Origin: Promethearchaeota archaeon Loki_b31 | GTDB taxonomy: Archaea > Asgardarchaeota > Lokiarchaeia > Sigyniarchaeales > SOKP01 | Assembly (NCBI GenBank): GCA_005222975.1 | Contig: NJBI01000005.1 | Span: forward strand, 63,447 to 127,446 | Reading direction: 5' to 3' | DNA: 64,000 nucleotides | Shown here: piece by piece, positions 1 to 64,000 of the stretch | Position numbering within the stretch: the first letter of the stretch is position 1 | Layout of the letters: every line of letters begins with the position of its first letter | Program-made: the position numbers and the translations under genes | Notes under the pieces: generated by a model | What the model was told of the DNA's origin: nothing | The model's input: the letters and a program-made list of their open reading frames with translations, nothing else | Databases searched by the model: none

Positions 1-129
1 CATTACGCGCATAATCCTTAGATTTGCGGGTCGCTGCATGCGAGATGTTCCAGCTTGGTCAGCGCCAGCGTATGTACACCAGTTACAACATATACCTAAA
101 ATGAATGGATTAAATTCGCTTTCGGTCAT
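1..129 (-). CDS. mvhD: Hydrogenase iron-sulfur subunit MvhD/VhuD (N-terminal part; runs off window start)
   Basis: Not in ORF track. Manual translation from ATG at 129: MTESEFNPFILGICCNWCTYAGADQAGTSRMQRPANLRIMRVM, matching the MvhD CCxWCxYxGADxAG..R..RVM motif; all Cys (no UGA) in the visible part. Confidence 0.9.
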   Translation of the reverse strand, partial: MTESEFNPFILGICCNWCTYAGADQAGTSRMQRPANLRIMRVM

Positions 130-309
130 TGTTATTCAATAATATAATTTTTAGGATAAATCAGTTAATAAGTTTATAGTCTATAAAAATTATGATATAA
201 AATTAATTTTTAAAAAGTATATTATTTTAAAAAATTTAGTATAAGACTTTTTAAAGTTGTTAAATAAATAATAATATTCAAAAAAGTCAAAAGGAAATTA
301 TAAATCTAA

Positions 310-1290
310 ATGGTAGATTCAATAATCTCTAAATTGCTCAATTCTGACGAACCTTCGATAAGGTATAAAGTTTTAGTAAAAATTTTAGGCGAAAATCCTA
401 ACTCTAAAGAAATTGAAGACCTTCAGCATCAAATAAAAATATCTCGTCGGGTACAATCATTACTCTCTGAGAGGGATTCTGATGGAAGGATTCCGTTTCA
501 TCCTTATAGAAAATGGTACGGTGCTCATTGGGTATTGACCAGCTTAGCAGAGCTTCATTATCCTTCTGGAGACAAAACCCTTATCCCCTTAAGAGAACAG
601 ATCTATGAGTGGCTATTTTCAAAGAAACAATTAAACGATTTTAAAAATATTGATGGAAGAGTTAGAATCCATGCTTCTATGGAGGGCAATGCAATTTATT
701 CTCTTCTTTCTCTTGGTATAGCTGATAATAGAACAGACGAGTTAGTCAATCGTTTACTGATGTATCAGTGGCAAGATGGTGGATGGAACTGTGATAAAAA
801 ACCTAAGGCTATGAAATCTTCATTTATGGAAAGTCTTATTCCTTTAAGAGCAATGATTTATTATGCTAAAATGAAAAAAAATAGTGATGCTAAGAATGCT
901 AGTATAAAAGCTTCAGATATTTTTTTAAAAAGGAAGCTATTTAAAAGTCAAAAAAATGGTGAAATAATAAAGGAGGATTTTATAACATTACATTATCCTT
1001 GTTACTGGCACTATGATATCCTTTTTGGCCTGAAAGTTTTGGCAGAAGGTGGCTTTATCACCGATCCTCGTTGCAAAGATGCGTTAGATTTATTAGAATC
1101 AAAAAAACTACCTGATGGTGGCTTTCCAGCCGAAAAAAAATATTATATAGCTACAGATCAGTTTAAATCTGGTCGTTCTCTTGTTAATTGGGGTGGAACA
1201 AGCAAGAAAAGAATAAACGAGTTTATAACAACAGATGCTCTTTTTGTATTAAAAAAAGCAAGGTGTTTCAAATCGCTTTTAAATAATTAA
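310..1290 (+). CDS. Hypothetical protein with prenyltransferase/terpenoid-cyclase-like alpha-alpha toroid repeats
   Basis: 326 aa ORF; QW-like repeats (YQWQDGGWNC, KKLPDGGF). Confidence 0.6.
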   Translation: MVDSIISKLLNSDEPSIRYKVLVKILGENPNSKEIEDLQHQIKISRRVQSLLSERDSDGRIPFHPYRKWYGAHWVLTSLAELHYPSGDKTLIPLREQIYEWLFSKKQLNDFKNIDGRVRIHASMEGNAIYSLLSLGIADNRTDELVNRLLMYQWQDGGWNCDKKPKAMKSSFMESLIPLRAMIYYAKMKKNSDAKNASIKASDIFLKRKLFKSQKNGEIIKEDFITLHYPCYWHYDILFGLKVLAEGGFITDPRCKDALDLLESKKLPDGGFPAEKKYYIATDQFKSGRSLVNWGGTSKKRINEFITTDALFVLKKARCFKSLLNN

Positions 1291-1306
1291 AGAAAAGATA
1301 GTCTTA

Positions 1307-2128
1307 TTAAAAAAATTTCAAATGAACTATTTTTGATGCTTTTATTCGCTCAGATTTCTTAATCATAGCTATCGACTTTTTATCCCAATTAGGATTTATT
1401 TTTGTTCTAGCCCAAATTGTATACCAATCATATACTTGAATCTTAGGCGACCACTTTGGAAAAATTTTTGTTGGATTGCCAACTCCAAAGTGAAACCTCA
1501 ATTCTTTTTCACCAGCTTTTTTGGCTCTCAGGTTGACAACTTTATTAGCAAGTTTAGAGGTCGTATCAAAAATCATTTCTGCTCTTGGGAATCGTTTCGC
1601 CATTTCAATAATTAAAGATGATATTTCATCTTCTTTAAAATAATAAACAAAACCACCAGCAATGAAAAAGATTCCATTGTTTAGGTCATATTCAATTTCA
1701 TCGAACCAAGAATAATCGAGGGCAGATTTTGAAATGAATTTATTTCTTTCGGATTCAGATAAGAGGGTTTTACGGAATGAGATAGCTGAAGGCAAATCTA
1801 AATCATACCACTTGATTGTGCCATTATCAACTCTATAAAAAGTAGTGTCTAATCCGGCTCCAATATTAACGATTATAGCAGATGGATAGTTTTCAATAAA
1901 TTCTTTAACCGCTATATCAAAATTTTTAGCTCTTGCCATTAATCCTAATCCACGCCATTCACCAAGATAATTTTTGATATTTGAGAAATCATAATCCACA
2001 TTTTTAATGATATCTATAGCTTTTAAATCGTTTAATAATTCAGGATATAACTGACTATACTTCGCTCGAGCCCATAATGGCCCTAACATTGTTTCCTCTA
2101 CTTTTTCATCAAAAATCGTATCAGTCAT
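1307..2128 (-). CDS. Class I SAM-dependent methyltransferase (leucine carboxyl methyltransferase/TcmP-like)
   Basis: ETML.PLWARA, VNIGAGLDTTFYRVD, WYDLDLP motifs. Confidence 0.85.
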   Translation of the reverse strand: MTDTIFDEKVEETMLGPLWARAKYSQLYPELLNDLKAIDIIKNVDYDFSNIKNYLGEWRGLGLMARAKNFDIAVKEFIENYPSAIIVNIGAGLDTTFYRVDNGTIKWYDLDLPSAISFRKTLLSESERNKFISKSALDYSWFDEIEYDLNNGIFFIAGGFVYYFKEDEISSLIIEMAKRFPRAEMIFDTTSKLANKVVNLRAKKAGEKELRFHFGVGNPTKIFPKWSPKIQVYDWYTIWARTKINPNWDKKSIAMIKKSERIKASKIVHLKFF

Positions 2129-2130
2129 TT

Positions 2131-3129
2131 CTAATCTTTACTCTCGAGTTGCTTTTTAAGTTCTTCTTTTTCTCCTTCTAATTTCTCAATTTGTCTGTCT
2201 TTCTTTTTCATTTTTAATTCTTGGATGGTAATGCCTTGTAAACTGAGTAATTTTTTAATTAGTATATATGAAGCGAAAGAAATCCCAAACAGGTAAAAGA
2301 GATTTATCGTCCAGATGAATGGTGCAATCGAAGTATAAAATGGTAAATTTATAAATGGTGCTATTAGTGCAAAGATTCCTATTATCGCAATTGCAATCAT
2401 AAGTACATATCTTTCATATTCTTTACGTTCAGATCTAAAAAAGACATATAATCTTAACCAGTAAAATATACACAAAAAAGCTAATGGGGTAAAGATTAAA
2501 GAGCCAATAGCTATCACCAATAAAAAATTTATTGCGAACTTGATTCTCCATGATTCAAGTAAATCCTTTACAGTTAGCTGATCTTGTTTTTGAACCTTTG
2601 CATAATCACCCTTAAGAGTGAAAAACTTTTTCTTAACTTTTCTTGCGGCCCCCTTTGCTCCATTTTTGAATGTCGAGAATTTACTTAATTCTATTCCTTT
2701 ATAGAATTTATCTTTCATCAATGGAAAAAGATAAAGCGTTAGAAGCAGAGATAGGATTCCGTAGAAGTACATTAAAATATCAATTACTAACCAAAACCCT
2801 CCTGGAGAGAATAGAGTATTTCGAAAATAACTTGAAATAATCAAGTAAATTGCATAACCAATAAAAACAAACGGAACGACAATTTGTATAGTAATTACAA
2901 TATTAGTTCCTCTTTTATCCAATTTTTCACTAGCTCCATCTAAAAGAATTAAAAATCCATTCGCAATACTAAGAATCAATCCAAACCCTGATAGAAATTT
3001 AACAGCATAGAAGAATATAATTGCTGTTAGATTTAGGGTAATATTCCCAAAAATCATTAAAATCAACATTAAAACGAAAGATATCGATAACCCTAAAATA
3101 AAAAAAATTCTTAAATTTTTTTCTTTCAT
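2131..3129 (-). CDS. Multi-pass membrane protein of unknown function with C-terminal coiled coil
   Basis: 332 aa, about 7 hydrophobic segments, K/E-rich tail. Confidence 0.7.
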   Translation of the reverse strand: MKEKNLRIFFILGLSISFVLMLILMIFGNITLNLTAIIFFYAVKFLSGFGLILSIANGFLILLDGASEKLDKRGTNIVITIQIVVPFVFIGYAIYLIISSYFRNTLFSPGGFWLVIDILMYFYGILSLLLTLYLFPLMKDKFYKGIELSKFSTFKNGAKGAARKVKKKFFTLKGDYAKVQKQDQLTVKDLLESWRIKFAINFLLVIAIGSLIFTPLAFLCIFYWLRLYVFFRSERKEYERYVLMIAIAIIGIFALIAPFINLPFYTSIAPFIWTINLFYLFGISFASYILIKKLLSLQGITIQELKMKKKDRQIEKLEGEKEELKKQLESKD

Positions 3130-3321
3130 TATAGGCTATAATAAGAGTATAGGATTAATAATCTTTAGTATGGATCTAAAGCTAATTAAAAATTCAATTC
3201 AATTGCTTTTTAATGATATCAAGAGATTATAAGACATATATTTAAATAATATTCGAGAACAGTTACTTTTATATGTATTTCTTAAATCAATAATCAAACA
3301 TAATTTGAGGTAAATTTCATA

Positions 3322-4983
3322 GTGGTTAATGATGTCTTTACATTTTTAGTTGGAGGAAAGGCGGGAGAAGGCGTAAAGAAAGCAGGATCAGTGGCAGCTC
3401 ATATATTTTCTAGTATGGGACAGCGTGTATTTCAAATGGACGATTATATGAGCCTAATTAGAGGAGGACACAATTTTTCTATAGTTAGTACTTCCACTAG
3501 ATGGATTACTAGCCATTACATGAAAGCGGATCTTCTTGTTAACTTTGATAAGCGAAGTTGTGAAACTCACATTAACGATGTTGCTGATTGTGGAGTTATT
3601 ATCTATAACTCAGACGAACAAAAAGATGTTAATGGTGTTGGAATTCCATTCAGTTCAGAAGCTGAAAAATATCCCATGAAAAGCCTGATGTACGGTGTAG
3701 GGGCTGTAGCAATTTTAGCATCAGCAATAGGATTCAAAAAAGAGCAAATGAATCAATGTATTAAGAATCAATATCCAAGAGGTATCGAAGATAACATTAA
3801 ATTTGCAAATACCATCTACGATATGGTAAAAGGCGGGTGTCAAGGTAAATTTTTATTAAGTAAAGGAGAAAAAGAAAGACCAATTATTACAGGTAACGAA
3901 GCAATAAGTCTGGGAGCTATAGCTGGCGGTTTAGATACATATTTTGGATATCCTATGACGCCAGCATCTTCAATATTACACTTTTTAGCAAAGCAAGCAG
4001 AAAACTTTGGGTTAGCAGTCGTTCATGCTGAAAGCGAACTTGCTGTAATTAACATGGCTATTGGTTCCGCGTTTACTGGGGCAAGATCAATGGTTGGAAC
4101 CAGTGGCGGAGGTTTCGCGCTTATGACCGAAGGCATTTCCCTAGCAGGGATTACTGAAGCTCCTATTCTCATAGTCTTATCACAAAGACCAGGACCTGCT
4201 ACAGGGGTACCTACTTATACCGAACAAGCTGATCTAAGTTTTGCTCTTTCTGCTGGTCACGGTGACTTTTTGCGTATAATAGCATCTCCTGGAACGATAG
4301 AAGAAGCTTATTATTTAACTGCGGAAATGCTAGATCTTGTCTGGAAGTTTCAAACACCAGGAATTCTGCTCACGGAGAAACATTTATCAGAATGTAGCAT
4401 GACAATTGATATTGATGTAGATAAGGCAAAATGGGCAAAACCTAAAATGCATCAAGGGGAAAATTATAAAAGATATCATGACGCTGAAGATGGAATTTCT
4501 CCAATGCTATTTCCACCGTCGAAAGAAGTAATTAAGTGGAATAGCTACGAACACGATGAATTTGGCGTAACGACTGAGAATGCCGAGATGATAGCAAAAA
4601 TGCATGATAAGAGAAATAAAAAACTTAAAGCACTTGTAGAATATTTAAAGAGTCAATATACTGTTAATATTATTCGAGGAGAGATGACCACTAATCTTTT
4701 TGCGTATGGTTCGACTTACATGAGCGTTTTAGAAGCTCTTAGGTATGGGGGATTAAACCCTACAATCGTTCAACCAATATATTTGAACCCATTACCAATA
4801 TGGGAATTAGAGGAATTTAGAAATCAAGACAATGTAGTAATTGAACAAAGCTCTACAGGACAATTTACAGCTCTTTTAAAAGAAAAAGCAGAGTTAAAAA
4901 TAAGAAGTACGATTAAAAAGTATGATGGACGCCCATTTGATCCAATTGAATTATCAAAAAAGATTAAGGAGGTGCTGTATTAA
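3322..4983 (+). CDS. 2-oxoacid:ferredoxin oxidoreductase, fused gamma-alpha subunit
   Basis: GGKAGEG, IRGGHN, GYPMTPAS, ESELA, TSGGGFALMTE, QRPGPATG motifs; substrate specificity not determinable. Confidence 0.92.
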   Translation: MVNDVFTFLVGGKAGEGVKKAGSVAAHIFSSMGQRVFQMDDYMSLIRGGHNFSIVSTSTRWITSHYMKADLLVNFDKRSCETHINDVADCGVIIYNSDEQKDVNGVGIPFSSEAEKYPMKSLMYGVGAVAILASAIGFKKEQMNQCIKNQYPRGIEDNIKFANTIYDMVKGGCQGKFLLSKGEKERPIITGNEAISLGAIAGGLDTYFGYPMTPASSILHFLAKQAENFGLAVVHAESELAVINMAIGSAFTGARSMVGTSGGGFALMTEGISLAGITEAPILIVLSQRPGPATGVPTYTEQADLSFALSAGHGDFLRIIASPGTIEEAYYLTAEMLDLVWKFQTPGILLTEKHLSECSMTIDIDVDKAKWAKPKMHQGENYKRYHDAEDGISPMLFPPSKEVIKWNSYEHDEFGVTTENAEMIAKMHDKRNKKLKALVEYLKSQYTVNIIRGEMTTNLFAYGSTYMSVLEALRYGGLNPTIVQPIYLNPLPIWELEEFRNQDNVVIEQSSTGQFTALLKEKAELKIRSTIKKYDGRPFDPIELSKKIKEVLY

Positions 4984-4984
4984 T

Positions 4985-5824
4985 ATGAATAATCTTAAAA
5001 CATACGCCGAAATTACTTGGTGCAAAGGGTGTGGAAATTTTGGAATCTTTACAGCTTTAAGAAACGCCATTCCAAAACTAGAAGAAAAAGGAATCAAAAG
5101 GGAGGATATTGTAATGACGGCGGGTATAGGATGCCACGCAAAAATCTTCGATTATTTAAACCTGAGCGGTCTTTATTCATTGCATGGGAGAGAAATAGCC
5201 ACTGCCTCTGGGTTCAAGCTTTCTAATCCTAATCTAAAAGTACTAACTTTTTCTGGTGATGGAAGTGGATTAGGAGAAGGTTTAGCCCATACTCTTTTTG
5301 CTGCAAAACGTAACATGGATATCAACATGATATTGCATAATAATGGAGTTTATGCATTAACGACAGGTCAGTTTTCTCCTTTAACTCAAGAGGGTTGGAA
5401 AGGTCCAACAACTCCAAAGGGAAGTTTTGAAATCCCCTTTAATCCAATTTCCTTACTCATTGAAGTAGGTGCAACATTTGTAGCGAGATGTTATGCAGGT
5501 GATATTAACCACTTGACTGAAACTCTAATCAGAGGTATAGAGCATGAAGGTTTTTCATTCATCGAAATTTTACAGCCTGCTATGCCTTATCATAAATGGG
5601 AAGAATATCGTAGTGAGATTGAATTTCTTGATAAAGAACCAAAGACAAAAGAAGAAGCTTTAACTGTCGCGAGGAATTCACATAGGTTTACTTTAGGAGT
5701 TTTTCATCAAGCTAGCAGACAAGTATATCATAAAGGCTTATATGAAGACCATAACCCAATTATAAACAAACTGTCGAGGGATGCACGATTAGATAAAATC
5801 CGTAAAATTTTAGGATTTAAATAG
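4985..5824 (+). CDS. 2-oxoacid:ferredoxin oxidoreductase beta subunit (TPP-binding)
   Basis: TWCKGCGNFGI, GIGC, GDG...NN motifs; start moved to ATG 4985 just after the alpha stop (GGAGGTG upstream). Confidence 0.92.
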   Translation: MNNLKTYAEITWCKGCGNFGIFTALRNAIPKLEEKGIKREDIVMTAGIGCHAKIFDYLNLSGLYSLHGREIATASGFKLSNPNLKVLTFSGDGSGLGEGLAHTLFAAKRNMDINMILHNNGVYALTTGQFSPLTQEGWKGPTTPKGSFEIPFNPISLLIEVGATFVARCYAGDINHLTETLIRGIEHEGFSFIEILQPAMPYHKWEEYRSEIEFLDKEPKTKEEALTVARNSHRFTLGVFHQASRQVYHKGLYEDHNPIINKLSRDARLDKIRKILGFK

Positions 5825-6059
5825 TTTTTAGGTCAATTATTTGATGTTTGCTTGGGGTAAATATCCATTCGTTTTTACATTTTTTAGAACAAAAATAGTA
5901 TTTTGCTGGTTCTTGAGTGATATTTATAAAGACAAATTTGTAAGGTCTATCATAATTATTCTGATACAGTTTTAAATGTTTTCCACACAATTCACAATTT
6001 TTTTTCAAGATGATCATACTTCCATTTATTTCGCCTGCGGAATCTTTAAATAATTTCAT
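5817..6059 (-). CDS. Small TRASH/MYM-like zinc-binding protein
   Basis: CELC ... YYFCSKKC pattern. Confidence 0.55.
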   Translation of the reverse strand: MKLFKDSAGEINGSMIILKKNCELCGKHLKLYQNNYDRPYKFVFINITQEPAKYYFCSKKCKNEWIFTPSKHQIIDLKTI

Positions 6060-6195
6060 TTTTTTAATTTTCTAATATTTTCCTTTTTATCTTCTTAATG
6101 GTATTATAGTTTACCTATAAAATTATTGTTTCTCTATATAATAGATAAAAAGATAATATGAGAAAATAACAATAATGAAAGAAAATGTTAAAACA

Positions 6196-7554
6196 TTATT
6201 CTAAATCGGTTCGACCTATTGCTCTAAATGGCAAAGCGCTATTAAACTCTTCGTAATCGAAAAGTCTTCTTCCATCTACAAGGTTCGGAGTTTTCATTTG
6301 CTTCTTGAAATCGTCTGGCATAAGTTTTTTAAACTCGTCCCACTCCGTAATTATTATTGCACACTCAGAATTTTTTAAAGCTTCTTCAATTGACTCGGCA
6401 TATTTTATTTTATCTCCCATTTCCATTTCAGCATTTTTATTTGCTTTAGGATCATATCCGATGATATCAGTTATACCTCTTTTTCTTAATTCATTAACAA
6501 CCCTAATACTAGCAGCTTCCCGCATATCGTCCGTACCTGGCTTGAAAGCAAGACCTAATAAGGCTACTTTTTTACCAGCTAATTTTCCTGCCAATTGTTC
6601 AGCCATATCAACGATGTGGATTGCTTGATCGTCGTTAATGCCTAAAACTGCTTCCAATAATCTTGAAGTATATCCTTTTGATTTAGACCACGCTTTTATT
6701 GCGTTCACATCTTTATGAAAACAAGAACCTCCAAAACCCACTCCAGCATTTAAAAATCGAGAATTTAATCTGTAATCGAGCCCTACTCCTTTCATAACTT
6801 GGGCTATATCTACATTTGGTACTAACTCAGCAAAATTCGCGAATTCATTAGCATAGCTGATTTTAGTAGATAAAAGGCAGTTGTTTCCGTATTTAACTAA
6901 TTCAGCGCTTTCTAGATTTATTCTTAATATAGGGCAATTTTGTAAGTGGTCACCATAGAAATATTCGTAAAACTCTTGAAGCATGGCGCCACTCTTCTTG
7001 TCAATCTCACCTATTACGATCCTATCTGGGCGAAGCGTATCTTCAATCGAACGACCCTCCGCTAAAAATTCGGGTTGCATGCATAAGCCAAAATCTTTTC
7101 CTGGAACCTTTCCAGATACTTCAGTAATTATTTTTCCTACCAGATTCCTCGTAGTACCGGGAACTACGGTAGATCTTACAACAACTAAATGATATTTATC
7201 CTTTTGCTTTAGAGCCTCTCCTATTTCCCTAGCTGTACTCTCAATATAGCCTAAGTCTATGCTTTTATCTTCTCGCATGGGAGTACCTTGAGTAATCATA
7301 GAAATATCCGTTTCGAGTACCGCTTTTACGGGATTCAGCAAGCACTGTAATAGTTCTGGTTTATTAGCTTTAATATCGTCCATCATTTCTTGTAAATCCG
7401 CTTCGTAAAATGGTGCCTTTCCATCATTAATCATTTTAGCCTTCTTTTCATTATGAGTGGATGCTAAGACTTGTATGTCTTTCCCAGCGAAACATGCAGC
7501 ACTACATAAACCGATAAATCCAGTCCCTAAAATCGAAACGCTATACTTATACAT
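6196..7554 (-). CDS. ugd: UDP-glucose/GDP-mannose dehydrogenase family protein
   Basis: GTGFIG Rossmann, RSTVVPGTT, PEFLAEG, GFGGSCFHKD, GLAFKPGTDDMRE. Confidence 0.92.
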   Translation of the reverse strand: MYKYSVSILGTGFIGLCSAACFAGKDIQVLASTHNEKKAKMINDGKAPFYEADLQEMMDDIKANKPELLQCLLNPVKAVLETDISMITQGTPMREDKSIDLGYIESTAREIGEALKQKDKYHLVVVRSTVVPGTTRNLVGKIITEVSGKVPGKDFGLCMQPEFLAEGRSIEDTLRPDRIVIGEIDKKSGAMLQEFYEYFYGDHLQNCPILRINLESAELVKYGNNCLLSTKISYANEFANFAELVPNVDIAQVMKGVGLDYRLNSRFLNAGVGFGGSCFHKDVNAIKAWSKSKGYTSRLLEAVLGINDDQAIHIVDMAEQLAGKLAGKKVALLGLAFKPGTDDMREAASIRVVNELRKRGITDIIGYDPKANKNAEMEMGDKIKYAESIEEALKNSECAIIITEWDEFKKLMPDDFKKQMKTPNLVDGRRLFDYEEFNSALPFRAIGRTDLE

Positions 7555-7763
7555 TTTCGTTACTCTTATTAAATTAAATTCTTTTAATTATCAATTTTGG
7601 ATATTGTTAAAACTTTTTGCAATTCTACAAATAAATTTATAATATAATGAAATGTATTAAATTTATGATCTCTTCCAATGAAAGTTGGAAGTATGGGAAT
7701 TCTTTGGGTAGAATTCAAAATTCATATATAAAATATTAACAAAAAAATAAGGTAAATGATAAA

Positions 7764-9050
7764 ATGAACGATTTGAGAAAAAAATTGAAAATTCCAGACG
7801 ACGCATTAAAAGTAATAAACGATTTCTTATTGGACGAAAAAAATCCACTGATAAACGATCTTTTAGATATAGTAGATAAATATGGCGGAATAGAGGAGAT
7901 TAATAGAAAGGCAGAAGAAGCCAGTAAATTAGAAAACTTACTCGAAAAATTAAAAAAGAAAAAGCCAGAATATGTTAAGGATATTGAGTGGTTGATTTCT
8001 CAACGCGGCAATAATTCTTTTATTAGCATAGTAGATTATAGAAAAAAGATTTTAGGCGATAAAGCGTCTGAAATGACTTTCGACGAAGACTTTGCTATAA
8101 CATTAGAACTTTCTGCGTGTCAATACTTCCCTTTCTTGATGGATATGGTAAGAGACGCCGTTAAAAATCAAAAAATAGTACCTGGTAGAATCATTCGCGT
8201 AAGATACATGAAAGAACAGGAAGAAGACGGGGATTTACTAGCTATGGCAGCGGCAATGCAAATTATTGGTTCGACTTGGGTCGAAACTCTTGACACAAAG
8301 GGAACTGCCCCTGGTCCAGATGGTATGCCTGTAAATGTACATCTTGGTGGTCCCGAAACTATTACTGGCTATTTTGGAGGTGTTGGACAACCAAACAATT
8401 TTGCGTTAAAATGGGTTGATGAATATCTTTATTATTATACTAACTACGGCATTAAACAGGTTCTTAATGTGAATCCAGGCACTGTTTTATTAGGTTATTT
8501 TATCCATAAACTTGGTATCAACAACGAATTTAAAATTAGTGTATACATGGGTAATGATAACCCGTATTCTTGTCTTTGGACATTATTGACCGCTAAATTG
8601 TTTGCACGGGAGGATGGAACTAGTCCCTTGATTGGCTTTAACCTTGCCAATTCAGTTAATAATGAAACTATTGAAGTAACTGCCTATATTAGAAAAGAAT
8701 TTGGGTTTGAAGATGTAGTACGAATAGAACACCATATAACTGAAACATGGAAAAGTATTGTAAGGCAGCCTTATGATCGTCGAGACGAATTAATGGAATT
8801 AGCTAAGAAAGTGAAGAATGTAAGTGCGAAACATGAGGGAGCAAATGTTGATGTTGACGAAAAACGGGATCATCCTACAGATATCCTTGAATATTTCATG
8901 ACTAAGGAGGATATTGAAGAAGCGGGAATATGGGAAGCATTACGCATAAACCTTCTCGACCGATACGAAGCTATTAATACTACAGCTGAAGCTCTAACCA
9001 AAAAGGGACTAACATTTATAGCTGCTAAGAATTTACATCATCGGGAATAA
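7764..9050 (+). CDS. Conserved-looking hypothetical protein, co-oriented 19 nt upstream of the dapA-fae fusion
   Basis: 428 aa ORF with Gly/His-rich enzyme-like motifs (ETLDTKGT, HLGGPETITGYFGG, RIEHHITE, SAKHEG); family not recognised. Confidence 0.75.
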   Translation: MNDLRKKLKIPDDALKVINDFLLDEKNPLINDLLDIVDKYGGIEEINRKAEEASKLENLLEKLKKKKPEYVKDIEWLISQRGNNSFISIVDYRKKILGDKASEMTFDEDFAITLELSACQYFPFLMDMVRDAVKNQKIVPGRIIRVRYMKEQEEDGDLLAMAAAMQIIGSTWVETLDTKGTAPGPDGMPVNVHLGGPETITGYFGGVGQPNNFALKWVDEYLYYYTNYGIKQVLNVNPGTVLLGYFIHKLGINNEFKISVYMGNDNPYSCLWTLLTAKLFAREDGTSPLIGFNLANSVNNETIEVTAYIRKEFGFEDVVRIEHHITETWKSIVRQPYDRRDELMELAKKVKNVSAKHEGANVDVDEKRDHPTDILEYFMTKEDIEEAGIWEALRINLLDRYEAINTTAEALTKKGLTFIAAKNLHHRE

Positions 9051-9069
9051 TAAATAGAGGTTAATTTAA

Positions 9070-10560
9070 ATGGGAAAATTTGATTTTAGACCAACAGGAG
9101 TTATGCCAGCATTAGTAACTCCTTTTAATAAAGAAGACGAATCAATTAACGAAGAAAACCTTAGAAATTTAGTAAACCATCTTATAGATCAAGGAGTTAC
9201 GGGACTTGTTCCCGTAGGGACGACTGGAGAGTTCGTTAACATGACTTTTGAAGAACGCTTGAGAGTCATCGAAATAGTCGTCGACGAGACGAATGGTAGG
9301 GTTCCTGTAATTGCTGGAACTGGAGAAACGGGAACAAATTTGGTAATCGATGCCACTAAAGCTGCAACGGACATCGGTGCAGATGCGGCTATAATTGTAA
9401 CGCCTTATTATCTCAAACCTAAGGCAAAAGGGTTGTACGACCATTATTTTACGATAGCAGAAAAAACCGATATACCCTTGGTGTTGTATAATATTCCCGT
9501 CTGTACGGGGGTAGAACTGCCTTGGACTGTTGTAGAAGATCTAGTTGATATAGATAATTTCGTCGCGATAAAGGATTCTAGCGGTGACTACAAATATTTC
9601 TCTGCGTTATTAGAGAAAGTGAGCGATAAAATCTCCGTTCTAATAGGGTGGGACGAAAATGTATTGGGTGCTTTAGCTGGTGGCGCTGCGGGTTGTATAC
9701 TTGGTTCTGCTAATGTTATTCCTAAGGTATGGCTCGAACTTTACGACCATGTAAAAAATAATCGCTTAATTGAAGCACAAACTCTACAAAAGAAAGTGCA
9801 AAAGCTAGCTCGAATGTTAATCAATTCTGGAGCTCTAGGCGCCAAAGAGTGTTTGAATTTGATGGGCATTCCAGTAGGCACAACAAGACGCCCGATCATT
9901 TTAGGAGACGCTCTTTCCTACGAACTCCAAGACGAATTTAGAGTTGAACTTGAAAAGTTAGGATATATCGAAAAGAAAGAAATTAAGTTCGAGATTGATG
10001 ATAAAGAACTAACGAGTCGTTTTTACGCAGTGGGTGTTACACCTGACAAAATTTCTGATTTCAGCTTAAAAGTCGGAGAATCGCTTGTTGGCAGTAGAGC
10101 GGAGTTAGCACATATTGATCTTTTAATAGGAAATAAAAAGGGCCCCGTAGGTGACGCTTACGCTCGTGCTTTAACTCATCCAGCTAAAGGGCGTGAAGGG
10201 TTACAGGTAATTCTCGAACCAAACATGCAAGTCAAACCTGCGACTATTATGATCCCTACAGTTAAAATCACTTCGCTTCGCCACGCAAGTTTGACTTATG
10301 GACCTGCTCAAGCAGCAGTAGCAAAAGCGGTAATGAAATGCGTAGAGGATGGCATTCTTCCTAAAGAAGCAGCAGAGGATATATTAATAATTGTAAATGT
10401 ATTTGTACATCCTAGCGCTAGCGCTCGAAAACGGGTATTTATTAATAACTATAAAGCTACAAGAAACGCCATTCGAAAGGCAATGGAAGGGTTACCAACG
10501 GTAGATGACGCTATTCAAAACGCTGAAAATGCACGTCATCCCTTCAGGAACGATCCGTAA
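9070..10560 (+). CDS. DapA/NAL-family class I aldolase fused to formaldehyde-activating enzyme (Fae) domain
   Basis: N-terminal GTTGE, YNIP, IKDSSG (Schiff-base Lys); C-terminal ~165 aa VGESLVG..LAHIDLLIG.K.GPVG, GPAQAAVAKAV, VFVHP, NYKAT..AI.KAM, HPF typical of Fae. Confidence 0.88.
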   Translation: MGKFDFRPTGVMPALVTPFNKEDESINEENLRNLVNHLIDQGVTGLVPVGTTGEFVNMTFEERLRVIEIVVDETNGRVPVIAGTGETGTNLVIDATKAATDIGADAAIIVTPYYLKPKAKGLYDHYFTIAEKTDIPLVLYNIPVCTGVELPWTVVEDLVDIDNFVAIKDSSGDYKYFSALLEKVSDKISVLIGWDENVLGALAGGAAGCILGSANVIPKVWLELYDHVKNNRLIEAQTLQKKVQKLARMLINSGALGAKECLNLMGIPVGTTRRPIILGDALSYELQDEFRVELEKLGYIEKKEIKFEIDDKELTSRFYAVGVTPDKISDFSLKVGESLVGSRAELAHIDLLIGNKKGPVGDAYARALTHPAKGREGLQVILEPNMQVKPATIMIPTVKITSLRHASLTYGPAQAAVAKAVMKCVEDGILPKEAAEDILIIVNVFVHPSASARKRVFINNYKATRNAIRKAMEGLPTVDDAIQNAENARHPFRNDP

Positions 10561-10826
10561 TTAGAATTTTAAAAATAAATAATTTATTTTTTTATATTTC
10601 TTTATCTTTTCCACTAAAAATAGTCCTAAACTTTTTTTTTTCCATACCTTAACTCACAATGATATTAAATTTATATTTTATTAATTTTCGAATTTTGTAA
10701 TTCTATTAATATAAAAGAATGTATTTAAAACTTTTATAATTGATAATCTGAACATTGAAATTCTTTTCATAAAATTCTATAATAATAATAAAAATAAAAT
10801 CCAAAATCTTCAAGAGGAGAATCATT

Positions 10827-11306
10827 ATGAACGAGAAAAAAGTAGAATTAAAGGTTGGAGAAACTGCTCCCGAATTTTGTCTTCCAGATAAAGATAACAA
10901 GGAAGTATGTCTAAAAGATTTCAAAGGTAAATATGTTATCGTATATTTTTATCCTAAAGATAATACTCCCGGCTGCACAATTGAGGCAATAGGTTTTACA
11001 GGGATTTTGCCCGAATTTCAAAAGCTAAACGCGGAAGTTATTGGTATAAGCCCTGATAGTCCCGAATCTCACGCTAAATTTATTGAAAAAAAGAATTTGA
11101 AAGTTATTTTGTTAAGTGATTTGGATAAAGAAGTATTAAAAAAATATGGAGCATGGGGATCAAAAGCTTATCGAGGTAAGACTTATTTGGGAGTTACTCG
11201 AAGTACTTATTTAGTAAATCCGGAAGGTAAAATTTCTTATATGTGGCCAAAAGTTAGAGTGAAAGGACATGTTGAAGAAGTTAAAGATATTTTAGCGGGT
11301 TTATAA
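10827..11306 (+). CDS. bcp: Peroxiredoxin, BCP/PrxQ type
   Basis: YFYPKDNTPGCTIEA motif. Confidence 0.92.
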   Translation: MNEKKVELKVGETAPEFCLPDKDNKEVCLKDFKGKYVIVYFYPKDNTPGCTIEAIGFTGILPEFQKLNAEVIGISPDSPESHAKFIEKKNLKVILLSDLDKEVLKKYGAWGSKAYRGKTYLGVTRSTYLVNPEGKISYMWPKVRVKGHVEEVKDILAGL

Positions 11307-11372
11307 ATAAAACCTTTAAAACATCTAAACATATTAAAATTAATTAAAATTAAAAGAGAATTAAGAATTTAC

Positions 11373-11813
11373 ATGATTGATAGAAAATTCATTGGCTACG
11401 AATTTACACCAAAAGAAATGGCTATTACTCGTTGGCGAATCTCTCAATTTGCTAACGCGATAAGGGAATCGAACTCAATTTATTACGACGTCAATGAAGC
11501 CAAAAATCAAGGTTTTAAAGACATACCTGTTCCTACTACTTTTTACACGAGGATGACCTTCTCAGATAATAACTTTTTTTCAACTTTGGGGATAGATTTT
11601 AGAAAATTATTAGATGGTGGCAGAGAAATTAAGTATTACTCTCAATGTTGTGCCGGAGATACCATTATATATCAAACCAAAGTCGAAAATATTGTTGAAA
11701 AGGAAGGAAAAAGAGGTAAAATGGATTTAATAACGGTGGTCACAAGTGGAAAAAACAAGGATACTGGAGAAAAGGTTTTTGATTTAATCATTTCATTAAT
11801 CGTGTTCCATTAA
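11373..11813 (+). CDS. MaoC-like dehydratase N-terminal (hot-dog) subunit
   Basis: FANAI.E.N.IYYD..EA...GF.DIP.P.TF; paired with next gene. Confidence 0.8.
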   Translation: MIDRKFIGYEFTPKEMAITRWRISQFANAIRESNSIYYDVNEAKNQGFKDIPVPTTFYTRMTFSDNNFFSTLGIDFRKLLDGGREIKYYSQCCAGDTIIYQTKVENIVEKEGKRGKMDLITVVTSGKNKDTGEKVFDLIISLIVFH

Positions 11814-11834
11814 ATTTAAAAGGTGATTTGAAAA

Positions 11835-12266
11835 TTGGATAAAGAAGATTTGTTTTTTGAAGATATTTCAACGGGAATGGAATTACCTACATCAAAAAGG
11901 GGACCAATTGTTCGACAACAATTAATAGATTACGCATCAGCATCTGGAGATTATAATAAAATTCATTACGACGAGGGGTTTGCGAAAATAGCTAAACTAC
12001 CTGGATGTATCGCCCATGGAATGCTTGTTATGTCAATAGTCGGGTCCCACATTACTGATTGGGCAAAGGGAGGGGTGTTAAAAGACTTCAAAATAAGGTT
12101 TGCTGGTATGACAAATGAGAACGATACTTTAATGTTAAAAGGAAAAGTATTGAAAAAATACTCTGAAAACGGCGAAAATCTGGTCGAAATTAGCGTTCTA
12201 AGCGAAACTCAAGACGAAAGAATTACAACGCAAGGTTCCGCAGTTATAGCCCTAAAAACAAAGTAA
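11835..12266 (+). CDS. MaoC family (R)-specific enoyl-CoA hydratase/dehydratase subunit
   Basis: YASASGDYNKIHYD and IAHGML hydratase motif. Confidence 0.88.
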   Translation: MDKEDLFFEDISTGMELPTSKRGPIVRQQLIDYASASGDYNKIHYDEGFAKIAKLPGCIAHGMLVMSIVGSHITDWAKGGVLKDFKIRFAGMTNENDTLMLKGKVLKKYSENGENLVEISVLSETQDERITTQGSAVIALKTK

Positions 12267-12471
12267 TTTTTATTTTTTCCTAATAATTTTTTTATGAATT
12301 ATTTATGTTCCAAATCAAAGAGTTATAACTCAAAATAATTCATTTAGAAAGTTAATATCTAATAAGGCGTATATTGATATTCTTTAAATATTTCTTAATT
12401 AATTAGGTTTCAATCATAAATGAAATCTTCAAATTTAAGGTTTTAAAATGTTTTTTTAAAGGTGTTGAAAT

Positions 12472-13041
12472 ATGGATGTAAAAATTGCGATTGAAAAAAG
12501 AAGAGCATATAGATCTCTTGAACTCGTTGAGATTTCCGACGAACTAATAGAAGATTTAGCCGGATCGGCGCGATTAGCGCCATCTTGTTTTAATAAACAG
12601 CCATGGAGATATGTATTTGTTCGCGATAAAGAGCAACTAGAAAAACTTCACAAGTCATTATCAATAACTAATAAGTGGGTAGAATTAGGTTCGTTAATTA
12701 TCGCTGTGTTTAGCGAAGTTAAAAATGATTGCGTTATCAAAGAGAGGCAATATTATCTTTTCGATACGGGTTTAGCGAGCGCTTTTATAATGCTTCGCGC
12801 TACAGAATTAGGTCTTGTTGCGCACCCTATCGCGGGTTTTAATGAAGATGCGGCGAAGAGAGTGCTTGGCATTCCAGAGCACATGCGATTAATTTCCTTA
12901 ATAGTAATTGGTAAACATTCTAAAGAATTTAAAGAAGAATTAACCGATATTCAAAAATCCAAAGAGGATCCAAGACCAGAAAGAAAGCAATTTAAAGAAT
13001 TCGTTTTCATAGATGAATTTACCAAACCGTTTAACAAGTAA
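12472..13041 (+). CDS. Nitroreductase family protein
   Basis: RRAYRS, APSCFNKQPW motifs. Confidence 0.88.
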   Translation: MDVKIAIEKRRAYRSLELVEISDELIEDLAGSARLAPSCFNKQPWRYVFVRDKEQLEKLHKSLSITNKWVELGSLIIAVFSEVKNDCVIKERQYYLFDTGLASAFIMLRATELGLVAHPIAGFNEDAAKRVLGIPEHMRLISLIVIGKHSKEFKEELTDIQKSKEDPRPERKQFKEFVFIDEFTKPFNK

Positions 13042-13047
13042 TAAAAG

Positions 13048-15177
13048 GTGAAAATCATAGAAGAAAACAAAAAACAAAAAGATGAGCATCAACTTAATAG
13101 AAAATTCAATAAATTAATAACTGAAAAAAGCCCTTATTTGCTGCAACACGCTGAGAATCCAGTAGATTGGTATCCTTGGGGAGAAGAGGCTTTTGAAAAA
13201 GCAAAGATGGAAGATAAACCGATATTTCTTTCAGTTGGCTACTCTACTTGCCATTGGTGCCATGTAATGGCACACGAATCTTTTGACGACCCTACTGTTG
13301 CTAAATTTATGAACGATGTTTTTGTATCTATTAAAGTCGACCGGGAAGAACGACCGGACATCGATAAAATATATATGACAGTCTGCCAAATTATGACTAA
13401 TTCCGGGGGTTGGCCACTAACGATTCTAATGACTCCAGATAAAAAACCTTTCTTTGCTGGCACATATTTTCCCAAAGAAAGCCGTTTTGGAAGAATTGGC
13501 TTAATTGATTTAATCAATCGCGTGAATGATTTGTGGAAAAACGAAAGAAAGGAGTTGTTAGCATCGAGCGAAAAAATAACATTTGCATTACAAGACATCA
13601 ACATTGAGTCTCCAGGAAGAAGTCTTGAAGAAAAAGTTATAGAAAACGCTTATTCTCGGTTAAGTATGCGATTTGACGAAAAGAGAGGTGGCTTTGGCAG
13701 CGCACCAAAATTTCCTTCTCCTCATAACTTATTATTCTTATTAAGATATTGGAAAAGAACAGAAGATAAAAACGCTTTAGATATGGTTGAAAGCACTCTT
13801 AAGGCTATGAGGCGAGGCGGTATTTATGATCAAATTGGTTTTGGATTTCATCGCTATTCTACTGATGTTAACTGGTTAGTACCTCATTTCGAGAAGATGC
13901 TGTATGATCAGGCCCTATTAGCGCTCAGCTATATAGAAACTTATCAAGCGACTGGAAATATTGAGTATGGAGACACTGCTAAAGAGATTTTTACATATGT
14001 TTTGCGAGATATGAGTTCTCCTGAAGGAGGATTCTATTCGGCCGAAGATGCGGATAGCGAAGGAGAAGAGGGAAAATTTTATGTTTGGACTAAAGAAGAA
14101 ATTGAAAATATCTTAGAAAAAGAGGATGCTGAGCTAATAGAAAGTATTTATAATGTTGAAACTAACGGTAATTATTTAGATGAAGCTACTAGAGCGAAGA
14201 CTGGCAAAAATATTCTTCATTTGAAGGTTGGTCTATCTGAGCTCGCTAACCCTCAAGACGAAAGTTTTCATAGTTCTATAGAATCTATGAGACAAAAGCT
14301 TTTCAATTCGCGAGAAACCCGAATTAAACCTCATCGGGACGATAAAATATTAACTGATTGGAATGGATTAATGATTGCCGCGTTAGCTAAAGGTGGTTTC
14401 GTATTGAATGAAGGAAAATACATTAAAGCCGCGAAAAAAGCCGTAACTTTCATCCTTAAAGATTTAAGGAGGTCAGATGGGCGTCTTTTACATAGGTATC
14501 GCGACAGGACTGCTGAAATTGATGCTTATGTAGACGATTATTCGTTTCTTATCTGGGGTTTAATTAATTTATATGAGGCTACTTTTGACACATTTTACCT
14601 AAAAACGGCAATAGATTTAACTGAAGACCAAATAAATCATTTTTGGGACTCGTTTATAGGGGGGTTCTTCTTTACTGCGGAAGACGGAGAAAAATTGTTA
14701 GCCCGTCAGAAAGAGATTTATGACGGTGCTATTCCTTCTGGAAACTCTGTTGCGATGTTGAACCTACTCAAATTAGCTCAACTAACAGGAAATCAAGATT
14801 ACGAGAAAAAAGCAGATCTCATCAGTCGAGTTTTTGCTGAAAACGTTCGAAAGTCGCCCGTAGCACACAATTTCCTTTTGACAGCCGTAGATTACGCCGT
14901 TGGACCGACTTATTCTCTTGTTATTGCAGGAGACACAGGCAATGAAGATACTAATGATATGTTGTCTGAAATAAAGAAACATTTTTTGCCTAATAAGTCG
15001 TTAATCTTTCGACCCACAGAAAAAACAAGTCCAGAAATAGATGAGTTTTCTAATTTCGTTCAATATTTTAACAAATTCGACGGAAAAGCTACTGCGTATG
15101 TATGCATTAATAAAACTTGTAAGACACCAACAAATGATGTGAATAAAGCTTTAGAATATTTGAGTTCAAAAGGATAA
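13048..15177 (+). CDS. Thioredoxin-domain protein, YyaL/SPATA20 (DUF255) family
   Basis: [51 protein letters not shown]. Confidence 0.92.
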
Positions 15178-15252
15178 CCAATTTGGAATAAAAAGAGTGA
15201 GATATTATTTCAACTTTTTCAAAAGTAGGGACCTAAAAAAAAGATTTAGAGC

Positions 15253-15621
15253 TTATTTTATTTTTGACGAGACGAGTTTTTCCATTTCATTAATTGATGC
15301 TACTTTATCCATCTCTTCTTGCGTTATCAATAACTTTAGAGTACCGTTCTTTATAAGATAAGCAGAAGGATATTTAGCATCTTGAATGTCATACTTATTC
15401 AAAAATTCGTCCTTATGCAGAAATTCAGTCTCTATGTTTAATGTGTCAAGAAAAGATTTCCATTCTTTCTTCATACCGAAGGGGCTGAATGTTTGGGCAC
15501 AAAGATTACATTTATAAGTACTTGGTCTTAAAGCCTTATGCCAGAAATCTTTTACAGTATTTATCATTCCCGAATCTGCATTATAAATAAAAACCAACTT
15601 TTCTATGTTATTTTCGCTCAT
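15253..15621 (-). CDS. Conserved hypothetical protein
   Basis: LVFIYNADSG...HK...Y.CNLC pattern; likely start MSENNIEK at 15621. Confidence 0.65.
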   Translation of the reverse strand: MSENNIEKLVFIYNADSGMINTVKDFWHKALRPSTYKCNLCAQTFSPFGMKKEWKSFLDTLNIETEFLHKDEFLNKYDIQDAKYPSAYLIKNGTLKLLITQEEMDKVASINEMEKLVSSKIK

Positions 15622-15758
15622 TATAATTACCCGTGATAAACAAAACCTATCTAAATAATTAGAAATCAACTGAAAATTTTAATCTGTTCCTTATTATTCA
15701 TAAATTTTAGTGATAAATTGAAATAATTTATTTGAATTATGTTGAGATTTTTTTCCTT

Positions 15759-16145
15759 TTATTTATCAATAAACATTTCTCTTATCTTTTCCATTCTTTT
15801 TCTATTAACTCCCATGTCGCTGTGACCTGACCTTGCGCGAGAACGAAACTGGATAATCTTTTCACTATCATCAAAAAGAAATTCCACATCATCGACAAAC
15901 TTGAATGTAGCTGTTCGAACTTCGGCATGAATGTAATTTTCCGTATTTGTTATTATCTTGGTTCTTTTCAATGAGTTTAAGATTTTAATTATTTTTTCTT
16001 TCGCTTCACTCATCGTCCCAGAATAACTAATAGGACTTATTTTGTGTTTAGCGTCTGTAGCTTGAGTAGAGACGCAGTTTGGTGTATTTGGACACGGATA
16101 AAACTTTCCATCGACTATACCAACTGGTTTTTGTGTTTTTACCAT
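15759..16145 (-). CDS. DUF1499 family protein
   Basis: PCPNTPNCVSTQ, FVDDVEF, SDMGVNRKR. Confidence 0.88.
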   Translation of the reverse strand: MVKTQKPVGIVDGKFYPCPNTPNCVSTQATDAKHKISPISYSGTMSEAKEKIIKILNSLKRTKIITNTENYIHAEVRTATFKFVDDVEFLFDDSEKIIQFRSRARSGHSDMGVNRKRMEKIREMFIDK

Positions 16146-16279
16146 TATTTAACCACCATCATTAATATACTTAATAAAATAAGATAAAAATAGGTTTAAA
16201 TTAATTCTGGTTTTAGATTAAAAAGAAACAAGATATATAGCTTAAAGTAATAATCAAAAATCTCGATCTATATTATATT

Positions 16280-17590
16280 TTAAACGCTTAAAATTTCCTT
16301 AATGAGTTCAATTATTCTTTCTTTATCAAAAATAGCAGTATTCCCAATTTCTTTAAAATTTAAAATTTGATCATGGTAATGTTCTTCAAAATGATTTAAA
16401 AAATATGCTAACCTCTCTTTTAAACTCTGACTGGCAGGTCTTGAGAGAAATAGTGCTAATTTAATGTGTTCTCCATAGACAGCATGAATATAGAAACCTT
16501 TGTAATTAATTTCATTCATTGATGTAGTTCCGCCTATTTCTGAAACAAATGAATCCATTGCTGATAAGAATCCAGAAACTAATTCTTTATCCATTGGAAT
16601 TTCCTCGCTGGAATGCGCTATCATAGCTAAACCAGAAGTCTTTTCAATAATCAGTAGTGTTCTAAACAAGTCTTTATATTTTGGCTTTGCGCTTACAGCG
16701 TGTTCTTCCATAATTAATTTTTCCTTTGGAAAAAGCTCAAACATTACAAAATATTTCGGATTGTACGACTCGTTTTCTTTGAAATAATACTCAGAAATTT
16801 TAGCTAACTGTGAAGGTGTTCTTATTGGTTCGTGAGGTAATTTCTTGATATATTCGTCTCGAATTGAGGAATCATGATTTTTTGATTTTTTACCTTTAAT
16901 AATTCCTAAGATTTTTTGGTGAATTGGATCAATTACATACATCCACACATTCAAATTTATCATATCACTCTTGATTCTTTCATAACCGATATTGCAAACT
17001 CCTCGAGGCGTTGTCACAAAAACCGACCATATAGCTACTTTTGACGCTTCGTTAATTAGGTAAAAAGTTTCTTTATAGTTCTCTTCTGTCATTTCTGCTC
17101 CTGTTCTTACAAATACGGCCTCAGTTCTCAGAAAAGGCTTTTTCTTAATTAAGTATAAATCTAACGAAAAATCTTTGATATCAGCCGTATTGAATACAGA
17201 AATTCCATAGTCAGCACAGTAATCAGCAAACGCATCGATAAGTTCTTGTTTAGATATGAAATCAAACCTTGTTAAATAATCGCTTAATTTTTCATCGGTA
17301 ATTATAAAATTTCCAATGTATTCAATGGGACTCTTAAATTGTTTTTTAAGCGTTGGACTTTTTTGATATTGTTTATAAAAATGAATACTAATGTGATCAA
17401 GTATTTCGAGTTTTGATAAATTTTGTTCTTCTGGAAGTGGAATGTTGTGTCTGTTCATAAATCCGTAAATTTCTTTAAACCGACTTCTAACAATAAGACA
17501 ATTTAGACATATAATTCCCCTCTTACCTTCGCTATCACTTCTTATAATCTTTAAAAATTCTTCTGCTTCAGTTAATTTTTCAGAACTCAT
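16280..17590 (-). CDS. Hypothetical protein with C-terminal longin-like domain
   Basis: C-terminal LLIIEKTSGL...LVSGFLSAMDSFVSEIG segment typical of longin-like folds; N-terminal CxxC. Confidence 0.6.
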   Translation of the reverse strand: MSSEKLTEAEEFLKIIRSDSEGKRGIICLNCLIVRSRFKEIYGFMNRHNIPLPEEQNLSKLEILDHISIHFYKQYQKSPTLKKQFKSPIEYIGNFIITDEKLSDYLTRFDFISKQELIDAFADYCADYGISVFNTADIKDFSLDLYLIKKKPFLRTEAVFVRTGAEMTEENYKETFYLINEASKVAIWSVFVTTPRGVCNIGYERIKSDMINLNVWMYVIDPIHQKILGIIKGKKSKNHDSSIRDEYIKKLPHEPIRTPSQLAKISEYYFKENESYNPKYFVMFELFPKEKLIMEEHAVSAKPKYKDLFRTLLIIEKTSGLAMIAHSSEEIPMDKELVSGFLSAMDSFVSEIGGTTSMNEINYKGFYIHAVYGEHIKLALFLSRPASQSLKERLAYFLNHFEEHYHDQILNFKEIGNTAIFDKERIIELIKEILSV

Positions 17591-17760
17591 TAGTGATATA
17601 TTATCTTTTGAGTTTTAAAATATTTTTATAATAATCTAAAAATAGCAGAAATAGTGAATTAGTTGTCGAAATGTTTTTTTAAGCGTCTATGATTTCTTTT
17701 ATTAGATAAATTATTTAAACCAAAAGAAACATTGTATTAAATTTAAAAGTAAATTGGGGA

Positions 17761-18390
17761 CTATGAATTAAAGATTTTGTATGCGTCTCTCAACCTTAAT
17801 AGCGCTGTAAGGAATACTAAAGCTGTAAAAATCCACAAAATAATCAAACGCCATGGGATTAAGACAATTAACGCTAATAAAAAAAAAAATGTTTCAGATC
17901 GCTCCATCAATCCACTTTGATATGTGATTACTTTTGAATTACTTTCTAAATTGTCTCTTTTAATAATTCCTCCTACAACAAGAAACATAGAGATACACAA
18001 AACGATGGCAGCTAAAGAAAACAAACCCGGCCAAATTAGATTCGTAGGGTCTGTTGTTACTATCGCAATTATTATGGAAATCTCGACGAGCCGATCGCAA
18101 AATATATCTAATATCCCTCCAAAAATAGTAGGACCCTCTAATCTTGCTATAGAGCCATCAAGTGTATCAATAAAAAAAGAAACGGTCATAACAATTGCGG
18201 AGCATACCATAAATGATATTGTTAATGCAAAGAATATACCACTAAGGTATATCAAAAATGAGCTTACTAAACCAAAAACCAACCCAAGAATAGTAAGTTG
18301 ATTAGCAGATATCTTCCCAAAAAAGACTTTCTTTACAAATTTCTCGTATGCTTCTTTAAATTTCGTTTTAGAGAGCCAACTATCAATCAT
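17761..18390 (-). CDS. CDP-alcohol phosphatidyltransferase family protein
   Basis: DTLDGSIAR...GGILDIFCDR signature, SANQLT. Confidence 0.9.
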   Translation of the reverse strand: MIDSWLSKTKFKEAYEKFVKKVFFGKISANQLTILGLVFGLVSSFLIYLSGIFFALTISFMVCSAIVMTVSFFIDTLDGSIARLEGPTIFGGILDIFCDRLVEISIIIAIVTTDPTNLIWPGLFSLAAIVLCISMFLVVGGIIKRDNLESNSKVITYQSGLMERSETFFFLLALIVLIPWRLIILWIFTALVFLTALLRLRDAYKIFNS

Positions 18391-18482
18391 AAATAAATTA
18401 ATGTTTTTTGTATGTTTTTTAGTCTACTAATACAATGTTTTTTATCTAAATAAAAATTGCATTAAAAACGAGTTGTAATTAT

Positions 18483-19088
18483 TCAGATCACTACATTAAA
18501 TTTTTTTAATTCTTTGCGTAAATCCGTATGAGGGCGGTTCCAAATAGTACTTATACCTAGCTTTTTTGCTGGCTTCAAAAAAAACAAGATATCGTCGATA
18601 AATAAACTCTCTTCTGGAATTAATTGGTAGCGTCTAAGTAAAGATTCGTATATCACTTTATCTGGTTTAATAACTTTTTCTTCTCCAGAAATTATTTGAC
18701 CGTCGAATATCGTAAAAAAATCGAATTTTTCTTTTACAAATATAAACGCTTCCTTAATGTAATTTGACAAAATATAGGTTTTATATCCTGACTTGCTTAA
18801 ATCCAATAAAATATTAATATTTTCCTCAATTGGAGTAAGCATTTCCATCCAATGATTAAAAAATAGCGAAATAAGCTCTTTTTCTTCAGGATATTTAGAT
18901 ATAAAAATAATCTCCGCGTTTTCTAACGACTCTAAACCTCTATCTAAATCTAACCACAATTTACTACGGGTGATCTTTGGAACGAATTGCTTAATGTATT
19001 CTTTATCGCTCGTAAACTGTAATAAAAATTCTTCGGGTTTGAATCTCAGTAGAACGTTTCCTAAATCGAAAATAATGTTCTTTATCAT
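18483..19088 (-). CDS. HAD-superfamily phosphatase
   Basis: IIFDLGNVL, LSN, KPD, FIDD. Confidence 0.9.
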   Translation of the reverse strand: MIKNIIFDLGNVLLRFKPEEFLLQFTSDKEYIKQFVPKITRSKLWLDLDRGLESLENAEIIFISKYPEEKELISLFFNHWMEMLTPIEENINILLDLSKSGYKTYILSNYIKEAFIFVKEKFDFFTIFDGQIISGEEKVIKPDKVIYESLLRRYQLIPEESLFIDDILFFLKPAKKLGISTIWNRPHTDLRKELKKFNVVI

Positions 19089-19151
19089 ATCTCAACAAAT
19101 AAAAGTAGTAAGAATAAAAAAATTTTAACTAAATATTATTAATATTTAGAA

Positions 19152-21170
19152 TTATTTTCCTCCATTTTCAATGGGAGGTTGTTTTACTGCAAAATTAATT
19201 ATCGAATTGAGTTGAATATCAGTAAAATGATTTTGAACCATGGCTCCGGAAGGGCATGCGGACACGCAAGTTCCACATCCTTTACATAGAGCTGAGTTCA
19301 CAACAGCAATCTTTTTAAATTCATCAAAATCTATAGCGCTAAATGGGCATAGGGATTGACAAGTTCTACAGCCTGAACATAAGTGATCCAATACAACGGA
19401 ATAATACGGTTCAATTTCGACTTCTCCTTGGGCCATTAACGCTGATGCGCTTGAAGCAGCTCCTTTTGCTTGAGCTACCGCGTCAGGGATATCTTTCGGT
19501 CCTTGAGCGACTCCTGCAATAAAAATACCCTCGGTTAAGGTATCTACGGGTCTAAGTTTTGGATGAGCTTCCATAAAGAATCCATCTTCGGATCGCTGAA
19601 CGCTTAATAATGAAGCCACTTTGTCTGCGTCTGCCATAGCTTCTAACCCAACAGATAAAACAAACATATCGACTGTTAACTCTATTGGAGTTTGCATTAA
19701 AGTGTCTTCAGCTCTAATTACAATGTTATGCTCTTTATCTTCCCAAACTTCAGCAATTCGTCCTCTAATATAATTTATTCCGTAGTTTTCTGCAGCAGAT
19801 TCGTAAAATTCTTCGTATCCCCTACCAAATGCCCGTATATCCATGTAAAATATATATACATCACTTTCTGGATGTTTCTCTTTATATTGTCTCGCTTGTT
19901 TTGTGGCGTACATGCAACAAACTCTAGAACAATATTTATTTCCACCTTCTCTAAAGTTTCTGCTTCCAACACATTGGAGAAAGGCAATGCTGTGCGGGGC
20001 TTTGAGATCTGAAGGTCGAACTGGCTTTCCTAATACAGGTCCATATGAACTTAATAACCGTTCCATCTGAAACGCTGTGATAACATTAGGGTATCTACCA
20101 TATCCGTATTGCTTGAGTGGAGTTGGGTCGTAAGGATCCCATCCTGTAGCAATAATTATAGTGCCTACCTTTACCTTAAGATACTCTGGCTTATCATCGT
20201 ATCTAATTGCGTCTGGTTCACAAACATCAGGACGTGCACAAATCCCGCATTGGATACAATTCTCCATATCAATAGTGTATTCTCCTGGTACCGCTTGTGG
20301 AAATGGAATATATATAGCTTTTCTAGGGGCTAATCCAAGTTCAAATTCATTACCAACTGATACTGGGCAAGGCTCAACGCAAGCACCGCACCCTGTACAA
20401 GCTTCTTGATCGACGTAATGTGGTTTTTTCATTATGGTAACTTCAAAATTACCAACATAACCTGCGACATCTACAACCTCCGAATAAGTAAGAAGTTCGA
20501 TATTTTTTTCTCGGGCAACATCAACCATCCGTGGGGTGATGATACAAGCCGAACAGTCCATAGTTGGGAATGTTTTATCAAGTTGGGCCATATGGCCACC
20601 AATAGTCGGAGTTCTTTCGACAAGATAAACTTTATATCCTTCTTTGGCTAAATCTATAGCGGAATTCATTCCAGCGATCCCCGCTCCAATAATTAAGCAT
20701 GAAGGTTCTACACTTACTTTTTGAACTTCTAAAGGTAATAACATCCTTGCTTTCGCAACTGCCATTCTGATATGGTCTTGAGCAATTATATAGGCACCTT
20801 CAGAGTCATTCATGTTTACCCAAGTAGCGTGTTCACGTATGTTTGCCATTTCGAATAAAAATTGATTCAACCCAGCTTCCTTGCAGACTAACCTAAACGT
20901 TGGTTCGTGCATTCTAGGGGAACATGCAGCAACAACTACACGATTGATTAAACCCGCTTCAATATCCTCTTTAATAGTATTTTGACCGTTATCTGAACAC
21001 ATAAATTTATATTCGCGTGCTAACACCACATCGGGAAGACTTAATGCGTAGTCCTTAAGTGCGTATACATCAACCACACCAGCAATATTAATACCGCAAT
21101 GGCATACATAAACTCCAATTTTTGGTCTCGTTTTTCTCGTAACCTTTATTTTCTTTTCACTTTCCGTCAT
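19152..21170 (-). CDS. hdrA: Heterodisulfide reductase subunit A (Cys form)
   Basis: YVCHCGINI, ACSPRMHE, GAGIAG, DKTFPTMDCSAC, QCVGSR, CSRVCCMY, ferredoxin motifs; no in-frame UGA. Confidence 0.96.
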   Translation of the reverse strand: MTESEKKIKVTRKTRPKIGVYVCHCGINIAGVVDVYALKDYALSLPDVVLAREYKFMCSDNGQNTIKEDIEAGLINRVVVAACSPRMHEPTFRLVCKEAGLNQFLFEMANIREHATWVNMNDSEGAYIIAQDHIRMAVAKARMLLPLEVQKVSVEPSCLIIGAGIAGMNSAIDLAKEGYKVYLVERTPTIGGHMAQLDKTFPTMDCSACIITPRMVDVAREKNIELLTYSEVVDVAGYVGNFEVTIMKKPHYVDQEACTGCGACVEPCPVSVGNEFELGLAPRKAIYIPFPQAVPGEYTIDMENCIQCGICARPDVCEPDAIRYDDKPEYLKVKVGTIIIATGWDPYDPTPLKQYGYGRYPNVITAFQMERLLSSYGPVLGKPVRPSDLKAPHSIAFLQCVGSRNFREGGNKYCSRVCCMYATKQARQYKEKHPESDVYIFYMDIRAFGRGYEEFYESAAENYGINYIRGRIAEVWEDKEHNIVIRAEDTLMQTPIELTVDMFVLSVGLEAMADADKVASLLSVQRSEDGFFMEAHPKLRPVDTLTEGIFIAGVAQGPKDIPDAVAQAKGAASSASALMAQGEVEIEPYYSVVLDHLCSGCRTCQSLCPFSAIDFDEFKKIAVVNSALCKGCGTCVSACPSGAMVQNHFTDIQLNSIINFAVKQPPIENGGK

Positions 21171-21182
21171 TTTTCATCCCTC

Positions 21183-22133
21183 CTAAATTAATTGCTCCTT
21201 TACCATATCTAAAAAAGGTTGTATGGAAATAAATGGGCTCACGCCTTTTAGATCGTGGTTCTTTATGAGTCCAAGTCTACTAGGATCCATTCCCATGGCG
21301 ACGCCTAGCAACTGCGTAATATAAATTACAGGAATATGGAATTGTTCTCCAATTATATCTTTATAGAAATTGTTAACTTCGAGCTGCCCTAGATCTAATT
21401 GAAGATGGCAGAAGGGGCAGCAATTTACTATGATATCTGCGCCAGCTTCCCTCATGTTAACCAGTTTCTCACGCGTAAAATCGGCTGCGACTTCTTTCAC
21501 GGCTGTTCTGACGGCTCCACCAGCACCACAGCACATAAACTTTTCCTTATATTCAATACTAGTTGCCCCAGTAAGCTCAACTATCTCGTCAAGGAAAGTG
21601 GGATTCTCATATTCTCCATCCCATGGACGCTTATCGCTAGGTTTAACGATGTGACATCCATAATGCACTGCAACTTTTAAATCTTTAAATTTATGCTTAA
21701 TAAAACCTCTAATGTATTCTTTCCCCATATCTAAGTATAAAGCTTGAATGACGTGTTTTGGCTCAAAATTACCTTTATATTCTTTCCCTATTTTAGCAAG
21801 GAGTTTGTTTATGTGTTTTTTTTCTTCCTTGTCATGTTCTAAGTCCCACCAAGCGTCGCGTAGCGTGCCGTAACACCCATTACACCCTGTTATTAGACTT
21901 ACGCCCAACTCTTCAGCTATTGCTATATTACGAGCAGCAATAACGAGCCAAGTAGGAATATGAAACCCCCTAAATACTCCAGGGGCAGGACAACACGACG
22001 CTCCAAGCATGTCCAACAGTTCTGCTCCTAGTTCTTCGAAAACATCGCGTATACTACGTTCTATCATTGGATATCTATTTGGAATAACGCATCCTAAAAA
22101 AAAAGCGTATCTCCAATCTTTTTGTTCGCTCAC
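21183..22133 (-). CDS. hdrB: Heterodisulfide reductase subunit B
   Basis: Two CCG domains (FLGC, SCCPAPG, CNGC, HYGCH, CCGAGG, CPFC). Confidence 0.94.
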   Translation of the reverse strand: MSEQKDWRYAFFLGCVIPNRYPMIERSIRDVFEELGAELLDMLGASCCPAPGVFRGFHIPTWLVIAARNIAIAEELGVSLITGCNGCYGTLRDAWWDLEHDKEEKKHINKLLAKIGKEYKGNFEPKHVIQALYLDMGKEYIRGFIKHKFKDLKVAVHYGCHIVKPSDKRPWDGEYENPTFLDEIVELTGATSIEYKEKFMCCGAGGAVRTAVKEVAADFTREKLVNMREAGADIIVNCCPFCHLQLDLGQLEVNNFYKDIIGEQFHIPVIYITQLLGVAMGMDPSRLGLIKNHDLKGVSPFISIQPFLDMVKEQLI

Positions 22134-22134
22134 T

Positions 22135-22749
22135 TTACTTACCCTCCTTTTCCTTTTCTTTTTTTTCTTCTACTAACTTTCTTTTATCCTTTAATTTTTT
22201 CGCGTTATCCAGTAAAGCTCTGAAACCTACTTCTTTCATTAAGGTTTGACATTCTTTCACGGCTTCTGGATAGGAATGAACTGTGGGAGGTAGTGGTGGT
22301 AATCCATAAGATTCACGTAAATCTCTCCATTTTTTGTTGTTTTCACCATTAGCAGGTACTCCATGACCTGTTTCATAAAAAACATTACTAGCCAAACCAA
22401 AATGAGAGTCTAAAATATAGCCTTCTTCAACAGCAATGTTTCTAAGTTTTATAATCATATCGGTTACAGGTATGTCTCGTGGGCATCGCTCATAGCAGTA
22501 ATAACAAGTACTACAAAGCCAAATGTCAATATCACTTAATACCGACTCATCTCCCGTTAACGCGCGCCTGAGCACAGAACGTGTTCGATATGCTGTGCGC
22601 CGTCCAGATGGGCAAGAGCCTGTGCAAGTTCCACAATTAATACACGCTCTAAGCTTCTCTAAACCTGCATCAACAAACTTTTGAGCAATTTTAGAGCTCG
22701 TGCCTTTATAAACCTTGCGCTTGATATATTTTTCTATATTATCGCTCAT
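22135..22749 (-). CDS. hdrC: Heterodisulfide reductase subunit C
   Basis: CINCGTCTGSCP and CSTCYYCYERCP. Confidence 0.93.
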   Translation of the reverse strand: MSDNIEKYIKRKVYKGTSSKIAQKFVDAGLEKLRACINCGTCTGSCPSGRRTAYRTRSVLRRALTGDESVLSDIDIWLCSTCYYCYERCPRDIPVTDMIIKLRNIAVEEGYILDSHFGLASNVFYETGHGVPANGENNKKWRDLRESYGLPPLPPTVHSYPEAVKECQTLMKEVGFRALLDNAKKLKDKRKLVEEKKEKEKEGK

Positions 22750-22824
22750 TATAAATACAAGTCTCTTCTAAAGTTTTAAAATTGATAAGTAATTGCGTAA
22801 AAAAGTACAGATTTTACTTTTTTG

Positions 22825-22842
22825 ATTGTTTGATCAAACAAT
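22825..22842. promoter_or_regulatory. Perfect 18-bp palindrome upstream of hdrCBA (candidate operator)
   Basis: ATTGTTTGATCAAACAAT is its own reverse complement; adjacent to a minus-strand TATA-like ATTATAAA (22848-22855). Confidence 0.5.
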
Positions 22843-23150
22843 TTTAATTTATAATATTAAGAAGTGAAAAGAACTTTTTAATAAAAAATTTGTTATTGAA
22901 TTTGGTAATTAAAATGAGAGTATTAATTAATTGCAATATCTAAATGTTTTTTAAGTGGAATAATTCGCAAGAATATTATGTTAATTCGATAAAATTTACC
23001 TTTTTTTGTTTAACTTTTTAAAAAAAACTTAGAATTTTTTCAGTGAAAACCTACTAAACGCTTTCGACAGAATTGTAAAAAGATTTAAAAAGAAAACTTG
23101 TTATATTAAATTTAGAGCGATTAAATTATTTTTTAGAGAGAGGTCGAATT

Positions 23151-23414
23151 TTGAAGGAAGAACCAATTGTAGGTCAACCAACCGCGAACGGAATAAGCGA
23201 TGGTTCTGAAAAGATTAATAAAATTATTGAAGTAAGTAAGATCATGAATAACATGGAAAAGTCCGAAGAAGAAAAAGAAAAAATCATTGAAATTCTTAGA
23301 GAAGAGATAAATTTAATAAAACAAATAAATCAAAAAATTATCAAAGAAAAAGATAAAACGATAGAACAACTTAAAAGAAGGCTAAAAAAGGAAACGAACT
23401 TCGCGTTCTTATGA
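23151..23414 (+). CDS. Small coiled-coil hypothetical protein
   Basis: 87 aa, TTG start with GAGG upstream, E/K/I heptads. Confidence 0.55.
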   Translation: MKEEPIVGQPTANGISDGSEKINKIIEVSKIMNNMEKSEEEKEKIIEILREEINLIKQINQKIIKEKDKTIEQLKRRLKKETNFAFL

Positions 23415-23417
23415 TTT

Positions 23418-23897
23418 TTACTGAATTTTATCTTCTTTTAAACCACCTAAGAGTTTTTCAGCTTCAATATTTGTTGGGTCAATTTTTAAGACTTCAGCAA
23501 AACATTGCATTGCTTTCTTAAAATCACCTAACGACTTGAATAATCGCCCTAAATTAAACCAAGTAGCACTATCCTGCGGGTCTATTTTAATGGCTTCTTC
23601 ATAGCTCAAAATCGAATCTTGAGAATTACCTAATTTTTCATACGCTACTCCTAAATTATACTACGCCCAATTATCCAAAGAATCGATACTCACTGCTTTT
23701 TTACCGCGTTCTCGTTCTTTGTCGAAATTTTCTAACTTTTCATAAGCAACTCCCATGTTACTCCAAGAAACGCTACTTGACGGGTTAATTTTGACTGCTC
23801 TTTCAAAGCACTCTATTGCCTTTAGGTAATCTCCTGCTTTAAAATATTTCATTCCTAATTCGGACCAATACAAGGCATTTTTTTTGTCTTTTGTCAA
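23418..23897 (-). pseudogene. TPR-repeat protein interrupted by in-frame TAG
   Basis: ORFs 23661-23897 and 23418-23609 are in the same frame; ...DNWA*YNLGVAYEKLG..., TAG at 23661-23663 sits where a TPR Trp (TGG) is expected. Confidence 0.8.
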
Positions 23898-23909
23898 TTT
23901 ATTTCAGCT

Positions 23910-24134
23910 TTATTTTTTCTTAGATAATTCGTTCAAGTATTCTTTCTGTTTTTCATCAGGTAAGAAAACCAATTCTTTTTTAACTTCTTTTAATTCGTCT
24001 TTTGATAGGTTTAAATCCATCAATTGTTCTCTAACATCTTTAGGTATTACAGTGAAAATCTTTTGGAAATACCTTTTTACTACATCTAATGTTTCAAATC
24101 CCCTTTCTTTACCATTGTTACTAATGAGTACCAC
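23910..24134 (-). CDS. Small hypothetical protein
   Basis: 74 aa helical, charged ORF co-oriented between kinase and TPR genes. Confidence 0.55.
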   Translation of the reverse strand: MVLISNNGKERGFETLDVVKRYFQKIFTVIPKDVREQLMDLNLSKDELKEVKKELVFLPDEKQKEYLNELSKKK

Positions 24135-24230
24135 CTATAGTTTTTTGATAAAAACAATATTTTGTTTTTCTCAATTCTATTTAATAAAGTAAGAAAGGGA
24201 CTGTTAATAAGAGATATGGGGTCCAATAGT

Positions 24231-27095
24231 TTAATTTTTTTCTATTGGTAAAGAAAAGAAAAAAGTACTTCCTTTGTTCCGGCCTTCTGATTCCACCCAT
24301 ATTTTCCCGTCGTGAAGGTCAATTAATTCTTTCGAAATGTATAAACCTAATCCTGTCCCTTCGATGCCTACGTCCCATCCTTGGCCGTATCTTTCAATTT
24401 TACCAAACTGCGTAAAAAGTTGCGCTATTTCTTTTTTAGTTAATCCAATGCCGGTGTCTTTTATCGAAATTATATAATGATTGTTTTTTTGATGAGAATC
24501 AATTGTAATTGTACCCCCAATAGGAGTATACTTTATTGCATTTATCAATAAATTGGTGATAACTTCGTAAATTTTCTCTTTATCAAAATTTGTATATATA
24601 TTATTCTTTATGTTTAGTTTAACCTTCTGTTCTCTTAATTTTGCCGTACCTTGTAATTGCTTAACACAATATTTGATTAAAAATGTAAGATTCTCTTTTT
24701 TTTTTTTTAATTTCAACAACCCTTGATCTAATTGGGAACTATCGACAAGTGCGTTAATGAAATCCTCAAGACGCTTACTACCGCTCTTGATTTCTTCTAA
24801 AATCGAAATAACATCGCTGTCCAACTTATTTGAGTGTAGTTTTAACAATAATTCGGTGAATCCTTTAATAGAAATTAAAGGCGTTTTTAACTCATGCGAA
24901 GTTCTTGAAAACAAATCACTTTTTAATTTATTTATTTCGCTCAACATTCGGTTTTGTTCTTCCAAATGATGTTGAGATTCCCACCTTCTTTGCTCTATTT
25001 CGAGAGCATCGCATATTAAAAATAGCACTAATTTATTTTGATTGGTAATAGTTGGATTTTGTTGAAATAAAACGCAGAGTAAACTATTTAAATCATTTCC
25101 AGATAGGATTAATTTACCATAACAAGCTTCGATACCGTTTTCAATTATATAACGATCAGATTTGGCATACTTCGTTTTATGGATGTCAAAGAATTCTTGA
25201 GTAAAGTCGTGATTTTCTTTAAATAATTCGCTTATAAACAAATCTCTCGTAAATTCTTCCGAAGTATACATTGTGATGACTCCTTTACTATTCATTACCC
25301 TATATTGCTCTTTTTCTTCATGATCGCTTTTAGTGATGTATAATACAATATCACCATTAAGTTGTTTTAAGCAAGTTTTTAGCAATAATTCAATATTTTG
25401 TTGAATGTCCGTTGTGTAGTTTAAAAAATTAATATTTAACTCTAAAATCAATTTTTCGTACATTTTTTTTTCAGTGACATCTTCTAACCATAATCTAAAG
25501 CTAATTAGATTGTCTTTATCGTCGTATTGATTTAATCTTTTTCCTTGTAACCATTTTATTATTCCTTTTTTATTTAAAATTCTAAATTCGATCTCCTTTC
25601 CTTCTTCTGAATTTAATAATTTTAACAGATCGTCTGGATGAATTATTTCATCCATCAATTTTTTGTTGACATAGTCAACATCTTGATACCCAATAAATTC
25701 TAATAATTTTGGATTAATGTAAGAAACGCTATTGTTTTCCAGTTCTATTTCTAAAATACCAATTGTTGATGTCTCTAATAAATCCTTATATTTTTCTTCT
25801 GATTCTTTAATCATTTTTTCAGCTAATTCTTTTTCAGTAATATCCTCTACTGTAAAAATTATATTCTCGATTTCTCCGTTATTCTTTAATAAAGGCGTAC
25901 CATTGATAGAAAGTAGAATATTTTCATTCGTAAATGACTTAAAAGTTGCATGATAATCAAATATTGGTTTTTTCGTTTTCATAATAATCTGAAAAGGTAG
26001 CTCATTCTTAGGAATAAGTTTGCCTTCTGAGTTTAAAAATTTAAATTTTGTGGTTATAAATGTTTTTTTTAATAATTCTTCTTTAGGATAATGTAAGACT
26101 TTTTCGGCTTGAGAATTAACATATATAATATGCCCGTTTGTATCAACAGATAAGATCCCCGCGGGAGAGGTTTCCATAATTCGTTCTAATCTATCATGTT
26201 GTTTACGCAAATTCTCTTCAGCGTTCTTCCGTTCGGTAATATCTTCAAAGGTAATTAAAAGTCCTGCAACATTTCCATCAGAGTTTAACAAAGGAATTCT
26301 ATTTACGTCTATCCAAATCTTTTCTCCGTTTCTGAGGATCCAAAATTCATTAGTATGAAAAACAACTTTATTAGATTCGATAACTTTCCTTTCTTGTTCT
26401 TTGTTAAATTGTATTTGATTCTTATCTAAAAGCAATTCTTCGTCAGTTTTACCTATAATGTTTTCAGGGTGTTCAATCCCAATTAATTTTGCGTAATTAT
26501 CGTTACATCCGAGATAACTCAGATCAATATCCTTCCATATAATATATTGTGGGATATTTTCTATTACCATCTGTAGCATTTCATAGCTGCTCTGCAAAGC
26601 TTCCTCATATTTTTTAGGATTAAATAATTTCCAAAAGCGTATTTCTGGGATAGTTTCTGTTATCTTTTTAAATCTATCTTCAGTTTCTCTTAAATTTACT
26701 TCAATTTTTTTTTGTTTTGAAATATCTTTCAAAATAATTAAGATTTTCTCGTTTTTATCCTCGTCCGTAAATTTTCTTGCTTTTATTTCCGCCCAAATTA
26801 TTTCATCCTTCGTTGAAAATAACTTTGTTTCTTGAAAATTACCAAAAGTGTCGATCCCCTTTTTTAAAAATTTTACTGCTTTTTTTTTATCTTCCGAAAA
26901 TAGTATTTTTAGGAAAGAATTTCCGACTAAATCGCTTTCAGCATATCCTAATTTTTCCAATAACGGGCAATTGTTAATTAGCTCAATTCTGAAATCTTCT
27001 GTTTGATCAATAATCATAACCAAATCGTTAACAATTTCCATAAATATTTGAAATTGAGTCTTAACATTTTCGCGCTTGTTATCGTCGGAAATCAT
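24231..27095 (-). CDS. Multi-PAS sensor histidine kinase
   Basis: Several PAS/PAC repeats (EDITERK), H-box SHELKTPL, NLLINAIKY, DTGIG, GTGLGL. Confidence 0.93.
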   Translation of the reverse strand: MISDDNKRENVKTQFQIFMEIVNDLVMIIDQTEDFRIELINNCPLLEKLGYAESDLVGNSFLKILFSEDKKKAVKFLKKGIDTFGNFQETKLFSTKDEIIWAEIKARKFTDEDKNEKILIILKDISKQKKIEVNLRETEDRFKKITETIPEIRFWKLFNPKKYEEALQSSYEMLQMVIENIPQYIIWKDIDLSYLGCNDNYAKLIGIEHPENIIGKTDEELLLDKNQIQFNKEQERKVIESNKVVFHTNEFWILRNGEKIWIDVNRIPLLNSDGNVAGLLITFEDITERKNAEENLRKQHDRLERIMETSPAGILSVDTNGHIIYVNSQAEKVLHYPKEELLKKTFITTKFKFLNSEGKLIPKNELPFQIIMKTKKPIFDYHATFKSFTNENILLSINGTPLLKNNGEIENIIFTVEDITEKELAEKMIKESEEKYKDLLETSTIGILEIELENNSVSYINPKLLEFIGYQDVDYVNKKLMDEIIHPDDLLKLLNSEEGKEIEFRILNKKGIIKWLQGKRLNQYDDKDNLISFRLWLEDVTEKKMYEKLILELNINFLNYTTDIQQNIELLLKTCLKQLNGDIVLYITKSDHEEKEQYRVMNSKGVITMYTSEEFTRDLFISELFKENHDFTQEFFDIHKTKYAKSDRYIIENGIEACYGKLILSGNDLNSLLCVLFQQNPTITNQNKLVLFLICDALEIEQRRWESQHHLEEQNRMLSEINKLKSDLFSRTSHELKTPLISIKGFTELLLKLHSNKLDSDVISILEEIKSGSKRLEDFINALVDSSQLDQGLLKLKKKKENLTFLIKYCVKQLQGTAKLREQKVKLNIKNNIYTNFDKEKIYEVITNLLINAIKYTPIGGTITIDSHQKNNHYIISIKDTGIGLTKKEIAQLFTQFGKIERYGQGWDVGIEGTGLGLYISKELIDLHDGKIWVESEGRNKGSTFFFSLPIEKN

Positions 27096-27291
27096 TCGTA
27101 TTCCTCCACCTCTAAGAACAAATTTTTTTATAATCTCTAAATTTGGTGATTACTCTTCAAATACTAGTGAAAATTTCTTTTATTTATATATTAGTATAAT
27201 TTTAGGTTTTTTTCGTAATCATTAAACATACAATTAAGATAAATTTCATTTTTAAAATTAGAGAGTAGAAAAGATTATGAGTTTTGATTAT

Positions 27292-29154
27292 TCAATAACT
27301 ATTAGCCCAACTAATATCGAGTTCATCCAATTTTATTTTTGAAGGAACGCCATTTTTGTCCCAGCCCATCATTTCGTAGTAGATTTTTTTGGCTTCACTA
27401 AAATTTTTTAAATCGATAGATGTTTCAGCTAGAGCTCCTGAAGTGTGAGGTTGGAAAAATCTATCTGGTAAACGATCGTCATCACTCGTAAATCCTTCTC
27501 TTAAGTTAAATATTCGAGTCATATTCATAATTCGCTCACCTACTTTCATCAATTCGAAAGTTGAGGTATTCCAACCGGTAACTGCTCTAACTATTTCTGT
27601 TTGCTCAAATGGGTTCCACGGCACAAAATAACACATTACGAGAGCATTAACTAAAGCACCCCAATTCATCTGATATATTAAGGCTCGAACCTTTTTTGCG
27701 CTCAAATCATCAAGGCGGAGTGGTGTTAAAATTCCAAACGTATTAAAATTAGCAATCGAACCTTCATTTGCAATAACTGTATCGTGGAGATTATGCATGT
27801 GTTCTGCTCCTGTTGGTGAAATCGTGTACCCTAGTCCCAATCCTTGCTTTAAGGGTGGTTCGTGCATCGGAAGTTCTTGACCCTTCACATGGATGGCGAA
27901 TTCTTGCGCTCCGTTTTGAATTTTTTCAGCGGCTCTTTTTACACCCTCAGCCAAAATATTTCCTAAACCTTCTCGCTTAGCAATTATTTCAATCATTTGA
28001 ATCATGGCTTTGGAATTACCAAACTTTAAAACTATCCCTCCAGTATCGGACTCATTTAATATATTGTTTTCAAAGCACTCCATGGCAAAACTAATGCTCA
28101 TACCAGTGGAGATCGTATCAATTGAGTACTTATTACAAAGTTCATTAGCCTTACACACTGCTTTAAGGTCATAAATCCCACAATTAGAGCCGAAAGCAGC
28201 AAGTGTCTCGTATTCTGGACCACCATATTCTGGATCTACGACCCACGGTTCTTTAATTTGTACGACCTTTTTGCATTTAATTGGACACGCAAAACAAGTT
28301 TCCATTTTTAGATCAATTTCTTCTTTGTTAATTTGTGGGTCTAGAGTCTTAGCACTACCAATTCCTCCTGCTTTAAAATTGCGAGTCGGAAGGTTCCCCA
28401 TAGAGGCAAACATTTCCATTACACCTCCACCAGTTCCATGTGAGAAATACTCTTTATAATATTTCAAGTAGTCATTACTATAGGAATTCCTTAATTCTCT
28501 TAACTTTTCCTTGTTAGCCACTTTAAGTCTCTTATTACCTCTTACAACTACGGCTTTAAGGTTTTTAGAACCCATGACGGCTCCCATACCCGTTCGACCC
28601 GCAGCGCTACGAAGATCGTTTATCACACAAGCATATCGCACCAAATTCTCGCCTCCTGAGCCAATTTGACTTATATGCACAAGCTTATCGTCTAATTCTT
28701 TTGTTATTATTTTTTGAGCTTCACCGGTTGTTTTTCCCCAGATATGGCCAGCGTCTCTTATTTCTACATTTCCATTTTTTATCCAAATAAAAATTGGTTT
28801 TTTTGCTTTTCCTTCAATGACTATTGCATCGAAACCAGCTCTTTTCAACTCTGGCCCCCAATATCCCCCCACTTCAGATTCACCAAATCCATTTGTTAAG
28901 GGTGATTTTGCACCGACGCTATTTCTTCCCGCTCCCGCAATAGATACGCCCGTTATAGGACCTGTAGCAAAAATTAACTTGTTTTCGGGACCAAGAGGAT
29001 CTATGTTAGGTTTTAATTCTTTTAGAAGATAATACGCAACAAAACCCTCTCCACCAATATATTTCCTATAGAATATTTCTTCGGGATGTTCTATGCTAAT
29101 CTTATCATTTGATAAATTAACCCTTAATATTTTGCCACTATAGCCAAATTCCAT
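27292..29154 (-). CDS. aor: Tungsten-dependent aldehyde:ferredoxin oxidoreductase family protein
   Basis: KSPLT, AGRTGMGAVMGSKNLKA, CFACPIKC, GPEYET, DTISTG. Confidence 0.92.
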   Translation of the reverse strand: MEFGYSGKILRVNLSNDKISIEHPEEIFYRKYIGGEGFVAYYLLKELKPNIDPLGPENKLIFATGPITGVSIAGAGRNSVGAKSPLTNGFGESEVGGYWGPELKRAGFDAIVIEGKAKKPIFIWIKNGNVEIRDAGHIWGKTTGEAQKIITKELDDKLVHISQIGSGGENLVRYACVINDLRSAAGRTGMGAVMGSKNLKAVVVRGNKRLKVANKEKLRELRNSYSNDYLKYYKEYFSHGTGGGVMEMFASMGNLPTRNFKAGGIGSAKTLDPQINKEEIDLKMETCFACPIKCKKVVQIKEPWVVDPEYGGPEYETLAAFGSNCGIYDLKAVCKANELCNKYSIDTISTGMSISFAMECFENNILNESDTGGIVLKFGNSKAMIQMIEIIAKREGLGNILAEGVKRAAEKIQNGAQEFAIHVKGQELPMHEPPLKQGLGLGYTISPTGAEHMHNLHDTVIANEGSIANFNTFGILTPLRLDDLSAKKVRALIYQMNWGALVNALVMCYFVPWNPFEQTEIVRAVTGWNTSTFELMKVGERIMNMTRIFNLREGFTSDDDRLPDRFFQPHTSGALAETSIDLKNFSEAKKIYYEMMGWDKNGVPSKIKLDELDISWANSY

Positions 29155-29291
29155 CTTTAAACCTCTATTTAATAAAATTTTGATTATTCTAAAAATTTAT
29201 TATTTATAAACATAAATTATTTGATAATAACAGATTTTTTAGTTAAGTATGAATATTTAAATTTCCAAAAAAAAATGGGAGGGATAACTTA

Positions 29292-30137
29292 ATGGAAACG
29301 GATGATTTTTTTAAATGCTTATCTTGTGGCAAAAAGTTGGGTTTAAAATCAATAAATGGAGGGACCCAGTGCCCAGATTGTTTGTTAAAATTAGAATTTA
29401 AAACGGAAGATTTGGATTACAGAGAAATTAACAAGTATCTTCAAGGTATTTTAAATTTTTTTGTTTCAGATGTGAATGCTGCGTTTAATAAAGATCCCGC
29501 TGCACGCACCTTAATTGAAGTATTAACAAGTTATCCTGGGATTAAAGCTATATTACTATATCGCATAGCGCATTTTTTTTGGAAATTAGGACTACCATAC
29601 ATACCTAGATATATTTCCGGTATCGCACGAGATCTAACGGCCGTAGAAATTCATCCAGGAGCAGAAATTGGCAGCGACTTCTTTATAGACCACGGAGCAG
29701 GAGTAGTTATAGGGGAAACAGCTGAAGTTGGAAATAATGTAACAATTTACGCAGGCGTAGTTTTAGGTGGTACTAATTTGGAACAAAAAAAAAGACACCC
29801 CACTTTAGGTGATAATGTTGTTGTTGGTACTGGCGCAAAAATTTTAGGACCTATTACTCTTGGAGATAACGTGAGAGTTGGGGCGAATTCCGTGGTTGTT
29901 AACGATGTACCTTCAAATTGCGTAGTCGTAGGGGTTCCTGCGAAAATTGTTTCGAAAAAAGGAGAAAAAATCGAAAAAATTGATTTGCGCCACGGTGACC
30001 TTCCCGACCCAATTTCAATCGCTATCTCGAGTTTAAATAAAAGAATCAAAGAATTAGAGAAATATTTTCCTCATAGTTCGAAACCTACAGAAGACAATAT
30101 CGAAATATTTTACGGAGAAAATGGTAGTGGAATATAA
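29292..30137 (+). CDS. cysE: Serine O-acetyltransferase with N-terminal zinc ribbon
   Basis: DPAAR, EIHPGA, FIDHGAGVVIGET, KRHPTLG hexapeptide repeats; N-terminal CLSC/CPDC. Confidence 0.93.
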   Translation: METDDFFKCLSCGKKLGLKSINGGTQCPDCLLKLEFKTEDLDYREINKYLQGILNFFVSDVNAAFNKDPAARTLIEVLTSYPGIKAILLYRIAHFFWKLGLPYIPRYISGIARDLTAVEIHPGAEIGSDFFIDHGAGVVIGETAEVGNNVTIYAGVVLGGTNLEQKKRHPTLGDNVVVGTGAKILGPITLGDNVRVGANSVVVNDVPSNCVVVGVPAKIVSKKGEKIEKIDLRHGDLPDPISIAISSLNKRIKELEKYFPHSSKPTEDNIEIFYGENGSGI

Positions 30138-30182
30138 AGTAGAAATTCTTTTTAATGATTGTAAAATAAAAAGGTGAATTTA

Positions 30183-31112
30183 ATGGCAAATTATTATAAT
30201 AATATAGTTGAAGCAATTGGGAAAACGCCCTTAGTGAAATTAAACAGAATCACTGGAAGTGTTAAGCCAAATGTATTTGTAAAATTGGAGTCTCTTAATC
30301 CTGGGGGTAGCGTTAAAGATAGAATTGGAATGAACATGATACAGAAAGCAGAAGAGGAAGGTCTTATTGATAAAGATACAACCATAGTAGAGCCTACTTC
30401 TGGAAATACGGGCATTGGTTTAGCCCTCGTGTGTGCGTCAAAAGGATATAAAATAATTTTAGTAATGCCAGAAAGCGTAACTATTGAGAGAGTCCAAATT
30501 CTTAAAGCTTATGGTGCTGAAGTGGTTTTAACACCAAAAGAAGGTGGTATGAAAGGATCAATTTCAAAAGCGGAAGAAATAGCTAAAGAAAAAGGAAAAA
30601 TTTTCATCCCTCAGCAATTTAAAAACCTAGCAAACCCAGATATACACCGAAAAACTACGGCATTAGAGATATTTAACGATTTAGCTGGTCAAGTGGATGG
30701 GTTTGTTGCTGGAATAGGAACTGGAGGAACAATAACAGGAGTCGGTGAGGTATTAAAAGATAGGGTTGGGGCGAGAATGAAGGTTTACGCAGTAGAACCT
30801 AAAGATTCTGCGATCCTATCAGGTGGGAAACCAGGGCCTCATAAAATTCAGGGTATAGGGGCGGGTTTTATCCCCGAAGTGCTAAATATCAAAATTTACG
30901 ACAGAATTATAACAGTTGACTACAAAGATGCCAGCGAGACGGCTAGAAAATTAGCTAGAATGGAGGGAATATTCGTTGGAATTTCAGCAGGAGCTTGCAC
31001 ATGGGCAGCAATTCACGAAGCTTCAAAAGATTTCGTAGAAGGAGAAAATGTCGTGGCACTCTTACCTGACGGAGGAGAAAAATATCTCTCAACAGAATTG
31101 TATCAGTTTTAG
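30183..31112 (+). CDS. cysK: Cysteine synthase A (O-acetylserine sulfhydrylase)
   Basis: KLESLNPGGSVKDR, EPTSGNTG, GTGGT, HKIQGIG; ATG 30183 (GTG 30174 alternative). Confidence 0.95.
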   Translation: MANYYNNIVEAIGKTPLVKLNRITGSVKPNVFVKLESLNPGGSVKDRIGMNMIQKAEEEGLIDKDTTIVEPTSGNTGIGLALVCASKGYKIILVMPESVTIERVQILKAYGAEVVLTPKEGGMKGSISKAEEIAKEKGKIFIPQQFKNLANPDIHRKTTALEIFNDLAGQVDGFVAGIGTGGTITGVGEVLKDRVGARMKVYAVEPKDSAILSGGKPGPHKIQGIGAGFIPEVLNIKIYDRIITVDYKDASETARKLARMEGIFVGISAGACTWAAIHEASKDFVEGENVVALLPDGGEKYLSTELYQF

Positions 31113-31159
31113 GCAAAAAAACTAAATAAATATATAAAAGTAGTTAAAGATTTTTCATA

Positions 31160-32056
31160 CTATTTTATTTGTGCTGTTTCTATCAACAAAATATCGTAAA
31201 TTCTTTTCCAATATTCTTCGATGTTCCAATTCAATTTATTTTTAATCTTATCAGATAAATCAGTAAATACATCTTTAATCTTTAAAGTGTGAAAATAGTT
31301 AATTAATGGAGCGATAATTGCAATCATATATTGTTTTTCTCCAAATCTTTCTTCTTTATCAGGATACGAATCAAAAAAAAGATAACCACGACTATTTAAA
31401 TTTTCTATATTTAATAAAACACCTTCAGCCTTAGTGATTTTGTCGTGACCATAAATAGAAGTTGCTACCGTAAACAATTGATTTGAAATGTCGTTTAAGG
31501 ACATGGAAAAATCTTTTTCTTCAGGGTAATAACAATTTAATTCGGGGCCAAACTTGTCGTCCCAAAAGGTTAGGAATAAACATATAAATTCTCCTTGGTC
31601 ACTAGTAGCTAGCATCTTCATTTCGATATTCATAGTTGAAAAGACTTCGTCGATTTTGTTGTTTAAAGCGTTTACTCTGTTAATACGGGCAATTCTACCA
31701 GATAATATAGCTAACAAGTCTTTCTCGTCAAAAGGTTTTGTTAAATAATCGTCTACTCCTAGCAACTTTCCAAGCCTAATATCTTTAGGAGTAGTGCGAG
31801 CGGAAAGAAACACGAAAGGAATTCGATTCCATCGTGGTTCGTTGGATATCTCTTTAAAAAATTCATAACCATCCATTTCAGGCATCATTATATCGCTAAT
31901 GATAATATCAGGAACCTGTTCAAGTTCCGAAAGAACTTTTAGAGCTACTTTTCCGTTTTTCGCTGTAACTGATTCATAGTTGTTCGATTCTAACATTAAA
32001 TTTAAATTGTACAACAAATCAACATTATCCTCGACAACAAGAATTAGAGGTTTCAA
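31160..32056 (-). CDS. Response regulator (REC) with C-terminal putative longin/uDENN-like output domain
   Basis: REC: VVED, D55 (ISDIMMP), K107 (TKPF); C-terminal LFLTFWDDKFGPEL...YP strand-FxxxxGP motif; no HTH. Confidence 0.8.
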   Translation of the reverse strand: MKPLILVVEDNVDLLYNLNLMLESNNYESVTAKNGKVALKVLSELEQVPDIIISDIMMPEMDGYEFFKEISNEPRWNRIPFVFLSARTTPKDIRLGKLLGVDDYLTKPFDEKDLLAILSGRIARINRVNALNNKIDEVFSTMNIEMKMLATSDQGEFICLFLTFWDDKFGPELNCYYPEEKDFSMSLNDISNQLFTVATSIYGHDKITKAEGVLLNIENLNSRGYLFFDSYPDKEERFGEKQYMIAIIAPLINYFHTLKIKDVFTDLSDKIKNKLNWNIEEYWKRIYDILLIETAQIK

Positions 32057-32120
32057 ATCAAATCTAACTGAATTTGTGTTTTTTTAATTATCTATTAGAA
32101 TTGAATAAGGAGAAATTAGC

Positions 32121-34340
32121 TTATATTCTTTTTTCAATTATCGGAAGAAAAATAGAAAAAGTTGATCCTTTACCATAATCGCTTTGAGCCCATACTTCGC
32201 CACCATGAAGTTTTAATAGCTCTTTCGCTATAGATAATCCTAAACCCGTACCAGGAATATCGCTTACTTGTTCAGATCTAAAAAATCTTTCAAAAATAGA
32301 TGGTAAATCTTCTTCCAAAATTCCTACTCCATAGTCTTTAATCTGAAATAAAACACCGTCTTTTTCATCTATGTTGTATTTCCCCTTGTAATAATTAATA
32401 GCTCTAATGTCTATTTTATTACTCTCCTTTGAATATTTCATGGCGTTATCGATAAAAATACGAAATATTTGGTCAATTTTTGTTGAATCCCCATATAATT
32501 TAATATTTTTATCTATCTCTACGCTAAAAGTAATATTTTTCGCATTTCCAATAGGCTCCATTAAAGTTAATATGTTACCAATAATCGTAAGTGGATTATA
32601 TTCTTCCCACTTTAATTTCACTTTACGCTCGTCTATTCTTGATATCACTAAAAGATCTTCAACTAATTCTTTTAAAAGATAAATGTTTCTTTTGATTCCT
32701 TCCTGCAATTTTTTATTTAAATCTGGAGTAACTTTTTCAGAATGATTATCTAAAAAATCAAGCGACATAATTAAAATCGAAATTGGTGTTCTTAATTCAT
32801 GTGATACCGTTGAAACAAAACGTTCCAAGCTTTCCTCAGCTTCTTTCCGAGCTGTTATATTCATACCGTATATATTTGCATATCCCCTATCTTTCATTGG
32901 TACAATGAAAAGAGAATAAATTTTATCTTTAATATTCAACTCTATTTCTAAATTTAGGTTCTCAGAAAAGGAGTTATTGATGTATTCCTGTAAAAACTTA
33001 GGAATTTTACTCCCTTCTCCGATTAAGAATAGCTCTTGACTCACTTTATTTGCTAAAATAACATATTTGTTACTTACTCTTAATGTGGGATTAGGATTTT
33101 CCAATGGAAACCTTGCCATATCCGCAATTTTTTCTTGCGCGATCTTTCGCTCAGTAATATTAGTGTAATTTTGTATAATTCCAATGAATTCGCCATTTAT
33201 GTTTTTATAAGGAACTGCTCTTACAAGATTAATAACCTTAGTACCGTCATCGAATTTTGTAACTAATTCATATTCATAATGGTCTTTTCCTTCTCGTATT
33301 TGATTCCTTGAACATATTTCGGTATGACATCGATTTTCGCACCCCACTTGAAGGTCGTAACATTTTTTACCTATAAGGTCTTCTTTGGATAAGCGGAAAA
33401 GAGAAGCGTATGTCTCGTTAACGCGCAAGATTTCGCAGTCATTACTGATCACCCTTAATGGTAGAGATGCGTTGAACATTTGGTTAAATTCAGAGTTCGC
33501 TTGTTCTAATTGGTTCGCTTTTTCAATCGAAGATTCCTCGCTCAACTTCAACTTCCTAAATAATAAATCAAAGGGGGTTTCTATGCCCAATTTGATTATT
33601 GCCTTGTAGACAAAGAAAAAGGCAATGATTTTAAAAATGTGACCAATTAAATTTGAGAAGCCAAATACACTAATATAGAAAGTAAACGCCAATTCTGAAA
33701 TCATTGTAGCAATAATGGATATTACAATTAAAAGAAATATTTCCTGAGCAAACTCGTCTTTATGCTTGTATAACACTATTAGTGTAACGAAAAGAATTGT
33801 ATCAATTGCGTATTCACTAATTATTTTAAAAGGAGTTAGCCCCGAACCTTCGATATAACATACAGGGAAGAAACCCTGAAATATGGTGGTTAATAAAATA
33901 ATAATTATAATGATATAGCTTGCGAATAAATAATTAGCTTTAATCTTTTTTTTAATGACCATAGTAGCAAATAAATAGGAGAGTGCTTGCCAATATCGGG
34001 CTACAATCCACAATTGCGTCGGAAGATTCGCGTCAAATTCAAGGAATACGCCCATTCCTGAGTAAGCTAAAGTGTGAATTAAATCTATTATACTTATGAA
34101 GAGAAAAGAAACACCTAATACCAAAAAGAAGGAGCTATTCATGTATTTTCTTGAGTGCCAGCCAATAAGAAAAACACCTCCTGAAATAACAATACTGATT
34201 ACTTCTATAATCGAATGAAAAAGCAAGAAACTGTAGAGACTTGCTAAATAAGTAAGAAGTAACCCTACTATCAGTATTATATACTCGATTGAATCACGCC
34301 GAATTATCGATGCTTCTGAATCGTTCTCTTTGTTAAGCAA
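32121..34340 (-). CDS. Membrane sensor histidine kinase (MASE3-like TM domain, PAS, HisKA, HATPase)
   Basis: LLFHSIIE, DLIHTLAYSGMGVF..NLPTQLW..AR (MASE3-like); SHELRTP; DNAMKY; GTGLGL. Confidence 0.9.
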   Translation of the reverse strand: MLNKENDSEASIIRRDSIEYIILIVGLLLTYLASLYSFLLFHSIIEVISIVISGGVFLIGWHSRKYMNSSFFLVLGVSFLFISIIDLIHTLAYSGMGVFLEFDANLPTQLWIVARYWQALSYLFATMVIKKKIKANYLFASYIIIIIILLTTIFQGFFPVCYIEGSGLTPFKIISEYAIDTILFVTLIVLYKHKDEFAQEIFLLIVISIIATMISELAFTFYISVFGFSNLIGHIFKIIAFFFVYKAIIKLGIETPFDLLFRKLKLSEESSIEKANQLEQANSEFNQMFNASLPLRVISNDCEILRVNETYASLFRLSKEDLIGKKCYDLQVGCENRCHTEICSRNQIREGKDHYEYELVTKFDDGTKVINLVRAVPYKNINGEFIGIIQNYTNITERKIAQEKIADMARFPLENPNPTLRVSNKYVILANKVSQELFLIGEGSKIPKFLQEYINNSFSENLNLEIELNIKDKIYSLFIVPMKDRGYANIYGMNITARKEAEESLERFVSTVSHELRTPISILIMSLDFLDNHSEKVTPDLNKKLQEGIKRNIYLLKELVEDLLVISRIDERKVKLKWEEYNPLTIIGNILTLMEPIGNAKNITFSVEIDKNIKLYGDSTKIDQIFRIFIDNAMKYSKESNKIDIRAINYYKGKYNIDEKDGVLFQIKDYGVGILEEDLPSIFERFFRSEQVSDIPGTGLGLSIAKELLKLHGGEVWAQSDYGKGSTFSIFLPIIEKRI

Positions 34341-34372
34341 AATATATCCCTTCCTTTTCTTATTTTTTTATT

Positions 34373-34924
34373 TTATATACCCAATTTTTGAAAAACAGTA
34401 TAAATCGAAGTTTTGAAAATCTGGTAAATAAAATCGTTTGGAATTAATTCTTTTATATCTCTGATTAAATCAGGAAACACTTTGTCGCTAAATTCTTTAT
34501 TTGGGAATTCCAAATCTGGATCGTATTTATGTAAAAATATAGAAAAATCAGTATTTACCTTATGTTTCCTTAATAGGATAACGATTTTATCTAAGTAGTC
34601 TAACGAAATATCAAACCGCTCCTGATCTTGGATGTCCAAAACGTAAATAAACTTATTAGTTTCTTTTATGTGGGTTTGAAAGTCGTTTAAATAACCCTCT
34701 CGAAATTGTTCTTGACCACCGAAATCCCAGATGCTATATTCTGAGCCTAACGCTTGGAATTTATTGATCTTAAACCCTCTCGTAGGATTTAGCGAGGAAA
34801 ACGACGAAAGTTTCTTCACTCCCTTCAAACATAATACGATAGATGTTTTACCGGAATTATCTAACCCCATGATTAATACTTTTTTTGCGTTAATTGTTGT
34901 GTTTTCTCTCATTGCTGTATTCAT
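34373..34924 (-). CDS. Small GTPase, Rag/Gtr-like (stand-alone G domain)
   Basis: G1 GLDNSGKTS, G2 PT, G3 WDFGGQ, G4 HKYD, G5 TSIY; HKxD and TSI(Y/W) are Rag-family hallmarks. Confidence 0.85.
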   Translation of the reverse strand: MNTAMRENTTINAKKVLIMGLDNSGKTSIVLCLKGVKKLSSFSSLNPTRGFKINKFQALGSEYSIWDFGGQEQFREGYLNDFQTHIKETNKFIYVLDIQDQERFDISLDYLDKIVILLRKHKVNTDFSIFLHKYDPDLEFPNKEFSDKVFPDLIRDIKELIPNDFIYQIFKTSIYTVFQKLGI

Positions 34925-34951
34925 TTAAATAAGGGATTAAAAATAGATTAT

Positions 34952-35287
34952 TCATGATAATGTATCTATAATGTCTAAATCTCTCAAGTCTTTGAGTTTT
35001 TCTTGATTAATTTTCACAACAAAAGATTTAATTTCTTCTAGGAGCTTAAAGACATTAGGATTCTTAATTTTATAGGATTTAACATTATTAATTTTATCAA
35101 AAATAATGAGATTTTTGTTACTTAGAGCCTTTAAGTGTTGAGAAATCGTAGATTGAGACTTGTCTAAGGTTGTTTGAATTTCAGAAGAAGTCTTTTTCTC
35201 TTCTCGTAATAAGCCTAGTATATCCAATCGAGTCTGATCTGCTAAAACTCTTAAAAACTCAATAAAATCTATTTTACTTTCACTCAT
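34952..35287 (-). CDS. ArsR-family winged-helix transcriptional regulator
   Basis: LADQTRLDIL, SQSTISQHLKAL. Confidence 0.9.
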   Translation of the reverse strand: MSESKIDFIEFLRVLADQTRLDILGLLREEKKTSSEIQTTLDKSQSTISQHLKALSNKNLIIFDKINNVKSYKIKNPNVFKLLEEIKSFVVKINQEKLKDLRDLDIIDTLS

Positions 35288-35452
35288 TTAATAATATCCT
35301 ATTGTATTTTAGGTATATTGATTTTAATCGCTTTTAAAGATATTTTTAATGATTTATTAATATTAATTAAAAATTTATTAATAAATCATCGTAACATTTA
35401 TATATCGGCATATCGTTATTAATGAATATAAGTAAAAAATTAATAATTTAAG

Positions 35453-35980
35453 ATGGAGATAATGGAAAGTCAAGTTTTTAAAATCGACGATATAGACAAG
35501 AGTATAATTGAGTTAATTCAAAAGGAACCTACGCTTACTCATACAGAAATCGCAAAAAGAGTTGATCGGAGCCAACCCACAATTGGAATGAGGATTCGGA
35601 AACTTGAAAAAGCGGGAGTCTTAAAATTTCAAGCGGGAATAAATGTTAAAACCATGGATTTAATCCTTGCACGAGTTGAAATTCAAACTTTAGAACCAAA
35701 CGAAACCATAGAATTAGTTAAACGATGTCCATACATGCTAAACGCATTTCGATTGAGTGGCACTTTTAACCTCAGTGTTCTTGTAATAGGTTCTAAACTA
35801 GCTCATATTGATGAGATGGTTAATAGCCATTTTAGAAAGAATCCTAACGTCTCTTCGGTTTATATGGATATAATTACCGATGTTACAAACGATTTTGTAT
35901 TACCATTTGATTTTAATTTCGAAAGTTGTAGTTTAAATTCAAATTCAAATGGTCAATGTTGTGGAAAATGTTTTAAATAG
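35453..35980 (+). CDS. Lrp/AsnC-family transcriptional regulator with Cys-rich tail
   Basis: IDDIDKSII..., EIAKRV..SQPT...RIRKL, SGTFNL; C-terminal CCGKC. Confidence 0.88.
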   Translation: MEIMESQVFKIDDIDKSIIELIQKEPTLTHTEIAKRVDRSQPTIGMRIRKLEKAGVLKFQAGINVKTMDLILARVEIQTLEPNETIELVKRCPYMLNAFRLSGTFNLSVLVIGSKLAHIDEMVNSHFRKNPNVSSVYMDIITDVTNDFVLPFDFNFESCSLNSNSNGQCCGKCFK

Positions 35981-36155
35981 CCAATTTGATCTAAATTTTT
36001 TTATATAATTTCTAGGTTTAATATGTTAGAACAAACTTTTTTATTACATTAAATATCCATAAAATATAAATCGAAAATCTACAAGACTATTTAAGAATAA
36101 AAGTTCAATTGATTTAATGAAATCTTAAAATAATGAATTATTAGAGATATATACT

Positions 36156-37415
36156 TTGAATATCAATGGAAAACAATTTGAAGAAGGTTATATTTCAAAA
36201 ATAATTGAGCTATTAAACCATAATATTATAGGTAAGACCTCTGCTAGAGCAGTTTCTTTACATATGGGTCTGAATCGTAATTATCTCTCTGATAAACAAC
36301 TAAGAGAAGGAAAATATGAGCAATATAATAAATTTTTTGCTTTAGCTACTAATTTTCTTTTACTTAATCGGTTTGATTTAAATTTTAGGTCTGATACCCA
36401 TTATAAGAAGTTCATAGCTGAAACTATAGAAATTATTTTTCAGGAAATGGTCAGAAAAGGTATCTACTCTGAAGATGAGGTTTTAACTATTCAAAAGACA
36501 CAATTTAAAGCTTTAATATATACACTTTATGCAATTACTAAAGCTAAGACAAACAAATATTCACAGATTAGACTTGATGAATTAAAATCTGGGAAAACAA
36601 AAAAGTTCTTATACACATGGAATAAGCTTAGTTATGACATCGGGGGAGTAGAGACACTTTCTCAAACTCTTAAACATGAGACGGTTGTCGCACCTGAAAA
36701 AATTGCTCTAATCAAATCAATCTTAGAGAATTCTACACCATTTGCTTTTGAAGAATGCACGCATGCTATGGATCTAATCGAAGAGATCCCAAGATTAAGA
36801 TATAGCGATCGCGCTTCATATATAGGGTCAGTATCTCACTCAGTTTTGGAAAATTTCTTCAGAGAAATGTGGTTAAATATAAATATTCTCTCTCGACATG
36901 AAGTTGAATCTAATAAACCTAGAAGTAATCATAGAATAGATAGTTTATTAGAGATTAAAACGCAAATACAGTTAAAAGACTTATTAGAAATTTCCTTAAA
37001 CATTGATCTGGGAAATTATGAGAAAATGTTCATTGATTATACTATACCATCATTAATCTCTTTAAAACAATTAGGAGGTGTCCTAAGCAAATTAAGTCCA
37101 GATAAGCATTATCTTGCACATGATCGCTTACTGATTATTGTTTTCTATGGATATTATAATAATAAAGTTTTCGAAGCCCTTCAAGATCTACTTAATGATT
37201 TAAATATTCCTTTTAAAAGTAATATTCGATTTATGGATCTCATTGATTTTGCTAAATTGTTTAATTTTAATGCAGAGAATATTCAGATGTTAGAGCATAT
37301 CAATCAGATAATTCAAAAAGCCTTTTTGGGGAACGATGAAGCGTTAAATACTCTAGAAGAACTGTCTAATTCTGCTTTATATAAGCTAAGAAAAGCTGAT
37401 AAAAGAAAGAGTTGA
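36156..37415 (+). CDS. Hypothetical protein, possible PD-(D/E)XK-like nuclease domain in C-terminal half
   Basis: 419 aa; G..SH..LE helix, HE, RID, IDYT spacing resembles restriction-endonuclease folds; weak. Confidence 0.45.
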   Translation: MNINGKQFEEGYISKIIELLNHNIIGKTSARAVSLHMGLNRNYLSDKQLREGKYEQYNKFFALATNFLLLNRFDLNFRSDTHYKKFIAETIEIIFQEMVRKGIYSEDEVLTIQKTQFKALIYTLYAITKAKTNKYSQIRLDELKSGKTKKFLYTWNKLSYDIGGVETLSQTLKHETVVAPEKIALIKSILENSTPFAFEECTHAMDLIEEIPRLRYSDRASYIGSVSHSVLENFFREMWLNINILSRHEVESNKPRSNHRIDSLLEIKTQIQLKDLLEISLNIDLGNYEKMFIDYTIPSLISLKQLGGVLSKLSPDKHYLAHDRLLIIVFYGYYNNKVFEALQDLLNDLNIPFKSNIRFMDLIDFAKLFNFNAENIQMLEHINQIIQKAFLGNDEALNTLEELSNSALYKLRKADKRKS

Positions 37416-37542
37416 TAATTACCAAAAAAGTTTTATATCAGAATTAATTTTTTCTTTCTTTAAGCATTTATTAGAACTAAATATTTAAGTGATAAAGGCT
37501 TTTTGATGTGATAAGGAATAAAGAATTATAAATTTAGCCAGC

Positions 37543-37653
37543 GCCAGCGTATAAAACTTATCATTCAAGATGAGTTTGCGCAACCGAGTAGTAAGGAGGC
37601 GGCCTGCAGAGCCGTTGCTTTCAGCATCATGGGTGCAAATCCCATCGCTGGCT
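37543..37653 (+). tRNA. tRNA-Cys (GCA) with a 31-nt intron at position 10/11 and a 13-nt variable arm
   Basis: After removing 37553-37583: acceptor GCCAGCG/CGCTGGC, T8 A9, D stem TCCG/AGGA, anticodon arm GCGGC-CTGCAGA-GCCGT (GCA 37606-37608), T arm ATGGG-TGCAAAT-CCCAT, discriminator U73; CCA not encoded; directly upstream of cysS. Confidence 0.9.
37553..37583 (+). other. Archaeal tRNA intron with relaxed bulge-helix-bulge (HBh') motif
   Basis: Central helix GCGT(37547-50)/GCGC(37578-81), bulges AT^A and AA^C, internal hairpin AAACTTATC/GATGAGTTT. Confidence 0.82.
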
Positions 37654-37706
37654 CTTATATTCCTCATATCACTAATAATGCGCTCATTTAAGGTGTATAA
37701 AATATC

Positions 37707-39149
37707 GTGAAAGTTTATAATAGCTTAACATTTAAAAAGGAAGAATTTAAGCCAATCGAACCCGGAAAAGTCAAAATGTACGTTTGCGGAGTTACCGTAT
37801 ATGGAAGTCCACATCTAGGCCACGCAAAGTCCGCAGTCGCTTTTGATTTAATTCACAGATATTTAAAATTTAAGGGCTATAAAGTTAATATAGTTAAAAA
37901 TTATACTGATATTGACGATAAAATAATTAAGAGTTCTAAAGAAAGAAACATTGATTTCAGGACTTTAAGCAATCAATATATCGCTGAATATGAGGAAATC
38001 ATGGAAATGCTCAATGTCGAGCATAATACACGAAATCCACGCGCAACCGAAGTAATAGATTTTATAATTAATTTTATTAAAGAATTGATTTCTAAGGGAC
38101 ACGCTTACGAGAAAAATGGATCCGTGTACTTTTCAGTTAAATCATTTCCGGGATATAGTTCCATTCTTCAAAAAAGTAAAGATGAAGGAAAGGAAAGCGA
38201 AGAAGAAGATTACACTGTGGATCAAGATACTGCATTTGGAGAAGATAAGTTAGATAGTCGAGATTTTGCGTTGTGGAAAAAAATGAAAGAAGGAGAGCCT
38301 TTTTGGGAAAGCCCTTGGGGTGAAGGGCGTCCTGGATGGCACATTGAATGTTCTGCTATGATCTTGAACTTTTTAGGAGAAACAATTGACATACACGGGG
38401 GCGGTCAAGACTTGAAATTTCCACACCACAGGAACGAAATCGCGCAATCAGAGTCTTATACTGGTAAAAAAATTGCGAATTATTTCCTTCATAACGGTTA
38501 TGTTAATGTAAAAGATGAAAAGATGTCTAAAAGTCTAGGAAATTTTTTTATAGTAGCAGATATTGCCAAGCAGTACGACCCAATGATTATTCGTTGGTAT
38601 CTGATATCGAGTCATTATCGAAGTTCAAATAATTATACTATTGAAAGCATGGAGCAAGCTAAAAATATTTACAACAGATTAATAAACACGATTAAAAAAG
38701 TGAACGATACTGAATTTGCTGAAGCGAAATCAAAGCAACTTAACGACTTAATTGCAAAAATCGAAAATGCAGAAAATAAAATTATTGACGCTATGGAAGA
38801 TGATTTTGACACACCTGTAGCTTTGGCAGAGTTGTTGACGCTGTTTAGAGAGATTAACAAAGCTATACTACAAGATGGCTTGAAAATAAACCAAGAATTT
38901 AAGAATCGATTTTTCGAATTTATAGAATTCAATGAAAAGATTTTCGGAATTTTTCCATCTTTAAACGCTAAAATGACACCTTTCTCGTTTGAAAGCATGG
39001 ATGAGAAAGATAAACTCATTAAAAGCCTCGTTAATTTAATAATTGAAATGCGCACTAAATTAAGAGATAAAAAAATCTACGATTTAAGCGATGTAATACG
39101 CGAACGGTTAAGAGAATTAGGTATCGATATCGAAGATAAAAAGACATAA
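37707..39149 (+). CDS. cysS: Cysteine--tRNA ligase
   Basis: YVCGVTVY, HLGH, DFALWK, GRPGWHIECSAM, DIHGGG, KMSKS. Confidence 0.96.
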   Translation: MKVYNSLTFKKEEFKPIEPGKVKMYVCGVTVYGSPHLGHAKSAVAFDLIHRYLKFKGYKVNIVKNYTDIDDKIIKSSKERNIDFRTLSNQYIAEYEEIMEMLNVEHNTRNPRATEVIDFIINFIKELISKGHAYEKNGSVYFSVKSFPGYSSILQKSKDEGKESEEEDYTVDQDTAFGEDKLDSRDFALWKKMKEGEPFWESPWGEGRPGWHIECSAMILNFLGETIDIHGGGQDLKFPHHRNEIAQSESYTGKKIANYFLHNGYVNVKDEKMSKSLGNFFIVADIAKQYDPMIIRWYLISSHYRSSNNYTIESMEQAKNIYNRLINTIKKVNDTEFAEAKSKQLNDLIAKIENAENKIIDAMEDDFDTPVALAELLTLFREINKAILQDGLKINQEFKNRFFEFIEFNEKIFGIFPSLNAKMTPFSFESMDEKDKLIKSLVNLIIEMRTKLRDKKIYDLSDVIRERLRELGIDIEDKKT

Positions 39150-39174
39150 TTATAATTTAATTTTTTTTAAAAAT

Positions 39175-39968
39175 ATGAAGCGATTTAAAATTTTATTTTT
39201 TACTCCTCATATCGACGACATCGAATTTGGCGTGCCGTTTACATTTTTAGAATCGTTAAGGTTAGGAAATGAAGTTGTAGAAGTGCTGATGACTAATTGT
39301 GAATTTGGAACGCACCGCATTGAATTCAAGGGGGCTCGTTTAAAAAGAATTCGAACTAGAGAATTAGAAAATGCAAATAATGTGTATGCTAAATACACTA
39401 AAAACCATGTTCGAGTTTTAAAAGTAGGTTATATCGATGGGTACCTTCCAATGAATAAATCGGCATTGAATAAAGTTGTAGACATAATTCGTACTGAAAA
39501 ACCTGATATTATGTTCGCACCAGACCCTTGGTATGCTCTTGATTATCACCCAGATCACATAAACACTGGTAGATTGCCTTTTTTTGCTCTTAAGAAGCTA
39601 AACGAAAACGAGCTACCTACTCGTGTTTTTTATTACTACTCTTTCAAGCCAAATTTCAAATTAAAATGCAGATGGAAAGACATCCAAATCATCATTGAAG
39701 CATTGTCTCAGCATAGAAGCCAAGTAACTCCATTAAGCGCTAAATTAATAAGAATTTTTCGAAAAATCATATTCTTAAGAAGATTTTTTAGTACAGCCAC
39801 TTCACAGAAAATTTTCGGGAGCAAATATTTAGCGACAGATACCCCGAATTTCCAAAGAAGCATAATTTTTTGGACAATATAAAATATCTATTTTTTACGA
39901 GAATGACTGTACCTGGATATGAAAAATTTCATAACATAACACCAGAAGAATTAGGGTTAAGAAAGTAA
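39175..39968 (+). pseudogene. PIG-L/LmbE-family deacetylase with a frameshift near 39790
   Basis: PHIDDIE, R..E, HPDH motifs; -1 frame continues YSHFTENFRE...ELGLRK* to 39968, fitting the family C-terminal E.FR motif; one base apparently lost after TTTTTT. Confidence 0.75.
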
Positions 39969-39986
39969 ATATACGAAATTTTGGCG

Positions 39987-40391
39987 TTAAATATGGGGCG
40001 TACTACTTACTATTTTGTCGCCCTCTTCTAGTTGTTTGTAATGCTTATACAGGATTGGCGCGAGCTTAACGTCTTTTGTAGTAGACACACTTAAAACTCT
40101 ATCTTCCCCGGCATGTAAAATCAATAGGTATCCCTTACTTCCTTTTATGTACGATTGTTCAAATTCGCCAAGACCCATTTCTCCAATAGCTCGTTCGCTC
40201 AATGAACAAAGTGCCGCAGTCATGGCTGCTAATCGCATATCATCTGCACTTGAGGGTAGTATAGAGGCGAGTGGTTGACCGGTATCCGCCGTAAGCTGCG
40301 CTGCTTTCACACCCTCGACATTATCCATAATATCTTTTAACAAGTCTTCAAGCGAAGTTTTAAACTCCCGCCTTTTCTTTAACCCTTTCAT
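39987..40391 (-). CDS. Roadblock/LC7 domain protein
   Basis: V.GV.AA.L...GQPLAS, LAAMTAALCSLSER, YIKG..GYLL. Confidence 0.9.
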   Translation of the reverse strand: MKGLKKRREFKTSLEDLLKDIMDNVEGVKAAQLTADTGQPLASILPSSADDMRLAAMTAALCSLSERAIGEMGLGEFEQSYIKGSKGYLLILHAGEDRVLSVSTTKDVKLAPILYKHYKQLEEGDKIVSSTPHI

Positions 40392-40559
40392 TGAACTTGA
40401 CGTTTACTCAATAATTATGCGATTATATTTTCGAAATAGCTTTACTGCTTAAAAAAGAGCCTTTATAATATAAATTTTAGCACATGTTCTTAATATCTAC
40501 CTAATATATGTTCTTATAATATACATTAAAAAGAAGAAAAATAAAGAAATTTTTTTTGT

Positions 40560-41357
40560 TTATTTCAGTTTAACTGAATTTATCAATTTTTTTTTCCTTT
40601 CAATAAGAATAATCCCTAAACTTATTGCTGTTATTAGAGAGTATATCGAGAATCCTGGAATAATACCACCATTAGGAGTTTCCGGAGTTTCCGGAGTTTC
40701 CGGAGTGTAGGTGAGAGTCCAGATGTAGCGTTCAATATACATTGTCACATCAATAGTATTATTGATTGCTACCATCTCGTCGAAAATATAACTTAAAACC
40801 TTATCAGAATTAAATCTAATATTTCCAGTGTAAATGTAAGTTTCGTCTCCGTCAATATAGGTACCTGTTAAAGAAAAATTATTTGTCGGAGCCTCTCCAA
40901 AGGTAAGCCATGAATTATCAGCAAGATCTTGTAAATCAGGTTTTGTAGTTTGGTCAATTTCAGTGTTGCAGACTAAATAAACATGGACAGGATAAGGACC
41001 TGAAGTATCAATAATCTCCGTAACCCAACTCTGGCTAGGAGTACCAAAGTAATATGTTGCATGACTTAATTCACCATCATAAACTGTTCCATTGTTATTT
41101 ATGGTTCCATTTAAGTATTCCGCCCCAGAAAGCCCAGCCCAATTCGTAAAATCAAATTCTAAAAAATAATTGTGAGTATATTCAAGATTATTTCCGAGTC
41201 CCAATCCATCTTTCATAAAGTAATATTTTGTAGCGTCCCATCTAAATTGTGCTCCAGGATCAACTGAATATTGGTTTGCTGCTAATGCAGGTCTAATCGA
41301 AACTTAAAGCGTTAAACTGATTAATAGTAGAGAAAACTTTAATTTTGAATTCTTCAT
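40560..41357 (-). pseudogene. Secreted/surface protein with IPGF-TM-basic C-terminal anchor, TAA stop inside the signal peptide
   Basis: In frame from ATG 41357: MKNSKLKFSLLLISLTL*VSIRPALAANQYSV...; TAA at 41304-41306; C-terminus TPETPETPN-GGIIPGF-hydrophobic-RKKK. Confidence 0.75.
40675..40706. repeat. 9-bp tandem repeat (GGAGTTTCC x3.5) encoding a TPE linker
   Basis: Seen directly; in frame in the surface-protein gene. Confidence 0.85.
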
Positions 41358-41450
41358 ATAAAATACCTTTTATAAATTTGAGCAACAATAAGATAGAAAT
41401 TCTATTATTTAATCCTATTTAAAATTATTATTGAATGAATACATATAATC

Positions 41451-41831
41451 TTAAAATTTAAAACCACAAATAGTGCAAAATTTAATGTGAAAAGGGAGAC
41501 TCCTGCGACCAAGACCTAATAAGAAGGTCAGAAATAAAATAGGGGGAGTATTAGATGAGTGCTTTACGCACTACCAAAAGACAAAAATCCAGGGCGGTGC
41601 AGGAGTCATGGTTATATTTCCCTATTTTATTTTTTTTATTTAATTCACATTACTTAAATTTAAATTCAAAAGTGTTGTCTTACTTATGTCTTTCTTTACC
41701 ATAAATAATAATTTTCTGTTATTTAAATCTTTTCTCTTATTTAGTTTTTTAAGTTATTAGATGTAAAGATTTTAGTGTAAGATTATATATAATATAGAAT
41801 TTTAAAATTTAAAACCACAATTAGTGCAAAA
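41451..41831. repeat. 30-bp direct repeat pair (41451-41480 and 41802-41831, 29/30 identical) duplicating the 3' end of the zinc-ribbon gene
   Basis: ttaaaatttaaaaccacaa(a/t)tagtgcaaaa at both positions. Confidence 0.85.
41483..41652. ncRNA. Candidate structured RNA or miniature element with nested and alternative stems
   Basis: TAATGTGAA/TTCACATTA ends; GACTCCTGC(G)ACC 41498-41510 with GGTGCAGGAGTC 41596-41607; AAATAAAATAGGG 41532-44 with CCCTATTTTATTT 41620-32; small hairpins GACCT/AGGTC and AGTGC/GCACT. Confidence 0.45.
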
Positions 41832-42487
41832 GCTCGCATCTGCTTGTAGAATTTTATATCCACATTCAGGGCAATAATTTTGGCTTCCCATCGTTTTTGA
41901 TACTGGGATATATTCCTTAATAGTATCCATTTTAGGTGGAACAATATCCTCTTTTCGTTTTGAATAATATCGAAATACCCCGACTCCTATAAATGATAAA
42001 GCGGCACTTATAAAAGGTAAAAAAATACCTAAGCCTGGTTGAAATAAGTCCCAAAAATGATAACCTGCCGGAAATATGGTACCTTTTATTGTTAATCCAT
42101 CATAAAATGCGATGTCCATAGCAATAATGTAATATATCATTATGCCAATCGATAAAACAGCGCTAATAATTGGTATTAATTCAAAATTCTTTGTATTTAA
42201 GTTTCTCCTTCTGGTTCTAATAGAAAGTATCAATAAATTAACCGCACTAAATAGTACAGCGCTAGTAGTAATTATCGAAGGTATAATAAAATCGACCTCA
42301 GAAACGAATAAACTAACGGAACTATAACCAACTATACGCATCGTCGTAAAATTCCACATCCACCAATCCCAAGTTACACCCACTAAACTAAAATAAGCTG
42401 TTGGAACAAAATTGCGATTATTGCAGAAAAACCAGCATTTAACGGAATTACCCAAATATAATCTCTTATCTCTGTCTTTTTATACAT
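41802..42487 (-). pseudogene. Membrane protein with C-terminal zinc ribbon, frameshifted near 42408
   Basis: ATG 42487 gives MYKKTEIRDYIWVIPLNAGFSAIIAIL, which must shift frame to join VPTAYF...; C-terminus CPECG...FCTNCG. Confidence 0.65.
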
Positions 42488-42632
42488 TTTTATTATATAA
42501 TATTGCTTTATTTATATTTAAATACTACAGAAAAATATACGGAAAAGAATAGTTCAAAAAAATCAGTTGCTTATATCGAAATCTAATATCGAGTCTAAAA
42601 TATTCTCAGAAAAAGTAAGAAATAAAAAAGTT

Positions 42633-44354
42633 TTATATTCCGTTAATAATCTTTTCTTTAGGAGCGTACGCGTCTTGTACCGCGTAGTTGTTAAAATTAA
42701 TGCTGTAGTGGTCCCGCCAGGATGCTATCACATCTTCCATCATATCTTCGTGAATATTTTCCTTAATTTTCCCTTCAGCGCGAATTAATGTTCCCATTGG
42801 CGCCGCCATGATTTCACCATTTTTCACTACTATTTGACCCTCCTTTATCGTATACGCTGCGCGCGAAAACGCCTTCTCTATTGTTTTACCGTCCATCTTG
42901 CTCGGATCTAACTTATAAACAGCCACATCACCGATAGCTCCAACGCCAAGATGACCTCGATCTTTTAGTCCCAAAGTTTTTGCGTTTCCTGCTCTTGTAA
43001 CAATGCACAACTCACTTAGAGTATATTCTCGGTCTAAATCTGGAAGTGTTGACGCTGTACTTGCTTTCTTTGAAACCACATTCTCTAGCATATCCTTCCG
43101 GGATTTGCGATCCATTAACCACTTGAATACAATCGGATAGGTTGTAAATGGCGCTCCGTTGGGATGGTCTGTCGTGTGGCTAATCTGCCAAGGATCTTTG
43201 ATTAAGAGCATCAATTCGAGACCGATCGCCCACTGAACGGCGTTTACACCTGTCTTCGGAGAAAAGAAATAGGGTACTACTCCCGATCCTGACTCCCCTT
43301 CGATTTGACCGTTTACCCATTTCATTCCTGGTTTTGCGCCCCAAGGACTCGTCCCTCCAAGGTGATGCAGAGCGTGTTCCCACGGACCGTCTCCAGTCAT
43401 CGTTGTAGTAGCGTATTTTGTAAAAACAACTTGACCGCTATCCAGAGACACATGTTTATGGGAATTAACATATTCTGCTATCTGAGATGCACCTGATTCG
43501 AAATTTCCCCAATTTGTGCCGGCGTAAGCGTTGAATTGGCAATGGGTTATATGAAGCGATCGCTCTCTCTCACCATAAGGTTCAATACCTTCACATATTT
43601 TAAGAGTCTCTATTGTATGCTCGTAATTTCCAGGGTGACCTAAGTTATTACAATGAACGTGAATTGAATGCGGTAATTCTAATAATTCATTTGCTTTTGC
43701 TAAACTTTCGACAATTTGTCTGGGGGTGACATCCCAATGCAAGACGGGTGAATCCACACTATCGCAATTCTTGCCCCATGCCCAGTTTTCCACGCCTCCT
43801 GGGTTCACGATTTTAATCGCATAACCTTTTGTAGTTTTTAAAATCCAATTTACGTAAGCCGCTAATTTCTCGATATCGTTCTCCCTTACAAATTTGAGGA
43901 CATACCAGTTATTTCCAAAGATAGGCATCGCTAATTTATCGATAATAGGAAGCTCTAGAAACTCTTCGTGAGTATGTCGAGCCTCCAATAATGGCATAGC
44001 AGGTTCACATACGGTCGTATATCCTAACGTAGCGTATCTATAACCAGTAGCCCATGTGCTTGGTACGCTAAATCCAGTACCAGATCGCCTTATTTTAGTT
44101 TTTTTCTCGTTACTTTCTGGCACTTTATCTTCCGGTCGTAAAGTTCGTCCGACATTTACTTTTGCCCCGGCGATGTGTGAATGAATATCAACTCCTCCTG
44201 GCATAATTATCATGCCCTTGGCATCGATAACTTTTGCGTCTCCATTAACCTTATTAACAACCACGCCATCTTTAACGTAGATATCCTTCTTTTCGCCGTT
44301 GATGTTGTTCAAAGGGTCGTAAACTAAGCCATTTTTTATTACTAGATCGCTCAT
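42633..44354 (-). CDS. fwdA: Formylmethanofuran dehydrogenase subunit A (amidohydrolase)
   Basis: GGVDIHSHIAG.KVN.GR, KIVNPGG, HVHCNNLG.PGN, TTDHPNG. Confidence 0.95.
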   Translation of the reverse strand: MSDLVIKNGLVYDPLNNINGEKKDIYVKDGVVVNKVNGDAKVIDAKGMIIMPGGVDIHSHIAGAKVNVGRTLRPEDKVPESNEKKTKIRRSGTGFSVPSTWATGYRYATLGYTTVCEPAMPLLEARHTHEEFLELPIIDKLAMPIFGNNWYVLKFVRENDIEKLAAYVNWILKTTKGYAIKIVNPGGVENWAWGKNCDSVDSPVLHWDVTPRQIVESLAKANELLELPHSIHVHCNNLGHPGNYEHTIETLKICEGIEPYGERERSLHITHCQFNAYAGTNWGNFESGASQIAEYVNSHKHVSLDSGQVVFTKYATTTMTGDGPWEHALHHLGGTSPWGAKPGMKWVNGQIEGESGSGVVPYFFSPKTGVNAVQWAIGLELMLLIKDPWQISHTTDHPNGAPFTTYPIVFKWLMDRKSRKDMLENVVSKKASTASTLPDLDREYTLSELCIVTRAGNAKTLGLKDRGHLGVGAIGDVAVYKLDPSKMDGKTIEKAFSRAAYTIKEGQIVVKNGEIMAAPMGTLIRAEGKIKENIHEDMMEDVIASWRDHYSINFNNYAVQDAYAPKEKIINGI

Positions 44355-44776
44355 CGTAAATTTCCTTAGTTATAAGTTTAGTTTTGATTAATCTTAAATT
44401 GACAAATAAATTTGAAATTGTACTATTAGTATTAAAAATCTATTATTTTTATAAAGATTTATTATTTAATCTAAGTTAATATGAGAATTGGATTATCAGT
44501 ATTAAAAGATCGTTTTAATAAAAAATTAAGATGTGAATTTTGAATTCATAAGCCAAAAATTAGGATGCATCTATGTTTTTTAATAAATGGAAATAGAATT
44601 GAATAAAAAAATTAAAAATTAGCATATGTAAAATTCCAATTAATCATCTTAAAACTTAAAAACTGGACTAAAAAGTCTTCAACAAACTAAATTTTTATAA
44701 GAGTGAAAAAATATATCTATAAATTAATTAACTTCTTTTATAAAAAAAATAAAAAATAACTTTTAGGTGAAAAAAT

Positions 44777-45292
44777 TTGGCATTAGGTAAAATTTTTTTA
44801 ATATTAGGAGCGCTCCTTAGTATACTTGGTACGTATGTTTTTGCTATTTATGAACTTACGGGTGATGTAGGTTCTGGTGTAGGATTCATTCTGAATACAA
44901 TTGGAGGGGGTCTGAAGGATCCTACGTTATTTGCAGGTGCAAGTACATATGCTAGTACCTTAGGTATCGAAGTTTGGCTTTTTTACATCCTTTTGGGCGT
45001 ATTTCTGATCTTTCTTGCTGCTGGAGCACTCCAATTAATTGGGATGAAATCTAGAGTTGCTGGCTTGATCTTCTCCCTCTTCCCATTGGGTGTTGGATTA
45101 ATGTTTATTTTCTTGACCTACTCAGACTTCTTGGGCATAAAATCTGTTTTTTTCGAATCCTTCTTTCTTGGTGAACAATACGGAAATGTTTTCCCCGTTC
45201 TTATAGATCTTGGAGGCCTCGCTTTAGGAGCCTATTTACTCGTTGGTGGAGGCGCTTTCGGCTTAATCAGTACATTTCTTCCACGAGATTAA
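44777..45292 (+). CDS. Hypothetical membrane protein
   Basis: 171 aa, 4 hydrophobic segments; TTG start with AGGTGA upstream. Confidence 0.7.
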   Translation: MALGKIFLILGALLSILGTYVFAIYELTGDVGSGVGFILNTIGGGLKDPTLFAGASTYASTLGIEVWLFYILLGVFLIFLAAGALQLIGMKSRVAGLIFSLFPLGVGLMFIFLTYSDFLGIKSVFFESFFLGEQYGNVFPVLIDLGGLALGAYLLVGGGAFGLISTFLPRD

Positions 45293-45329
45293 TTAAATTT
45301 TAAAATATTTCTTTTTTATTTTATTCTAT

Positions 45330-46001
45330 TTATAGATTCTTGTCAGAGACAGATTCTAACGTTTTGATATCTCCTGGTTTATTAATATTTTTAAAAGATA
45401 ATAGATTTGGGTCGAAATTTTTGATATTCTGTTCAATTGAGACATATTTAACTGTCCAATCTTCACCGATTATTTTCGTTAATTTGTATTGTTTCTGCTT
45501 TAAATTTCTTAACGAGGTTTTATAAGCTTTTTCGACGGGATAAATAGCAAATAAAGGCTCTCTAAAACCATTATTCCATTTGGGCATATAGCAATCATAT
45601 TGACCACATTCCTTTATCATATAATCAACAACCTCATAGCTAAAAAGGGGATTATCGCAAGAAAATACAAAAACTTTTTGATATGTGAGTTTTTTTAATT
45701 CTTTAAATGTTGAATATAAACCTAGAATAGGCGAACGTACATTTTGGTCTAAAATTATATCCTTATCATCTGAAATGAAAGCCATTATTTTAGTTATATC
45801 AATTTCATTTATGTAATTTTGAATTTGATGTTGAGAATTAGCTACAAGAAAAATATCGTGATTAAAACGAGATAATGTTTCTAACTGATACGAGATAAGA
45901 GGTTTACCTTTAAATTTAAAAAGTCCTTTATCAGTCCCGAATCGAGTGCTTTTTCCACCAATAAGAATTGAAAAAGCAAGGTATTTATTTTTTTCGCTAA
46001 T
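45330..46001 (-). CDS. mobA: Molybdenum cofactor guanylyltransferase
   Basis: Frame extends 72 codons upstream of the ORF-track ATG to include ILIGGKSTRFGTDK; bounded by in-frame TAG, first plausible start ATT at 46001; SCDNP, EPLFAIY, NINKPGD. Confidence 0.85.
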   Translation of the reverse strand: MSEKNKYLAFSILIGGKSTRFGTDKGLFKFKGKPLISYQLETLSRFNHDIFLVANSQHQIQNYINEIDITKIMAFISDDKDIILDQNVRSPILGLYSTFKELKKLTYQKVFVFSCDNPLFSYEVVDYMIKECGQYDCYMPKWNNGFREPLFAIYPVEKAYKTSLRNLKQKQYKLTKIIGEDWTVKYVSIEQNIKNFDPNLLSFKNINKPGDIKTLESVSDKNL

Positions 46002-46127
46002 TTCCTAACAACTTTCTCTTAAATTAATTAATAATCTATTAAACCAATTATTAAAAATTATAAATCATTTAAATTAGTTGTAGTTATAGTAGATTTTAAA
46101 AATCTTTTTCTTCACTAAAGTAATATT

Positions 46128-47651
46128 ATGGCTCCAAGGCATAAAACCAGTCTTAAGAGAGATAAACCTTTAGAACACTGTGCGGTTTTTGGTATAGCTT
46201 GCAACGATATTGCCTACTCTGTTTCTAAATTATTATATAGCGGTTTAATTTCTCAGCAACATCGCGGTCAAGAATCTACGGGAATTTCTATTCTTAAAAC
46301 GGGCGGAAGAATTTTTACTTACAAGAAAAAAGGATTAGTTTCCAATGTGTTAAACGATAAAGTTTTGTCCAAGTTCTGGGGCAATGTCGGAATTGGGCAT
46401 AATAGGTACGCTACAACCGGAGCTCAAGAGTTTGAATCTCCTGATTACATGCAACCTTTTCACTTTAAAAGCAATGAAATCGAATTCTCCTTAGCCTTTA
46501 ATGGAACTATACCTAATTACGCAGAGATAAAACAAAACTTAGAAGACAAAGGAAGAATTTTTGTCACAAATACAGATACTGAAGTAATAGCCCAATTGAT
46601 AGCATCTATTGCTTTAAGGACTGAAGGTTGGCCCAACATTATGAAGACTGCAAGTAGTTCTTTAGATGGGTCTTATTCGCTTTTAATATTAACAGCTGAA
46701 GGAGATATTTACGCTATTAGGGATCCCTTGGGATTTAAACCCTTATGTATAGGAGAATTAAAAACTGAAGAAAGACACCATTACATTGTTTCCTCTGAAT
46801 CTTGTGGTATTGATGTTTTAGGTGGAAAACTTATTAGAGATGTAGAGCCCGGAGAAATCGTTCATTTGAGCCATCAAAAAGGCATACATTCAGAAATGGT
46901 GTTGAAAAGTGAAAGAACAGCTCTATGTCAGTTTGAATTCGTATATTTCGCTCGCCCTGATTCAATTATTGATGGAATTTCCATTGCTCAGACAAGGTTG
47001 CAATTAGGGATAAATTTGGCTAAAAATGATCCCTTATTGAATGACCCTAAATTTAAAGAAAGCGCAATCGTAGTTCCAGTACCTGATTCGGGGAGAAGTG
47101 TTGCTGTAGGTTACGCGCAAGAAGCGAAATTACCTTATGTAGAAGGATTGATGAAGAATCGATATGTGTGGCGCACTTTCATAATGCCTGGACAAAAAAA
47201 TAGGGAAGCGGCTGTAAAAGAAAAATTAAATCCAATTAAATCTTTTGTCAAGGGTAAGAACGTAATCATACTGGATGATTCGATCGTAAGAGGAACAACT
47301 ACAGAAAAGATTATTAACTTGATTAGAGAAGCTGGTGCGTTATCTGTTAATGTAAGAATTAGCTGTCCTCCTGTAATAAGACCATGTTACATGGGTATTG
47401 ACTTTCCTACAACCTCAGAATTAATTGCAGGACGCTTCAAAAATCTTTATGGAGAGGAAAACTATATCGAAGAGATTAGAAAGAAAATAGGTGCTGATTC
47501 TCTACGATATCAAATTACTGATGATCTTGTTAGTGCGATCGGAAAAAGTAAAAACCAGTTGTGTATGGCGTGTCTAACGGGGGAATATCCACTAAAATCT
47601 GTAAATAAAATAATAGAAATGGAAAGAGCTATATCATCAGATAGATATTAG
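46128..47651 (+). CDS. purF: Amidophosphoribosyltransferase (propeptide + catalytic Cys type)
   Basis: EH^CAVFG, QHRGQES, GHNRYAT, DDSIVRGTT, Fe-S cysteines. Confidence 0.94.
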   Translation: MAPRHKTSLKRDKPLEHCAVFGIACNDIAYSVSKLLYSGLISQQHRGQESTGISILKTGGRIFTYKKKGLVSNVLNDKVLSKFWGNVGIGHNRYATTGAQEFESPDYMQPFHFKSNEIEFSLAFNGTIPNYAEIKQNLEDKGRIFVTNTDTEVIAQLIASIALRTEGWPNIMKTASSSLDGSYSLLILTAEGDIYAIRDPLGFKPLCIGELKTEERHHYIVSSESCGIDVLGGKLIRDVEPGEIVHLSHQKGIHSEMVLKSERTALCQFEFVYFARPDSIIDGISIAQTRLQLGINLAKNDPLLNDPKFKESAIVVPVPDSGRSVAVGYAQEAKLPYVEGLMKNRYVWRTFIMPGQKNREAAVKEKLNPIKSFVKGKNVIILDDSIVRGTTTEKIINLIREAGALSVNVRISCPPVIRPCYMGIDFPTTSELIAGRFKNLYGEENYIEEIRKKIGADSLRYQITDDLVSAIGKSKNQLCMACLTGEYPLKSVNKIIEMERAISSDRY

Positions 47652-47667
47652 TATTTTTTTAAAATTC

Positions 47668-49065
47668 CTATTCTATACCATCCCAACAATAGGTACATAG
47701 TTTTTCTTTAGGTAATCCAATAGCTTTAACTAGGTTTTCTAGCCTCTGATATTTTAATGTCGTTAAATGCAACTTTTCGCGTATAACATTAACCATTGCT
47801 TTATAATTATCAGACTCAGGATTGGTATACTCCACGGGATTTTCGAGATCTTCTCCAATTAATTCTTTAATGGCCCATCTTCCTGCTAAATCTAGCTCAG
47901 AACGAGATCGAGAGAAGTTTAAAAATTTACATCCGTAAACAAGTGGAGGACAAGCAGGTCTCATGTGTACTTCTTTTGCTCCTGATTCAAACAACCTCTC
48001 AACTTGCCTTCTCAATTGAGTGCCTCTCACGATTGAGTCCTCGCAAAAAAGAAGACGTTTACCCACGATAAGTTCTTTAATCGGTATAAGTTTCATCTTT
48101 GCGACTGTATCTCTAATGGATTGTTCTTGAGGCATGAAACTTCGAGGCCATGTTGGTGTATACTTTACAAAGGGTCGGGCATAAGGAATTTGTGCTTCGT
48201 TAGCATAACCTAATCCATGAGCTGTACCAGAATCTGGGATCCCTGCTACGAGATCAATTTCCAGATCATCCTCTCTTCGTAGATAAGCACCACATTTATA
48301 CCGAACAGATTCAACATTTATTCCCTCATAACTAGAAGCAGGATATCCATAATAGACCCATAAGAAAGAACAGATTTGCAATCTACTACCCGGTGCAACC
48401 TTTTGTTCGAGACCCTTTTCACCTAGAAAAACGATTTCTCCAGGTCCTAGATATTTTATTATTTTATAATCAAGATTTGGGAATGCACAAGTTTCCATTG
48501 CAACAGCATAAGAACCGGGCTTTTCACCTATAACGAGAGGCGTTCTACCTAATGAATCGCGTGCAGCGAATATCCCTTCATCAGTTAAGATAAGAATGGT
48601 ACACGAACCATCGATCATATCTTGAACCTTTTGAATACCTTCTTCAAATGTAGCAGCTTGGCTAATTATTGTTGCTACCATTTCCGTAGGGTTAATTTCT
48701 CCTCCATGCATTTCTGAGAAATGAGTTCCATTTTGTAAGGCTTCATTTGCGAGTTCTTCTATGTTATTAATTTTACCTACTGTTGAAAGGGCAAAAACAC
48801 CTAAACGCGAACTGATAATTAAAGGTTGATCTTCGTAGTCACTAATTACTCCGATACCTTTATTTCCATGCATTTTCTTGATATCCTTATCGAATTTAGA
48901 TCTAAATTGGCTCGTCGTTATATCCTTGATGAATCTTTGAAAACCACCAGAGTTTTTTACCGCCAAACCCCCTCTTTTGGTTCCTAAATGGGAATGATAG
49001 TCTGTACCATAAAAAAGATCATCAATACAATCTCTATTTGAAAAAACTCCGAATAATCCTCCCAT
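47668..49065 (-). CDS. purF: Amidophosphoribosyltransferase-like paralogue lacking the N-terminal catalytic Cys
   Basis: Starts MGGLFG; HLG for HRG; GIPDSG, EDSIVRGTQ, CTYCWDG. Confidence 0.85.
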   Translation of the reverse strand: MGGLFGVFSNRDCIDDLFYGTDYHSHLGTKRGGLAVKNSGGFQRFIKDITTSQFRSKFDKDIKKMHGNKGIGVISDYEDQPLIISSRLGVFALSTVGKINNIEELANEALQNGTHFSEMHGGEINPTEMVATIISQAATFEEGIQKVQDMIDGSCTILILTDEGIFAARDSLGRTPLVIGEKPGSYAVAMETCAFPNLDYKIIKYLGPGEIVFLGEKGLEQKVAPGSRLQICSFLWVYYGYPASSYEGINVESVRYKCGAYLRREDDLEIDLVAGIPDSGTAHGLGYANEAQIPYARPFVKYTPTWPRSFMPQEQSIRDTVAKMKLIPIKELIVGKRLLFCEDSIVRGTQLRRQVERLFESGAKEVHMRPACPPLVYGCKFLNFSRSRSELDLAGRWAIKELIGEDLENPVEYTNPESDNYKAMVNVIREKLHLTTLKYQRLENLVKAIGLPKEKLCTYCWDGIE

Positions 49066-49191
49066 TTTTTTAAATCACATCCACAATATATTTAATCTGA
49101 ATAAAATTTTTAAATAAAATTATTAATATGATATGACTTGACATTGAAGTCTTATTTCCTAAAAAGATGATAAGAAGTTAAGAATCATTTT

Positions 49192-50271
49192 TTAAGAAAT
49201 CGTTCCAGGAATGTTCTCTCTTTCAAATCTTGCCATAGTTATTGCATTACTAGGGCAAGTAACAGCGCATAATCCACAGCCTAAGCACTTATTTCTGTCT
49301 ATGTGAGCAACGCCATCTACAGTTATCGCATTAAATTTGCATCGTTCTAAACATGTCTCGCAGCCCGTACATTTTTCTTCATTTATAAGTGAGATATAAT
49401 TTGCTTTGGCGATAGCCCTAGGGTTGTCAAATCGAGTGATACCTTTTATCATTCCACAACAACATTCGCAACACGCACAGAGTATAGTGCAATTAGTTGC
49501 ATCGTTATCTGTAGCGTGAACTAATCCAATTTGTGCAGCCTCTTCAGTAAGTCTTCTTACATCCTCTTTAGTAGCTGCTTTTATATTTGGATCTCCCATT
49601 TCCAATACAGCTTTAGCGTTTGGTCCCAGCAAAATACAATTGTGAATGGGGTATTTATCTTTACACTCTCTAATCCCTTCAACTTCCGCTCTTTTTCGGC
49701 AAGGGCAAGGAACAACAGCAAAATCCGTCTTGGTTTCAATAATAATATAAACCTCTTCAATTGGAATTATCTGATGGCCAGGTTCAATTTTCTCGCTAAC
49801 GGTTAAGACTCGCATACGAGGTGTGCCATCCCTTTTATTTTCCCATGTCTTATAATACTTATCGTTGGTGTAAAACTCTCTACTTAATTGAGCAAACTTA
49901 ATAATTTCGTCTCTAGAATAATTTTCTTTTATAATAAAAGGCATGTCGTAAATAAACAAAGGCGTTGGTAAAGAGTAATAATTCCCTATTTTTATTAGAA
50001 ATCCTCTCTTACAGATTTCTGCAAGTTTGGCTGATATTTCAGCTTTTTCCACACCAATCTTTTTCGAAAGTTTTGATAATGTTGTAGATTTTGGAAAAAC
50101 TTCTAAATGGAGAATAATCTTAATTATTTCTGGATCGTACATTAAACTTAAATATTCAAGATACTTTTCGGTAGGCTCTCCATTCTCGTCCTTAGGAAAT
50201 GATTGAGCTTTATATATTAATTTTTTAGTAAACTCAATTAAATTTTCCCTATGTTCTTTTGAGGCAATCAT
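49192..50271 (-). CDS. 4Fe-4S dicluster protein with N-terminal helical domain
   Basis: PCPCR, LCACCECCCG, CTGCETCLERC, CLGCGLCAVTCP. Confidence 0.85.
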   Translation of the reverse strand: MIASKEHRENLIEFTKKLIYKAQSFPKDENGEPTEKYLEYLSLMYDPEIIKIILHLEVFPKSTTLSKLSKKIGVEKAEISAKLAEICKRGFLIKIGNYYSLPTPLFIYDMPFIIKENYSRDEIIKFAQLSREFYTNDKYYKTWENKRDGTPRMRVLTVSEKIEPGHQIIPIEEVYIIIETKTDFAVVPCPCRKRAEVEGIRECKDKYPIHNCILLGPNAKAVLEMGDPNIKAATKEDVRRLTEEAAQIGLVHATDNDATNCTILCACCECCCGMIKGITRFDNPRAIAKANYISLINEEKCTGCETCLERCKFNAITVDGVAHIDRNKCLGCGLCAVTCPSNAITMARFERENIPGTIS

Positions 50272-50302
50272 TTTATATTTATTTTTTTTTTATTAATAAG
50301 TA

Positions 50303-52705
50303 TTAATTATTTTTATTATACTTGAAAGTTCCCCCTATTAATTGTCCTACGCTTATTCCCGCGTCCCCAGGTGGCACTATGTTGTGTTCAATGAAACTAA
50401 ATCCTCCTTTAATGATTCGTTCTTTTATCGCCTTTGAAAAAGCACTGTTATAAGCAACCCCCCCAGTTAATCCTATTGTTTCTATACCATTTTCTTTGGC
50501 AATTTTAATCGCAACTTTCGCAAATACTATTCCAATTTCTTTTTGAAATTTTACGGCAATATCTTGTCTTTTGGAATCTTTAATTTCTAGTAAATTTATT
50601 ACATCTAATATTAAATTTGAAGTATTAATAATATAACTTCCATTTTTCTTCGAATATGTAATGTCTAAATTAATCTTATCTGGATTTCCTTTCGACGCCA
50701 AACCCTCCAGTCTCATTGCAGGTTCTCCTCTATAACTTTTTAAATTCGATGCTCCTAAAATATGTGATATAACGTCAAAAATCCTACCGGTGGAACTTGT
50801 TAATGGGATGTTTTCGTTAGGAAATTGATAATCGGCGCGCTCAAATTGAGAAATAATTGTTTTCAATTCTGTGTTCTTATATTCCAAATCGTTTTCTAAG
50901 GAAATCTGTTTGAATAATTTTACTGATTTTTCAACACCGAGAGCGTTAAGGATGATGGAAGCCGTCATTCTAGCGGGATATTTAGTACATCGATCTCCTC
51001 CAATCATAGGTTGATTTTCTAAATGACCGAGACGTGTATAATCTTGATAAGAACATAGTAAAATCTCACCGCCCCAAATATTCCCACCTTCGCCGTAACC
51101 AACTCCATCTGTGCATATGCCAACGATCTTTTCGTCTAATGCAACTTTATTTTCCGCCATTAAACTTAAAGCGTGAGCGTAATGGTGTTGGATACCATAT
51201 AAATTAACCTTTAATAATTCAGATAACTCCTCTGCTAATCTTGTCGTGACAAAAGCTGGATGAGCGTCACAAGCGATAAATTTAATTTCAGAATCTTTTA
51301 TTTGAAGCAATTTTTTCATATGATGAAGCGCATTTTTTAAAAAATCGTATGTTTCAAGGTGCGTTACATTTCCAATATGTTGAGTCGGAAATATTCGACT
51401 TCTTCGTAATATGGCACCTGTCACTGCTAATTCTGGGCCTGTAGCTATAGCGCTTGGGATGTTAACTTCAAAAGTTAATGGTAAATATTCTGGTACATAA
51501 CCTCGCGACCTTCTAATCAGCTTCACCTTATTGTTATGAACCCTTAATACACTATCGTCTGCTCTTTGGTATATGGGTCTATTATGAAGCAGAAAGAAAT
51601 CGGCTAAATTGTTGAGTTGATCAATTATCTTTTCGTTTTCTATTGCCATAGGAATATTCGATTTGTTCCCACTTGTATAAACTAATGGCTGTTTTCCAAT
51701 ATGGTCAAAAAGTAAATGATGAATACCTGAATATGGAAGCATAATCCCTATGTTGTTTAAACCGGGCGCCACGAATTCGCTAATGTCAGATTTATCGAAG
51801 TTTTTATTTTTCTCTAAAACCACAATTGGTCTACGAAAAGATGTAAGAAGCTCTCTTTCTTTATTTGAAATCTTTAGGTAATCTTCAAGAATATTCATGT
51901 TTGGAACCATTAAAGCAAATGGTTTATACTTACGTTTGCCTTTCCTTCTGCGTAGTTTTAAAATTGTTTTGTCATCGTTAGCAAGGCAAACCAAATGGAC
52001 TCCACCTATTCCCTTAATTGCCGCAACTTCTCCTTGTTTTATCCTTTTTGTAGTTATCTTTAATATCTCGTCAATCGAATCTGTTTTAATAGATTTTTTT
52101 CCTTTATCGTAAAGCTGATAATTAGGACCGCAAACGGAACAAGCAAATGTTTGAGCGTGAAATCTCCTATTTTGAAAGTCAGAATATTCTGCCATACACG
52201 ATTCTGGTTTTGCATTTTTACAGAAAGGAAAATTTATCATTGTGCTCCTTTCTCTATCGTAAGGTAGTTCTCTTACTGTCGTAAATCTTGGTCCACAAAC
52301 CGCACAAGCAATAAAGGGATAATTGTAATACTTTTGTAGATCTGGATTTCGCATGTCTCTTATACAATTTTCACAAATTGCAATATCAGGTGGTAAAGTC
52401 AAGCTTATACCCCTCCCCTCTTCGCTTTTTCCTATAGTTAAACTAGAATATATCTTATCAGATTCAGCTTTAATAACTTTTATACTCTCAATAAAAGCTA
52501 TCTTTGGTTTAGTTTTCTCTATTTCCCCCAAAAATGCTTCAAGATTCTCCTCTTCACCTTGTAAGGTTAATCTAACTCCAGCATTGCCTCTATTTACTAT
52601 TTGACCTTTTAAGTCAAGTTTTCGAGCCAAATTGTAAAGGAAGGGTCGAAATCCCACTCCTTGAACTATTCCTGTGATCTCTACATTATAATTAATTTGC
52701 TTCAA
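50303..52705 (-). CDS. hypF: [NiFe]-hydrogenase maturation carbamoyltransferase
   Basis: GIVQGVGFRPF, zinc fingers, KGIGG, QHH.AH, PPGDAGISVGQ. Confidence 0.96.
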   Translation of the reverse strand: MKQINYNVEITGIVQGVGFRPFLYNLARKLDLKGQIVNRGNAGVRLTLQGEEENLEAFLGEIEKTKPKIAFIESIKVIKAESDKIYSSLTIGKSEEGRGISLTLPPDIAICENCIRDMRNPDLQKYYNYPFIACAVCGPRFTTVRELPYDRERSTMINFPFCKNAKPESCMAEYSDFQNRRFHAQTFACSVCGPNYQLYDKGKKSIKTDSIDEILKITTKRIKQGEVAAIKGIGGVHLVCLANDDKTILKLRRRKGKRKYKPFALMVPNMNILEDYLKISNKERELLTSFRRPIVVLEKNKNFDKSDISEFVAPGLNNIGIMLPYSGIHHLLFDHIGKQPLVYTSGNKSNIPMAIENEKIIDQLNNLADFFLLHNRPIYQRADDSVLRVHNNKVKLIRRSRGYVPEYLPLTFEVNIPSAIATGPELAVTGAILRRSRIFPTQHIGNVTHLETYDFLKNALHHMKKLLQIKDSEIKFIACDAHPAFVTTRLAEELSELLKVNLYGIQHHYAHALSLMAENKVALDEKIVGICTDGVGYGEGGNIWGGEILLCSYQDYTRLGHLENQPMIGGDRCTKYPARMTASIILNALGVEKSVKLFKQISLENDLEYKNTELKTIISQFERADYQFPNENIPLTSSTGRIFDVISHILGASNLKSYRGEPAMRLEGLASKGNPDKINLDITYSKKNGSYIINTSNLILDVINLLEIKDSKRQDIAVKFQKEIGIVFAKVAIKIAKENGIETIGLTGGVAYNSAFSKAIKERIIKGGFSFIEHNIVPPGDAGISVGQLIGGTFKYNKNN

Positions 52706-52844
52706 ATGTCGACTCTCATTATCATTCTACAAATTAAACTTAATATATTAAAGAATCCTTAAAAGATAAAATTAATAATTTATTAGAATAAGAAATATAG
52801 AACAAATATGTAATCTCTAAGTAACTACACTTTTTTAATTTATT

Positions 52845-53717
52845 ATGACAAATAACGATTTAAGATGGGACATACCTTATCATCGAGCTTTTTTTAAAAC
52901 CAGTCATAATTCTTTCAACATTTCTGTTCGAAAACAACTCAATCACGGTGTTAGAGGGCTTGAATATGACATACACGATGACAGGATTCAAGAAGTTGGC
53001 GATTTTGAAGTATATCACCTGCCCAAACATGTTGATGTTGCAATTAATGCAGATGGAAATCCAGGAGATCTATTGTTATCGAGCTGGCTCACTTTATTGA
53101 AGGACTGGTCTGATGACCAGAATAATGAACATGCTCCAATCACGCTTTTTATTGAATTGAAAGATTGTATTGTTGACGCGAATAATAATCCGAGCGAATT
53201 ATATGGAATTAAAAGGTTAAATAAGGTGATTCTTGATACTTTATCACCTAAGTACTTATATTCCCATAGTGATTTTAGGAAAAACGAATACGAATGGCCA
53301 ACAGTAGGAGAATTAAAAGGACTTGTAATTATTGTATTAACCAGTTATTGGGGCGGTTACTGGGCTTCCAGTGAAGGTGGGTTCGAGTCTCGTTTACAAT
53401 ATTTAAACAATTGTTTGAAGGGTGAGGATGACATTTGCTTCGTATCTTGGATCGAAGAAGATCGTGGAAAACAGAAACTGTTTATGAAAGAAAAAGCAAC
53501 TTTTTGGAAATGCAGCATAGAATATAGCACCAAACATTATGAAGAGAATGTGCAATTACAAAGATCCACAAGAGTCGATTTCGATAAAATACATTGGGGT
53601 CGCCATGTGAAAACTTATTATGAGAAAAATTATGAAAGTGGATTTAGAGCCAACTTTTTTGCTACAGATTCATGGGCAGAGGAAAAATATGATAAAGCTT
53701 TTCCATGGTCAATTTAA
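52845..53717 (+). CDS. PLC-like phosphodiesterase (PI-PLC X-domain-like)
   Basis: TSHNS, QL..GVRGLEYDIH, VYH, PITLFIELKD, WPTVGELKG. Confidence 0.8.
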   Translation: MTNNDLRWDIPYHRAFFKTSHNSFNISVRKQLNHGVRGLEYDIHDDRIQEVGDFEVYHLPKHVDVAINADGNPGDLLLSSWLTLLKDWSDDQNNEHAPITLFIELKDCIVDANNNPSELYGIKRLNKVILDTLSPKYLYSHSDFRKNEYEWPTVGELKGLVIIVLTSYWGGYWASSEGGFESRLQYLNNCLKGEDDICFVSWIEEDRGKQKLFMKEKATFWKCSIEYSTKHYEENVQLQRSTRVDFDKIHWGRHVKTYYEKNYESGFRANFFATDSWAEEKYDKAFPWSI

Positions 53718-53718
53718 G

Positions 53719-54810
53719 CTATCTATGATAATTATAAAATATCGCGCATGTACCCTCTTGAGAAACCATACATGGTCCAATAGGATTGAGTGGAGTACAC
53801 ATTTCGCCAAAAAGCTCGCATTCGTTTGGATATAGCTTACCTACCATTATTAGATGGCATGAACATCCCGGTGGAATATCTTGCGACTTTTCAATTTTAA
53901 TATCGAATTTTTTATCAGCATCAAATTCTTCGTACTTGTCTCGTATTGCTAATCCCCCATCAAGAATTCTTCCAATCCCTCTCCAAGGGGAGGACACGGA
54001 ATCAAAAACTTCTGAGATAACATTTTGAGCGATTTTATTTCCTTCTGGTTTTACTACTCTCGAATATTCGTTTAAAGTTTCGAACTTTTTGTTCTTAATT
54101 TGTTGGAGTAGCATTAAAATACCTAATAAAACGTCGTTAGGCTCAAACCCGGCGATTACATTTGGCACTTTATAAGCGTCTGAAAATATTTTAAACGGCT
54201 TTAAACCAATTATAGTAGATACATGCCCTGGAGAAATAAAACCATCAATTCTTAGTTGTGATTGACTTATTAATAGTTCCAACGCTGCGGGAATGAGCTT
54301 ATGAGCACAAATTACCGAAAAATTAGAGGGGGGCCCGCTTTTTATTTCGTAACCGATTAAGGGGGCTGTAGTTTCAAAACCAATCGCAAAAAAAATTACT
54401 TCTTTATCGGGATTATCTCTCGCAATTTCGACCGCATCGTGAGGGCCATAAACGATTCTTACATCTGCTCCCATTGCTTTTAATTCTGCTAAGGAAAGGT
54501 TGGTTGCTGGTACACGTATCATATCCCCAAAAGTAGTTATTATGGTGTCGTCTCGTTTCCCAAGCTCAATTGCTTTGTCGATATCTGCAGCGGGACATAC
54601 ACAGACAGGGCACCCCGGACCTGAGAGGATTTCAATCTCTTTAGGTAACAACGGTCTTAGCCCATACTTCGAAAGAGTGTGTTCATGAGTGCCACACACG
54701 TGCATAAACTTAATTGGTTTTTTTATTTCTTTTACTATTCTATTTATTGATTTAATAATTTTTTCGGTGAATTCCTTACTTTTAAGTATTTTTGCTCCAG
54801 GAATATTCAT
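53719..54810 (-). CDS. hypD: Hydrogenase maturation protein HypD
   Basis: HVCGTHE, GPGCPVC, GFETT, PGHVS, GPCMVS.EG.C. Confidence 0.96.
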   Translation of the reverse strand: MNIPGAKILKSKEFTEKIIKSINRIVKEIKKPIKFMHVCGTHEHTLSKYGLRPLLPKEIEILSGPGCPVCVCPAADIDKAIELGKRDDTIITTFGDMIRVPATNLSLAELKAMGADVRIVYGPHDAVEIARDNPDKEVIFFAIGFETTAPLIGYEIKSGPPSNFSVICAHKLIPAALELLISQSQLRIDGFISPGHVSTIIGLKPFKIFSDAYKVPNVIAGFEPNDVLLGILMLLQQIKNKKFETLNEYSRVVKPEGNKIAQNVISEVFDSVSSPWRGIGRILDGGLAIRDKYEEFDADKKFDIKIEKSQDIPPGCSCHLIMVGKLYPNECELFGEMCTPLNPIGPCMVSQEGTCAIFYNYHR

Positions 54811-54948
54811 AATATTATCTAGATAAGATTTATTGAAACTTAAGCAAATTATAATAATGTAAATTATCTTTATATATAGTAGAAGTTATTTAAGATAATT
54901 TATCTCTATAATTAAAATATATTCAATTTAAATTAGAAGTGATACAAA

Positions 54949-55248
54949 TTGAAAAGTGAGTTACAATTAAAAGAAGAGATTAAAGAAAAAATAATTTCTA
55001 TTCTTGTAAAGCATGGTATTAAAAGGATTTTAGTCTTTGGATCCTATGCTCGCAATGAGGCAACTCCAAAAAGTGATTTAGATTTAATTGTAGATTTCCC
55101 TGAGGGAACCAGTTTGTTAGATCATGTTGGTATAGAAATTGAGTTATCTGAAGCTTTAAATATGAAGATTGATCTATTATCTCGAAATGGAATTAGCCCT
55201 TACATTAAAGATCATGTATTAAAAGAAGCCATTGTGATTTATGAATGA
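54949..55248 (+). CDS. Minimal nucleotidyltransferase (MNT) antitoxin
   Basis: FGSYARNEATPKSDLDL (GSx10DxD). Confidence 0.9.
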   Translation: MKSELQLKEEIKEKIISILVKHGIKRILVFGSYARNEATPKSDLDLIVDFPEGTSLLDHVGIEIELSEALNMKIDLLSRNGISPYIKDHVLKEAIVIYE

Positions 55249-55604
55249 ATGGTAAAAGGAACCTCTTTTTAAGTCATATACTTGATTCATGTAAAAATAT
55301 TATAGAATTTACAAAGGATATCGATTTTAAAACTTTTATAAACAAACGCTTGATTCAAAGTGCTGTAATAAGAGAACTTGAAATAATTGGAGAAGCTACA
55401 AAGAACATTTCTGTAGATATAAGAAAATATTCCAAAGATATACCTTGGAAAAAATTAGCTGGAATGAGAGATAAATTAAGTCATAGATATTTTACAGTTG
55501 ATCTTGAGGAAGTATGGAATACATCAAAAAATGATATTCAAATACTAAAAAAAAGGATTGAAAAAATAATTAATTATTTAGAACTGGAAGAAAAAAAAGA
55601 TTAA
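55245..55604 (+). CDS. HEPN (DUF86) ribonuclease toxin
   Basis: LEIIGEA, IPW, RDKLSHRY (Rx4HxY); ATGA overlap with MNT gene. Confidence 0.9.
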   Translation: MNGKRNLFLSHILDSCKNIIEFTKDIDFKTFINKRLIQSAVIRELEIIGEATKNISVDIRKYSKDIPWKKLAGMRDKLSHRYFTVDLEEVWNTSKNDIQILKKRIEKIINYLELEEKKD

Positions 55605-56653
55605 CAAATTCTAGGGATTGGTTCCCCTAAAGGCATATCTACAAACCTAGTGCCTCCAACTATCGTCTTTAATAAAACTCTTTTTGGATTGTCTGCTTTA
55701 ACTTCTCCAATTAAAGCGGCATCTTTTCCAATTGCAGTTGATTTTATTTTACTTAATATCTCCTCCGCTTTATTAGGAGCGACTGACATAAGAGCTCGAC
55801 CCTCGCAAGCTATAGTATAAGGGTCTAAACCTAACATCTCACAAATCGCATTAACTTGCTTTTTAATTGGAATCTTGTCTTCTTCTAAAACAATACTTAT
55901 ATCTGATTTATTTGCCCAATTGTTCAGTGCTCCAGCTATCCCCCCTCTCGTTGGATCCTTCATGGCGTGAATATAATTATTACTAATATCTTGTTTAAGA
56001 ACGTTATAAATTTCGAGTAATAACCCGACATCTGATTCCAAATCGCTTGATATATTCAACCCTTCACGACTACCGATTAATGCTGTCCCATGATCCCCTA
56101 TACTTCCAGTTACGATAATTTTATCACCGGGTTTTAAGTTACTATCTAAAACTTTTATATTTTTATCTTTAATTCCAATCCCGGTAGTTGCCATTATCAT
56201 TTCGTTCAGAGTTCCCTTAGGCATTATCTTAGTATCCCCAGCTATAATCGCAATGTTTGCTTCTTTTGAAGTAAAATTAAACGAATTTACTATTTTTTCC
56301 AACTTGTCAAATTTAAAACCTTCTTCAATGATTAAAATTGAAGTTAACGCTATTGGTTGAGCACCCATCATTATTAAATCGTTCACGGTACCGCAAACGC
56401 TTAGTTTACCCAAATTTCCCCCTGGAAAAAATAATGGATAAACAGTATGTCCGTCGGCAGTAATCACAATTTCACGCTCGTACTCTTCTAAGGGGATCGT
56501 GGCTCCATCGTCCAACTCTGCAACGCCTATTCCTTTATTAATGTTTTTATAAGTAATATTTTTCACAATAAAATTGATAAGTTCTTCTTGTAATACTCCA
56601 CCAGCTCCATGGGCTAACCTAATAAGATCTGAGCTCACTTTTTTCGTACTCAT
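55601..56653 (-). CDS. hypE: Hydrogenase maturation protein HypE
   Basis: LAHGAGG, GTVND, GDTK, DPTRGG, C-terminal PRIC. Confidence 0.96.
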   Translation of the reverse strand: MSTKKVSSDLIRLAHGAGGVLQEELINFIVKNITYKNINKGIGVAELDDGATIPLEEYEREIVITADGHTVYPLFFPGGNLGKLSVCGTVNDLIMMGAQPIALTSILIIEEGFKFDKLEKIVNSFNFTSKEANIAIIAGDTKIMPKGTLNEMIMATTGIGIKDKNIKVLDSNLKPGDKIIVTGSIGDHGTALIGSREGLNISSDLESDVGLLLEIYNVLKQDISNNYIHAMKDPTRGGIAGALNNWANKSDISIVLEEDKIPIKKQVNAICEMLGLDPYTIACEGRALMSVAPNKAEEILSKIKSTAIGKDAALIGEVKADNPKRVLLKTIVGGTRFVDMPLGEPIPRIC

Positions 56654-56869
56654 AATTGAAAATACGAAGTAAAAATTATAAGAATTTAGGTTTTAACTAA
56701 TAATTCTGAAAAATTACATCTATATAATAGAATATAAAAGATTGAATTCTGAAAATTGATAAGTTTATTATATGAATAGCCTTGATTCGTAAATCAATTA
56801 ATTTTATCAAATAGAAAAAAAAAAAAATAAAAACGTTAATTAAATCTCCTAAATTTCCTCTACTACATA

Positions 56870-57169
56870 TTACATATTGATAATGGTATCGTTCGCAAAA
56901 ATTAAATCGACTACTTCATCGTAAGCAATTAATTTAATTTTATCAGAAATGAAGTTTTTAATTCCACGTACTTCTATGTCTTCTTTATTTGCAGCAATAG
57001 TTAAATTTTTATCAAGAGCCTTTGAAACCATTTTATTAGTTTTGTTTGCAAAATAGACAGCGTTTTGAAGTAAAAGAATTGTTACTGCGTCCTCTTCAGT
57101 ATGTTCTGAAGCGAGCTCTACACCAGCAATATCTTCACTTGTAATAAAATACAACACTTTTTTACCCAT
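56870..57169 (-). CDS. dsrH: DsrH/TusB-like sulfur relay protein
   Basis: LLLQNAVY, EDIEVRGI; third gene of the dsrEFH-like trio. Confidence 0.8.
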   Translation of the reverse strand: MGKKVLYFITSEDIAGVELASEHTEEDAVTILLLQNAVYFANKTNKMVSKALDKNLTIAANKEDIEVRGIKNFISDKIKLIAYDEVVDLIFANDTIINM

Positions 57170-57184
57170 CTTTTTTCAATCCTC

Positions 57185-57529
57185 CTAAAATGGTATGGTT
57201 ACGGTTGAATCCGCAATCATTTTTAATATTTCTCCATGTTCTTTGATTTCTACAGCGTCTATAAGGTCGTCCTTTGTAAGACCAAGCTCATCAAGCGATT
57301 TTTTATCTACAAAAATATCTAAATCGATATTTTTAATGAACTCGATGTGCATTGAATACATAGTCTTATCGACATCCCTAGTAAAGGCATATACAGCGTC
57401 GTTAATTGCAATAGTAATTGGATCAAAGTCAGCACTAACAGCAACCGTCATTCTCAATCCTTCGACAGGATAAAGCGTTCCATGAGGTGGTTGCCGTAAA
57501 AGGATAACTACATTTTTCTCTTCTGACAT
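57185..57529 (-). CDS. dsrF: DsrF/TusC-like sulfur relay protein
   Basis: LRQPPHGT..PVEGLR, DAVY, VDKKSL.ELGL. Confidence 0.8.
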   Translation of the reverse strand: MSEEKNVVILLRQPPHGTLYPVEGLRMTVAVSADFDPITIAINDAVYAFTRDVDKTMYSMHIEFIKNIDLDIFVDKKSLDELGLTKDDLIDAVEIKEHGEILKMIADSTVTIPF

Positions 57530-57540
57530 TTTTTATCACC

Positions 57541-57894
57541 TTAACAAATTACTATAAGTTTATCTGTTTCGTCTATAATCTTCGCGAGATCAGGTGTTCC
57601 TGCTCGTTTCACGTCGCCACATTCCTTTGTCAAACAGTTTTTCATAGTACCTCTGACTAAAAGACATAGATTACATAATCTGACGGTGGCTCCTTTATTT
57701 AATATCTCTCTAAACCCTTCTTCGATGTTAAAGATACCTTCAATTTTCTTCTGCTTATCTAAGACAGCGTTAACGGCGTCCATATAGCAAAAGATTCCCT
57801 CGTCGTACCTCATCCATGGCTCGGAGACTTTGCTATGGGGATGAACTTCGACGCCAGATTCTTGTACCCAGAATACTAACGATTTATTTTTCAT
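57541..57894 (-). CDS. dsrE: DsrE/TusD-like sulfur relay protein with an aberrant segment (aa 14-32)
   Basis: IFCYMDAV, LCNLCLLVRG; the usual PYG...helix region is replaced by a GC-rich hairpin-encoded peptide. Confidence 0.75.
   Translation of the reverse strand: MKNKSLVFWVQESGVEVHPHSKVSEPWMRYDEGIFCYMDAVNAVLDKQKKIEGIFNIEEGFREILNKGATVRLCNLCLLVRGTMKNCLTKECGDVKRAGTPDLAKIIDETDKLIVIC
57799..57855. mobile_element. 57-nt GC-rich palindromic insert within dsrE (possible IS/MITE scar)
   Basis: 32/57 G+C; CGTCG..CTCATCC-ATGGC..GCTAT-GG-GGATGAA..CGACG; flanked by AGATTC at 57792-97 and 57856-61. Confidence 0.5.
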
Positions 57895-57959
57895 TTTACA
57901 TTTTTATTTTATTTCTATAAATCTTATAAGAGATTACTTTTAAATACAAAAAAGGATAT

Positions 57960-58349
57960 GTGATTAACGTGAAAGATAAAAAAATTATCGCTTACAAAAA
58001 CGAGCGGACCAAAAAAATAGCGTTTAACTTGAGAAGGCTCATCGTAAGGGCAGTTATGGACGAATGGATGAAGTTACTTCGTGAGAAAAAGAATAAGCCT
58101 ATGTTTGAATGTGTTAGAATTGAAAATGTGCGCAGCGATCTATATGGGGCTTTACAAGCTTCGATTTGCGAATGCTCCAGCTGTAGGGATACGGACGATG
58201 ACATGGAGTACAACGCCGCGTTAAGAGAATGGTACTGTACTCAATGCGCTCAAGAATATCGCGATTACTACCATAAAGAGAAAGAGATCTACGGCGACCA
58301 TTACGGGAAGGTTCACGACGACGAAGATTTCTACGAATCATTTTTGTGA
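57960..58349 (+). CDS. Hypothetical Cys-rich protein (CxCxxC...CxxC, acidic tail)
   Basis: 129 aa ORF, GTG start. Confidence 0.6.
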   Translation: MINVKDKKIIAYKNERTKKIAFNLRRLIVRAVMDEWMKLLREKKNKPMFECVRIENVRSDLYGALQASICECSSCRDTDDDMEYNAALREWYCTQCAQEYRDYYHKEKEIYGDHYGKVHDDEDFYESFL

Positions 58350-58564
58350 CCTAAAAAAAAAATTTACGGAACTTTTTTTCGAATTGAATAATAGCAAATT
58401 TGAAAAAAAAGGTCAGATTTCATTCTATAATTAGAATGAAAATTCATAATAAATCTATGCGCTAATTAACTCAAACTAAAAGTGTTCGATATTGAATAAT
58501 CATTCTAAAGCAGAAAAAAAAAGCCAAACTAAAAGCAGAAAAACAGAACTTTTTTTATTAATTC

Positions 58565-58580
58565 GTGATTAAATAATCAC
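58565..58580. promoter_or_regulatory. Inverted repeat GTGATTA-AA-TAATCAC upstream of the mvh operon (candidate operator)
   Basis: Seen directly, 80 nt upstream of the mvhG ATG. Confidence 0.45.
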
Positions 58581-58660
58581 AACTAATATTTTTAGAGTTT
58601 TTTTTAAATAAAAACTAAATAAATTATAAAAATTACATAAAAACTATAAAATGATTAAAA

Positions 58661-59983
58661 ATGGCAGTAAAAGTAAAGGTCGCCTTTCTACAATCGTCTG
58701 ATTGCTGGGGATGTCACCAGAGTTTATTGAACGCCCATCTCGGTCTCCTCAACATTTTGCCCAGTTTAGACATCGTTTATTGGCCAGCTGTCGTTGATTT
58801 CAAGCACGATTCGTTAAAAGCACGACCAGACGGAGATATCCTAGTAGGTTTTGTTGAAGGCAGTATGAGAACTAATGCAGACATAGAAAACGCTAAGTTA
58901 ATGAGAGCAAAATGTCAACTCATTATTGCCTTCGGCTCTTGTGCGTGTTATGGAAACGTTCATGGATTAGCCAATCAATGGGACATTCAAGAAGCAATCA
59001 CTAGGAAGTTTACAGAAGCCGAATCCATTACTAACGAGAATCCTAAGGAACCAAAAGAACATATGCCTGGCTTTGCCAGTAAAATAGTTCCGCTTGACGA
59101 AATTATTAGTGTAGATGTTTTCATGGCGGGATGTCCTCCTAAACCTGAAGCAATATTTTCGGCAGTTGAATTTTTACTTGGACAAAAACCACAGCCTATG
59201 AGTGAAACTGCATTCTGCAACGATTGCTCTTTAAACAACGAGAATTGTCTTTTAGAGAAAGGTACATTATGTTTTGGCCCCATTACGAGTACAGGGTGTA
59301 CATTAAAATGTACTGACGATGGAAATCCATGCGTTGGATGCTTAGGACCTGCAAAATCAGTATCCTCGAGAGTAGGCAAATTAGCACAGATGACAGAGAA
59401 CCTTGAACAAATCAGTTCAGGCGATAAAAAGAATTTATACGAGTTCTTAACGCTTTTCCTTAACATACCACTAATGGCGGGTTTTGATCTTGCTGGAGAT
59501 ATATTACAGCAAGTTAAAAAAACGGGAGAAACTCAAACTCCATTAGCTAATCTCCCAAATGAAACTGAAAATATCGCAACAAAGATTATGGCATTTTTGA
59601 AAAATCATAGAGATTTTACAGAGATTTCTACTGTGTGTGATACTTGTCCACGAAAAATTGGGAGTAAGTCTCAAATGACAAAAGTAAAGCGTGATTACGA
59701 AGGACTTCCTAACATGGATGATTGCTTAATCGAGCAAGGATATCTCTGCGCAGGACCTATAACAAGAGCCGGATGTGGCGGATTGTGTCTAAAAGTCAAT
59801 ACGCCTTGTTCTGGTTGCTATGGCCAAACAGCTTGGAATGTTGACCAAGCCGAACGATATGTCGATATAGTAACGAAAGGTTATAATGTAGCTTTATCAA
59901 AAGAAGAATTGCTTGTCCAGATAAAAGATAAGCTTGGCTTCGCTGAGAAGTTTACATTAGCGACTAATAAAAATTATAGATAA
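58661..59983 (+). CDS. mvhG: Group 3c [NiFe]-hydrogenase small subunit with duplicated C-terminal Fe-S module
   Basis: CWGC, VEGS, GSCAC.G, GCPP, then two copies of CxxC..CL...G.LC.GPIT..GC...C....PC.GC.G. Confidence 0.9.
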   Translation: MAVKVKVAFLQSSDCWGCHQSLLNAHLGLLNILPSLDIVYWPAVVDFKHDSLKARPDGDILVGFVEGSMRTNADIENAKLMRAKCQLIIAFGSCACYGNVHGLANQWDIQEAITRKFTEAESITNENPKEPKEHMPGFASKIVPLDEIISVDVFMAGCPPKPEAIFSAVEFLLGQKPQPMSETAFCNDCSLNNENCLLEKGTLCFGPITSTGCTLKCTDDGNPCVGCLGPAKSVSSRVGKLAQMTENLEQISSGDKKNLYEFLTLFLNIPLMAGFDLAGDILQQVKKTGETQTPLANLPNETENIATKIMAFLKNHRDFTEISTVCDTCPRKIGSKSQMTKVKRDYEGLPNMDDCLIEQGYLCAGPITRAGCGGLCLKVNTPCSGCYGQTAWNVDQAERYVDIVTKGYNVALSKEELLVQIKDKLGFAEKFTLATNKNYR

Positions 59984-59989
59984 TAATAG

Positions 59990-61306
59990 GTGGAAAAAAA
60001 AATGGTAAAAGAAATAGTAGTTGAACCAGTCACTCGATTAGAAGGCCATGGAGGATTAAGAATTGTTATTGGAGACGATGGTAAAGTAAAGGACGCCCAG
60101 TTTAATATCACTTCAACGAGATTTTTTGAGAAGTTTTGCGAGGGCAGGTATTGCGAGCATGTACCTAGGATTACGCCACGAATTTGTGGAATATGTCCTA
60201 TCCCTCATCACTTAGCTCCAACCAAAGCGGTTGAAGACGCTTGGGGTGTAGAAATACCAACTCCTGCTTTAAAACTTAGACAATTGTTAATGAATGCGAA
60301 GCAGTATTCATCGCATATGTTGCACTTTTACGCGTTAGCGGCACCTGATTTCCTCTTAGGACCTTTTGCAGACCCAGCGTTAAGGAATGTTGTTCATGTG
60401 ATAAACAAGATGCCCGATGTTGGAGCAATGGCATTGAAGATGATGGATTTCGGTCAAAAACTATGCGCTGAAATCGGTGGAAAGTCAGTTCACCCCGTTT
60501 CTGCAATTGTAGGTGGGATGAAAAAACCGATGGACGAAGCTGCAAGGGATAAATTTTTAAAAATGGTTCCTGAGCAAGTTGATTTCATGTTGAAGACAGT
60601 TGATATTGCCCTAAAAGTTGTAACTGATTATTGGGATGTCGTTGCTAATGTAGGTGTTGTGCCAACTTATTATCTTGGTATGACGAAAAACGGAGTACAC
60701 GATATTTACGAAGGCGACCTTAGAATAGTCACTCCCGATGGTAAAAAGATCGATTATGATGTTCATAATTATCTGGATGTTATAGGGGAACACATTCCTG
60801 ATCATTCATACGCTACCCACACGTATTATAAACCAGCGGGATATCCTGATGGCATTTATCGAGCCAATACTCTAGCAATGACGAATTGCGCTGATAAAAT
60901 GGCAACACCATTAGCTGACGGGGCTTTAAAGGAAATGAAAGCCAAAATCGGTGATGTGTCGCATCACACGTTTGCCTATCATTGGGCGCGAATTATTGAA
61001 GCTGTAGAAGCAATTGAATTAATCGCACAATATCTTGAAGACCCTGACATAGTAAATCCCGATTGCAAGACATTAGATGTCGAACCGCGAGAAGGTAACG
61101 GTGTTGGCGTTGTGGAAGCTCCCAGAGGTATATTGTTGTATAATATCTGGTCTGATGATCAAGGTATTTGTAAGAAGTTAAATCTTCTAGTTGCAACGAA
61201 CCATAATATCGCTGGAATCGAGAAGACATTAATGCACGTTGCTAAACAAGTGTTCGAAGATAAGGCCTTGGAAGGATTAAAATTACCAGACCCTTGGATT
61301 AAATAA
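59990..61306 (+). CDS. mvhA: Group 3c hydrogenase large subunit lacking the C-terminal CxxC (split VhuA type)
   Basis: EPVTRLEGHG, RICGIC, EAPRG; ends LPDPWIK with no DPCxxC..H; ATG 60002 is an alternative start. Confidence 0.92.
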   Translation: MEKKMVKEIVVEPVTRLEGHGGLRIVIGDDGKVKDAQFNITSTRFFEKFCEGRYCEHVPRITPRICGICPIPHHLAPTKAVEDAWGVEIPTPALKLRQLLMNAKQYSSHMLHFYALAAPDFLLGPFADPALRNVVHVINKMPDVGAMALKMMDFGQKLCAEIGGKSVHPVSAIVGGMKKPMDEAARDKFLKMVPEQVDFMLKTVDIALKVVTDYWDVVANVGVVPTYYLGMTKNGVHDIYEGDLRIVTPDGKKIDYDVHNYLDVIGEHIPDHSYATHTYYKPAGYPDGIYRANTLAMTNCADKMATPLADGALKEMKAKIGDVSHHTFAYHWARIIEAVEAIELIAQYLEDPDIVNPDCKTLDVEPREGNGVGVVEAPRGILLYNIWSDDQGICKKLNLLVATNHNIAGIEKTLMHVAKQVFEDKALEGLKLPDPWIK

Positions 61307-61335
61307 AAATAAAAAAAGGAAACTGTGAAAGAAAA

Positions 61336-61488
61336 ATGAGCGAAGAAATTCCGGAAGGAGTAGTAAATATCTTAGAAATGATAGTCCGTTGTTTTGACTG
61401 CTGACTATCGTGTGCCGCCCACATTACTGTAGTAAAAGAGGACGGCGAAGAGATTTACTCTCGCAAGTTGAACGTTGGCTTAGGATGA
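61336..61488 (+). CDS. vhuU: Selenoprotein VhuU-type hydrogenase peptide (Sec at codon 23)
   Basis: Not in ORF track. MSEEIPEGVVNILEMIVRCFDC(U)LSCAAHITVVKEDGEEIYSRKLNVGLG*; in-frame TGA 61402-61404 at the first ligand of the L2 motif missing from the large subunit. Confidence 0.92.
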
Positions 61489-61547
61489 ATATCCAATGAA
61501 AATAATAGATTGGATATAACTGCCCCCTGTGCGGGGTAAAAGCCAAT
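61474..61547 (+). promoter_or_regulatory. Candidate SECIS-containing structure at the vhuU stop/3' UTR
   Basis: ATGA + stem ATATCCAAT/ATTGGATAT with A-rich loop GAAAATAATAG; second hairpin TGCCCC/GGGGTA; closing stem GTTGGCTT/AAGCCAAT. Confidence 0.5.
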
Positions 61548-61595
61548 AAATGTTTTAAATAAAAACGAATGAAAAAATGGAAAAAAGTGAAAAAA

Positions 61596-62102
61596 ATGAC
61601 AATAGATTTTGAATTTAGAAAACAAGTTATGGATTATCATATCGGGTCTGATTTGATTAAATATTGCTATCAATGTAGTCGCTGTTCAGACAACTGTCCA
61701 ATTACTAACGTAACGACAGACTTCTATACGACGACAGGATACAACCCAAGAGCTAACATTTTAAAAGCGTTGTTAGGATATAAAGATATGATTTTTTCTG
61801 AAGATCCTTTAGCAATTTGGGGCTGCACGGTTTGCGATACATGCGACGAGGTTTGCCCGCAGAACATAGAATTGACAGAAATCTTTACTTTCTTAAAAAA
61901 CGAGTCCACTAAACAAGGAAATGCGCCTGAATTTATTTATTTACAAGCGAGAGCAATTTTTGATAGTGCAAAAGCAATACCTTCCCAACCTGCTATAGAA
62001 CGCAGACGAGAACAATTAGGTCTACCGGCTGTTGCCGCACCAGATGTAAGCGAATTACAAACTTTATTAAAAAATATAGGAGCAGATAAAAAGCTTAAAT
62101 AG
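61596..62102 (+). CDS. hdrC: Heterodisulfide reductase subunit C (second copy)
   Basis: CYQCSRCSDNCP and CTVCDTCDEVCP; likely start MTIDF at 61596. Confidence 0.88.
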   Translation: MTIDFEFRKQVMDYHIGSDLIKYCYQCSRCSDNCPITNVTTDFYTTTGYNPRANILKALLGYKDMIFSEDPLAIWGCTVCDTCDEVCPQNIELTEIFTFLKNESTKQGNAPEFIYLQARAIFDSAKAIPSQPAIERRREQLGLPAVAAPDVSELQTLLKNIGADKKLK

Positions 62103-62118
62103 GAGGAATGGTGAGAAA

Positions 62119-62991
62119 ATGACAGAATATAAGATGTTTGAGGGTTGTACGATCGGAAACCGCATTCCATTTATAGAAGCCGCTTCCAGAAAAGTTTTTG
62201 ATAAAGTTGGAATTGAGACCTCACAAACGAATTTTTCTTGTTGCCCAGATCCTACGGGCATGAAATCGTTTGATAACGACGCTTGGTTAGCAATCGGCGC
62301 AAGAAATTTATGTTTAGCGGAAGCTGAAGGAAAAGACATAATTTCTCTATGTAATGGTTGTGCTAACACGCTTAGAGGTGTTCAACATCAATTAAAGCAC
62401 GATTCATGGAAAATGGATAAGGTCAATAAAGAGCTCGCTAAAATCGGGAAAGAATATAAAGGCACAATAGACATTAAGCATTTTGTTGATGTGTTGAGCG
62501 ATAATTTAGACAAGGTTAAAGGAGCAATAACTAAGCCACTTGCCGGTCTAAAAGTTGCTGTCCATCCAGGGTGCCATTATATGCGACCAGCCGAGTGGAT
62601 GGAATCAGACGATCCCATGAGACCAACCACGCTAAAGAAACTCGTAGAAGCAAGTGGAGCAACGGTTGTTGATTACGGAGAGGAAATCTTATGCTGCGGA
62701 AGTGCTGTAACTAACGCTTACGAGGAACATGGATTTGCTAACTTAAAGATTAAGATGGATGCCATCAAAAAATCTGGCGCAGATGTGATTGCTGTCAATT
62801 GTCCGGCGTGTTATCAGCAGTTTGATACGAGACAGAGGGATTTAGGTAAAGCTTTTGAAACAGAGTATGGCATTCCAGTTTTATATCTCACAGAAATATA
62901 TGCTTTAGCAATGGGGTTTAGCCCTGATGAATTAGGATTAAAATTTCATCGCACAAGAGTATCTGGAATATTAGAAAAGCTTGGTATGTAG
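62119..62991 (+). CDS. hdrB: Heterodisulfide reductase subunit B (second copy)
   Basis: FEGC, SCCPDP, CNGC, HPGCH, CCGS, CPAC. Confidence 0.92.
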   Translation: MTEYKMFEGCTIGNRIPFIEAASRKVFDKVGIETSQTNFSCCPDPTGMKSFDNDAWLAIGARNLCLAEAEGKDIISLCNGCANTLRGVQHQLKHDSWKMDKVNKELAKIGKEYKGTIDIKHFVDVLSDNLDKVKGAITKPLAGLKVAVHPGCHYMRPAEWMESDDPMRPTTLKKLVEASGATVVDYGEEILCCGSAVTNAYEEHGFANLKIKMDAIKKSGADVIAVNCPACYQQFDTRQRDLGKAFETEYGIPVLYLTEIYALAMGFSPDELGLKFHRTRVSGILEKLGM

Positions 62992-63138
62992 ATAAATAGC
63001 ACAATCTAAAATTTTTTTATTTTATTTCTTACTTATTTTACATTTTCAAACCATCAATTTAAATTTCGTATATGAGTTTAATTGATTTTAATTAAGAACA
63101 AAGATAATGAAAATTATATTGATTTCACTATGAGGTGA

Positions 63139-64000
63139 ATTAGCGTCTTTATTAAAGAACCTTCAAAAAAAATTCCTATAATGGCAAAGACAGATGTTTT
63201 GGTTGTTGGCGGGGGACCTGCAGGTCTTTCTGCAGCTATTGCTGCAGCTAGAGAGGGCGTCGATACATTACTAGTAGAACGCTATGGTTGTTTTGGGGGT
63301 GTAATAACCCAAACATTGGTAGGGACTCCTTCCTGGTATCGCTATGTAAAAACCATAGATGCTGGAGGAATTATTAAAGAATTTGAGCTTAAAGCAAAAG
63401 AAATGAATGGCACTATTAATAGTTTTAATAAAAAAATAAAAACGACAGAGATAGGAAAATTTCTCGAAAAAGAGGGCATACTGATTGATGGAGTCCCGAC
63501 CTATGAAATCTTAGATACTGAAATTTTTAAAGTTCTGGCTGATAATTTAATACTGAAGGCGGGAGTAACCCCTTTACTACATTGTCAAGCTGTTGATGCG
63601 ATCATGGATGGAAGCAAAATTAGTGGAATTATTACAGAAAGCAAATCCGGGAGGCAAGCGATTATGGCTAAACGAATCATCGATGCGACTGGTGATGCCG
63701 ATATCGCTTTTCATGCGGGAGCTCCTTATAGGAAAGACCCCAAAAATAAATTAATGGGAGTAACAGTGAATTTTGGCTGCAGCGGAGTTGATATTAATAA
63801 ATTTATTTCTTATCTTTTAGATAAAATGCAGAAGAAACCCAATTTCATCCCATATCTTAAACAATCCGGTGAACTTTTTTTTATGGATGATTTTACATGT
63901 TTCTTAGAACCAATGAATAGAGCCAATAAAGAAGACATGGTTCCGGAGTATATCCCGATAAAAAAGATATGGAACCAATATGTAGAATTAGGAATTATCA
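63139..64000 (+). CDS. FAD-dependent oxidoreductase (runs off window end)
   Basis: Not in ORF track. DVLVVGGGPAGLSAAIAAAREG, ERYGCFGG, IDATGDAD; start uncertain (ATT 63139, ATT 63151 or ATG 63181). Confidence 0.85.
   Translation, partial: MSVFIKEPSKKIPIMAKTDVLVVGGGPAGLSAAIAAAREGVDTLLVERYGCFGGVITQTLVGTPSWYRYVKTIDAGGIIKEFELKAKEMNGTINSFNKKIKTTEIGKFLEKEGILIDGVPTYEILDTEIFKVLADNLILKAGVTPLLHCQAVDAIMDGSKISGIITESKSGRQAIMAKRIIDATGDADIAFHAGAPYRKDPKNKLMGVTVNFGCSGVDINKFISYLLDKMQKKPNFIPYLKQSGELFFMDDFTCFLEPMNRANKEDMVPEYIPIKKIWNQYVELGII

Follow-up and report, generated by a model that had tools for sequence, protein, structure and literature searches.

Organization of the gene pair

The window analyzed, a stretch of 64,000 nt from the sediment Asgard archaeon Promethearchaeota archaeon Loki_b31, contains two adjacent genes, designated here gene X and the aldolase-Fae fusion gene, separated by only 19 nt (Table 1). 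In a Pfam search, residues 8–277 of the fusion product matched PF00701 (DHDPS, E = 3e-74) and, in the same frame, residues 335–492 matched PF08714 (Fae, E = 7e-58); the latter domain also scored 192 bits with TIGR03126, whose cut-off is 118. The deduced protein includes the motifs GTTGE (residues 50–54), YNIP (140–143), IKDS (with K168) and AHIDL (with H348). An earlier note on this DNA had described such an ORF, as well as an unrecognised upstream gene and fwdA inside the window, and all of these were confirmed; gene X had no match in Pfam, NCBIfam or the PDB in either single-sequence or profile searches. The promoter scan gave counts at chance level (15 vs. 11.8).

Table 1. Position of the genes and features discussed in the text
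Feature	Coordinates	Strand	Remarks
Gene X	7764–9050	+	ORF of 428 aa
AGAGGT, putative Shine-Dalgarno-like sequence	9056–9061	+	Within the gap between gene X and the fusion gene
Aldolase-Fae fusion gene	9070–10560	+	Single ORF, 496 aa
Class I pyruvate-aldolase domain (DHDPS/NAL family)	9070–9969	+	Fusion residues 1–300
Linker	9970–10065	+	Fusion residues 301–332; low model confidence at 315–326
Complete Fae domain	10066–10560	+	Fusion residues 333–496
fwdA, formylmethanofuran dehydrogenase subunit A	42633–44354	-	TIGR03121, 779 bits; outside the operon; context, downstream C1 pathway

Both domains were present in all of the 120 best homologs of the fusion, and full-length fusions appear in many Asgard families and in Bathyarchaeia. 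Conservation of the fusion extends over Asgard archaea and Bathyarchaeia and reaches some bacteria, and these two-domain homologs across lineages rule out that it originated as an assembly artefact. In a literature search, largely without subscription papers, neither the fusion nor gene X was found described.

The aldolase domain differs from DapA

The N-terminal domain retains T51, T52, Y114, Y140, K168, G193 and D195 and, as is typical of class I aldolases of PF00701, combines the predicted Schiff-base lysine (K168) with Y140/T51/Y114, the GTTGE motif and a TIM barrel. It passes the TIGR00674 model for dapA (233 bits, cut-off 206), which explains why its homologs are labelled DapA in databases; its best PDB fold matches are also DapA, and it is the sole intact DHDPS-family gene found in the host MAG. 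These data would fit a true DapA dedicated to lysine synthesis, with Fae as an incidental passenger, a reading that we consider most improbable from the evidence on the other side. The positions of DapA Arg138, Asp187 and Asn248 are occupied by C145, W194 and G254, respectively; in the alignment, Arg138 was found in 0/24 fusion rows vs. E. coli DapA and 5/5 of the DapA linked to dapB in Asgard genomes, and the fusions carry an invariant Phe for Ser48 and an aromatic residue for Asp187. The fusions formed a single separate clade (support 98/99) in an aldolase tree that contained no characterised HOGA sequence; the phylogeny proposed earlier as a check thus separates them from DapA. As for separate lysine genes, two relatives (G008 and G147) possess a dapA-dapB pair, at a different locus, in addition to the fusion, and neither dapB nor asd was found in the host genome, which is 92 % complete. 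With curated models, the fusion scored below the cut-offs for NanA (181 vs. 281 bits), KdgD (106 vs. 374), archaeal KDG aldolase (107 vs. 390) and HpaI-not-DapA (190 vs. 397), and only its Fae part matched the Fae-Hps model NF009833 (159 vs. 274). Judged from its residues and phylogeny, the aldolase differs from DapA; this corrects a systematic mis-annotation, and the label can make Asgard and Bathyarchaeia genomes seem lysine-producing.

The Fae domain and its C1 context

The Fae domain is, by sequence, intact: H348 aligns with His22 of Fae from M. extorquens, a residue that we take to have a role in Fae, and the C-terminal RHPF is retained. The H4MPT pathway supposed for the host is supported by the finding of Mch and FwdA; the genome also contains a separate Fae-Hps on another contig (544 bits). 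Co-occurrence was examined in a panel of 63 genomes picked with their X status known, in which kin are not independent. The fusion was present in 34 of them, and Mch accompanied it in 34/34. Every one of these 34 genomes contained either X (25) or its homolog Y (9), and none contained both; ten genomes had X but not the fusion, with Mch absent in 10/10, and the fusion was found in 0/19 of the genomes having neither X nor Y. This supports the view that X and the fusion gene belong together as a conserved module. Additionally, tandem paralogs retain complementary Fae halves, which, together with the strict co-occurrence with Mch, indicates selection on the Fae function of the fusion.

Gene X encodes a putative TIM barrel

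The structure of X was modeled by AF2 with a pLDDT of 91.8 as a (beta/alpha)8-barrel with an N-terminal helical extension. X is found in 174 of the 301 Asgard genomes searched and the family comprises at least 8000 database proteins. Among 158 X sequences, the conserved residues were E115, R142, D177, K257, S259, N293, E322-H323-H324 and K356-H357-E358, with no Cys at positions that are 97 % conserved; Y also has no invariant Cys. X and Y align in HHalign across 225 columns (E = 6.4e-5) and share a K-x-E motif in the last strand. Atlas fold matches of X were U32-like clusters of 309–316 aa (TM 0.56/0.75), and X would thus be a remote, cysteine-less relative of U32 via family Y. PF01136 matched neither X nor archaeal Y, and among bacterial Y only two members, above the cut-off. 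TrhP cannot function without its cysteines C170 and C177 (PMC6599085), so Fe-S hydroxylase chemistry is unlikely for X.

Other fold assignments were discarded. Foldseek ranked class II fructose-bisphosphate aldolase at the top, but with a TM of ca. 0.3 and an rmsd of 9–10 Å; in VIA many TIM barrels, including BKACE, were tied at Z 11–12, with no solved structure closely related to X (best Z 12; U32 structure 5d88, Z 11.4), and X was assigned to no family on this basis. Pfam matches to M16C, BKACE and AOR/PanB on P0247, P0253 and P0364 correspond to read-through or chimeric products, not to domains of X.

Genes neighboring X point to 4-hydroxy-2-oxobutanoate

X appears with three partner modules: aldolase plus Fae; PanB-like; and aminotransferase plus homoserine dehydrogenase plus AOR. 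The last was beside X in 12 of 80 archaeal loci and occurs with X where H4MPT enzymes are absent. Of 82 loci, most of them bacterial, 50 had a PanB-like hydroxymethyltransferase near X (adjacent in 47), bacterial X usually lying directly after it; these 82 loci also contained Fhs (8), FolD (6) and Glu/Leu/Phe/Val dehydrogenase (6). In G213 and G089, X follows a different DHDPS-family gene lacking Fae. Sugar-acid dehydratases and lactonases also surround some X and Y genes (L107, L190).

The three modules appear to converge on 4-hydroxy-2-oxobutanoate (HOB), the sole metabolite common to a pyruvate aldolase with Fae, PanB with THF, and a transaminase with homoserine dehydrogenase, suggesting HOB as the substrate. 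We therefore regard it as likely that HOB is the substrate of the fusion, interconverted with pyruvate and methylene-H4MPT. This supports in part the original retro-aldol proposal, whose compound is the one pointed to by the partners of X, while for its catabolic direction there is evidence both ways. Direct channelling of formaldehyde between the two domains is speculative, the linker that joins them being poorly predicted. PanB and aminotransferases use HOB in engineered strains (10.1101/2025.02.17.638773, PMC8879981); the papers on synthetic methylotrophy that were found call it a non-native metabolite, and in the papers found it is known only from engineered pathways. A dedicated HOB aldolase joined to Fae, if real, would be evidence for HOB chemistry in nature and a direct part for an engineered homoserine cycle.

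It is very improbable, in our estimation, that the aldolase uses another 4-hydroxy-2-oxoacid (ketopantoate, KDG or 4-hydroxy-2-oxoglutarate) while Fae scavenges formaldehyde from elsewhere. DHDPS-family aldolases are promiscuous and the natural product of PanB is ketopantoate, but homoserine dehydrogenase as an alternative partner requires an unsubstituted C4 chain, and the selection on Fae deduced above also argues against it.

A proposed route for the methionine carbon chain

The fusion and X probably link HOB to pyruvate and carrier-bound C1 units, most likely in methionine metabolism. As a whole, the best explanation, with a probability of roughly 0.5, is a fermentation route for the carbon chain of methionine. 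An aminotransferase or amino-acid dehydrogenase would produce a 4-substituted 2-oxobutanoate, whose C4 substituent X would exchange for water, yielding HOB, through an elimination step that forms 2-oxo-3-butenoate, followed by re-addition. The likeliest substrate would be the keto acid of methionine, with release of methanethiol, or of homocysteine, with release of sulfide, although that X acts on a sulfur keto acid is only a tentative proposal. The fusion would be a two-domain, H4MPT-dependent pyruvate hydroxymethyltransferase: its Schiff-base aldolase would split HOB into pyruvate and formaldehyde, and Fae would capture the latter as methylene-H4MPT, oxidisable by Mch/Fwd-type enzymes, in a reaction that is reversible.

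A sulfur link is suggested by the C-S lyase PatB in some X modules, a MetE-like gene in L248, and ATP sulfurylase, with AsnC regulators, adjoining X in L246 and L250. The catabolic direction, slightly favored over the synthetic one, agrees with the families having the homoserine-dehydrogenase module (Asd in 0/10, ThrC in 1/10, HcyBio in 0/10), with HcyBio, the aspartate-semialdehyde route to homocysteine, being kept in 9/15 close relatives with X, and with a Polaromonas X cluster containing 2-hydroxyacid dehydrogenases, Fe-ADH and an SSADH-type aldehyde dehydrogenase. The retained HcyBio also weakens the idea that X replaces this route. Nor is X a simple substitute for methionine gamma-lyase, because many genomes with X also contain PF01053 and that family is not anticorrelated with X. 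Also on the catabolic side, Hodarchaeales in culture live by peptide fermentation, with a suspected release of methylsulfides from methionine (10.1101/2025.02.26.640444).

The same enzymes might instead work in the opposite direction, although we find this rather unlikely. HOB would be made by the fusion, a PanB-like enzyme, or AOR with homoserine dehydrogenase and aminotransferase, and X would attach a sulfur compound to its C4: sulfide for the keto acid of homocysteine, methanethiol for that of methionine, or cysteine for that of cystathionine. The outcome would be an ATP-free synthesis of methionine from pyruvate, C1 and reduced sulfur. PanB natively works in synthesis and thioether formation is downhill; the exchange of thioether for water is uphill by ca. 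25–40 kJ/mol (our estimate from formation energies), and the catabolic direction thus requires product removal. Locus L248 counts for synthesis: a 5′-deleted panB-like gene, an intact MetE-like gene (PF01717, E = 7e-4) and a 3′-deleted X are followed by a SAM-I riboswitch (E = 1.4e-18) that precedes thrB, a thrC-like gene and thiS, an arrangement reminiscent of one route to homocysteine giving way to another. However, this is a single decayed locus, and no SAM riboswitch was detected in the other 29 of the 30 X loci scanned. Homoserine dehydrogenase is retained in 4/15 genomes of the host's family with X and fusion vs. 10/11 lacking both, which fits synthesis, but ThrC is lost alongside it, as in the general loss of biosynthesis in scavengers. 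A homocysteine-methyltransferase domain occurs in 28/35 X genomes vs. 5/28 others; against this, five f9 genomes with X and fusions had no methionine-synthase match at E 1e-15, HcyBio persists as described, and AOR is mostly an oxidising enzyme. Even less probable is that the HOB chemistry holds and X is unrelated to sulfur amino acids; it would then dehydrate tetronate, or act as lyase or hydratase on a different 2-oxobutanoate substituted at C4 (e.g., one arising from 2,4-diaminobutanoate, a homoserine derivative of betaine type or spontaneous 2-oxo-3-butenoate). In L107 the neighbors of X are IlvD/Edd, DhaKL and a protein of lactonase fold, and in L246 and L250 they are BKACE, SDR and CoA ligase, while Y lies near sugar ABC genes and a dehydratase of the enolase superfamily; but these loci are few and divergent, the frequent partners of X are aminotransferases and amino-acid dehydrogenases, and its main hosts are peptide fermenters.

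More broadly, and with considerable doubt, X and Y could be an undescribed family that exchanges thiols with water on the C4 atom of 2-oxobutanoates. Together with three interchangeable HOB modules, they would connect methionine/homocysteine to pyruvate plus methylene-pterin in a natural and reversible way that needs no ATP; this link would be widespread among Asgard archaea and Bathyarchaeia as well as anaerobic bacteria, acting either as a keto-acid demethiolase route (methanethiol out) or as a new methionine synthesis from C1 and sulfide. An abundant orphan family would thereby gain a testable function, and the use of methionine by peptide-fermenting sediment archaea, and their retained H4MPT C1 branch, may be explained.

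Comparison with known systems

Compared with DapA (TIGR00674, PF00701), the fusion shares the fold (rmsd ca. 1.5 Å), pyruvate site and catalytic triad, but not the aspartate-semialdehyde-binding residues (R138 replaced by C/L/V, D187 by W/H/Y/F, and N248 lost), and it is unlinked to dapB and joined to Fae. In Fae-Hps (bifunctional H4MPT hydro-lyase/3-hexulose-6-phosphate synthase), Fae is also joined to an enzyme forming or cleaving a C-C bond with formaldehyde, so that formaldehyde is coupled to H4MPT on the same principle; the partner in the fusion is instead a class I Schiff-base pyruvate aldolase, placed N-terminally. X, predicted to be a TIM barrel, may be related to the peptidase U32 hydroxylases TrhP and RlhA (PF01136), which have this fold, and differs from them in lacking a PF01136 match and conserved cysteines. 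PanB (ketopantoate hydroxymethyltransferase, TIGR00222) shares with the fusion the predicted type of net reaction, in which a hydroxymethyl group moves reversibly between C3 of a 2-oxoacid and a carrier pterin, and PanB-like genes occupy the place of the fusion next to X in bacteria; however, the fold details are unrelated, and PanB uses a metal enolate and THF in one domain, whereas the fusion would use a Schiff base and H4MPT in two. Finally, in the synthetic homoserine cycle, RhmA/GarL (PMC8879981, 10.1101/2025.02.17.638773) likewise condense pyruvate and formaldehyde to HOB, transaminated to homoserine, but this HOB aldolase step is described as non-native and relies on promiscuous class II aldolases, whereas the fusion is proposed to be a dedicated natural class I enzyme equipped with Fae.

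The aldolase–Fae fusion and its neighbour X

The fusion of a DHDPS/NAL-family aldolase with formaldehyde-activating enzyme (Fae) is real and old. A domain profile search placed PF00701 at residues 8–277 and PF08714 at residues 335–492, and in the predicted structure a linker of weak prediction quality joins a DHDPS barrel to a Fae domain. The earlier note's reading of both domains in one ORF is borne out by their presence in 120 out of 120 best fusion homologs. When 80 archaeal loci were collected with the orphan gene X as seed, the fusion adjoined X in 60 of them, including three Bathyarchaeia loci with divergent orientation. In the window, the 19 nt between the two ORFs contain an AGAGGT motif.

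The Fae domain looks functional from its sequence, with H348 aligned to His22 of the solved M. extorquens Fae and a retained C-terminal RHPF. In alignments of tandem fusions, the His and the C-terminus survive in one copy, which has lost the EPN/GPAQ half, and the other copy has the reverse pattern. This shows that selection has kept the site complete across subunits; such tandems also accompany X on two high-GC, bacteria-like contigs. Since Mch, FwdA and a separate Fae-Hps are all encoded in the window's genome, the pentose route does not depend on the fused Fae.

Features of the window and of compared loci
Feature	Locus	Coordinates	Strand	Description
X ORF	window	7764-9050	+	428 aa
Fusion ORF	window	9070-10560	+	496 aa
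Genes after fusion	window	10827-15177		Bcp peroxiredoxin, nitroreductase, 709-aa thioredoxin-domain protein
cysE-cysK pair	window	29292-31112		bacterial type, both over cut-off
Tandem aldolase-Fae paralogs	L085, L086, L087, L088, L095, L096, L097, L131, L133			complementary Fae losses
Old-yellow-enzyme gene	L009	8805-9944		3′ of fusion; also in L015, L016, L021, L048
DHDPS-like protein	L082 (G000:C8)	181-2262		693 aa, degenerate N-terminal domain without GTTGE
X homolog	L106	8001-9158		P0244, 47%, divergent
Y-family gene cluster	L191 (NZ_CP097174.1)	8901-20505		Enterobacter plasmid
Decayed operon	L248 (GCA_031459175.1)	6431-11620		5′-deleted panB-like, intact MetE-like, 3′-deleted X, SAM-I riboswitch (8968-9068), thrB, thrC-like, thiS

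X was detected in 174 of the 301 Asgard genomes searched. A panel of 63 genomes was picked with X status known and includes non-independent relatives, so its counts are a pattern, not a statistic: the fusion occurs in 34, all with Mch, accompanied by X in 25 and by the X homolog Y in nine, never by both. X without the fusion was found in ten genomes, all lacking Mch, and none of the 19 genomes missing both X and Y has the fusion. The genes that follow the fusion in the window also do so in 22–37 related loci, probably through shared synteny.

The aldolase domain is not DapA

The fusion is named DapA in databases because its aldolase scores above the dapA HMM cut-off, and the pyruvate-binding core is kept (T51, T52, Y114, Y140, K168, G193, D195). 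Arg138 of DapA binds aspartate semialdehyde; this position is Cys, Leu or Val in 24 of 24 fusion rows, whereas, in the same alignment, Arg138 is kept in E. coli DapA and all five dapB-linked Asgard DapA. An aromatic residue replaces Asp187 and an invariant Phe replaces Ser48; these changes would leave less room in the acceptor pocket, as would fit a very small aldehyde. In a tree from which characterised HOGA was left out, the 24 fusion aldolases form a single clade (98/99) separate from DapA, NanA, YagE and KdgD, and two relatives (G008 and G147) each carry a separate dapA-dapB pair besides the fusion. No dapB, asd or homoserine dehydrogenase was found in the window's Promethearchaeota (Lokiarchaeia) MAG, 92% complete, which may reflect an assembly gap, since most relatives have asd. 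The DHDPS-like protein of L082, with homologs in G008 and G144, has a phosphotransferase-like C-terminal part.

X and Y

X belongs to no named family and is predicted to be a TIM barrel (AlphaFold pLDDT 91.8). Solved structures gave only a tie among barrels, and the Atlas structure search gave U32-like clusters of 309–316 aa (TM 0.56/0.75), one of which is the top feature match of Y, a 312-aa protein that adjoins the fusion in Asgard lineages without X. The alignment of X with Y spans 225 columns (E 6.4e-5) and has common motifs on strands 1, 5 and 8, and the same flanking genes enclose X in genome G041 and Y in G058. Neither keeps the cysteines required by TrhP (PMC6599085), making Fe-S hydroxylation unlikely. 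Conserved residues of X (Glu, Arg, Asp, two Lys, Asn and His) lie at the modelled barrel mouth and would be fit for 2-oxoacid binding and acid-base or metal catalysis. We found no description of the fusion or X in the papers searched, and the chemistry of the orphan family of X could be new.

The L106 homolog of X lies among replication and small unknown genes on a VirSorter-flagged 41-kb contig, possibly as an auxiliary metabolic gene or in a mobile element. In L191, the Y-family gene sits in an apparent small-molecule cluster with a phosphotransferase, an aminotransferase, two iron-redox enzymes, an M14 peptidase and an MFS exporter.

Partner modules and proposed reactions

Without H4MPT enzymes, X neighbours an aspartate-type aminotransferase, homoserine dehydrogenase and aldehyde:ferredoxin oxidoreductase (12/80 loci), sometimes joined by the C-S lyase PatB. 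Among 82 loci seeded on bacterial X, several of them near-duplicates, 50 contain a PanB-like hydroxymethyltransferase, adjacent in 47; Fhs, FolD or an amino-acid dehydrogenase is also present in some. An unrelated, Fae-less DHDPS-family gene precedes X in G213 and G089. 4-Hydroxy-2-oxobutanoate (HOB; pyruvate plus formaldehyde) is the one metabolite common to pyruvate aldolase with Fae, PanB with THF, and transaminase with homoserine dehydrogenase, and the interchangeability of these modules led us to name it. HOB has been called non-native; in engineered strains, promiscuous aldolases or PanB supply it for transamination to homoserine (PMC8879981; 10.1101/2025.02.17.638773).

We infer, with a probability of about 0.7, that the fusion interconverts HOB with pyruvate and methylene-H4MPT. 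X would link HOB to a second 2-oxobutanoate substituted at C4, with beta-elimination giving 2-oxo-3-butenoate and re-addition following. The aminotransferases and amino-acid dehydrogenases beside X point to an amino acid in its keto form as this compound, tentatively that of methionine or homocysteine, given PatB, the MetE-like gene of L248 and ATP sulfurylase (L246, L250) near X. The latter two loci, soil long-read contigs with many frameshifts, also place X next to a sulfotransferase-family gene, AsnC regulators, BKACE, an SDR and a CoA ligase. Five loci have an old-yellow-enzyme gene downstream of the fusion, and its product could form 2-oxobutanoate by reducing 2-oxo-3-butenoate.

Direction of the proposed route

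The direction may differ from host to host, and we put breakdown slightly ahead of synthesis toward methionine or homocysteine. Synthesis would fit the homocysteine-methyltransferase domain found in 28 of 35 genomes with X versus 5 of 28 without, and thioether formation, which we estimate to be downhill. Homoserine dehydrogenase is present in 4 of 15 fusion genomes versus 10 of 11 others in the window's family, although ThrC was lost along with it. The decayed L248 operon, adjoining a SAM-I riboswitch, also favours synthesis, and this locus looks like one homocysteine route being replaced by another. Breakdown is favoured by the semialdehyde route to homocysteine already present in 9 of 15 close X-bearing relatives, by the SSADH-type dehydrogenase ending the Polaromonas X cluster, and by the peptide-fermenting hosts, one isolate being suspected of methylsulfide release (10.1101/2025.02.26.640444). 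Genomes with the homoserine-dehydrogenase module have Asd in 0/10, ThrC in 1/10 and HcyBio in 0/10, so that this module is best read as HOB to homoserine to aspartate.

In design, the fusion is similar to Fae-Hps, and the net reaction proposed for it is similar to that of PanB.

Follow-up and report, generated by a model that had tools for sequence, protein, structure and literature searches.

An interrupted tRNA-Cys gene upstream of cysS

The stretch of DNA analysed here, referred to as the window, is 64,000 nt in length and corresponds to positions 63,447-127,446 (forward strand) of contig NJBI01000005.1 in the Promethearchaeota archaeon Loki_b31 assembly GCA_005222975.1. This assembly consists of 99 contigs with a total size of 3.5 Mb and a G+C content of 31.5%, and is 92% complete. 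The plus strand of the window carries a tRNA-Cys(GCA) gene at positions 37543-37653, which is interrupted by a single intron of 31 nt (37553-37583) at position 10/11 of the tRNA. The gene is contiguous and collinear over its whole length and is neither split nor permuted. Details of the features of the locus are presented in Table 1.

The gene is easily overlooked. Run on the unmodified window, ARAGORN did not call any tRNA, whether its intron option was on or off, and the only Rfam tRNA match in the window is a weak one, covering positions 37574-37653 with 30.3 bits against a gathering score of 29. Enumeration of single-intron excisions led to an ARAGORN call of tRNA-Cys(GCA) once about 31 nt were excised, and excision of 37553-37583 generates a sequence which is exactly that of the intronless orthologues. 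The mature 5' sequence, GCCAGCG UA UCCG AG, is identical in 20-odd intronless orthologues from the same genus. Both features that define a tRNA-Cys, the GCA anticodon and the U73 discriminator, are present. A second tRNA-Cys gene could not be found in the 92%-complete assembly.

Table 1. Features of the tRNA-Cys locus (window coordinates) and the two further interrupted tRNA genes compared with it
Feature	Position	Strand	Evidence or remark
Conserved upstream block, candidate promoter of tRNA-Cys	37461-37518	+	Near-identical across three genera in loci with the intron
Leader copy of the 5' acceptor strand, GCCAGCG	37537-37543	+	Last G is tRNA G1; complements 37646-37652
Exon 1, tRNA-Cys nt 1-10, GCCAGCGUAU	37543-37552	+	ARAGORN after excision; intronless orthologues read GCCAGCGTATCCGAG
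Central helix H, 5' strand G5 C6 G7 U8	37547-37550	+	Pairs with 37578-37581; sequence, MFE, base-pair probabilities
Bulge B1, A9 U10 / A, 5' splice site after 37552	37551-37553	+	Two exon nt and one intron nt between H and h'
Intron, 31 nt, position 10/11	37553-37583	+	Hairpin h' and H partner GCGC (37578-37581)
Bulge B2, A A / C11, 3' splice site after 37583	37582-37584	+	Sequence; multiloop in MFE
Exon 2, tRNA-Cys	37584-37653	+	Rfam 30.3 bits, ARAGORN, orthologue matches at 77-98% identity
Anticodon GCA, in 7-nt loop	37606-37608	+	Sequence, ARAGORN
3' acceptor strand CGCTGGC	37646-37652	+	Part of exon 2
Discriminator U73	37653	+	Sequence, ARAGORN
Cysteinyl-tRNA synthetase gene (cysS), GTG start	37707-39149	+	ORF list; 53 nt 3' of tRNA-Cys
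tRNA-Ser(GCU)	G000:C94:27595-27720	minus	Intron 6/7; loci L048, L049, L052-L055, L063
tRNA-Ile(GAU)	G000:C92:589-730	minus	Intron 7/8; loci L080, L083-85, L088, L090, L095, L103, L104

The tRNA-Cys gene is followed by cysS, which was identified by eye, without a family search, from its N-terminus (KVYNSLTFKKEEFKP...MYVCGVTVYGSPHLGH) with a HIGH-type motif. Adjacency of the two genes is kept in several genera. Congeners share part of the spacer between them (37654-37706; ATCACTAATAATGCGCTC..TTTAAGGTGTATAAAAT), which probably contains the cysS promoter for a leaderless GTG start at 37707.

Some features of exon 2 are unusual for a tRNA. The variable region (37616-37628) is 13 nt long and contains a small stem-loop, GCU-UUC-AGC. 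In relatives both sides of this stem change (GCC/GGC, GUC/GAC, GCC/GGU) and the loops are of the GAAA or GCAA type, while a simple loop of 5 nt (UAUUC) takes its place in others; the region could be either a real long variable arm or a mini-insert. The T-loop (37634-37640) reads UGCAAAU, with G in place of the near-universal U55, and is kept in all the tRNA-Cys orthologues seen. The D-loop lacks an obvious GG. An extra intron in the T-loop is present in the tRNA-Cys of L032, L035, L037, L044 and L045 (5/5), and that of L037 has an additional canonical 37/38 intron, giving up to three introns in a tRNA of 75 nt.

A copy of the 5' acceptor strand in the leader

The sequence AGCCAGCG at 37536-37543 is directly followed by CCAGCG (37544-37549), which results in GCCAGC being read twice in tandem, plus a final G. 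The leader together with G1 is therefore a tandem duplicate of the tRNA 5' end, as had been proposed in an earlier note on this DNA made from its letters alone. The same note described the duplicate as a perfect 8-bp complement of the 3' end of the tRNA, and a repeat search indeed recovered 37536-37543 and 37646-37653 as the arms of an inverted repeat of 8 nt with 100% complementarity. The eighth pair, A37536 with the discriminator U73 (37653), is not conserved, A being present at -7 in 5 out of 10 related loci. Because of this, the meaningful unit is, as judged from the aligned sequences, the 7-nt GCCAGCG at 37537-37543.

The leaders are 89% A+T (A 0.52, T 0.37, G 0.06, C 0.06), and with this composition GCCAGC is expected at a fixed place by chance with a probability of ~2.7e-7. 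Among the 27 tRNAs of this genome which were located by their T-arms, only tRNA-Cys has two perfect upstream complements of its own 3' acceptor strand. The genome-wide T-arm scan recovered only 27-28 tRNAs and is thus an incomplete census, which does not exclude counter-examples among the unrecovered tRNAs. No such copy accompanies the inspected Loki_b31 tRNAs in which the first intron is located in the D-loop or further 3' (His, Trp and nine others).

Splice motif and splicing endonuclease

The exon-intron junctions lie in a compact motif built around a central helix H of 4 bp, formed by 37547-37550 (GCGU) and 37578-37581 (GCGC) with three G-C pairs and one U-G pair. In relatives the intron partner varies between GCGC and ACGC, giving U8-G or U8-A. 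This agrees with the claim that the splice helix needs bases 5-8 of the tRNA, since H consists of exactly G5 C6 G7 U8. The position of the junction in bulge B1 gives the mature sequence of the orthologues. Beyond B1 the intron folds into a hairpin h' of 9 bp (37554-37562 with 37569-37577) with its loop at 37563-37568. The closing pair of h' covaries, being C-G in this window (L039), A-U in L033 and U-A in L032.

No outer helix h of at least 2 bp can form after bulge B2, A46/C85 and C44/A87 being unpairable. The motif is therefore of the relaxed HBh' type and not a strict hBHBh'. Judged against the strict BHB motif, the locus has a central 4-bp H between the splice sites, a 3-nt bulge between H and h' at the 5' splice site, and an excision that restores a normal tRNA; the second 3-nt bulge, which should be flanked by H and an outer h, is the one element not met. 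Because H uses bases 5-7 of the acceptor stem, the splice-competent fold and the cloverleaf are mutually exclusive. tRNA-Cys is the only cysteine tRNA gene detected here, and with an intron this close to its 5' end, splicing has to make use of the first strand of the tRNA itself.

Two EndA paralogues of ~200 aa each are encoded in the Loki_b31 genome, with genes at G000:C13:36116-36340 and C79:5005-5253. A two-subunit EndA of broad specificity is reported as the common state in Asgard genomes (preprint 10.64898/2026.10.13.758758), and the pair fits this type. Only the presence of the paralogues has been established; cleavage and ligation in the cell, and the dependence of EndA on the leader copy, are inferred.

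Co-occurrence of the copy and the intron in tRNA-Cys

The 135 genomes of the family were searched by pattern for tRNA-Cys genes with an insert at the 10/11 place. The intron was identified in 10 genomes with a readable leader, belonging to three genera, and the leader copy is present in all ten of them. In eight of these loci the copy is GCCAGC abutting G1. The remaining two (L035 and L036) carry the full GCCAGCG, followed by a spacer of 5 nt to G1, and their intron differs in sequence and is in register 9/10. An eleventh intron-bearing locus (L042) was left out as its leader is cut off by a contig end. The copy is absent from all of the ~33 tRNA-Cys orthologues without this intron, whether intronless or with a D-loop intron. 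Intron-bearing orthologues lacking the duplicate would, according to the earlier note, have refuted the proposal; the comparison turned up none.

The copy is 100% conserved in six lineages, and the mean pairwise identity of the leader from -36 to -7 is 63%. As no tRNA-Cys locus shows any variation in the acceptor stem, copy and 3' strand cannot display two-sided covariation in this tRNA.

One pair of loci shows how the copy and the intron travel. L036 (G087) and L043 (G092) have flanks which are 93-95% identical on both sides, and the tRNA-Cys genes between them differ in the intron, the leader copy, the anticodon stem and the variable arm. We considered this pair as a natural instance in which intron and copy had been lost together and rejected it, the alignment showing that the whole tRNA gene was swapped as a cassette; the pair therefore counts as linkage and not as an independent event. 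Each of the intron-bearing versions (of tRNA-Cys and of the tRNA-Ser and tRNA-Ile described below) is common to several genera together with its own upstream block. Since copy and intron are inherited together with this shared block, the counts are not independent; they are inflated by cassette linkage and represent few independent events, probably about one origin per tRNA family.

Similar arrangements in tRNA-Ser(GCU) and tRNA-Ile(GAU)

Two other tRNAs of this genome with early introns have the same arrangement. The mature 5' end of tRNA-Ser(GCU) is fixed by intronless orthologues, which read seven acceptor bases and then UCGCUUAGCC. In seven genomes from two genera, this tRNA has an exon 1 of GCUCAG, an intron of 30-35 nt at 6/7 and then G7. 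A full copy, GCUC(A/G)GG, complementary to the 3' strand is located 10-12 nt upstream of G1 in 7/7 loci. No copy is present in ~23 tRNA-Ser orthologues without the intron, six of which have the same acceptor sequence. The central helix uses G1-C4 and is weak (2-4 bp). Positions -1/-2 of the tRNA-Ser leader (GA) can pair with U8 C9 as an outer helix of the splice motif.

For tRNA-Ile(GAU), 20 intronless orthologues read GGGAGAG UGGCUU and none of them carries a copy. Nine loci combine an invariant GGGAGAG with an intron of 30 nt at 7/8, and in each of them a 13-nt imitation of nt 1-13 in the leader abuts G1 (9/9). The seven acceptor-strand positions of the imitation are read as GGGGAAG, GGGAAAG or GGGAGAG, and all of these variants pair 7/7 with CUUUCCC, the variation being an A/G exchange opposite U except in one locus. 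At position 8, which is U8 in tRNAs, the imitation mostly has C, and it is therefore not the mature 5' end. Its GGCUU, which mimics nt 9-13, is also fairly conserved. Covariation of leader and acceptor stem, which had been put forward as a check of the proposal, thus received a limited answer: the invariant stem of tRNA-Cys cannot be scored, and tRNA-Ile offers pairing-compatible purine changes only.

Predicted folding of the precursors

Partition-function folding was carried out on precursors with 30 nt of leader, with RNAs starting at G1 or having the copy replaced by AUUAAU as controls. In the presence of the copy, the probability of the helix between the copy and the 3' acceptor strand is 0.68-0.99 in the tRNA-Cys loci, and that of H is 0.73-1.0 in the 8 loci with an abutting copy; for the precursor of this window the two values are 0.97 and 0.98. 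In both controls the RNA adopts the normal acceptor stem with a probability of ~0.95-1.0, and H falls to 0.01-0.33. The conformational switch suggested in the earlier note, in which the leader occupies the 3' strand and leaves bases 5-8 for the splice helix, is thereby reproduced, in computation only. In L035 and L036 (G086 and G087), the model pairs exon nt 5-10 with an intron-internal AUACGC, which outcompetes the terminal partner of the splice helix.

The two other tRNA families were folded as well. In tRNA-Ser the helix between copy and 3' strand reaches 0.97-1.0, and in tRNA-Ile the presence of the copy raises the probability of H from 0.00-0.16 to 0.26-0.93. Tertiary structure and proteins are not taken into account by nearest-neighbour folding.

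Once the intron is taken out in silico, the native register and the copy register of the acceptor stem differ by ~1 kcal/mol in 4/5 loci; in L036 the copy register is favoured by 2.5 kcal/mol. Because the registers are about equal in energy, re-registering of the stem after splicing appears feasible and, within the limits of the model, plausible; its completion would need tertiary folding or RNase P. The further suggestion that the stem re-registers for RNase P, so that splicing is enforced before 5' processing, is accordingly judged feasible only in its first part, and the order of the two steps is inferred.

Inferred transcription of the leader

The upstream block is nearly identical in L031-L034 and L038-L040, and the leader 3' of the block diverges. 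Within the block are two TATA-like elements, TAAATATTTAAG at 37478-37489 and CTTTTTGATGTG at 37499-37510, the second of which lies 27 nt from the copy here and 38 nt in the other genera; overall, promoter-like conserved blocks are situated 27-58 nt upstream of the copy. The usual spacing from an archaeal promoter to the start of transcription is ~25 nt. Since either of the two elements plus ~25 nt falls upstream of 37537, transcription probably starts there and the copy would be transcribed. A start downstream of 37537, which the earlier note named as a refuting result, is thus not indicated by these elements. This is inferred from promoter rules and conservation, and the start is unmapped. 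A further TATA-like sequence, TTATAAAT at 37526-37533, was considered as the promoter and rejected, as the start would then fall inside the intron.

The case of tRNA-Ser is less favourable. In its loci from genus g28, one of the two TATA candidates is located just 12 nt 5' of the copy, and if this element is the promoter, the copy would not be transcribed, which counts against a helper function.

An A-run/T-run motif (AAAAAATTTTTTAAA-like) recurs 50-95 nt upstream of many tRNA 5' ends in Loki_b31 and its relatives. If this motif is a promoter, tRNA leaders in this clade are unusually long.

The MFE fold of a longer precursor contains an imperfect inverted repeat (37505-37524 with 37654-37673), which lengthens the helix between the copy and the 3' strand. 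We considered it as a leader-trailer processing stem and rejected it as a part of the device. Apart from this genome, only its closest relative, G150, has the repeat, and other intron-bearing loci have unrelated trailers.

Proposed role of the copy and alternative explanations

We consider it likely that the leader copy serves as a stand-in acceptor strand which enables splicing, and this is the best-supported explanation of the locus. It rests on computation and comparison only, without data on expression, transcription starts, structure probing or cleavage. In the proposed mechanism, the copy (37537-37543) would pair with the 3' acceptor strand (37646-37652) in the primary transcript and so leave the real bases 5-8 available for pairing with the intron's 3' end. 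The freed bases would build the 4-bp H and the first 3-nt bulge of the HBh' motif, to be cut by the two-subunit endonuclease. The same pairing would tie the 5' exon of 10 nt to the body of the tRNA during the cut and ligation. Once the exons were ligated, the real strand, now free of the intron, would displace the copy, and RNase P would then remove the leader at G1.

The main rival is that the copy is a neutral scar, left by a tandem duplication or an unequal crossover at the 5' end of the gene and linked to the intron within an exchanged cassette. There is a small but real chance that this is the case: the intron-bearing versions share their own upstream block across genera, the genes of L036 and L043 are a whole-gene replacement between flanks of 93-95% identity, and the tRNA-Ile copy mimics nt 1-13, beyond what pairing needs, and so looks like a product of duplication. 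However, a G+C-rich 6-7-mer without function should decay in a leader of 89% A+T, yet the copy is invariant in the six tRNA-Cys lineages next to leader sequence of 63% identity. The same arrangement is present in three unrelated tRNAs, each copy matching its own strand, and complementarity is kept at spacings of 0, 5 and 10-12 nt. In addition, nearly all the changes in the tRNA-Ile copy are A/G exchanges opposite U that preserve the pairing.

It is also possible, with a slim probability in our estimate, that the copy does pair with the 3' strand but has as its main role the tethering of the 5' exon, or the masking of the 3' end and G1 from RNase P, CCA addition or decay until the RNA is spliced. 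The 5' exons are only 6-10 nt long and, in the splice-competent fold, pair only with the intron, so that cleavage would set them free unless something else retained them; the predicted helix between copy and 3' strand is near 1.0 in all three tRNA families. These roles are compatible with a stand-in strand that enables splicing, and no data separate the two. Folding nevertheless points to a direct effect of the copy on the formation of the central helix, and a tether role is at present inferred.

That the mature tRNA begins with the upstream copy, the downstream one being part of a longer intron, can practically be ruled out, and the upstream copy was rejected as the real exon 1, although both copies can form a 7-bp acceptor stem and the MFE folds use the upstream one: only the downstream copy precedes U8 A9 U10, the order seen in all intronless orthologues, a junction of the upstream copy with exon 2 omits nt 8-10, the tRNA-Ile upstream copy is variable and mostly has C at the invariant U8 while the downstream GGGAGAG is invariant, and the intron hairpin adjoins the downstream copy in proper bulge-helix-bulge geometry.

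Significance of the leader copy

The persistence of archaeal tRNA introns is thought to require that the endonuclease motif can be folded from exon and intron alone. An intron near the 5' end is at odds with the acceptor stem, which is the most stable of the tRNA helices. Taking the copy as a stand-in strand for splicing, we lean, with considerable reserve, to the view that such leader strands are a general and so far undescribed class of cis-acting helpers in intron-rich archaea, which admit introns within the first ~11 nt, hold the tiny 5' exon and force splicing to precede RNase P. If this is true, a discarded leader strand would be a third component of the splicing substrate and would explain introns at positions 6-11. 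It would also provide a simple sequence signature for hidden early introns, such as that of the present tRNA-Cys, which ARAGORN missed and Rfam matched near its threshold, and it would predict a fixed order of the processing steps. Asgard archaea are the closest prokaryotic relatives of eukaryotes, and the arrangement bears on how heavily interrupted tRNA genes, which are present in the Loki_b31 genome, are handled there.

Comparison with known systems

tRNA introns with a non-canonical BHB or relaxed HBh' motif are known from Thermoproteales and from intron-rich Asgard lineages (PMC4090602, PMC4033280, 10.64898/2026.10.13.758758). The intron described here resembles them in its non-canonical position (10/11), its 4-bp H, its 3-nt bulges cut after the second nucleotide and its h'. 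The described HBh' introns involve exon and intron only, whereas tRNA-Cys has a third element, the leader copy, which lies outside both the mature tRNA and the intron and is apparently needed. The intron itself is therefore an ordinary member of the non-canonical class with a relaxed motif, and the helper strand is the new part. No description of a leader copy of the acceptor strand was found in the searched open-access literature, which included tRNA-intron reviews, work on RNase P fidelity and the 2026 Asgard preprint; in the tRNA-intron part of it, the word 'leader' is used only for split or permuted tRNAs or is absent.

Complementary leader and trailer helices are a feature of split tRNAs (Nanoarchaeum equitans, Caldivirga) and permuted tRNAs (Cyanidioschyzon) (PMC4090602, PMC3218864). 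As in those tRNAs, sequence outside the mature tRNA would pair to set up the endonuclease substrate and would later be discarded. The helpers of split and permuted tRNAs, however, pair with each other beside the cuts and are removed by EndA, whereas the tRNA-Cys copy would pair with the mature 3' acceptor strand. It is ~100 nt away from this partner, far from the cuts, is not bounded by a BHB cut and would need to be removed later by RNase P. Neither of the two hallmarks of split and permuted tRNAs, namely separate or permuted gene pieces and mutually paired helpers removed by EndA, is met by tRNA-Cys.

Pairing of a 5' leader with the 3' end of a pre-tRNA shifts or blocks cleavage by RNase P. 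The arrangement at tRNA-Cys is similar to such mispairing (for site choice by RNase P, see PMC3378863) in that leader bases would compete for the 3' acceptor strand, thereby determining the phosphodiester bond offered to the enzyme. Mispairing of this kind consists of one or a few extra pairs on the stem and is usually a problem of fidelity, whereas the leader of tRNA-Cys contains a full-length, conserved duplicate of the strand which is tied to an early intron.

Follow-up and report, generated by a model that had tools for sequence, protein, structure and literature searches.

Introns at non-canonical positions of archaeal tRNA genes, which carry relaxed splice motifs and depend on an (alpha-beta)2 or epsilon2 form of the splicing endonuclease EndA for removal, are textbook knowledge (PMC4090602, PMC4033280, PMC5829648). 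In Thermoproteales, a tRNA intron at position 3/4 has been described (Sugahara 2008, as cited in PMC4090602), and in the split tRNAs of Nanoarchaeum equitans the leaders pair to build the splice motif (PMC4033280). Asgard archaea possess an (alpha-beta)2 EndA with an L1 loop (PMC5829648), and D-arm introns that are missed by tRNAscan-SE have been described in this group by a recent preprint, the main text of which focuses on the families Freyrarchaeaceae, Jordiarchaeaceae and Atabeyarchaeaceae (Goswami et al. 2026, 10.64898/2026.10.13.758758). Hidden Asgard D-arm introns have thus already been reported, so the class to which the intron described below belongs is not new. According to the same main text, no route of intron arrival was found and mobile elements were scored by hallmark domains; the words Cys, leader and Lokiarch are absent from it (10.64898/2026.10.13.758758). 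The literature that we searched contains no measurement of the substrate range of an Asgard EndA, which the main text of the 2026 preprint describes as still to be measured.

Here, we report such an intron in the tRNA-Cys gene of Promethearchaeota archaeon Loki_b31, within a 64,000-nt stretch of contig NJBI01000005.1 that was analyzed as a whole (hereafter, the window; all coordinates refer to it, and all features of the tRNA-Cys locus lie on its forward strand unless stated). A first-pass annotation of this DNA had proposed that an endonuclease-type intron at tRNA position 10/11 hides a tRNA-Cys gene and that excising exactly 37553-37583 restores it. Exon 1 (GCCAGCGTAT, 37543-37552) corresponds to tRNA positions 1-10, comprising the acceptor strand (1-7), U8, A9 and U10, and matches the first 10 nt of intron-less orthologues exactly. 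It is followed by an intron of 31 nt (37553-37583) and by an exon 2 of 70 nt (37584-37653), which covers tRNA positions 11-73 including the T arm and features the anticodon GCA (37606-37608), a paired variable arm of 13 nt (37616-37628), the T loop TGCAAAT and the discriminator U at 37653. The 3' acceptor strand of exon 2, CGCTGGC, is the complement of bases 1-7. The cysteinyl-tRNA synthetase gene cysS (37707-39149; Pfam tRNA-synt_1e, E 1.4e-122) lies 53 nt downstream.

Rather than from the splice motif, the exon junction was set from intron-less orthologues. Removal of 37553-37583 yields an 80-nt tRNA-Cys (GCA, U73) that is 100% identical to the intron-less gene of genome G005 (L002), in which GCCAGCGTAT is followed directly by CCGAG with no insert. 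Moving the boundaries by one base in either direction failed to reproduce the orthologue sequence, which indicates that the junction is unique and that the intron separates tRNA positions 10 and 11. The L002 sequence scores 54.7 bits against the Rfam tRNA model and is called tRNA-Cys(gca) by ARAGORN, which also calls the in-silico spliced window gene a tRNA-Cys; the spliced product folds on its own into a cloverleaf. The insert is absent in orthologues L002, L005, L007, L008, L010, L011, L024, L025 and others, and exon 2 matches were found in 83/135 genomes of the genus and family, with exactly one match in each matching genome. From these comparisons, we conclude that the locus is a real tRNA-Cys gene with a real intron of a known kind in an unusual place, as the first-pass annotation had claimed down to the excised interval. 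Its remark that 10/11 is not a commonly reported site also agrees with the site list in PMC4090602, from which 10/11 is absent.

Several features of the gene and its surroundings vary or stand apart. Some relatives replace the variable-arm stem at 37616-37628 with compensatory stems (GCU/AGC, GCC/GGU, GUC/GAC and GGC/GCC), and others carry an ordinary 5-nt loop in its place. The T loop UGCAAAU has G at position 55, and the D loop has AG instead of the usual GG. An ORF of 60 aa runs antisense over the gene (37485-37667, reverse strand) and is almost certainly spurious. At a GC content of 31%, TATA-like strings are too common to mark a promoter.

Standard annotation does not reveal this gene, as had been anticipated in the first pass. 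ARAGORN found no tRNA in the whole window and, when run on the whole genome with its intron options, missed the tRNA-Cys gene. The Rfam tRNA model recognized only 37574-37653 in the window, at 30.3 bits and with a poor acceptor stem. That score lies just over the cut-off of 29, and if the Rfam alignment were taken at face value the tRNA would start at 37574 and be intron-free, which would make the upstream GCCAGCG a coincidence. However, a tRNA with this start would contain a U-U mismatch and two G.U pairs in its acceptor stem, would have C as base 8 and would lack the 10-25 pair, and the orthologues place GCCAGCGTAT right before CCGAG in a sequence that reaches 54.7 bits; we therefore give this reading almost no credence. 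The stretch that Rfam takes as the acceptor strand is the 3' end of the intron, GTTTGCGCAA (37574-37583), which mimics a tRNA 5' end. It resembles exon 1 (GCGCAA vs GCGTAT), a likeness that could follow of necessity from the palindromic GCGC or could be left over from a duplicated exon.

The locus appears to hold the only tRNA-Cys of the genome. We removed all 742,581 candidate motifs genome-wide in silico and ran the products through ARAGORN, which recovered this locus as the only tRNA-Cys; the same scan revealed introns of this type, each about 30 nt long, in genes that ARAGORN assigned to tRNA-Trp, Arg, Met, Lys and His. A pattern scan for a GCA anticodon arm followed by a T arm returned a single instance, the window gene. 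Thus, two independent scans detected no second intact tRNA-Cys in the assembly, which is 92% complete with 6% contamination. That completeness leaves room for a working gene in the unassembled part of the genome, with the locus described here as a pseudogene disabled by an insertion, and the absence of an ARAGORN call would fit such a pseudogene. Against it, exon 2 is 100% identical to working orthologues, the insert carries a splice motif that is conserved and compensated in several genera, each of the 83 matching relatives has exactly one match (83/83) and the assembly offers no second GCA anticodon arm, so that we assign the pseudogene a very small chance. We consider it highly likely, on these sequence comparisons, that the locus is a functional and probably the sole tRNA-Cys(GCA) gene, with a 31-nt intron at 10/11 that is removed by the archaeal splicing endonuclease. 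Cysteine decoding in this organism thus appears to depend on the removal of an intron that is invisible to standard annotation, which suggests that the tRNA sets of Asgard archaea are under-called.

We also examined the predicted splice motif. A helix of four base pairs, termed H, joins the end of exon 1 to the 3' end of the intron (G47-C81, C48-G80, G49-C79 and U50.G78, which are 37547-37550 with 37578-37581). The two cut sites lie in stretches of 3 nt each, A51 U52|A53 and A82 A83|C84, and the intron forms a hairpin of nine pairs between 37554-37562 and 37569-37577 with its loop at 37563-37568. The intron therefore consists of one nucleotide of the 5' bulge, the hairpin, the GCGC (37578-37581) that pairs with tRNA bases 5-8, and, at its 3' end, the AA that belongs to the joint. 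The first-pass description of a 4-bp helix, 3-nt bulges and a 9-bp hairpin holds for every one of these elements except that no outer helix closes the 3' "bulge", which instead links helix H to the D-stem as a short joint; bases 1-4 cannot pair past C11. The lack of an outer helix at the 3' site makes the motif HBh' rather than strict hBHBh', in agreement with the relaxed HBh' motif that the annotation had named.

Such a structure rarely arises by chance. When the exons were held fixed and the intron was shuffled 300,000 times, helix H together with at least four hairpin pairs was obtained in 98/300,000 shuffles, and H with nine pairs in 1/300,000. The 10/11 intron family is also present in G136, of the same genus, and in G051, G065, G064 and G071, of other genera. 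Across five distinct sequences, the 13 pairs of the motif are standard in 65/65 cells, compared with 20-51% for controls in which the partners were slid. The closing pair of the hairpin is C-G, A-U or U-A across the five sequences, which amounts to one doubly compensated pair, and in three pairs just one partner varies, among them the fourth pair of H, which is U.G here and U-A in G065 and G071.

The 2026 preprint allows, in its main text, that some D-arm insertions may not be introns (10.64898/2026.10.13.758758), and the 31 nt could accordingly be kept as an additional arm of the mature tRNA. However, the insert interrupts both the 8-14 core and pair 10-25 of the D-stem, close relatives lack it, and the features conserved in it belong to a splice motif; a retained arm is in our judgment very improbable, and we retain the reading of a spliced intron. 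Two other structures were considered and rejected. In a mirrored bulge-helix-bulge, the 5' end of the intron would pair with exon 2, but by inspection A54-C57 cannot pair with C85-G88. A group I or group II intron has a ribozyme core of hundreds of bases, compared with an insert of 31 nt. Rfam returned no other family match in the region.

Introns of the same architecture occupy different sites in relatives. In G147, the tRNA-Cys gene has a perfect motif with an intron at 9/10, and its predicted A10 pairs with a changed U25 (by inspection). The tRNA-Cys genes of other relatives contain different introns, sited either at about 15/16 or within the anticodon or T loop, with a common architecture of one base, a hairpin of about 9 bp, four bases complementary to the exon before the 5' bulge, and two bases. 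The variety of sites among relatives suggests that this lineage gains and loses such introns freely. As separate observations, the tRNA-Cys of G051 (L078, G051:C216:3274-3707) combines the 10/11 intron and the leader copy described below with another intron, about 30 nt long, in its T loop, and the tRNA-Cys of G067 (L061, G067:C259:10885-11347) has a leader copy, the spacer CCTTT and a 33-nt insert near 8-11. For this insert in G067, no clean motif was found at any of three equivalent junctions, and the 3' cut would fall four bases, not two, past the GCGC helix.

The genome encodes the enzymes that such splicing would call for. Two EndA paralogues of about 200 aa each are present, alpha in the ORF at L021:1453-2055 and beta in that at L022:1435-2040. 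The alpha paralogue aligns with the catalytic alpha subunit of A. pernix along its length (E 2.8e-34), with the Tyr, His and Lys residues kept, and it retains the Lys-Pro-Arg ("KPR") of the broad-specificity loop in this alignment. In the beta paralogue, the catalytic His is replaced by Asp. The pair fits the published (alpha-beta)2 EndA with an L1 loop of Asgard archaea (PMC5829648). RtcB is also encoded (562 bits), as is the RNase P RNA. Together, the orthologues, the conserved introns, the sole GCA tRNA and the two-subunit EndA bear out the proposal that an endonuclease-type intron at 10/11 hides the tRNA-Cys.

The position of the intron close to the 5' end creates a conflict, which the first-pass annotation of the intron did not mention, just as it did not mention the larger DNA block, described below, with which the intron came in. 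Helix H takes tRNA bases 5-8, of which bases 5-7 also belong to the acceptor stem, and its upper strand (G5 C6 G7 U8, 37547-37550) consists of the same bases that the acceptor stem requires. Because H is built from acceptor bases, the splice fold and the tRNA fold are mutually exclusive unless the 3' acceptor strand is held otherwise. When the precursor was folded without its leader, the acceptor stem formed and H was lost. Directly before G1, the leader contains a copy of the acceptor 5' strand, GCCAGC (37537-37542), which with A37536 (37536-37542 in total) and G1 forms an 8-nt complement of 37646-37653 and could make eight pairs with it. When the leader was included, the minimum-energy fold in five lineages placed the copy on the 3' strand with H and the hairpin both formed, and was 1.8 to 6.2 kcal/mol more stable than the leader-free fold. 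Among tRNA-Cys genes with a visible 5' end, the copy is present in 8/8 with an intron at 9/10 or 10/11 (G000, which is the window genome, G136, G051, G064, G065, G071, G067 and G147, with spacers of 0, 3 or 5 nt) vs 0/~70 others, which are intron-less or have introns elsewhere; since the genomes are related, the eight genes reflect perhaps three independent events. These comparisons and predicted folds indicate that the leader copy probably makes the near-end intron spliceable, and they suggest a stand-in strand, which would also hold on to the very short exon 1 for as long as H is paired.

Based on the features of the sequence, the comparisons and the enzyme genes, we infer the following RNA steps, including the cut sites and the order of processing. 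The precursor would retain a 5' leader that ends in the repeat of the acceptor 5' strand, and this copy would pair with the 3' acceptor strand, so that the tRNA body stays folded and the 10-nt exon 1 remains tethered. G5-U8 would thereby be free to pair with the GCGC near the 3' end of the intron and form the 4-bp helix H, which, beside the 3-nt bulge A9 U10|A and the 9-bp intron hairpin, would complete the HBh' motif. An (alpha-beta)2 EndA with a broad-specificity alpha loop would cut after U10 and after the last intron A, and RtcB would ligate U10 to C11. The true 5' strand could then displace the leader copy, after which RNase P would trim the leader and the CysRS encoded next to the gene would charge the tRNA. 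If so, the leader copy implies a forced order of processing in which splicing precedes RNase P.

A parallel case exists in a tRNA-Ile(GAU) gene of the same genome (G000:C92:594-711, reverse strand; L099/L093), which has a 30-nt intron at 7/8 with H formed by bases 2-5. Upstream of this gene lies GGGGAAG, a copy of the acceptor strand GGGAGAG. Within the genus, a copy accompanies 8/8 tRNA-Ile genes with an intron at 6/7 or 7/8 vs 0/11 intron-less orthologues, a count that, given the relatedness of the genomes, stands for a few independent events, so that the tRNA-Cys and tRNA-Ile copies together represent a handful of events and not 16. An alternative explanation is that the copy has no role in splicing, that EndA cuts without it, and that it was left behind as a scar when duplication or recombination assembled the surrounding block. 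In one tRNA-Ile subgroup the leader repeats bases 1-13, beyond the acceptor strand, and looks like a duplication remnant; the 3' end of the tRNA-Cys intron, as noted above, resembles exon 1; and the copy always travels with the block. Against a scar, the copy is kept across lineages that differ in their introns, in their spacers (0, 3 and 5 nt) and in their flanks, and the fold shifts as predicted in five lineages. Moreover, the tRNA-Ile copies vary only among purines opposite U67-U69, which indicates that pairing has been kept (in 7/8, with one copy excepted). We consider the scar unlikely, although it deserves more weight than the other alternatives raised so far, and we favor the stand-in strand. 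Recurrent copies of this kind suggest a simple RNA solution, a stand-in strand, for a competition between folds.

Together with exon 1, the intron belongs to a 1.5-kb block (36053-37583) in which an ORF, a putative promoter region and the leader copy precede them; the closest relatives lack this block. The flanks are 92-95% identical to G005, G021 and G017, with an AsnC-type regulator on the left and exon 2 and cysS on the right. No counterpart of 36053-37577 exists in these three genomes. In place of the block, G005 and G021 have about 94 nt of a different promoter and their own first ten bases, and the corresponding stretch in G017 is about 190 nt long. The left edge of the block is identical in G136 and in G051, which is of another genus (82% nucleotide identity), and by eye this edge shows no terminal repeats or displaced tRNA fragment. 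In G136 (L083, G136:C124:527-1035), the block is present with 36219-37314, which is most of the ORF, deleted, and the DNA to its left differs from that of the window. The ORF also precedes the tRNA-Cys with a 10/11 intron in G065. The ORF products of G000 and G051 share 76% identity and their CysRS proteins only 60%, which points to transfer of the block. ORF and intron are thus present or absent as one block between close relatives and are shared with distant ones. The block structure provides a dated snapshot of intron gain: genomes with flanks 92-95% identical lack the intron, which is tied to a nuclease-like gene.

The ORF is intact (36156-37415, 419 aa) and belongs to no Pfam family. Its structural model (pLDDT 77) has a C-terminal alpha/beta domain, at about residues 214-372, that weakly resembles PD-(D/E)xK nucleases, the class to which every one of its best matches, themselves weak, belongs. 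With Foldseek, the best match was EcoO109I, again weak (E 0.026), and with VIA residues 214-372 gave weak Z scores of 5.1-5.9 to Can2 (5.9), EcoO109I (5.5), McrC (5.4) and BsaWI. Its neighbors in a protein language model were PD-(D/E)xK families at 0.85-0.88, with PDDEXK_3, Mrr and MunI at 0.87-0.88. More distant homologues (24-44% identity; G081, G055, G143, G114 and G057) have no nearby Rfam tRNA match, which neither supports nor refutes the idea that the block is a cassette. The tRNA-Ile gene also has an ORF directly upstream, of 489 aa (P0022, L099:858-2160, reverse strand), that is shared only with the intron-bearing alleles of G007 and G015. It has no Pfam match, and its nearest neighbors by language model and by structure are treble-clef zinc finger, DUF723 and DUF559 proteins, mostly viral, at 0.92-0.94. 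No relation between the 419-aa and 489-aa ORFs could be detected by BLASTP (E 0.015) or hhalign (probability 3.7%).

In collaborative homing, as in cyanophage psbA, a free-standing homing endonuclease gene lies beside an intron that protects its own allele. By analogy, we propose that the tRNA-Cys block may be a cassette that spreads like such a free-standing endonuclease with a protective intron. More broadly, the near-terminal mini-introns of Asgard archaea might ride on selfish cassettes, in each of which a free-standing putative nuclease gene and a promoter come with a placeholder leader, a short exon 1 and the intron. Such cassettes would spread by replacing the resident 5' end in the manner of collaborative homing, with the leader copy as an adaptation that keeps the intron spliceable. 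We offer this generalization tentatively, as a possibility that falls well short of being probable. The intron-bearing block bears on the question of how archaeal tRNA introns arrive, which recent work left open, and the cassette, if real, would represent a concrete arrival route for the tRNA introns of Asgard archaea that the 2026 census did not identify.

Among described systems, the HBh' introns of Methanopyrus kandleri, in the D-loop of tRNA-Glu at 20b/21, and of Thermoproteales resemble the window intron in that they are short (PMC5829648, PMC4090602). The shared features are a 4-bp helix in which exon bases pair with the 3' end of the intron, one 3-nt bulge closed on both sides with the other site open, and a two-subunit EndA with a specificity loop. 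The window intron differs in that it interrupts the 5' strand of the D-stem at 10/11 and that its H is formed by acceptor bases 5-8. Like the hidden D-arm introns of other Asgard archaea (Goswami et al. 2026, 10.64898/2026.10.13.758758; Valentin-Alvarado 2024, PMC11291895), the intron is missed by standard finders, and as in the accounts given there it was found through compact relatives, has a relaxed motif and was gained recently. Unlike those of the 2026 census, as its main text presents them, it sits on a block with an ORF that lacks a hallmark domain; Pfam recognizes none in either the tRNA-Cys or the tRNA-Ile ORF.

The Thermoproteales intron at 3/4, as far as the citing source describes it, lies likewise so near the 5' end that acceptor bases must join the splice motif. 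As in the split tRNAs of N. equitans, flanking sequence that is not part of the tRNA would supply pairing for the endonuclease substrate, but in N. equitans two leaders pair in trans and cleavage at the motif removes them (PMC4033280), whereas the leader described here would act in cis, replace one acceptor strand and be removed later by RNase P. We found no description of such a stand-in leader in the literature searched, although absence there is not proof of absence. The likeness to collaborative homing consists of a nuclease-like ORF beside the interrupted gene, the inheritance of ORF, exon 1 and intron as a block, and a patchy distribution across genera. Unlike in cyanophage psbA, the intron is an EndA-type mini-intron and not group I, and the resemblance of the ORF to a nuclease fold is weak. 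Taken together, the tRNA-Cys intron itself belongs to a known kind, and the features that would extend beyond it are the leader that stands in for an acceptor strand and the cassette that carries it, for both of which the comparisons among related genomes provide support.
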